DNA of 25,051 bases from an uncultured bacterium (GCA_964607485.1 CAZSKP010000057.1:1-25051), one strand, 5' to 3'; positions 1-25,051 are shown, numbered from the stretch's first letter. Numbers and translations are program-made. The notes: generated by a model not told the origin, from the sequence alone.

Positions 1-177
1 GTGCAGGCCGCCCTGGTAGAGGAAATCCCCTCTGCCAAGGTGGGGTTCGAGGCAGGAGAAATCGTGGTAAGGTTCGGAGGCTACTGGGCGAATGAGAAGA
101 AAATGATTGCAAAAGTGGACCAAATTGTCGATGAAATAGGAGGCGTGAAAGTCAAGATTCGTTTGATCAGTCCTTAA
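1..177 (+). CDS. C-terminal end of a gene entering from the left (possibly the BON-like tail of a cytidylate kinase-like family protein)
   Basis: Frame 1 is open from base 1 to TAA at 175-177 (VQAALVEEIPSAKVGFEAGEIVVRFGG...VKVKIRLISP*). The product call rests only on resemblance to BON-like C-terminal tails. Confidence 0.5.
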   Translation: MQAALVEEIPSAKVGFEAGEIVVRFGGYWANEKKMIAKVDQIVDEIGGVKVKIRLISP

Positions 178-712
178 GACGCTCTTACCGTTTCCGCATC
201 TTCTTTCCTGTCATAAAAGACCTGCCCGCCCCTCCTCTTGCCGGTTATGGTTCTTCGGGACATTGCATTGACCGGCTCCCGTGAAACTGCCCCATTTGGA
301 ACTGGAGCGATTTCGCGTAGAATGCTCCTTGCTGAAAGGCTCAGGGACGCGATAGATATGTGCTATCCCGGGCAGAAGCTGGACATATTCCTCTGCTCTA
401 TTTAGGTAAAGGTTTCACCAGAATTCTCGTGTTGTTGCCGTCTCCAGAATAGTGTAGATAATGTTCTCAGTTCTTCACTGTCTAAGTCTCATCATTTAAC
501 CGTTTCTTCAGCTTCCTAATGGGAGATGACCTTCATCTTTCAAGGACAAAGGAAGAGGACATAGTCGAGTACTGGCCTTCCTGCAATTCTCGGCATAGGA
601 TAGGAGCTTATGGAAAATCTGGACTTCGTGATATACTCTGGCGGGAGAAAATAAGAGCGGATACGGTAAACGATCAATTGAGACAATAGCTCCATAAACG
701 AAGGAGCGCACG

Positions 713-1915
713 ATGACCAGGGAGAAGAATTTTGATCGAATAGACGAACCGCGCATCATCCGAATTGAATTGACCCCCGTATTTGTCCCGTTCTTTGAAA
801 CCGTGAAGGAGACAATGCAGTCCGGTTCAGGCGGCCTGGGGATGGCAATAGCAGCGGACGAGGCCTGGCTCGGAGGAGACTTCGTTATTTGCAGGCTGGT
901 TGCCGATGACGGGAACACCGGCGTGGGCGAGGCATTTGTCTGGTTGCCCGAGACCGGCGTCTCGCCGGAGCAGATCATAGACGCTGTTCAACAGGCACTC
1001 GGGAGATATGTTCTTGGAGAAAGTCCGTTCAACGTGGAGCGGCTCCGTTACCGTATGGATTGCAATGTAGCCCGAAATGAAGTGGCCAAGGGTCTTCTCG
1101 ACATGGCCTGCTACGATCTCATGGGGCGCATCACGGGAAGACCGGTGAGCGATCTTATTGGCGGATGCGAAGCGGACAAAATACCCCTTGCAGCGCTTAT
1201 CCCTCTGATGAATTTGGATTCAATGATCGACTTTGCGCAATACTTCCACAGCGAAGGAATAAGGACTTTCCGCTTCAAGCTGGGCAACAGCATTTATGAA
1301 GATGCAAAAATCATCCGACAAATGCGCGAAGCCTTGGGCGATGACGTGCGCATGCGCGTCGATTACAATGGAGCATATTCGCCGTCCGACGCGGTTCGTG
1401 CGATCAAAGGGATCGAGCAGTTCGGCATCGATTTCGCCGAGCAGCCCGTCCGAGCGTCGGACTATCTTGGCATGGCATACGTGCAAAAGCACGTCGGGAC
1501 GCCTCTCATGGCGCACGAAGGCTGCTTTTCCTTGCAGGATATTGTCACACTTGTGGAATTGGATGCAGTCGGCGTTGTCGGCATGAACTCTGAACGACCC
1601 GGCGGGATGACAAACGCTCTCCGTGCCGTCACCTACGCCGAACAGCGAGGCATGGGCGTAGTGATTCACAACCAGACGCTCGGCGTCGCTTCCGCGATGC
1701 AAACCCATCTTGCCGCCGCAAGGTATCATTCGCTTGGCCATGCTCCTGAACTCTTCGGGCACATCATGTTTGAGGATGATCTCATCGTTGAGCCGATCGA
1801 TTACACCGGCGGACATGCAATTCTGCCGCGAGGGCCAGGGTGGGGAGTGGATGTGGATGAGGACGCACTCCAGAGATATGCGACAGCGCCGAGAGTCGAG
1901 ATTGAGGTCAAGTAA
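713..1915 (+). CDS. Mandelate racemase/muconate lactonizing enzyme family protein (enolase superfamily)
   Basis: AAGGAG RBS before the ATG. Capping-domain motifs GxTGVGEA and AKGLLDMACYDLMGRITGRPVSDLIGG. Barrel motifs RVDYN, AEQP, MAHE and a C-terminal PxGPGWGVDVD. Confidence 0.9.
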   Translation: MTREKNFDRIDEPRIIRIELTPVFVPFFETVKETMQSGSGGLGMAIAADEAWLGGDFVICRLVADDGNTGVGEAFVWLPETGVSPEQIIDAVQQALGRYVLGESPFNVERLRYRMDCNVARNEVAKGLLDMACYDLMGRITGRPVSDLIGGCEADKIPLAALIPLMNLDSMIDFAQYFHSEGIRTFRFKLGNSIYEDAKIIRQMREALGDDVRMRVDYNGAYSPSDAVRAIKGIEQFGIDFAEQPVRASDYLGMAYVQKHVGTPLMAHEGCFSLQDIVTLVELDAVGVVGMNSERPGGMTNALRAVTYAEQRGMGVVIHNQTLGVASAMQTHLAAARYHSLGHAPELFGHIMFEDDLIVEPIDYTGGHAILPRGPGWGVDVDEDALQRYATAPRVEIEVK

Positions 1916-1994
1916 CCCGGTCTTCCTCTGGACGTGCACAGAGCCGGATGTGATTTGACGAAGAACTAGGGAAAGCTTGGAGGTACCATGAATC

Positions 1995-3620
1995 ATGTCT
2001 GAAAGGACGCAGCTTTATTTTGGAGGCGATATCTACACCGTTGACGAAGCGTATCCCGTGGCGGAAGCGGTGGCTGTGAAAGACGGGCGGATCGTTTCAG
2101 TGGGATCTGAGTCTGAATGCCGATTGGCGCTGGGCAAGAACTACGAATCCTTTGACCTGCAAGGCCGAACACTGCTTCCCGGATTTATAGACACCCACCT
2201 TCATCCTGTGGTGATGATATACTTCGACATGAATATCGACCTGAGGGGCATCACCTCGATAAACGAACTCCAGCAGAAGATGCGCGATTCGGCTCCATCA
2301 GTCCCTTCCGATGCTTGGGTCGTCGGCCTGCAATTTGACGAGCAGGATCTCCGCGAACCGAGATTGCCGACCCGGCATGATCTTGATGTCGCCTGCCCGG
2401 ACCGCCCGGCGATTATCATAAAGCATGACGGACACATGGTCATAGCCAACAGCAAGGCAATTGAGGCCTCCGGGGTTTCAGCCGGCACGGCAGACCCCGA
2501 GGGAGGCCTGATTGACCGCGAGCCCGATGGCAATCCTGTCGGGCCGTTTCGCGAGTCTGCCTCGCAGATAATCCTGAGCGCCATGCCATTGCCCGAAATC
2601 GAGTCGTTAGTCGCCGGAGCGAAAGAAACCTTCGGAAAGTTGGCCTCACACGGAATAACATCAGTGGGTGCCGTGTTGCAAACAGATGAGGAAGGTCCGG
2701 CAGGGTCGTCGGGAGCCTTCGATATAATGGCCATGAGCATGCTACTTGAGCATGTGCCCGTTAGTCTTTATGGAATCCTGATTTCGCGCGACATGGAGAG
2801 AGTCGAGGCCGCTCGTCAGACCGCGCTCCATCAGAAGGAAGTCGGAGGGCATCGAATCGGGGCAATCAAGATTTATTCCGACGGCACGTTTGGCTCCTGC
2901 ACTGCATACATGAGTCAACCCTATACCGACCAGCCGGACAAACAGGGTTTTCTTGTTCACGACAAGGAGGAACTCTATCGCCGCATGGTCCCGGCGCACA
3001 AGGCGGGATTGCAGATCGCCATTCATGCCATAGGCGATTCTGCCAACCGCGCATGCGTTGACCTTTACGACCGGCTGCTTGCCGAATATCCCCGGAGCAA
3101 TCACCGCCACAGGCTGGAACATGCGTCGGTGTTGGATGCCGGTACAATAGCTGACATTGCGCGACTCGGGTTGGTCGTGTCCACGCAGCCTATGTTCATT
3201 CACTCGGAAAAACACTGGCTGCACAAGCGACTCGGTCCGAATCGAACCAAGTGGACGTATCCCTTTCGCGCGCTTCTGGATGCTGGAATAAAGGTTGCGG
3301 GCGCATCGGACGCTCCGGTGGAATCGATAGATGTTCTTCATGCCATCCAATGCTGTGTAACCCGCGAGGGTTTCGAAACCCAACAACGGATCTCGGCCCA
3401 TGAGGCAATTCGAATGTTCACGCTCGATGCCGCTTACGCGCAATTTGAGGAATCGGTCAAGGGCAGCATCAGCGTTGGCAAACGCGCCGATCTGGTTGTC
3501 CTGAGCGAGAATCCTGCCACGGTTCCGTCCGATGAAATCTGCAATATCCGTGTCGAGCGGACCATTTCAGAAGGAAGGGTTGTGTATCAAAGCCCAACTT
3601 GTCGCGGATCATTCCGCTAG
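1995..3620 (+). CDS. Amidohydrolase, YtcJ-like/Amidohydro_3 metal-dependent TIM-barrel hydrolase
   Basis: Motifs PGFIDTHLH, KIYSDG, IHAIGD, RHRLEHA, GASDAPV and KGSISVGKRADLVVL. GGAGG RBS at about 1979-1983. Confidence 0.9.
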   Translation: MSERTQLYFGGDIYTVDEAYPVAEAVAVKDGRIVSVGSESECRLALGKNYESFDLQGRTLLPGFIDTHLHPVVMIYFDMNIDLRGITSINELQQKMRDSAPSVPSDAWVVGLQFDEQDLREPRLPTRHDLDVACPDRPAIIIKHDGHMVIANSKAIEASGVSAGTADPEGGLIDREPDGNPVGPFRESASQIILSAMPLPEIESLVAGAKETFGKLASHGITSVGAVLQTDEEGPAGSSGAFDIMAMSMLLEHVPVSLYGILISRDMERVEAARQTALHQKEVGGHRIGAIKIYSDGTFGSCTAYMSQPYTDQPDKQGFLVHDKEELYRRMVPAHKAGLQIAIHAIGDSANRACVDLYDRLLAEYPRSNHRHRLEHASVLDAGTIADIARLGLVVSTQPMFIHSEKHWLHKRLGPNRTKWTYPFRALLDAGIKVAGASDAPVESIDVLHAIQCCVTREGFETQQRISAHEAIRMFTLDAAYAQFEESVKGSISVGKRADLVVLSENPATVPSDEICNIRVERTISEGRVVYQSPTCRGSFR

Positions 3621-3778
3621 AGAGAATTTGTCTGGAATAACCATCCAAACCGTCACCCATGGGCAAATACCTGGTGAGCACAAGGAATGGAGTGCTGTAT
3701 GTAATAAAGAGCCCTCGACTCTTCCCACCTTCTCGGTCTGCACTCTTAAATTGCTTGCTTCTATGCTGTTCCAATTCC

Positions 3779-5338
3779 TCAGCCGTCGAGGAACCGGCTC
3801 TGCCGGGCATTGAGTGATATCTTCCGCAAATCCTTCTTCAAGACTTTTCCGGCGGCGTTCCGTGGCAATGCCTTCAGGAAGAAGATGCGCTCGGGCTTCT
3901 TGTAGCTGGCGATTCGCTGGCGGCAATACTCGATCAGCTCCTCGGCGGTTGCCTCCCGGGACGGTCTGAGCACAACGGCCGACGCAACGATCTCTCCCCA
4001 TTTCGGGTCGGGAATGCCGAATGCGGCCGCTTCCGCTACCGCCGGATGCGTAACGAGGATGTTCTCGATCTCGAGCGGCGCAATGTTCTCGCCGCCACGA
4101 ATGATCAGGTCTTTCTTGCGCCCGATGATATAGAGGTACCCTTCGTCATCGAAATAGCCCATATCCCCCGTGTGGAACCAGCCGCCGCGCATCGCTTCCT
4201 TGGTTTCCTCTTCTTTGCGCCAGTAGCCTTGCATGACCCCGGCCCCGCGGGCTACAATCTCGCCGCTCTCCCTCTGGCGGAGCTGGTTGTCGTTATCGTC
4301 CACAATTGCCACTTCGATGCCGGGAACCGGACGTCCTACCGATGTAAGCGTGTCGGCCCGGTCGGCTGATGCGTGTGCCGTATGATCGCTCGGCTGCAGC
4401 CACGTGATGGAAGTTTCTGTCAGGCCGTAGCCTTGGATGAACATGCACGGCAGCTTGTCCATGGCTTTGCGAATGAGCGCAGGCGCCGTCGCGGCGCCGC
4501 CGTATACGAGCACCTTGAGGCTCTCGATGTTGTACTTGTCGAGGTTCGGATATTCCACGATCTGCTCGAGCATCGTCGGCACGACGCACGCCATCATCAC
4601 TCCCTCGTCCTGCACTGTCCGCAGGAAGTCCTCGATCTTGAACTGAGGCATCGTAACGAGCATGCCGCCCGACGCGACGGTCTTGACAACGACCTGTATG
4701 CCGGTAATGTGAAACATGGGTACCGCCAAAAGTCCGGTTTTTTCGAGGGATGGGTCGTCGAAGGCCGTTGTTCGACCTTCACAGCGGTCGATAATGTTCT
4801 GATGCGAGTGGAGGACGCCTTTCGGCTTGCCCGTCGTTCCGCTCGAATACAGCAAGAGCGCCGTCACGTTCGCTGAGACATCCGTGTTAGGTTGCTTATC
4901 ATCGACGTCTGAAAGAAGATCGTGAAGCGAGTCCGGATCGCCCGGGAGAGCGTCAATGAGGAGCGTACGTTTTGTCGTATTAATCTCTCTCGTTATCGGC
5001 ATCACTTGGTCGGCATATCGTTTGCCGACTAGTACGACGGAAGGTTCGCAGTCTTTCAACACATAGGCAAGCTCGTCGCCCTTGAGCCGGCAGTTCATTG
5101 GGCAGACCATCGCGCCAAGCCTGGCAGACGCGAACATCGTAAAGGCATGCTCCGGGCAATTCGTGTGAAATATCGCAATCCGGTCGCCCTGCGTTACGCC
5201 GATCGAGGCAAGAGCGTTCGCAAGACGGTTGATCGCCCTCCCGTATTTTGCGTATGTCCACCTCCTGTCGCCGAAGATGAGAGCCAATCTGTCGGGATAC
5301 TCTTTGACTATGCGGTCCAGGTACCGAGCAATTGTCAT
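3779..5338 (-). CDS. Acyl-CoA synthetase (AMP-forming), long-chain-fatty-acid--CoA ligase family
   Basis: YSSGTTGKPKG P-loop, PMFHITG, QGYGLTE, GWFHTGDMG, GRKKDLIIRGGENI and LPRNAAGKVLK. Start moved from 5401 to the ATG at 5338 (MTIARYL), which has a GAGG RBS. Confidence 0.92.
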   Translation of the reverse strand: MTIARYLDRIVKEYPDRLALIFGDRRWTYAKYGRAINRLANALASIGVTQGDRIAIFHTNCPEHAFTMFASARLGAMVCPMNCRLKGDELAYVLKDCEPSVVLVGKRYADQVMPITREINTTKRTLLIDALPGDPDSLHDLLSDVDDKQPNTDVSANVTALLLYSSGTTGKPKGVLHSHQNIIDRCEGRTTAFDDPSLEKTGLLAVPMFHITGIQVVVKTVASGGMLVTMPQFKIEDFLRTVQDEGVMMACVVPTMLEQIVEYPNLDKYNIESLKVLVYGGAATAPALIRKAMDKLPCMFIQGYGLTETSITWLQPSDHTAHASADRADTLTSVGRPVPGIEVAIVDDNDNQLRQRESGEIVARGAGVMQGYWRKEEETKEAMRGGWFHTGDMGYFDDEGYLYIIGRKKDLIIRGGENIAPLEIENILVTHPAVAEAAAFGIPDPKWGEIVASAVVLRPSREATAEELIEYCRQRIASYKKPERIFFLKALPRNAAGKVLKKDLRKISLNARQSRFLDG

Positions 5339-5404
5339 GATCGTCCTCGCTGTTGCTTTTGAGAGAGATGTTCTCCTCGGCTGAATGTATATCGAATACA
5401 AGCT

Positions 5405-5413
5405 ATTATATCA
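5405..5413 (-). promoter_or_regulatory. Extended -10 sigma70 promoter (TGATATAAT) for the minus-strand CoA ligase
   Basis: The reverse complement of attatatca is TGATATAAT, about 70 nt upstream of the ligase start. No good -35 is present. Confidence 0.55.
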
Positions 5414-5544
5414 AAAAACATTGATCCGGAGAGAACACGGAAAGTGACAATACATTGCAGAGCCATGGATCGTACGCGCTTCCTCTCCGCCAGGCGATTC
5501 AATCGTTTCGGGCTTTTCTGTTTCCGATTGGAAATGGATTTTTC

Positions 5545-5573
5545 TTGACATAGACACGGGTGTCGCATATACT
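5545..5573 (+). promoter_or_regulatory. sigma70 promoter for the XRE regulator operon
   Basis: TTGACA (5545-5550), 17-nt spacer, TATACT (5568-5573). The spacer contains the inverted repeat GACAC-GG-GTGTC. Confidence 0.8.
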
Positions 5574-5598
5574 CCTGTTGCAGCGGAGGATCATTAGG

Positions 5599-6195
5599 AT
5601 GGCTGATGGTGCAGTCAAGCGAATCGGTGACAGGCTCATCCGCACCCGCGAATCATTGGGCCTCACCCTCCAGCAACTTTCCAGTATTTCCGGAGTAGCC
5701 CCCAGCACAATTCAAAAGGTAGAAGCAGGCACCATGGTGCCTTCGGTCGCCGTTATGATGAAGATCGCCCGCGGCCTCCGGAAGAAGATCGGTTTTTTTC
5801 TCGACGACGAGGAGGAGAACATCGAGGTGAATCTTGTCCGCAAACAGGAGCGGCAAGAGGCCAAATGCGACAGCAAGAGTTTCTCAGTAACGACGTTGAC
5901 GGGCGACCTACTTAATCCCGAAATGGACGGGTTCACGCTCACGTTGCCTCCCGGTGCGCACAGCGGCGACGAACCACTGCACCATCGTGGTGACGAGATT
6001 GTGTATTGCATCCGTGGACGCATCACATTCACTATCGAGGGGAAACGGTACCGTCTGGGTCCGGGCGACAGCCTGCATTTCAAGTCCGACCTTTCTCATT
6101 ACTGGAAGAATACGGGCGGTTCGAAGGCCGAGTTGTTGATCGTGTGTTCGCTGCCACCACATGTGGAGAAGTCGGTCATACGTGGGAACAAGTGA
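5599..6195 (+). CDS. XRE-family HTH transcriptional regulator with C-terminal cupin domain (PuuR/SutR-like)
   Basis: HTH IGDRLIRTRESLGLTLQQLSSISGVAPSTIQKVEAG and cupin HRGDEIVY...LGPGDSLHFKSDLSHYWKN. Start set at ATG 5599 behind GGAGG (5585-5589). Confidence 0.9.
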   Translation: MADGAVKRIGDRLIRTRESLGLTLQQLSSISGVAPSTIQKVEAGTMVPSVAVMMKIARGLRKKIGFFLDDEEENIEVNLVRKQERQEAKCDSKSFSVTTLTGDLLNPEMDGFTLTLPPGAHSGDEPLHHRGDEIVYCIRGRITFTIEGKRYRLGPGDSLHFKSDLSHYWKNTGGSKAELLIVCSLPPHVEKSVIRGNK

Positions 6196-6453
6196 ACTCC
6201 TGAGTACCGGACCACGAGTCTTGGCCCGCTGACGGCGACGAATAAGAGCCGAAAGAACACGTTTGACGAGATCCAGCACAAAGTGCTCTACACGCCCGAC
6301 GATGTCAAGGACATCGACTACCTGGAGGATATCGGGTTTCCCGGGGACTACCCGTTCACGCGGGGCGTGTATCCCGGTATGTATCGGAAAGCGAAATGGG
6401 GGCTCCGCCAGTACTCAGGCTTCGGGACACCGGAGGATATGAACAAGCGATGA
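6196..6453 (+). pseudogene. Truncated N-terminal fragment of a methylmalonyl-CoA mutase-family large (substrate-binding) subunit
   Basis: Frame 1 reads ...KVLYTPDDVKDIDYLEDIGFPGDYPFTRGVYPGMYRKAKWGLRQYSGFGTPEDMNKR*, matching the GFPGxYPFTRG...RQY(A/S)GFG hallmark. It has no upstream ATG and stops after about 85 codons. It is absent from the ORF track. Confidence 0.85.
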
Positions 6454-6478
6454 GGGAATGAATGGAGGTGGTTGCACG

Positions 6479-6895
6479 GTGTCTGTTCCGCTTCGCGTGC
6501 TCATAGCAAAGCCCGGCCTTGACGGTCACGACAAGGGCGCCCGCATGATTTCCCGCGTGCTTCGCGACGCCTGCATGGAGGTCATCTATACCGGTCTGAA
6601 GCAAACACCCGACCAAATTGTCGCCGCCGCGATTCAGGAAGATGTGCACGTCGTCGGGCTCAGCATCCTGTCCGGAGTGCACCTGGGACTTTCCGAGAAG
6701 GTGATAAGGGAACTGCACGAGAATGACGCCGGCGACAAGATCGTCATCGTCGGCGGATTGATCCTCGAAGATGCCATTTCGAAGCTGAAGGAGCTAGGTG
6801 TGGCGGACGTGTTCCCGTCTGGTATTCCGCTGGACGATATCGTGGAGGCGGTGAAGGCGCTCGGACAGAACGCAGGCGTCGGCTCTCAGGAATAG
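6479..6895 (+). CDS. Cobalamin (B12)-binding domain protein, acyl-CoA mutase small subunit
   Basis: RVLIAKPGLDGHDKGA (DxHxxG), EVIYTGL, VVGLSILSGVH and VIVGG. The GTG at 6479 follows GGAGG (6464-6468). Confidence 0.92.
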   Translation: MSVPLRVLIAKPGLDGHDKGARMISRVLRDACMEVIYTGLKQTPDQIVAAAIQEDVHVVGLSILSGVHLGLSEKVIRELHENDAGDKIVIVGGLILEDAISKLKELGVADVFPSGIPLDDIVEAVKALGQNAGVGSQE

Positions 6896-6918
6896 AGAAA
6901 AGAGAAAAGAGAAAAGAG
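6894..6918. repeat. Short tandem repeat (AGAGAAA) x3.5
   Basis: agagaaa-agagaaa-agagaaa-agag directly after the stop codon of the B12-binding gene. Confidence 0.75.
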
Positions 6919-6939
6919 TAAGGCCCCTCGGAGGATGAT

Positions 6940-7731
6940 ATGTCTGATAGGAACTTCATCATCGAAGAACAAGGTCACATATGCAAGATCACGATCAATC
7001 GCGCTGACAGAAGGAATTCGTTCACGCTGGACATGTGGAAGGAATTCACGGAGACCATGCACGGACTGAACGAAAAAGAAGACATTCGGGTGGTGATCAT
7101 CAGGGGCGCAGGAGACAAAGCGTTCTCATCCGGCATCGATCTCGCAGAACTTGCCTCCACAGGCAGGTCCATTACCGACCCCACGGCATGGGAACAGATC
7201 GGCATCGAGAAGGCCATGCACAGCATCACCGAATTCCGTTATCCCGTCATCGGCATGATCAATGGATATGCAATTGCCGGCGGCTGCGAGCTGGCGCTTC
7301 ACTGTGATATTCAGATCGCCTCCGACACGGCGCGCTTCGCGATGCCGCTCGCAAAGATAGGCCTGATGGTTCCCTTTCCCCTCGCACAGCGCCTGATTAA
7401 CGCCGCGGGCGTCACGTTCGCGCGCGAAATGCTCTATACCGGCAGGATGGTATCGGCCGCCGAAGCACACCGTATAGGCATGATCAACGAAGTAGTTCCC
7501 CAGGCCGACCTCGAAGCCCGCGTGCAGGCTGTCGCCGGAGAAATAGCGGGGAATGCGCCGCTTTCGCTCGAAGGGATGAAGCAAACGTTCGCGCGGTGTT
7601 TCGCCCACGAAAAGGAAATTGCATACGACGACCTGCGCAAGTACATGGCCCGTTGCCTCGCGAGTGAAGACGTCATCGAAGGTGTTTCGGCGTTCTTGCA
7701 GCGTCGCAAACCAGAGTTCAAGGGAAAATGA
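6940..7731 (+). CDS. Enoyl-CoA hydratase/isomerase (crotonase) family protein
   Basis: ITINRADRRNS, GAGDKAFSSGIDL, PVIGMINGYAIAGGCELAL and EGVSAFLQRRKPEFKGK. GGAGG RBS. Confidence 0.92.
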   Translation: MSDRNFIIEEQGHICKITINRADRRNSFTLDMWKEFTETMHGLNEKEDIRVVIIRGAGDKAFSSGIDLAELASTGRSITDPTAWEQIGIEKAMHSITEFRYPVIGMINGYAIAGGCELALHCDIQIASDTARFAMPLAKIGLMVPFPLAQRLINAAGVTFAREMLYTGRMVSAAEAHRIGMINEVVPQADLEARVQAVAGEIAGNAPLSLEGMKQTFARCFAHEKEIAYDDLRKYMARCLASEDVIEGVSAFLQRRKPEFKGK

Positions 7732-7782
7732 GTAAGAGCACGAAAACGTGTTGTTGCCGAACAGGCTTGCAGGAGGTATTCA

Positions 7783-8799
7783 ATGCATCCAGCGTTAAAG
7801 ACTCCCATCTGCGAACTGCTGGGAATCGAGAAACCGATTGTCCAGGCCGGCATGGGCTTTGTGGCGCGATCCGAGTTGGCCGCCGCGGTATCGAACGCAG
7901 GCGGGCTGGGCGTCATCGGCGCGGCGTTCCTTACGCTCGACCAACTACGTGAGGAAATACACAAGACAAGGGGCATGACCGACAAACCCTTTGGGGTAGA
8001 TATCCTGTTTGCGACGTACGGCAGACCTTCGCCGGATCCGAGGATCGAAGAATTCACCGATGAGGTCAGAAGACAGATTGATATCGTGTTGGAAGAACGT
8101 GTTCCGATACTTGCATCGGGACTCGGGAATCCCGCCCCTGTTGTGCCGGAAGCGCACGACCTGGGAATAAAGGTGATCTCGCTCGTGGGAAACACGAAGA
8201 ACGCAAAGCGAGTGGCGGCGGGAGGCGTCGATGTCATTGTTGCGCAGGGGTACGATGGCGGCGGGCATACCGGCAGGGTGGGGACATTCACCGTCGTGCC
8301 CGCCGTAGTGGATTGCGTCGAACAGCCTGTGCTCGCGGCGGGCGGACTCGCCGACGGGCGCGGTCTTGTCGCCGCGATCGCATTGGGAGCTGTCGGCATA
8401 TGGATGGGCACCCGATTTGTAGCCAGCAAGGAGGCTTTCGCCCACGTCAATTACAAGAATAAGATTGCAGAAATCGACGACGAGGGAACTACACGAACGC
8501 GTTGCTTCACGGGCAAGCCGTGCCGGGTCATCAAGAACAAGACGACCGCGGAATGGGAAACCCGCGACGCCGAAATAGAGCCCTTCCCGATTCAAATTGG
8601 GAAAATAAGTGAATACATAGGGGAAAACGTATACGAGGCTTCCCGTTTGCACGGCAGAATTGAAATCGGTTCCTGCGCCGCGGGCCAGTCATCCGCACTG
8701 ATTCATGGCGTCAAGAGCGCTGGCGAGATTGTGAACGAGATCATGGCCGAAGCCGACGAAATTCTGGAGCAATTGACGCATCAGAGGCTCACACCTTGA
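7783..8799 (+). CDS. Nitronate monooxygenase / FabK-like FMN-dependent oxidoreductase
   Basis: LKTPICELLGIEKPIVQAGMG, SNAGGLGVIG, AQGYDGGGHTG, PVLAAGGLADGRG and WMGTRF. AGGAGG RBS. Confidence 0.9.
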   Translation: MHPALKTPICELLGIEKPIVQAGMGFVARSELAAAVSNAGGLGVIGAAFLTLDQLREEIHKTRGMTDKPFGVDILFATYGRPSPDPRIEEFTDEVRRQIDIVLEERVPILASGLGNPAPVVPEAHDLGIKVISLVGNTKNAKRVAAGGVDVIVAQGYDGGGHTGRVGTFTVVPAVVDCVEQPVLAAGGLADGRGLVAAIALGAVGIWMGTRFVASKEAFAHVNYKNKIAEIDDEGTTRTRCFTGKPCRVIKNKTTAEWETRDAEIEPFPIQIGKISEYIGENVYEASRLHGRIEIGSCAAGQSSALIHGVKSAGEIVNEIMAEADEILEQLTHQRLTP

Positions 8800-8937
8800 C
8801 GCCGCGCTGCCCGAATGAAGGGTCTTGAATTTCCCAAAGTTTTGTCATTTCTGTGGAAACAGGAATTGAGAATCTTCCGGCGAAGTTCATTCGGGCAACA
8901 GTCAGTTGAAATGTGAGCCAAGAGCAGGAGAATTGTT

Positions 8938-10500
8938 ATGGCACGGACATTCATTGCAGAACGACTGATAAACGTAGCTGAATCGAACGCGGATAAGCTT
9001 GCAGTCACCTTCGAGCGGGACTCGTTCACTTTTCAACAACTCCTCTCACGCGTCAATCAGCTCGTGAACGCCCTGGACGGTCTCGGAATCCGAAAGGGGG
9101 ATCGTGTCGCGATCCTCTCCCAGAACTGTCATCAATACAGGGAGCTGTTCTGGGCCGTCGCGCTGGGCGGTTTCATGATTGTTCCCGTGAACTATCGGCT
9201 GGCTCCGCGCGAGATTTCGTATATCCTCAATGACTCCGAATCGGTTGCCCTTCTCTTATCCGACGAGTATTCGCTTCTCGTTGACTCCATACGCGGGAAC
9301 CTGCGCACCGTCAGGCATTTCGTCGGAATACAAACCAAATCTGAAGAGCTCACCGACTACGAAGCATTGCTCAGTGAAAACTCTGATGCAATGTCTCGCA
9401 GCCTCCCGTCACCCGACGATTTGCTTTGGCTCCTGTACACAAGTGGCACGACCGGTCTTCCCAAGGGCGCCATGCACACGCACCGCAGCGTCACGGCGCT
9501 TGTCGATATGGCCGTAAACAACTTCGAGTTAGGCGAGGAGACTCGTTCGCTTGTTGTCACACCCTTCTATGCGCTCAGCGGCGGCGGATGGGACTCGATC
9601 TGTTCATGCATGGGAAGCATGACGGTCATACTCCGCAACTTCAATCCTGTTGACGTGCTCGAGGCGATTCAGAATTTTCGCATCACCGACGTTCATCTCG
9701 TTCCCGTTATGATCAACTTCATTGTCAATTGTCCGGACTTCGGGCAGTACGACATCTCCAGTCTCAAGCGAATCACGTACGGGGCGTCCCCCATGCCGCC
9801 GGAACTGATGAAAAGGGCCATGGAACGTATCGGGCCGATATTCATCCAGGATTACGGCTGTGCCGAGGGTGGACTCATGACAGTGCTGCCTGAATCCGAA
9901 CACGCGGTCGAAGGACCGGGAGAAAAGACTCGGCGACTTGCCTCCTGCGGAAAGGGGCTGCCTGAGCTGGACGTGCGGGTGCTGAACGAACAAGGCCGCG
10001 ACGTGGCGCCTGGCGAAGTGGGCGAACTCACGGTCAAAGGCGACACCGTGATGAAGGGCTACTGGAACATGCCCGAGGCAACGGCCGAGGTCCTGAAAGA
10101 TGGCAGATTCCATACCGGCGACCTTGCCACCGTTGACGAGGAAGGTTTCATATACATTGTCGATCGGAAAAAAGATATGATCATCAGCGGCGGGGCCAAC
10201 ATCTATCCGCGCGAGGTCGAGGACGTTCTCTATGCGCATCCCGCCGTCCTGGAGGCGGCGGTCATCGGCGTCCCGGATGATGAGTGGGGCGAGAACGCGA
10301 AGGCGCTGGTGGTCCTCAAGTCCGGAGCCGGTTGCACCGAGAATGAGATCATCGAACACTGCAAAGCCAACCTTGCAAGCTACAAGAAGCCTAAGAGTGT
10401 CGAATTCGTCGATTCCCTTCCGCGGAACCCGACCGGGAAGGTGCTGAAGCGGGTACTTCGCGAGAAGTACTGGGCTGGCAAAGACAGGCAAGTTCATTGA
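8938..10500 (+). CDS. Acyl-CoA synthetase (AMP-forming), long-chain-fatty-acid--CoA ligase family
   Basis: YTSGTTGLPKG, FHTGDLA, DRKKDMIISGGANIYP and LPRNPTGKVLKR. AGGAG RBS. Confidence 0.92.
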   Translation: MARTFIAERLINVAESNADKLAVTFERDSFTFQQLLSRVNQLVNALDGLGIRKGDRVAILSQNCHQYRELFWAVALGGFMIVPVNYRLAPREISYILNDSESVALLLSDEYSLLVDSIRGNLRTVRHFVGIQTKSEELTDYEALLSENSDAMSRSLPSPDDLLWLLYTSGTTGLPKGAMHTHRSVTALVDMAVNNFELGEETRSLVVTPFYALSGGGWDSICSCMGSMTVILRNFNPVDVLEAIQNFRITDVHLVPVMINFIVNCPDFGQYDISSLKRITYGASPMPPELMKRAMERIGPIFIQDYGCAEGGLMTVLPESEHAVEGPGEKTRRLASCGKGLPELDVRVLNEQGRDVAPGEVGELTVKGDTVMKGYWNMPEATAEVLKDGRFHTGDLATVDEEGFIYIVDRKKDMIISGGANIYPREVEDVLYAHPAVLEAAVIGVPDDEWGENAKALVVLKSGAGCTENEIIEHCKANLASYKKPKSVEFVDSLPRNPTGKVLKRVLREKYWAGKDRQVH

Positions 10501-10712
10501 CAAAGCGAATCCCATTCAACAGGCATGTGCGGATGACGAAGTCTGTGTAATGTTCGTGCCAACGACAAGGGCGTCGGTCGCAGATGCAGCCCTCCGGCCC
10601 GAAGGACCTTCTTTCGATCCCCAAGAGTGAAGGCTCCACCCATCCAACCTTTCGAATATTTTTCTTAGGAATTGAAGAATCCGTTCTTAATTCATCACGT
10701 ATCTGTTCGGCG

Positions 10713-10898
10713 GACTATCCATAGAAGTTGGCAGGTGAGATCAGACATTTTGTGTCTTACCACAGTGCGGAACTCTTTCATGAGGCTCTTGGAAACGAGA
10801 CGCCTGATGATGTATACTCTAACGAAAACGAAAAGACACTGGCAGAGGGCGTATTGCTCAGGCAGCAGACCCTCGCTCGACGGAGCGAGAATCGGAGC
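10713..10898 (+). mobile_element. Degenerate remnant of the C-terminus of an IS3/IS481-type DDE transposase
   Basis: The frame reads DYP*KLAGEIRHFVSYHSAELFHEALGNETPDDVY...LLRQQTLARRSENRS. This resembles the integrase-core tail pattern PWELExEIxxFVxYYNxxRYHEALGNVTPxDVY...LKxxTLxRR, with TAG where Trp (TGG) is expected. Confidence 0.6.
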
Positions 10899-10937
10899 AA
10901 TGACTATAGTGTTGCGGTTCATTCAAGGAGATTCGAA

Positions 10938-12449
10938 ATGGGAACTGAAATGAACGTAGGCTTCATGCTGACTCGAAGGGCCTTATTGAGTCCTGAAAAG
11001 ACAGGCTTGGTCTGTGAGGGAATCCGCCGCACATTCTCTCAGATGAACACCCGCGCCAATCAACTGGCCAACGCCATGACGGCCATGGGAATCAAGAGAG
11101 GCGACCGCGTGGGAGTCCTGGCCTTCAACGAGGCAGAATACTACGACCTGTTTTTCGGTCTTGGAAAGATCGGAGCCATCTTGGTCGCGGTAAGCTACCG
11201 TCTGGCCGGGCCGGAAGTCCAGTACATTCTCACGGACAGCAGTCCGAAGGCGCTGGTCTTCAGCCCGGAATTCGTCGACCTTGTGGATTCGATTCGGAAT
11301 GATATTCCGGCCAAGAAACTGATCGCCATCATGGATAATCCACCCGACTGGGCACAGTCATACGAATCGCTGATCGGCGCGGCTTCCGCTGATGAGCCGG
11401 AGTTGGTGGGGGAAAACGACGATACACTGACCATCCTGTACACGTCCGGAACCACTGGGCGACCCAAAGGTGCCGAGTTGACGCACGCTTATTACTTTTG
11501 GAGTAACGTTAATATCCACTCCACTATTCCCGAATTCAGCGAATCGATCTTGATCGCTCTGCCGCTGTTTCACATTGGCGCCTTGGCTGGGCCGCCCCTG
11601 TGCGTTCACAACGGTGCTCGCTCTATTCTGCTCAGGACATTCGATCCCACGCGTTTCCTGGAACTGATCCAAGAAGAAAAGGTAAACGCATTCGGTTCGG
11701 TGCCGGCTTTGCTCATGTTCCTCAAGTCTGTGCCCGATTTCGAAAAATACGATTGGAGTTCGGTCAAGGTGATTCTGGTGTACGCCGCCCCGGTGCCGGT
11801 CACCCTGCTCAACGAGTATGAGGAGGCCGGGATTGAAGTACGACAGTTATACGGCATGACCGAATGCAATACCGGCACTGTGCTGGATGGCACACACGCG
11901 CACAAGAAGGCGGGGTCTTGCGGCCGACCGTTCATCCATACCGAAATTCGACTGGTCGACATGGAAAATAATGACGTGCCCGTGGGAGAAACCGGTGAGG
12001 TCTTGATGAGGGCTCCCAATGTGATGAAAGGCTACTGGAATCGCCCCGAGGACACCGCCGCGACTATTGTGGACGGCTGGCTCCACAGCGGGGACATAGC
12101 CCGTATGGATGAAGATGGCTTCTTTTACATCATGGATCGCAAGAAAGACATGATCATTTCAGGTGGCGAAAACATATATCCGGCCGAAATCGAGGACAGG
12201 CTGTTGGCCCACCCGGCCATCGTGGATGTGGGCGTGATCGGTTATGCCCACGAAAGATGGGGTGAGGCGGTCAAAGCGGTAGTGGTCTTGCGTGAAGGGC
12301 ATTCATTGACCCAGGAGGAGCTGATCGAATGGTGCCACGGCAAGATCGGACGGTTCAAGATCCCCAAGGCCGTAGTGTTCGTGGACAGCCTCCCCCGCAC
12401 GCCGACTGGCAAGATTCTTAAGCGCGTTTTGCGAGAGGAATACGGCTAG
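10938..12449 (+). CDS. Acyl-CoA synthetase (AMP-forming), long-chain-fatty-acid--CoA ligase / MenE-like
   Basis: YTSGTTGRPKG, PLFHIGAL, QLYGMTE, GWLHSGD and LPRTPTGKILKR. Start moved to ATG 10938 behind AAGGAG (10925-10930) because the upstream 70 codons are not ligase-like. Confidence 0.92.
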   Translation: MGTEMNVGFMLTRRALLSPEKTGLVCEGIRRTFSQMNTRANQLANAMTAMGIKRGDRVGVLAFNEAEYYDLFFGLGKIGAILVAVSYRLAGPEVQYILTDSSPKALVFSPEFVDLVDSIRNDIPAKKLIAIMDNPPDWAQSYESLIGAASADEPELVGENDDTLTILYTSGTTGRPKGAELTHAYYFWSNVNIHSTIPEFSESILIALPLFHIGALAGPPLCVHNGARSILLRTFDPTRFLELIQEEKVNAFGSVPALLMFLKSVPDFEKYDWSSVKVILVYAAPVPVTLLNEYEEAGIEVRQLYGMTECNTGTVLDGTHAHKKAGSCGRPFIHTEIRLVDMENNDVPVGETGEVLMRAPNVMKGYWNRPEDTAATIVDGWLHSGDIARMDEDGFFYIMDRKKDMIISGGENIYPAEIEDRLLAHPAIVDVGVIGYAHERWGEAVKAVVVLREGHSLTQEELIEWCHGKIGRFKIPKAVVFVDSLPRTPTGKILKRVLREEYG

Positions 12450-12483
12450 GCCGGAGATGAGCAATCAAGTCAGCTTATTATGA

Positions 12484-12511
12484 GGGGTCAGGGGTTCGAG
12501 TCCTCTCTCCA
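12484..12511 (+). other. tRNA-like 3' fragment (variable loop plus T-arm)
   Basis: GGGGTC-AGGGG-TTCGAGT-CCTCT-CTCCA gives a canonical T-loop with a 5-bp stem (one G-U pair). No D-arm or complete acceptor stem is present. Confidence 0.4.
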
Positions 12512-12545
12512 ATTCTCTTCTTTTCGGTCACACAACCGCGAGAGC

Positions 12546-14171
12546 TCACGCCATTCCCGGAAAATCCTTTTCATAGGCGAAGAGGAGGTGCGAAACCTTG
12601 GGCGGGTCGTCGCCGACGTGGTAGGCGCGCGCCTTTTGGAACGCCGCCCGGTCGGCGACCGTCAGGCGCTCATGCTGCCTGAGATGTTCGATCCATGACT
12701 CGGTCACATAGAGCTCGACGTAACGGCCCGGGTCTGCCGTATCGCGGGTGAGGCTCCATCGAATTGCGCCGTCGCGTTTCCGTATCAGGCGAACGTCCCG
12801 CATGGCGCCGAGGAATTCATGCGCGTCCTTGGGGTCGATGAGGTATTCGACCATCACCACGACCGGCCCGTGTTCGGGGTCGAAGTCTCCCGCAGTCGCA
12901 GGAGTCTGCCAATCCATCGCGGGCGCCAGGTCCAAGTCCTCGAGCGGTGGGAGCTTGAAGCGCCTCGTCAGCACAAGGACAACGAGCATCCCGACCCCGG
13001 CGATGGTCAGTGAAGTCTGGATGTGCGTGTACTTCGCGACGGCTCCCCACAGCGCGCTGCCGAAGGTCAGGCTCCCGAAGAACACAAGCAGGTAGACCGA
13101 CAAGGCCCGCCCACGAACCCAAACGGGGACCGATGATTGGGTACACGCGTTGAAAGTTGAGAGGAGCGTGAGCCAGAAGACACCGGCAACGGCCATGGCG
13201 ATGCAGAGAAGGGGAAAACTCCGAACGAAGGCGAGAGCCAGAATCGCCGAGGAGGAAATAACTGAGCCGACGGCCACGAGCGTGTTCAATGAGAAGCGCC
13301 GTCGAAGGCGGGGCAGAATCATCGCGCCGGTCACAGAGCCTGCCCCGAGAAACCCAAGCAGGATTCCGTACGTGGTCGGCGTGCCTTTGAGCTCGAACCG
13401 CGCTATCAGCGGCAGCATCGGCCACAGCACGCTCCAAAAAATCACGAAGCAAATTGTGCGAATGAAAACAGATTGAAGCACGGGAGCGTGGCGAACGTAT
13501 CGCAGCCCCGTCCGCATTGCTCCGAACACGTGTTCGGTCGGCAAGGAGTCGCTATTCTCGGGGCGATGCCAGCCGAAGAGGACGACAATTACCCCGACGA
13601 ACGAAGCCGCGTTCAAGAGGAATACTGCGCCCGGTCCGGCAGCCGCGACAACGAGGCCGCCTATGGTGGGTCCGATGGCACGGGCCATGTTGAAACCGGC
13701 GCTGTTGAGGGAAACGGCGGCGGACAAATCGGAGCGTGGGACGACGTCGAGCACAATCGCTTGTCGCGCGGGTGCGTTCAGGGCGGCGCCGATGCCGAGT
13801 GCGAACGTGAACCCGAGCAAAGCCCACGCGGTGGTCACACCGGTGACCGTAAGCACGCCGAGCAATGCCGCAACCAAAAGCATCCAGATCTGTGCCGTCA
13901 ACAGGAGCCGTCTGCGGTCGATGATGTCGGCGAGCGCGCCCGCCGGCAGCGCAAGGAGAAACATTGGAAGAGTTATGGCCACCTGCACGAACGAAACCAT
14001 CAGGGGGGAGGGCGCAAGCGAAGTCATAAGCCACGCCGCGCCGACGCCTTGCATGAGAGTCCCGATGTTCGATACCAGGTTGGCGGTCCACAGTGCCCTG
14101 AAAATCTTAATTCGCAGCGGGCTCCACACAGACGCTTCTATAGGCCGTCCGTTCGGAAACTCTTCGTTCAA
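12546..14171 (-). CDS. MFS transporter (MFS_3/DUF894 type) with a C-terminal soluble domain
   Basis: About 12 hydrophobic segments, motif A GALADIIDRRRLL and FNMARAIGP. C-terminal domain GPVVVMVEY...RDGA...ESWIEHLRQHER. The likely start is TTG 14171, 7 nt after GGAGG; the ORF track uses GTG 14177. Confidence 0.88.
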   Translation of the reverse strand: MNEEFPNGRPIEASVWSPLRIKIFRALWTANLVSNIGTLMQGVGAAWLMTSLAPSPLMVSFVQVAITLPMFLLALPAGALADIIDRRRLLLTAQIWMLLVAALLGVLTVTGVTTAWALLGFTFALGIGAALNAPARQAIVLDVVPRSDLSAAVSLNSAGFNMARAIGPTIGGLVVAAAGPGAVFLLNAASFVGVIVVLFGWHRPENSDSLPTEHVFGAMRTGLRYVRHAPVLQSVFIRTICFVIFWSVLWPMLPLIARFELKGTPTTYGILLGFLGAGSVTGAMILPRLRRRFSLNTLVAVGSVISSSAILALAFVRSFPLLCIAMAVAGVFWLTLLSTFNACTQSSVPVWVRGRALSVYLLVFFGSLTFGSALWGAVAKYTHIQTSLTIAGVGMLVVLVLTRRFKLPPLEDLDLAPAMDWQTPATAGDFDPEHGPVVVMVEYLIDPKDAHEFLGAMRDVRLIRKRDGAIRWSLTRDTADPGRYVELYVTESWIEHLRQHERLTVADRAAFQKARAYHVGDDPPKVSHLLFAYEKDFPGMA

Positions 14172-14219
14172 ACGCACTCCTCCAATCTTATGCTCGAGGG
14201 CGATTGAAAAGAGCAGAGA

Positions 14220-15590
14220 TTATTCAAATGGTTCGTGCTTGGTTTTCCCGGGAGGCTCGATGCCAAGGCGCTTCATCTTGCGCCACAAGGTGGTCTTGTG
14301 CATGCCGAGTTCGCGGGCGGCGGCCGCACGGTTCCAGTTGTGCCGCTGGAGGCATTCTCTTATGAAATGCGCCTCGATCTCTTGCAGGTTTGCCGCGCTC
14401 GGCGAGGACAGGTCCCGGCTACTTTCCGGGCGGAGATGCTGAGGCAGATGCTCGGGCAAGATCACCCCGTTACGGCACAGGACGAAGGCGTGTTCGATGA
14501 TGTTTTCGAGCTCGCGTACGTTGCCGGGAAAATCGTGGTTCATGAGGATCGTCAATACCTCGGGCGACACGCCGGCGATATCCTTCCCGCGGACACGGTT
14601 GAACCGCGCTATGAGATGGTCGAGCAGGAGCGGGATGTCCTCCATGCGCTCGCGCAGTGGCGGTAGCGTGAGCTTGACGACGTTTATTCGATAGTACAGG
14701 TCCTGCCGAAACGTCCCTTTCTCCACAAGCTCGCCAAGGTTCTTGTGCGTTGCCGCCACGACGCGCACGTTTGCGACCACCGGCTTCGTGCCGCCCAGCG
14801 GTTCGTACGTCTTATCCTGCAACACCCGGAGTAGTCTTATCTGCAAGGCGGGAGACACATCCCCGACCTCGTCGAGAAAGACGGTGCCGCCTTCCGCCAG
14901 GGCGAAACGGCCCGGCTTGTCCTTCTTCGCATCCGTAAACGCGCCCGCTTTGTGTCCGAACAATTCCGATTCCAGCAGCGTGTCGGGCAGAGCGCCGCAG
15001 TTCACGGTTACCATCGGCTTCTTTCGGCGAGGGCTCAGGTTGTGTATAGCTCTGGCGAACAGCTCTTTGCCTGTTCCGCTTTCGCCCTCGATGAGCACCG
15101 TACTGTCGCTTTCGGCCACCTCGGGCAGAATATCGAAGAGCGCCTGCATCTTGTGGTTCTTGCTTATGATGTCCGCGAAGGTGTATTTCCGCGTGAGCTG
15201 CTTGCGGAGGTCTTCCACCACGGTGAGGTCGCGAAATGTCTCGACGCCACCGATTGTGTGGCCGGATTCGTCTTTCAGCAGCGCGGTCGAGATGCTGATG
15301 GGAATGCGCTCGCCCTCGGCGGTTATGATGTACACGGCCTTGTTGACTATAGGGCGACTGGTCTCCAGCGTCTGCCTCAGGGCGCAGTCGCTCTCGCAGA
15401 TGCTCGCCTTGAATACATCGCAGCAGCGGCGTCCGACAGCTTCCTCCCGCGGAATGCCGGTTATCTCTTCGGCCGCGCGATTGAACGACGTGATGCGCCA
15501 GTCGTCATCCACCGTGAACACGCCGTCGGCGATGCTGTCAAGGATGATGTCTCGCTCTTTCTTTCCTGCCAGACGATTCTCGCTTTGCAT
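14220..15590 (-). CDS. PAS-domain sigma54-dependent transcriptional activator (Fis-type HTH), OrpR-like
   Basis: N-terminal PAS (ILDSIADGVFTVD...FNRAAEEITG) with C-x8-C-x3-C. AAA+ motifs GESGTGKE, ESELFGH, GAFTDA, FLDEVGD, FRQDLYYRINV and PGNVRELEN. HTH AAARELGMHKTTLWRKMK. Confidence 0.93.
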   Translation of the reverse strand: MQSENRLAGKKERDIILDSIADGVFTVDDDWRITSFNRAAEEITGIPREEAVGRRCCDVFKASICESDCALRQTLETSRPIVNKAVYIITAEGERIPISISTALLKDESGHTIGGVETFRDLTVVEDLRKQLTRKYTFADIISKNHKMQALFDILPEVAESDSTVLIEGESGTGKELFARAIHNLSPRRKKPMVTVNCGALPDTLLESELFGHKAGAFTDAKKDKPGRFALAEGGTVFLDEVGDVSPALQIRLLRVLQDKTYEPLGGTKPVVANVRVVAATHKNLGELVEKGTFRQDLYYRINVVKLTLPPLRERMEDIPLLLDHLIARFNRVRGKDIAGVSPEVLTILMNHDFPGNVRELENIIEHAFVLCRNGVILPEHLPQHLRPESSRDLSSPSAANLQEIEAHFIRECLQRHNWNRAAAARELGMHKTTLWRKMKRLGIEPPGKTKHEPFE

Positions 15591-15616
15591 TTGATTCGAC
15601 CCTTTCAGACACGACC

Positions 15617-15645
15617 ATTATACACGCGCGCCGTTGAAATATCAA
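15617..15645 (-). promoter_or_regulatory. sigma70 promoter of the activator gene
   Basis: Minus strand TTGATA (15645-15640), 17-nt spacer, TATAAT (15622-15617), about 27 nt upstream of the ATG. Confidence 0.75.
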
Positions 15646-15691
15646 TGCAAATATGCAAGCTTGCAGGTCTTTGAATTTTGCATGATTGCAA
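15645..15691. promoter_or_regulatory. Putative upstream activator sequences (TGCA-N4-TGCA boxes) for the sigma54 activator
   Basis: TGCA at 15646, 15654, 15662, 15679 and 15687. TTGCATGATTGCAA has perfect 5-bp inverted arms. The boxes lie about 100-145 nt upstream of the -24/-12 site. Confidence 0.6.
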
Positions 15692-15790
15692 CTGCCGTTT
15701 TTTACCCAACCGTGTCAGATTTGGGAGCAAATATCTATAACATCTTACGTAATAAATGCTTATGGCAGTACATAGAGAGGTGCGCCTTTC

Positions 15791-15807
15791 TGGCATGAGA
15801 GATGCCA
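15791..15807 (+). promoter_or_regulatory. sigma54 (-24/-12) promoter of the ORP-like operon
   Basis: TGGCATGAGAGATGC has the exact GG-N10-GC spacing, about 27 nt before the first start codon, and is divergent from a sigma54 activator. Confidence 0.8.
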
Positions 15808-15832
15808 TATAAGGCAAGGGAGGCGGACAGAA

Positions 15833-16243
15833 GTGAAAGTGGCAATTCCAATCTGGCAGTCAAGAGTCTCGCCGGTGTTCGACTCGGCCGAGCGTTTGCT
15901 GGTGTTGGATGTCGAGTATGGCCGCGAGCTGTCACGGGTCGAGCGGCCGCTTGCCGGAGTGCCTCCCACGAGGCGGGCGAGGCACCTGAGCGAACTTGGC
16001 GTGGAAGTGCTCTTGTGTGGGGCGATCTCGCGGCCGGTCGCGCAGATGATGGCGGCGAGCGGTATCCAGGTGATCCCCTGGGTATCGGGGGATGTCGACG
16101 ATCTCGTCGCCTGGTATCTCGACGGAAGACCGCTCGAAAGGCGCTTTCTGATGCCCGGATGCGGCCACAGGAATCGATTTCGGGGAAGTTGTCGGCGGGG
16201 TCGCGCCAGGCACTGGGCAAATTATCCGGAGGAATACGTATGA
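15833..16243 (+). CDS. NifB/NifX family (dinitrogenase FeMo-cofactor biosynthesis domain) protein
   Basis: MKVAIPIWQSRVSPVFDSAERLLV...LGVEVLLCGAISRP...GIQVIPWVSGDV...FLMPGC. GGGAGG RBS. Confidence 0.85.
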   Translation: MKVAIPIWQSRVSPVFDSAERLLVLDVEYGRELSRVERPLAGVPPTRRARHLSELGVEVLLCGAISRPVAQMMAASGIQVIPWVSGDVDDLVAWYLDGRPLERRFLMPGCGHRNRFRGSCRRGRARHWANYPEEYV

Positions 16244-16602
16244 AGATTGCAGTGACGTCGCAAGGCGAAGACATGGAGAGCCTCGTCGACCCTCGTTTCG
16301 GACGCGCCAGGAGGTTCATGGTGGTTGACACGGAAACGGGAGCCTCAGAGGTGGTGGACAACAGGAAGAACGTCGATGCGGCTCAGGGTGCGGGCATTCA
16401 GGCTGCTCGCAACGTAGCCGACTTGGGGGTTCAGGCGGTCATAACAGGCAACATCGGCCCCAAGGCTTTCTCAGCTCTCCAGGCCGGAGGCATCAGCATT
16501 TACATCGGCGCTGAGGGAACGGTAAAAGGCGCCGTCGAGCAGTTCAAATCAGGCGCCTTGAAGCAAGCAGGCGGAGCAAACGTAGCAGGACATTGGGTAT
16601 AG
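16240..16602 (+). CDS. NifB/NifX family metal-cluster-binding protein, orange protein (ORP)-like
   Basis: MKIAVTSQG...VDPRFGRARRFMVVD...AAQGAGIQAA...VITGNIGPKAF...NVAGHW. The ATG at 16240 has a GGAGG RBS and an ATGA overlap with the upstream gene. The ORF-track extension from 15802 is spurious. Confidence 0.9.
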   Translation: MKIAVTSQGEDMESLVDPRFGRARRFMVVDTETGASEVVDNRKNVDAAQGAGIQAARNVADLGVQAVITGNIGPKAFSALQAGGISIYIGAEGTVKGAVEQFKSGALKQAGGANVAGHWV

Positions 16603-16638
16603 GAGAACTTTGTCGAAGACCGAAGGGAGGTGAGCGGA

Positions 16639-17028
16639 ATGCCAGGTGGTGACAGAACTGGTCCGATGGGGTTCGGCCCGATGACCGGCCGGGCTGCGGG
16701 CTACTGCGCCGGCTTTCCGACGCCCGGGTTCATGAATCCCGTTCCCGGGAGAGGTTTTGGCAGATGGGGACGAGGACGTGGACGCGGCGGCGGACGCGGC
16801 TGGCGAAATTGGTACTATGCCACGGGCTTGCCGGGCTGGGCACGCGCCGGCTGGGGTTTCGGTCCTGCCGTTCCATATGGGGCTCCATACGGGGCTCTCT
16901 ACGAGCCCGCCATCACGCGGGAGCAGGAGATGGAACTACTGCGCGAGCAGGCGAAACACTTCACCGACGCCCTTGAGGACATCAAGAGACGAATCGATGA
17001 ACTGAGTGCCAAAGGGAAGGAAAACTGA
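16639..17028 (+). CDS. DUF5320-family Gly/Arg-rich protein with C-terminal coiled coil
   Basis: MPGGDRTGPMGFGPMTGRAAGYCAG...GRGRGRGGGRGWRNWYYATGLPGW...LREQAKHFTDALEDIKRRIDEL. GGAGG RBS at 16626-16630. Confidence 0.85.
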   Translation: MPGGDRTGPMGFGPMTGRAAGYCAGFPTPGFMNPVPGRGFGRWGRGRGRGGGRGWRNWYYATGLPGWARAGWGFGPAVPYGAPYGALYEPAITREQEMELLREQAKHFTDALEDIKRRIDELSAKGKEN

Positions 17029-17037
17029 CCCATCGCG

Positions 17038-17080
17038 TGCCGTGAGGGAAGGGGTCCGGACGCACCCTTCCCGCACGGCA
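17038..17080. terminator. Strong intergenic stem-loop (terminator, attenuator or mRNA-stabilising hairpin)
   Basis: TGCCGTG-A-GGGAAGGG...CCCTTCCC-G-CACGGCA gives 15 paired bases with one mismatch. It is followed by an A-run rather than a U-run on the sense strand. Confidence 0.6.
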
Positions 17081-17189
17081 AAATTGCAGTCTCGGAGCGT
17101 GTTCCGTCTTGCTATGAAATTCCGCAAAGACGGAGCACGCTCAGGAGCTGCAAATCGGTTATCCGTGATCAGAAGGGGAGGAATAAGAA

Positions 17190-17411
17190 ATGCCGAGAGG
17201 AGATGGAACCGGCCCGAGGGGACAGGGTCCCGGAACGGGCATGGGCCGCGGTCGGGGTCGCGGAGGCGGAATGCCCAGCGGATTCAACCTAGGCCCGGGC
17301 GGCAATTGCGTTTGCCTGCATTGCGGGAATACGATTCCCCACGAGCAGGGTGTTCCATGCAACCAGGTTGTATGTCCCAAGTGCGGGTCCGCAATGTCAA
17401 GACAGAGATGA
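17190..17411 (+). CDS. Small DUF5320-like Gly-rich protein with Cys-rich (zinc-ribbon-like) C-terminus
   Basis: MPRGDGTGPRGQG...GPGGNCVCLHCG...PHEQGVPCNQVVCPKCGSAM. GGAGG RBS. Confidence 0.85.
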   Translation: MPRGDGTGPRGQGPGTGMGRGRGRGGGMPSGFNLGPGGNCVCLHCGNTIPHEQGVPCNQVVCPKCGSAMSRQR

Positions 17412-17414
17412 CAA

Positions 17415-18308
17415 ATGACACGCGATCGAGCTAAGGATGGGGCTTCGAGAATCGCGGTAGCGAGCGGAAAGGGAGGCACCGGCAAAACTACCATAGCCAC
17501 AAACCTTGCCTTCTCGTTGGTCTCCAGAACGCAGCGCGTGCTGTACGTGGATTGCGACGTCGAAGAACCAAATGGGCACATATTCCTGAAACCGACCATA
17601 ACGAGCACGGAACGTGTCGGCGTACCTATTCCCGAGGTTGACGTAGAGTTCTGCACGGCATGCGGCAAGTGCAGCGAGGCGTGCCAATTCAGCGCAATCG
17701 TGTGCATCAAGGACAGCGTCCTCACATTTCCGGAGCTGTGTCACGGCTGCGGGGCATGCATGCTGGCATGCCCTGAAAACGCCATTCGAGAGGTCAGCCG
17801 GGAAATCGGATTTATTGAACAAGGTTCGTCTAATGGCATCGGCTTCATGCATGGGACAATGAAGATAGGCGAGGCGATGTCGGCTCCGCTGATCCGCGCC
17901 GTCAAGCAAACGCTGCCGGTGGACTCGGTCGCGATCCTCGACGCGCCTCCCGGAACTTCGTGCCCGGTCATCGAGGCGGTCAAAGACACTGACTTCGTTG
18001 TTCTCGTGACAGAGCCCACCCCCTTTGGACTGAACGACCTACGGCTGGCCGTGGAGATGGTCCGCGCGTTGGATATCGAGCACGGAGTCGTCATCAACCG
18101 GTGCGACGTGGGCGACGACGAGGTGCGCTCGTACTGTCTCCGCGAGAACGTGCCGCTGCTCTCAGAAATCCCCGACGACCGGAGAATTGCCGAGGCGTAT
18201 TCCCGTGGATACATGGCAATTGAAGCGGTCCCCGAACTCGAACAGAAATTCTTGGAACTGTGGAAGCAGATTCAGAGGCGAATGAACTTGCTCCCTCATC
18301 GATCATGA
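17415..18308 (+). CDS. MinD/CobQ-like P-loop ATPase with inserted 2x[4Fe-4S] ferredoxin domain (Orp3/Orp4 type)
   Basis: ASGKGGTGKTT deviant Walker A, DCDVEEPN, CTACGKCSEAC, CHGCGACMLACP, DAPPGTSCP and VTEPTPFGLNDL. Confidence 0.92.
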   Translation: MTRDRAKDGASRIAVASGKGGTGKTTIATNLAFSLVSRTQRVLYVDCDVEEPNGHIFLKPTITSTERVGVPIPEVDVEFCTACGKCSEACQFSAIVCIKDSVLTFPELCHGCGACMLACPENAIREVSREIGFIEQGSSNGIGFMHGTMKIGEAMSAPLIRAVKQTLPVDSVAILDAPPGTSCPVIEAVKDTDFVVLVTEPTPFGLNDLRLAVEMVRALDIEHGVVINRCDVGDDEVRSYCLRENVPLLSEIPDDRRIAEAYSRGYMAIEAVPELEQKFLELWKQIQRRMNLLPHRS

Positions 18309-20176
18309 AAAAACAGCAAAAAGCGGCGGTTATCTCGGTAATCGTAAACTGCGGGCTAACGCTGACGAAGTTTATCCTTGCATATCTGACCGCCAGCATC
18401 GCACTGCTTGCAGAAGCATATCATTCTTTTGCCGATATTCTTTCCTCCACTGCGGTTCTTTTGGCCATGCGGGCCGACCAGCAAGTCAGCGCTGTTCCGC
18501 AGACAGGCGAAGAAAGTGAGCCTCCCCAAAAACCGAGGGCGAAGATCTTCTCTTCCGGCAACTGGGAAAACAAAGCCGCCCTGGCGATCGGAATACTGCT
18601 GGTTTTGGTTGCTGTCAACATTTTCGGGAGAGCCAGCCAGCAGGCCTCTATCTCGCTCCGCTATCCATTGGCCGCGGCGATAGTCGTCTGCTTTTTGGCG
18701 GTGTGTTCCTACTTCCTCTATCGCTTTGAGGTCTCCGTGGGCAAAGAGACTCAGTCTACCGCCTTGACCGCCGATGCTCATCACGCCAAAACCGATTTGC
18801 TGGCCTCTGTGCTTGTGGTTGCGGCTCTCGTTTCCACCCGGTTTGGAATAGGCGGAGACAGGGTCGCCGCCGCCGTAATAGGCTGCCTCATTTTCGTTAA
18901 TGCCGTCTATGTGCTCGCCCAGGCGCTGCGCTCGTATGTCGCAACTGCAAGGGGGAAAGAACCGTCCCATGAAATCGTTTACGAAGACATTCTGTTTTTC
19001 ATCCTTTATCGCGTCCTCTCGAGAATCGACACAAACATATGGAATCGCCTGAACAAGGTTCCAGGACTCGCGGGGCCAGCGGAATCGGTTAGGCAGAGGG
19101 TCGGTCTCGCGGTTCTTGTCTTTGTGTTGTTCGTCGGCGGATGTGCGTATGCATTATCGGGTCTCTACGTTCTGAAGCCGGGCGAACAGGCGATCGTGCA
19201 ACGTTTTGGAAAGCCTCTCCAGAAGGACCTGCCGGTGGGTCCGGGACTGCATTATCGCCTTCCATGGCCTATCGAGCGCGTAAAGAAGGCCGACGTCGCG
19301 GGCTTCAAGCGCCTCACGGTCGGGTATCAAACCGGCGACCGAAAAGAATTGATACTGTGGACAAACATTCATTATTTGCGAGAATACTCGATTATTACCG
19401 GAGAAGGCCCTTTTCTCGATGTGGCTATGAACGTGCACTATCGAATAACGAATCTCTATGAGTATCTCTACGGCCACGCCGACCCCGAGAACACAGTGGA
19501 AAGAATCTCTTATCAGGTGTTGCGCGAGACCCTCGGAACGAAACCGTTCTTCTCGTCGATTACCACCGGCCGCGATGCGCTGGAACATCTGATGCAAAAG
19601 GAAATCCAGAAGCGCTCCGACGAGATGGGGCTTGGCATACAGATAAAGAATGTGTGCTTCCGCGACTTGCATCCTCCCACTCAGGTAGCCCCCGCCTTTG
19701 AGGATGTCGTCAGCGCTCAGGAAGACTACGAGACATACATTCAGCAGGCAAATGGATACCGGAAGGACTTGTTGCCAAGCGCGAGAGCCCTCGCCGCAAC
19801 AACCAAGAACGATGCCGAAGCTTACCGCAATGCAGTCATAGCCCAGAGCGTTGGCAAGGCAAATGCCTTTTCATTGCAGACGGAAGCCTATCTCAAAGGG
19901 AAAGAACTGAACCAAATGCGGCTGCTGCTCGAAACCCTTGAAGAAGCTCTTTCGAGTGTTCCCAAATATGTCGTCGGCCCAAACAAGGGCGGTGAGAAAC
20001 CGGACCTGTGGTTTTACATGCCCCCGTTAAGTGAAGAATCGCCAGCCAGCGGCCGCCTTCGGAAGATAGAACCTGGCCAAGTTCAAGACAAAGGGAAATC
20101 CAGGATTTCCTCGGAGGAAGATCTGATAGATGCTCTCTTACGATTCCAGCAAAACCGGACAGGGGAGGGGCAATGA
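18305..20176 (+). CDS. hflK: Fusion protein: cation diffusion facilitator (cation efflux) transmembrane domain + HflK-type SPFH domain
   Basis: The N-terminal 6-TM CDF has SIALLAEAYHSFAD and STALTADAHHAKTD. The C-terminal HflK has SGLYVLKPGEQAIVQRFGK...PGLHYRLPWPIE, DLHPPTQVAPAFEDVVSAQED and RLLLETLEEALS. The ATG at 18305 overlaps the upstream stop (ATGA). Confidence 0.88.
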   Translation: MKKQQKAAVISVIVNCGLTLTKFILAYLTASIALLAEAYHSFADILSSTAVLLAMRADQQVSAVPQTGEESEPPQKPRAKIFSSGNWENKAALAIGILLVLVAVNIFGRASQQASISLRYPLAAAIVVCFLAVCSYFLYRFEVSVGKETQSTALTADAHHAKTDLLASVLVVAALVSTRFGIGGDRVAAAVIGCLIFVNAVYVLAQALRSYVATARGKEPSHEIVYEDILFFILYRVLSRIDTNIWNRLNKVPGLAGPAESVRQRVGLAVLVFVLFVGGCAYALSGLYVLKPGEQAIVQRFGKPLQKDLPVGPGLHYRLPWPIERVKKADVAGFKRLTVGYQTGDRKELILWTNIHYLREYSIITGEGPFLDVAMNVHYRITNLYEYLYGHADPENTVERISYQVLRETLGTKPFFSSITTGRDALEHLMQKEIQKRSDEMGLGIQIKNVCFRDLHPPTQVAPAFEDVVSAQEDYETYIQQANGYRKDLLPSARALAATTKNDAEAYRNAVIAQSVGKANAFSLQTEAYLKGKELNQMRLLLETLEEALSSVPKYVVGPNKGGEKPDLWFYMPPLSEESPASGRLRKIEPGQVQDKGKSRISSEEDLIDALLRFQQNRTGEGQ

Positions 20177-21075
20177 AACGGTTAGCCATCTTGATTGTGG
20201 CAGTTGCGGTCAGTCTCGCAGTCATCGCGGCGTTTTTTCACACGGTGGATGAATCAGAGTATGTCGTGGTGACGCAGTTCGGCGACCCGGTGAAAACGAT
20301 TAAGAAGGCCGGGCTCCACCGAAAGCTTCCCTGGCAAACGGTCAATCGCTTCGACAGGCGGATGCAGCTCTATGAAACACCGATGGTCGAATACCTCACC
20401 GGCGACAAGAAGAATGTAGTTCTTCAAGCATTCGTGTGTTGGCGCATAGATGATCCGCTGGAGTTCTTCCGCGCCGTGAGGACATTCGAAAGCGCGACCC
20501 AGAAACTTGACGATCTCATCTGCGCATCAATAGGCGCCAAGCTGGGTGATTACGAAATGTCCAACCTCATCTCGGTCAACGAGGATGAAGTGAGAATTCC
20601 CGAGATGGAGGAACTCATAGCGACGGAAGTGAATAGCAAGACACAAGAGGGGTACGGTATCGCAGTGGCCCGGGTCGGAATATCGCGACTTGCACTGCCG
20701 GAGGATAACGCTAGGAGCGTTTACAAGAGGATGGAGGCGGAACGATCAGCGATCGCGAATGAATATCGTGCTTTAGGGAGAGAAGAGGCGGAAAAGATCA
20801 AATCGCAAGCGGATAGAGAGAAGAGCGACATTATGGCTGAAGCTTACAAACAGGGGCAAATAATCCAGGGTGAAGGCGACGCCGAGGCCGCCCGAATTTA
20901 CACCGACGCCTATTCAAAAGCTCCCGACTTCTTCAAGCTGATTCGAACATTGGAAGCGTACAAGAAAATGCTCAAGCAACAATCCGTCATCGTGATGTCG
21001 GCGGATTCGGATTTGCTTAAGTATTTGAATGGGGCATGCATGACGGAAGACAAGAGGGACGGTGCAAACCCGTGA
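20173..21075 (+). CDS. hflC: HflC-type SPFH/band 7 membrane protein (protease modulator)
   Basis: N-terminal anchor, TVDESEYVVVTQFGDPV, LTGDKKNVV, WRIDDPLEF, VYKRMEAER, GEGDAEAARIY and PDFFKLIRTLEAY. Confidence 0.92.
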   Translation: MKRLAILIVAVAVSLAVIAAFFHTVDESEYVVVTQFGDPVKTIKKAGLHRKLPWQTVNRFDRRMQLYETPMVEYLTGDKKNVVLQAFVCWRIDDPLEFFRAVRTFESATQKLDDLICASIGAKLGDYEMSNLISVNEDEVRIPEMEELIATEVNSKTQEGYGIAVARVGISRLALPEDNARSVYKRMEAERSAIANEYRALGREEAEKIKSQADREKSDIMAEAYKQGQIIQGEGDAEAARIYTDAYSKAPDFFKLIRTLEAYKKMLKQQSVIVMSADSDLLKYLNGACMTEDKRDGANP

Positions 21076-22094
21076 GTCTGTTCGGTTGGAAAAAGGAATT
21101 CTCTTCGGAATTCGCTATGCTCAAAATCATGGGCGGTAAACTCGCGTTGTGGATTTTCGTCCTCGCGGCAATCGCCTACCTGCTGAGTGGAATCTACGTG
21201 GTTCGCGTGAACGAAACGGGAATCCTTAAGAGGTTTGGTCGTATCGTTGATGCGCATGTGGCTCCCGGCTTGCACTACCGTCTTCCGTGGCCGGTGGACA
21301 AAGTCGTGAAAATTTCCACAGGCGAGATTCATCGCTTTCAAACGGGATTCGGCGCAAATCCGGTCGACGTGACCGACTTCGAGCGTCGTTACGGCAGAGT
21401 GGAGAGCAACCCTATTGGTTCCTTTCTCGTGCCCTACTGTATCACCGGCGATAAGAATATCATCCACGTCAAGGTGATCGCTCAGTATAGAATCGACGAC
21501 CCGAAGGCTTACCTGATCGGCTTCAAGGACCCCGAAGGCGCCGTGCTTCAATGTATCCAGTCTGCAATTCTGCGCGCCTTCATTTGCAGAGACGTGGATA
21601 CCGCCCTTACTACGGGCAGGGTCGCCCTTCAGCAGCAGATACTTCGGAGTGTCCAGGACCAGCTGGCTGGGTTGAATGTCGGAATAAGCGTTTTCTCAAC
21701 AGAGATAAAGAATGCAAGGCCACCATCCAGCGTGGCTGAAGCTTTTAAGGATGTAATCAATGCTCGCGAGGAACGCCGGACAATGGTTCACGACGCGCAG
21801 GCTTACCGCAATGAGGTAATTCCCCAGGGCAAGGCAGAGGCGGCTCGGATCTTGAACGATGCCGAGGCATACAAAAAGAAAAAGATAGCCTATGCCCGAG
21901 GTGAATCGCAGCGGTTTGCCATGCTGGCAGACGAATATTCAAAGGACCCGAAAACCACCGGTGAGCGACTGTACTTGGACGCTGTTTCCGAAATTCTGCC
22001 GACGGCCAGGAAAATAATAATCGGGTCGGATGGTGGTCGAGATATCGCACACTTGCGGTTTTTCACTCAGGGAGCAGTTGAGGCCACAAAATGA
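21072..22094 (+). CDS. hflK: Second HflK-type SPFH/band 7 membrane protein
   Basis: YLLSGIYVV, PGLHYRLPWPVDKV, ITGDKNIIHV, QYRIDDP, PPSSVAEAFKDVINARE, ARGESQRF and ERLYLDAV. The likely start is GTG 21072, a GTGA overlap with the hflC stop. Confidence 0.9.
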   Translation: MSLFGWKKEFSSEFAMLKIMGGKLALWIFVLAAIAYLLSGIYVVRVNETGILKRFGRIVDAHVAPGLHYRLPWPVDKVVKISTGEIHRFQTGFGANPVDVTDFERRYGRVESNPIGSFLVPYCITGDKNIIHVKVIAQYRIDDPKAYLIGFKDPEGAVLQCIQSAILRAFICRDVDTALTTGRVALQQQILRSVQDQLAGLNVGISVFSTEIKNARPPSSVAEAFKDVINAREERRTMVHDAQAYRNEVIPQGKAEAARILNDAEAYKKKKIAYARGESQRFAMLADEYSKDPKTTGERLYLDAVSEILPTARKIIIGSDGGRDIAHLRFFTQGAVEATK

Positions 22095-23026
22095 AAGAAT
22101 TGGTTCTCATAAGCGGGAAGGGCGGCACCGGGAAGACGAGCCTTGTAGCGTGCTTCGCCGCACTGGCCGAAAACAAAGTGCTTGCCGATTGCGACGTCGA
22201 TGCGGCGGACCTTCATCTCGTCCTCGATACACGTGTTGGCCACACTGAACCCTTCCAGGGCGGCAAGAAGGCCAGCATCATTGAGGACCTTTGCACCGGC
22301 TGTGGCGAATGCGAGCGAGTGTGCAGGTTTGATGCCGTCTCCATGGATGCCGGCGGGGATAAGAACGTTCCCGGCACTTTTCAGATAGATCCCATCGGAT
22401 GTGAGGGCTGCGGCGTATGTGTGCAGGTGTGCCCGGCCGAGGCAATCGAGTTCAAGGAAGTTGTGAATGGCGAATGGTTCATCTCGGAGACGCGGCACGG
22501 ACCGATGGTCCACGCGCGGCTCGGCATAGCTGAAGGAAATTCCGGCAAGCTCGTTTCATTGGTTCGGAGTCAGGCCCGGGGGATAGCTTTGAAGAAGGAC
22601 TTGGACCTTGTCCTGATCGACGGCCCGCCGGGAATCGGATGCCCGGTGATCGCGTCAATCACCGGGACCGACTTGGTCGTGGCCGTCACCGAACCGACGC
22701 TTTCGGGCCTGCACGACCTCGAGCGTGTCCGACAACTTGCCTCACACTTTGGTATCGCGACCGTCGCATGTATCAACAAATACGATCTTAACCCGGAGAT
22801 ATCGTCACAAATAGAACAGCACTGCAGTGAAACGGGCGTCGAGATTGTCGGCCGCATCCCTTATGACAATGCGGTGACGAGGGCGCAAATCCAGAAGACC
22901 AGCGTGGTCGAGTATTCGAATGGATTCATTTCCCATGAAATAAGACGCATGTGGGAACGCGTCGAGCAACTTTTGGAACGTAACGCAGATGCGCCCAGCC
23001 AACGCTCTGCGCCAACTACATCGTAG
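22091..23026 (+). CDS. Second MinD/CobQ-like P-loop ATPase with 2x[4Fe-4S] ferredoxin domain (Orp3/Orp4 type)
   Basis: ISGKGGTGKTS, ADCDVDAADLHL, CTGCGECERVC, CEGCGVCVQVCP, GNSGKLV, DGPPGIGCPVIAS and VTEPTLSGLHDL. Confidence 0.92.
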   Translation: MKELVLISGKGGTGKTSLVACFAALAENKVLADCDVDAADLHLVLDTRVGHTEPFQGGKKASIIEDLCTGCGECERVCRFDAVSMDAGGDKNVPGTFQIDPIGCEGCGVCVQVCPAEAIEFKEVVNGEWFISETRHGPMVHARLGIAEGNSGKLVSLVRSQARGIALKKDLDLVLIDGPPGIGCPVIASITGTDLVVAVTEPTLSGLHDLERVRQLASHFGIATVACINKYDLNPEISSQIEQHCSETGVEIVGRIPYDNAVTRAQIQKTSVVEYSNGFISHEIRRMWERVEQLLERNADAPSQRSAPTTS

Positions 23027-23045
23027 AGTTTTGAGAGGAGAAGAG

Positions 23046-23945
23046 ATGGAAAAAGAGGCACAGTCATGTGGAAGTTGTGAGAAGAGCGATTGCTCCGCCA
23101 AGGCGCAAAAACCCGATGAGAACTCCGACGATTTTCGCGAGAGGCAGGCGCTGCAGCGGAGGATGTGTCAGGTCAACCACAAGATTCTCGTGCTTTCCGG
23201 CAAGGGAGGAGTCGGCAAGAGCACCGTGGCGGTCAACGTCGCCATCTCGCTCGCGATGGCCGGGAAGAAAGTGGGGCTCCTGGACGTGGACATTCACGGT
23301 CCGAGCATTCCCAAGCTGCTTGGTTTGGAAGACCAACGTCCGACGGTAGTGGAAGGAACCATTTTTCCGACTATTTTCGAGGACAAGCTCAAGGTAATGT
23401 CGCTTGCGTTTTTTCTGCCCCGGCAAGACGACGCCGTCATCTGGAGGGGTCCGCTCAAGATGGGCTTGATAAAGCAGTTTCTCCGGGACGTGGAATGGGG
23501 GAAACTGGACTATCTGATAATCGACTCTCCGCCCGGCACCGGCGACGAACCGCTTTCTGTGGTTCAATTAGTAGGGGACGCATCCGGAGCGGTCGTCGTA
23601 ACAACTCCGCAGGAAATCGCGCTGTCGGACGTGAGAAAGTCGATCAGTTTTTGTCGGACGGTCGGCCTGCGCGTGCTGGGCGTTGTGGAGAACATGAGCG
23701 GTTTCGTCTGCCCCGAATGCGGCGCCCGGACGGAAATCTTTAAATCGGGCGGGGGTGAAAGCATGGCGAAAGAAATGGGCGTGCCGTTCCTGGGCAGAAT
23801 CCCGATCGACCCCGCCATCGTCACGACAAGCGACGACGGCAAACCCTTCTGCCGGCGGTTTGCAGAGACCGAGACCGCCAAGGCCTTTGACCGGGCGGTC
23901 AAACCAATACTCGACATGAGCGAGAAAACAAAGGCAATAGCTTGA
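23046..23945 (+). CDS. mrp: Mrp/NBP35 (ApbC) family Fe-S cluster carrier ATPase
   Basis: SGKGGVGKST, DVDIHGPSIP, VIWRGP, WGKLDYLIIDSPPGTGDE, VTTPQ and VENMSGFVCPECG. Start set at ATG 23046 behind GAGGAG. Confidence 0.93.
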   Translation: MEKEAQSCGSCEKSDCSAKAQKPDENSDDFRERQALQRRMCQVNHKILVLSGKGGVGKSTVAVNVAISLAMAGKKVGLLDVDIHGPSIPKLLGLEDQRPTVVEGTIFPTIFEDKLKVMSLAFFLPRQDDAVIWRGPLKMGLIKQFLRDVEWGKLDYLIIDSPPGTGDEPLSVVQLVGDASGAVVVTTPQEIALSDVRKSISFCRTVGLRVLGVVENMSGFVCPECGARTEIFKSGGGESMAKEMGVPFLGRIPIDPAIVTTSDDGKPFCRRFAETETAKAFDRAVKPILDMSEKTKAIA

Positions 23946-23970
23946 GCAAGGAATTCAAGAGGAAAAGGAA

Positions 23971-24309
23971 ATGAGAATTGCAATTCCAGTTGCAGAAGGC
24001 AGACTCAGCCCGCATTTTGGCCATTGCGAGCAGTTCGCCCTGATCGACGTGGACTCGGAGACCAAAGAAATCACCGGACAACAGATGATCCCGTCGCCCG
24101 ACCATCAGCCCGGACTGCTTCCCCGATGGCTGCATGAGCAGGGAGCGACCATCATCATCGCAGGGGGCATGGGACGCCGGGCGCAGGACCTCTTTGCCGA
24201 AAACGGAATTCGCATTATCATCGGAGCGGCTTCGCAACCACCCGAGGTTGTTGTGAAGGCCTACCTCGAGGGCTCGCTCGAAACGGGCGAGAACATTTGC
24301 GACCACTGA
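23971..24309 (+). CDS. NifB/NifX family metal-cluster-binding protein
   Basis: MRIAIPVAEGRLSPHFGHCEQF...HQPGLLPRWL...IIAGGMGRRAQDLF...GENICDH. Confidence 0.9.
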   Translation: MRIAIPVAEGRLSPHFGHCEQFALIDVDSETKEITGQQMIPSPDHQPGLLPRWLHEQGATIIIAGGMGRRAQDLFAENGIRIIIGAASQPPEVVVKAYLEGSLETGENICDH

Positions 24310-24428
24310 CAGTGGACGGGACGAGGTCTCGGGCCCTGACGAGGGGCGAATAGTACTTGCTTTCGTGAGCCGCCGAGAGGTAATCTTGTATTGGATGCGC
24401 TTTCGCCAATGAGAAAGAAGAGGAAAGT

Positions 24429-25051
24429 GTGACGGAGCAGAGGGAATTCATATTCGGGCCCGTGCCTTCTCGCCGCCTGGGCCGCTCGCTGGGCGTCGAT
24501 GTGGTTTCCTTCAAGACGTGCAGCTACGATTGCATCTATTGCCAGCTTGGCCGCACCACAGACCGAACCATAACGAGGAAGGCGTACGTGTCCGTGTCCG
24601 AAGTTCTGGAAGAGTTGTTGCGAAAATTGGCTGATGGTATTCAGCCGGACTATATTACTCTTTCCGGTTCCGGAGAGCCGACGCTGCACTCCGACATTGG
24701 CCGGCTGATAAGGTCGATCAAGAAGCATACCCGCGTTCCGGTTGCGGTACTCACCAACGGTTCTCTTCTCTGGGACGAACAAGTGCGGGACGCCGTGTCG
24801 GGAGCCGACCTGGTGGTTCCTTCGCTCGATGCGGGAAGCCCGGACCTCTTCAGTCGGATAAATCGGCCGCATCCCGCATTGGAATTCGAGAAGGTGATAG
24901 AGGGACTCATAACGTTTCGCGACGTATTCGCCGGAAAGCTATGGCTTGAGGTGTTCTTGCTCGACGGCATGAATACGGCGTCCGGAGAAATCGATAAGAT
25001 CAGGAAGTATGCCGACGCCATACGCCCGGACAGAGTCCAACTGAACACAGC
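24429..25051 (+). CDS. Radical SAM protein (partial, runs off the window end)
   Basis: GTG start behind GAGG. Reads MTEQREFIFGPVPSRRLGRSLGVDVVSFKTCSYDCIYCQLGRT...DYITLSGSGEPTLH...VAVLTNGSLL...PSLDAG with a CxxxCxxC motif. No stop before the window end, so the ORF track misses it. Confidence 0.9.
   Translation, partial: MTEQREFIFGPVPSRRLGRSLGVDVVSFKTCSYDCIYCQLGRTTDRTITRKAYVSVSEVLEELLRKLADGIQPDYITLSGSGEPTLHSDIGRLIRSIKKHTRVPVAVLTNGSLLWDEQVRDAVSGADLVVPSLDAGSPDLFSRINRPHPALEFEKVIEGLITFRDVFAGKLWLEVFLLDGMNTASGEIDKIRKYADAIRPDRVQLNT

Follow-up and report, generated by a model that had tools for sequence, protein, structure and literature searches.

What does a set of three consecutive SPFH genes do when the first of them is fused to a cation-efflux membrane domain and all three lie among genes of the ORP/Mrp type? 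The question is posed by a stretch of DNA of 25,051 nucleotides, referred to here as the window. In the literature searched we found no characterised system with the architecture CDF-HflK/HflC/HflK, in line with the preliminary description of the locus, which knew of none, and the set appears to be unstudied, so that it could reveal what HflK-type scaffolds do with the proteins that they hold. The reading that we favour, with a probability of roughly 0.6, is that the genes encode a conserved three-subunit HflK/HflC-type SPFH membrane assembly, the first subunit of which carries a tethered, working CDF metal-export domain.

Architecture of the gene module

The three genes follow each other on the plus strand at 18305-22094. 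K1, the CDF-HflK fusion, encodes 623 amino acids (18305..20176) and is followed by an HflC-type subunit of 300 amino acids (20173..21075) and by K2, a plain second HflK (21072..22094, start uncertain). Overlaps of four bases couple the genes to each other and to their neighbours (ATGA at 18305, ATGA at 20173, GTGA at 21072 and ATGA at 22091). The start of K1 is ATG 18305, while the ORF lister began at GTG 18260; the HflC gene has the ribosome-binding site GGGGAGGGG, and K2 may start at GTG 21072, which overlaps the HflC stop, at ATG 21117 or at ATG 21036, the ORF maximum. The order HflK/HflC/HflK, originally read from the DNA without database searches, is borne out by curated NCBIfam models, as all three proteins score above the cut-offs: K1 and K2 reach 173.8 and 203.2 bits with the HflK equivalog TIGR01933 (cut-off 159.4) and the middle protein 201.5 bits with the HflC model TIGR01932 (cut-off 134.4). 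It is also correct that the window contains no ftsH, hflX or hfq.

K1 consists of six CDF helices with an intact predicted four-residue site but no CDF C-terminal domain, followed by a linker, a seventh helix and a complete HflK ectodomain. A Pfam scan finds Cation_efflux (PF01545, 84.6 bits, cut-off 26.6) and Band_7 (64.1 bits, cut-off 23.6) in one chain, just as the fusion had been described, and the NCBIfam CDF model TIGR01297 is matched as well (86.1 bits, cut-off 82.35). The CDF membrane domain covers residues 1-217 (18305..18955), with helices at 3-29, 32-62, 87-111, 121-149, 152-179 and 184-217 in the AlphaFold2 model. Its profile match is confined to residues 4-208 of FieF (3h90, E 1.7e-17), ending at FieF residue 208-212, and Foldseek aligns it with YiiP (8f6h_B, rmsd 2.9 over 208 columns). 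ZT_dimer (PF16916), the cytoplasmic C-terminal domain of CDF proteins, has no match in K1 with either Pfam or NCBIfam; it is present in stand-alone CDFs of three other loci (L075, L040 and L053). Next come a linker helix (residues 226-249, 18980..19051, pLDDT about 60-67), which would lie in the cytoplasm judging from the known topologies of CDF and HflK proteins, and the seventh membrane helix (residues 259-284, 19079..19156), the counterpart of the HflK anchor helix. The HflK profile match begins at profile position 266, opposite residue 76 of 7vhp_E, and covers residues 76-348 of that chain (E 7e-67). The ectodomain (19163..20176) comprises the SPFH domain, long coiled helices, C-terminal strands and a tail helix (Foldseek 7vhq_E, E 1.2e-17), so that from helix 259-284 onwards the layout of one membrane helix, SPFH domain, coiled helices and C-terminal strands seen in 7vhp chain E is complete, with six extra helices preceding it. 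The AlphaFold2 model as a whole has a pTM of 0.38 and does not give the placement of the domains relative to each other. The enterobacterial HflK model NF008181 (cut-off 660 bits) is reached by neither K1 (107.3) nor K2 (165.8).

The fusion is genuine and recurrent

The window stems from a metagenome-assembled genome, and in the likely source run two contigs join at 18658-18673 with an overlap of just 16 bases, so that a frameshift, a chimeric contig or a fusion unique to this genome had to be considered, as the preliminary description had itself allowed. We regard the probability of such an artefact as practically nil. An uninterrupted reading frame for the fusion is present in another 77 loci and encodes a RefSeq plasmid protein as well. 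Relatives with 58-65% identity align straight across K1 residues 117-123, and where contig fragments of the fusion were obtained from three further samples of this study, they show zero differences, the fragments 18752-19096 and 19076-19295 spanning the domain junction. Within the same family, the CDF part was matched in only three of nine other genomes. In a wider search, both domains were present in 134 of the best 150 cluster representatives (50% identity). The order K-C-K is found in 72 of the 79 related loci, which represent many phyla; the other seven end at a contig edge, and no complete locus lacks K2 next to K1. In numerous phyla the three genes K1, HflC and K2 have been passed on together, separately from housekeeping hflKC.

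A conserved metal site

The predicted transport site is made up of H40 and D44 in helix 2 (codons at 18422..18436), aligned with the D..D pair of FieF helix 2, and of H160 and D164 in helix 5 (18782..18796), aligned with the H..D pair of FieF helix 5; the corresponding FieF columns are those which we take to be the transport site of that protein. HDHD is present in 67 of 78 fusions. By position, the H40 column holds H in 74/78, the D44 column D in 75/78, the H160 column H in all 78 and the D164 column D in 71/78; in the 11 fusions that depart from HDHD, the varied positions still hold H, N or E, or else a single position has changed. Specific CDF models all score far below their NCBIfam cut-offs (at best MamB 53, MntE 49 and FieF 42 bits), and the metal can therefore not be named.

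Characterised CDFs use their C-terminal domain for dimer contacts and regulation, and since this domain is missing from K1, transport is not assured. The CDF part might have ceased to transport and now give the ring its shape, as a bulky anchor or spacer in the membrane, a reading with which the variable loop between helices 2 and 3 (pLDDT <50 at residues 61-82) would agree, as would the constant presence of K2, since a voluminous subunit may have to be diluted for structural reasons. We nevertheless consider it quite improbable. The site positions are conserved far above average, with HDHD in 67 of 78 fusions against a mean column identity of 48% in alignment A1, and unrelated transporters occupy the same position in other proteins. 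Both full-length fusions of a P-type ATPase with HflK that were found (L113 and L114) are followed by HflC and a second HflK, and the fused ATPase carries CPC and DKTGT motifs; in further fusions, an HflK-type domain stands behind an ArsP_1 permease. Neither P-type ATPase-HflK nor ArsP_1 permease-HflK fusions were found in the literature searched.

Relationship to housekeeping hflKC and to FtsH

The suspicion that the module could simply be the only hflKC of its genome did not hold, as an ordinary hflKC pair is encoded on another contig (C36), its HflK reaching 277.5 bits with TIGR01933; a housekeeping pair also accompanies the module in three of five other genomes checked. The genome contains two ftsH genes (contigs C11 and C20) and hflX on contigs C19 and C5, while no match to Hfq was obtained in the genome (97.5% complete). 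In phylogenetic trees, the HflC proteins of the module form one clade (support 100/98, recovered in 100% of 200 bootstrap trees), to which none of five housekeeping HflC sequences belongs. K1, K2 and HflC fall into matching sub-lineages, and in no locus is K1 the sister of the accompanying K2. For the SPFH portion of K1, a single clade was not recovered (three changes on the tree, 0% of bootstrap trees), although it is not rejected by the AU test (p 0.392).

Could the module chiefly regulate FtsH, with the CDF domain sensing metal and rendering proteolysis metal-responsive, or with the tethered transporter as a client that FtsH holds or regulates? K1 and K2 lie above the HflK equivalog cut-off and HflC above its own, and two ftsH genes are available in the genome. 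Moreover, E. coli HflK has an arginine (residue 193 as counted in L112) whose alignment column holds Arg in 27/32 K1 and 4/5 housekeeping HflK sequences, against 0/32 for K2. An HflK arginine that contacts the FtsH periplasmic domain is described in a portion of PMC12048511, where it is numbered 191, which does not agree with our count. We hold this reading to be unlikely all the same. No ftsH gene was present in the fetched flanks of any of the 79 CDF-type loci or of the two ATPase-type loci, which is weak evidence because hflKC of E. coli is likewise not adjacent to ftsH. The housekeeping pair is retained alongside the module, and the prevalence of HDHD and the exchange of the CDF part for a P-type ATPase in the same layout suit transport better than sensing.

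The ORP/Mrp environment and its distribution

In the window, the module lies between two genes for Orp3/Orp4-like ATPases of the MinD/ParA type, both with 4Fe-4S motifs (Pfam CbiA, ParA and Fer4). The upstream one (17415..18308, plus strand, two 4Fe-4S motifs) overlaps the K1 start with its stop, and the downstream one (22091..23026, plus) overlaps the K2 stop with its start. It is followed on the same strand by the P-loop part of MrpORP (22989..23945, 403 bits with NF041136, model positions 2-256) and by a Nitro_FeMo-Co (Di-Nase) protein (23971..24309, Pfam PF02579), the counterpart of the MrpORP C-terminal part (134 bits, model positions 265-365). Because MrpORP is split into two proteins, the cut-off for the two-domain protein (450 bits) is not reached; the same split is present in L008 and L010. 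Further upstream, again on the plus strand, there are genes for a Nitro_FeMo-Co protein (15802-16602) and a DUF5320 protein (16630-17028) and a 142-residue ORF without Pfam assignment (17006-17434), an order that recurs in L008 and L010. A divergent gene on the minus strand (14220..15590) encodes a sigma-54 activator (PAS, Sigma54_activat, HTH_8) that is OrpR-like by position, and homologues adjoin the module in L008 and L010. The palindromic element TGGCATGAGAGATGC (15791..15805, plus) resembles a sigma-54 -24/-12 element, a pattern match that is statistically weak (chance mean 0.55; at least two matches in 12 of 100 shuffles). The window thus contains the ORP components listed in parts of PMC6345978: two MinD-like 4Fe-4S ATPases, Nitro_FeMo-Co proteins and a divergent sigma-54 activator. 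The same parts report a MinD-like membrane-binding helix for Orp3 and Orp4 and a polar location of MrpORP.

These observations invite the view that the assembly is dedicated to supplying or removing metal for ORP/Mrp Fe-S and heterometal cluster assembly, as the preliminary description had proposed. The operon link is real in this genome and in two close relatives: in L008 and L010, as here, the module lies between two Orp3/Orp4-like genes with overlapping stops and starts. It is limited to certain lineages, however. ORP-type genes were present in the fetched flanks of 11 of the 79 loci, from more than one sub-lineage, and absent from those of the other 68. In L007, with 60% identity, a TIG/dockerin gene and a methyltransferase gene take the place of ORP-type genes beside the module. 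CDF-ZT_dimer-Nitro_FeMo-Co fusions adjoin ORP genes in L040 and L053, an independent link of CDF to ORP-type domains. Parvulin isomerases (26/79) and metal ATPases (12/79) are both commoner near the module than ORP-type genes, and metal-handling genes occur in the flanks of 29 of the 79 loci. These counts are to be read against a rough baseline of 1-2% per gene type from one genome and, drawn from related genomes, are not independent. The module also occurs in named cultured alphaproteobacteria, near isomerase, P-type ATPase, Nramp, two-component or copper-chaperone genes; a plasmid island of Aquibium oceanicum B7, for example, comprises Nramp, a two-component pair, the fusion hflK, hflC, hflK, isomerase and P-type ATPase. 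Allosediminivita pacifica DSM 29329 is another cultured carrier. While the embedding in an ORP operon stands for this genome, L008 and L010, service to ORP/Mrp as the general function of the module is not supported, and we judge it very doubtful.

A model for the three-subunit assembly

What stands of the original proposal is that the three genes make up a specialised SPFH module to which a metal-transport domain is tethered, given the K-C-K order in 72 of 79 loci, the separate HflC clade and the ordinary pair elsewhere in the genome; we infer its precise role as follows. In the favoured assembly, the CDF domain would stand in place of the usual short cytoplasmic HflK N-terminus of K1. CDF membrane domains have both ends inside, and HflK has its N-terminus inside and its bulk outside. 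Going by these topologies, the SPFH and coiled-coil parts would face the periplasm and the CDF loops and linker the cytoplasm. The homologous HflK/C cage of E. coli suggests that K1 and K2 may share the K positions, alternating with HflC, and consequently only some positions of the ring would carry a transporter. Such a ring could confine a divalent-metal exporter, whether of the Zn, Fe, Mn or Co type, to a particular patch of the membrane, where the exporter might serve local clients or be controlled. Here and in the nearest relatives of this genome, the module is built into an ORP/Mrp metallocluster operon, probably under sigma-54 control, and would therefore be co-produced with the membrane-binding Orp3/Orp4-like ATPases; in most other lineages its neighbours are instead genes for a parvulin-type isomerase, for metal ATPases, for FeoB or for copper chaperones.

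Comparison with known systems

The module resembles the HflK/HflC-FtsH complex of E. coli (PDB 7vhp, 7wi3, 9cz2, 9paw) in its adjacent, coupled genes, with K1 (residues about 260-570) and K2 of the HflK type and the middle gene of the HflC type, a likeness based on curated models and on the fold (membrane helix, SPFH, long helices, C-terminal strands). It differs in having three genes rather than two, in the six-helix transporter that replaces the short cytoplasmic HflK N-terminus, in the separate clade of its HflC, in its coexistence with an ordinary pair and in its distance from NF008181 (107 and 166 bits, where 660 are required). With CDF transporters such as YiiP/FieF (PDB 3h90, 2qfi, 8f6h, 5vrf), K1 shares the six-helix membrane domain and four aligned site positions, but the site is D-D/H-D in FieF and H-D/H-D in K1, the linker, seventh helix and HflK part of K1 replace ZT_dimer, and no specific CDF subfamily model is reached. 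The fusions of HflK with a P-type ATPase or an ArsP_1 permease, like K1, place an HflK-type domain behind a metal transporter, although one of another class. As far as parts of PMC6345978 describe it, the ORP/MrpORP system of Desulfovibrio vulgaris Hildenborough matches genes flanking the module, including the Mrp/NBP35 P-loop protein, while MrpORP is split into two genes in the window; the terms HflK, HflC and band 7 do not occur in those passages. The QmcA-YbbJ pair (PDB 8z5g), of the SPFH-NfeD kind included among the SPFH operon types in sections of PMC2636767, likewise combines an SPFH ring encoded in an operon with a membrane partner of its own, but this partner is a separately encoded NfeD protein, not a transporter, and the ring belongs to another SPFH subfamily. 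Eukaryotic stomatin with channels, such as the aquaporin 1-stomatin complex (PDB 9zd2, among the fold matches), resembles the module in joining an SPFH ring to a membrane transport protein; there, the association is non-covalent and the ring a homo-oligomer on the cytoplasmic side, whereas the module has its transporter within the scaffold chain itself and a ring that is predicted to be periplasmic.

A membrane-bound HflK-HflC-HflK module with a fused cation transporter

The right half of the window is occupied by a single gene row on the plus strand, with a sigma-54 activator encoded divergently on the minus strand (14220-15590). The row comprises an ORP-type Nitro_FeMo-Co protein (15802-16602), an ORP-type DUF5320 gene (16630-17028), an unassigned ORF (17006-17434), a MinD/ParA-type ATPase with two 4Fe-4S motifs (17415-18308) and then the module itself, i.e., the CDF-HflK fusion K1 (18305-20176, 623 aa), HflC (20173-21075) and the plain second HflK, K2, which ends at 22094 and whose start is uncertain (GTG at 21072 or ATG at 21117). 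On the same strand, the module is followed by another MinD-type 4Fe-4S ATPase (22091-23026), by MrpORP in the form of its P-loop part (22989-23945) and of a Nitro_FeMo-Co protein with a match to its C-terminal part (23971-24309), and by a radical SAM gene. The triplet recognized in the preliminary description is confirmed by Pfam and NCBIfam cut-offs. Cation_efflux (84.6 bits) and Band_7 (64.1 bits) indeed reside in one chain in K1, which also passes the models for HflK (TIGR01933, 173.8 bits, cut-off 159.4) and CDF proteins (TIGR01297, 86.1 bits, cut-off 82.35), while HflC scores 201.5 bits with TIGR01932 (cut-off 134.4) and K2 203.2 bits with TIGR01933. Overlaps of 4 bases (ATGA at 18305, 20173 and 22091; GTGA at 21072) join the five genes from 17415 to 23026, whose co-translation from a single transcript is therefore almost certain. 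A palindromic sigma-54-like element is located at 15791-15805 and is statistically weak alone, as 12 of 100 shuffled sequences match just as often. The left half of the window (713-12449) holds an unrelated metabolic cluster for an enolase-superfamily enzyme, an amidohydrolase, three AMP-binding ligases, a B12-binding protein, an enoyl-CoA hydratase, an NMO-type oxidoreductase and a cupin-HTH regulator.

K1 was modeled with AlphaFold2 on the basis of a 28-sequence alignment (mean pLDDT 74.7, pTM 0.38). The model contains six helices (3-29, 32-62, 87-111, 121-149, 152-179 and 184-217), a linker helix (226-249), a seventh membrane helix (259-284), the SPFH domain (287-456), long helices (462-548), two short strands and a tail helix (604-618). 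The family profile of K1 matched E. coli HflK (7vhp_E, E 7e-67, chain residues 76-348) as well as FieF (3h90, E 1.7e-17), the latter over residues 4-208, i.e., the membrane domain only, and Foldseek on the model agrees (7vhq_E at 1.2e-17; YiiP 8f6h_B with an rmsd of 2.9 over 208 columns). In a pairwise alignment, H40 and D44 in helix 2 and H160 and D164 in helix 5 of K1 share columns with the D..D of helix 2 and the H..D of helix 5 of FieF, which form the CDF transport site. The ZT_dimer domain is absent from K1, and no specific CDF model that could indicate metal specificity came near its cut-off. Both ends of CDF proteins are located inside, and so is the N-terminus of HflK; from these known topologies, the seventh helix of K1 is expected to place its SPFH part in the periplasm, as in E. 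coli HflK. The tail helix (aa 604-618, window 20114-20158) is acidic, follows a disordered stretch, has a conserved motif around SSEEDLIDAL and was found in the sub-lineage of the window only.

Distribution and conservation

The possibility that the fusion is an artefact or a singleton, considered at the outset, can be dismissed: both Pfam domains were present in 40 of the 50 proteins found by a word-indexed search, and an exhaustive search retrieved 610 representatives at E values up to 1e-30, with both parts in 134 of the best 150. A scan of species-representative genomes provided a set of 79 loci. The order fusion-HflK, HflC, HflK on one strand is conserved in 72 of them, the remaining seven run off the contig within the first or second gene, and the plain second HflK copy is retained in every complete locus. 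This conservation lends good support to the proposal that the products would form a specialized three-subunit SPFH assembly bearing a metal transporter. At the four positions of the transport site, HDHD is found in 67 of 78 fusions, the others being ADHD (four), HGHH (three), HDHN (two), HDHH (one) and HDHE (one). Record titles place carriers in Abyssobacteria, Eisenbacteria, Planctomycetota, Chloroflexota, Spirochaetes, NC10/Methylomirabilota, Actinomycetota, Nitrospirota, Desulfobacterales and others, and include the cultured Allosediminivita pacifica DSM 29329.

A gene for a 160-aa cytidylyltransferase-like protein lies directly 3' of K2 in four loci of the window's sub-lineage (L012, L013, L016 and L017). 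DNA of this stretch is present in four DNA runs, all from one sediment study, and no RNA run was listed for it. An independent contig assembly of the likely source run breaks at 18658-18673, inside the CDF domain, where two contigs share only a 16-base overlap; a chimera point at this position is ruled out because homologues align straight across it.

Relation to housekeeping hflKC and ftsH

A phylogenetic tree of 109 rows was calculated for 32 complete modules, chosen for diversity out of 72, five housekeeping pairs including that of E. coli, and three other SPFH proteins as the outgroup. Three sub-lineages, the same in each case, can be distinguished within K1, K2 and HflC. As judged from this tree, K1 and K2 are old paralogues that were inherited together, because K1 never groups with the K2 of its own locus. 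HflC of the module forms a clade of its own (100/98, 100% of 200 bootstrap trees). For the HflK proteins, the tree does not resolve how K1, K2 and the housekeeping type branched at depth. The SPFH part of K1 is not returned as one clade, and the AU test does not reject such a clade (p 0.392).

The module is not the only hflKC of the genome, as had been considered, since a housekeeping pair is encoded on another contig, C36 (HflK 277.5 bits, HflC 211.2 bits). Genes for stand-alone CDFs, ftsH and hflX (for HflX-type GTPases) are each present twice, all on further contigs; no match to Hfq was found in this 97.5% complete genome. Three of five other carrier genomes contain a housekeeping pair in addition to the module, and in the other two the module proteins are the sole ones above the HflK cut-off. 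The fetched flanks of all 79 loci are devoid of ftsH. The accessible text of PMC12048511 names Arg191 of HflK as contacting FtsH. In E. coli HflK (L112), residue 191 is Ala by count from the RefSeq start, and arginines are located at 185 and 193. Column 201 of the tree alignment, equivalent to E. coli HflK 193 by count in L112, is occupied by Arg in 27 of 32 K1 and four of five housekeeping HflK proteins and in none of 32 K2 proteins, where Thr prevails. This arginine may relate to the Arg191 described in that text; as the residue counts differ (193 versus 191), the difference between K1 and K2 is an observation only.

Genetic environment and the link to ORP

Representative queries were run against every ORF of the 79 loci, with flanks of up to 10 kb a side and often shorter, and we scanned 100 of the 127 immediate-neighbor ORFs against Pfam; the 27 left out stem mostly from loci with duplicate neighborhoods and, in addition, from L008 and L010 with neighbors already known. 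Parvulin-type isomerases of the PpiD/PrsA/SurA kind, none of which reached an equivalog, occur in 26 loci, P-type metal ATPases in 12, FeoB in seven, HtrA-like proteases in six, SCO1 in five, and PCuAC and full-length CDFs in three each. At least one metal-handling gene is present at 29 of the 79 loci. ORP-type genes occur at 11, so that serving ORP, as put forward in the preliminary description, is not the general function. These numbers are to be read against a rough baseline from this one genome, in which each neighbor type occurs in 1-3% of random 24-kb windows, and the 79 loci are mutually related. On the conjugative plasmid of Aquibium oceanicum B7 (NZ_CP018172.1, L201), the module is situated inside a metal-handling island with the order Nramp, response regulator, kinase, IS3-type insertion, 'hflK', hflC, hflK, isomerase and heavy-metal ATPase. 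The three module proteins of this plasmid have the accessions WP_072608301.1, WP_072608302.1 and WP_072608303.1. The 'hflK' product (515 aa) comprises Cation_efflux at 8-198 and Band_7 at 243-414, and the IS3-type element (HTH_Tnp_1 plus rve, 5198-6306) lies between the two-component genes and the module.

A position of the module between the two Orp3/Orp4-like genes is seen in the window, L008 and L010 alone, and eight further loci from other sub-lineages have ORP-type genes nearby. L007 (60% identity) has no ORP-type gene near the module, and the CDF part was matched in just three of nine other genomes of the same family. CDF-ZT_dimer-Nitro_FeMo-Co fusions adjoin ORP genes and the module in two loci (L040:5081-6496 and L053:6861-8156), and two archaeal proteins (P0052 and P0053) share this architecture; a full CDF with C-terminal Nitro_FeMo-Co is a second, independent link between CDF and ORP domains. 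Use of the module in connection with ORP thus recurs but is confined to certain lineages, and the module itself is far more widespread.

In the window (22989-24309), two genes in different frames, one for the P-loop part and one for the Nitro_FeMo-Co part, take the place of a single MrpORP gene, and the same holds for L008 and L010; single MrpORP ORFs of 442-448 aa are found in L029, L033 and L040. The split in the window looks natural rather than like a frameshift. According to the accessible text of PMC6345978, a MinD-like amphipathic helix is a feature of both Orp3 and Orp4, and MrpORP is polar; HflK, HflC and band 7 do not occur in that text.

Other transporters fused to HflK

Our first search also returned HflK-type domains behind P-type ATPases (P0045, P0047 and P0049) and, by domain composition, behind ArsP_1 permeases (P0046, P0048 and P0050). 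CPC and DKTGT motifs are present in the ATPase-HflK fusions. A plasmid search with the ArsP_1-HflK protein P0048 yielded matches to the HflK part only, with no record covering 80% of the query.

A proposed tethered client in an SPFH ring

What SPFH rings (HflK/C, stomatin, prohibitin and flotillin) do with the membrane proteins they enclose is a long-standing question, and the evidence for their clients usually consists of contacts that are weak or transient. In the present case the client is recognizable: a metal exporter, its transport site conserved, has become fused in evolution to one of the ring subunits. The tethered exporter would sit in a ring of the HflK/C type, in which K2 could dilute the bulky K1 subunit. 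A bolder reading, to which we assign a probability of only about 15%, is that transporter-HflK/HflC/HflK modules may represent bacterial SPFH cages of a general and modular kind, each built around a metal exporter (CDF, P-type ATPase or ArsP permease) to which it is covalently tethered. Such a ring would provide a periplasm-facing chamber over the membrane patch that receives the exported metal, newly exported proteins would be metallated or protected there with the aid of the co-encoded parvulin chaperone, and the membrane-binding ORP metallocluster machinery of Abyssubacteria-like anaerobes would dock at the cytoplasmic face of the platform.

For studies of structure and transport, the module offers a natural complex of scaffold and client that is stoichiometric, and some of its carriers are named and in culture. 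With respect to metal biology, it points to an unstudied means of locating metal export at defined sites in the membrane and, in this lineage, to a connection of the poorly understood ORP system with the membrane. A full-text literature search, with subscription journals and supplements outside its reach, found no paper on CDF-HflK or transporter-SPFH fusions, and the accessible part of the 2009 SPFH survey (PMC2636767) mentions neither transporters nor such fusions.

The fusion design is modular, and the combination of transporter and scaffold is repeated with at least one other transporter class. Among 80 metagenome loci fetched with the ATPase fusions, two (L113 and L114) encode full-length fusions, and the other 78 are plain ATPases because the search patterns came from the ATPase part. 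HflC and then a second HflK follow both full-length ATPase-HflK fusions. Compared with the CDF module, these loci (L113:5824-11165 and L114:5734-11143) thus have the same three-gene layout, with a P-type (CPC motif) ATPase as the transporter instead.
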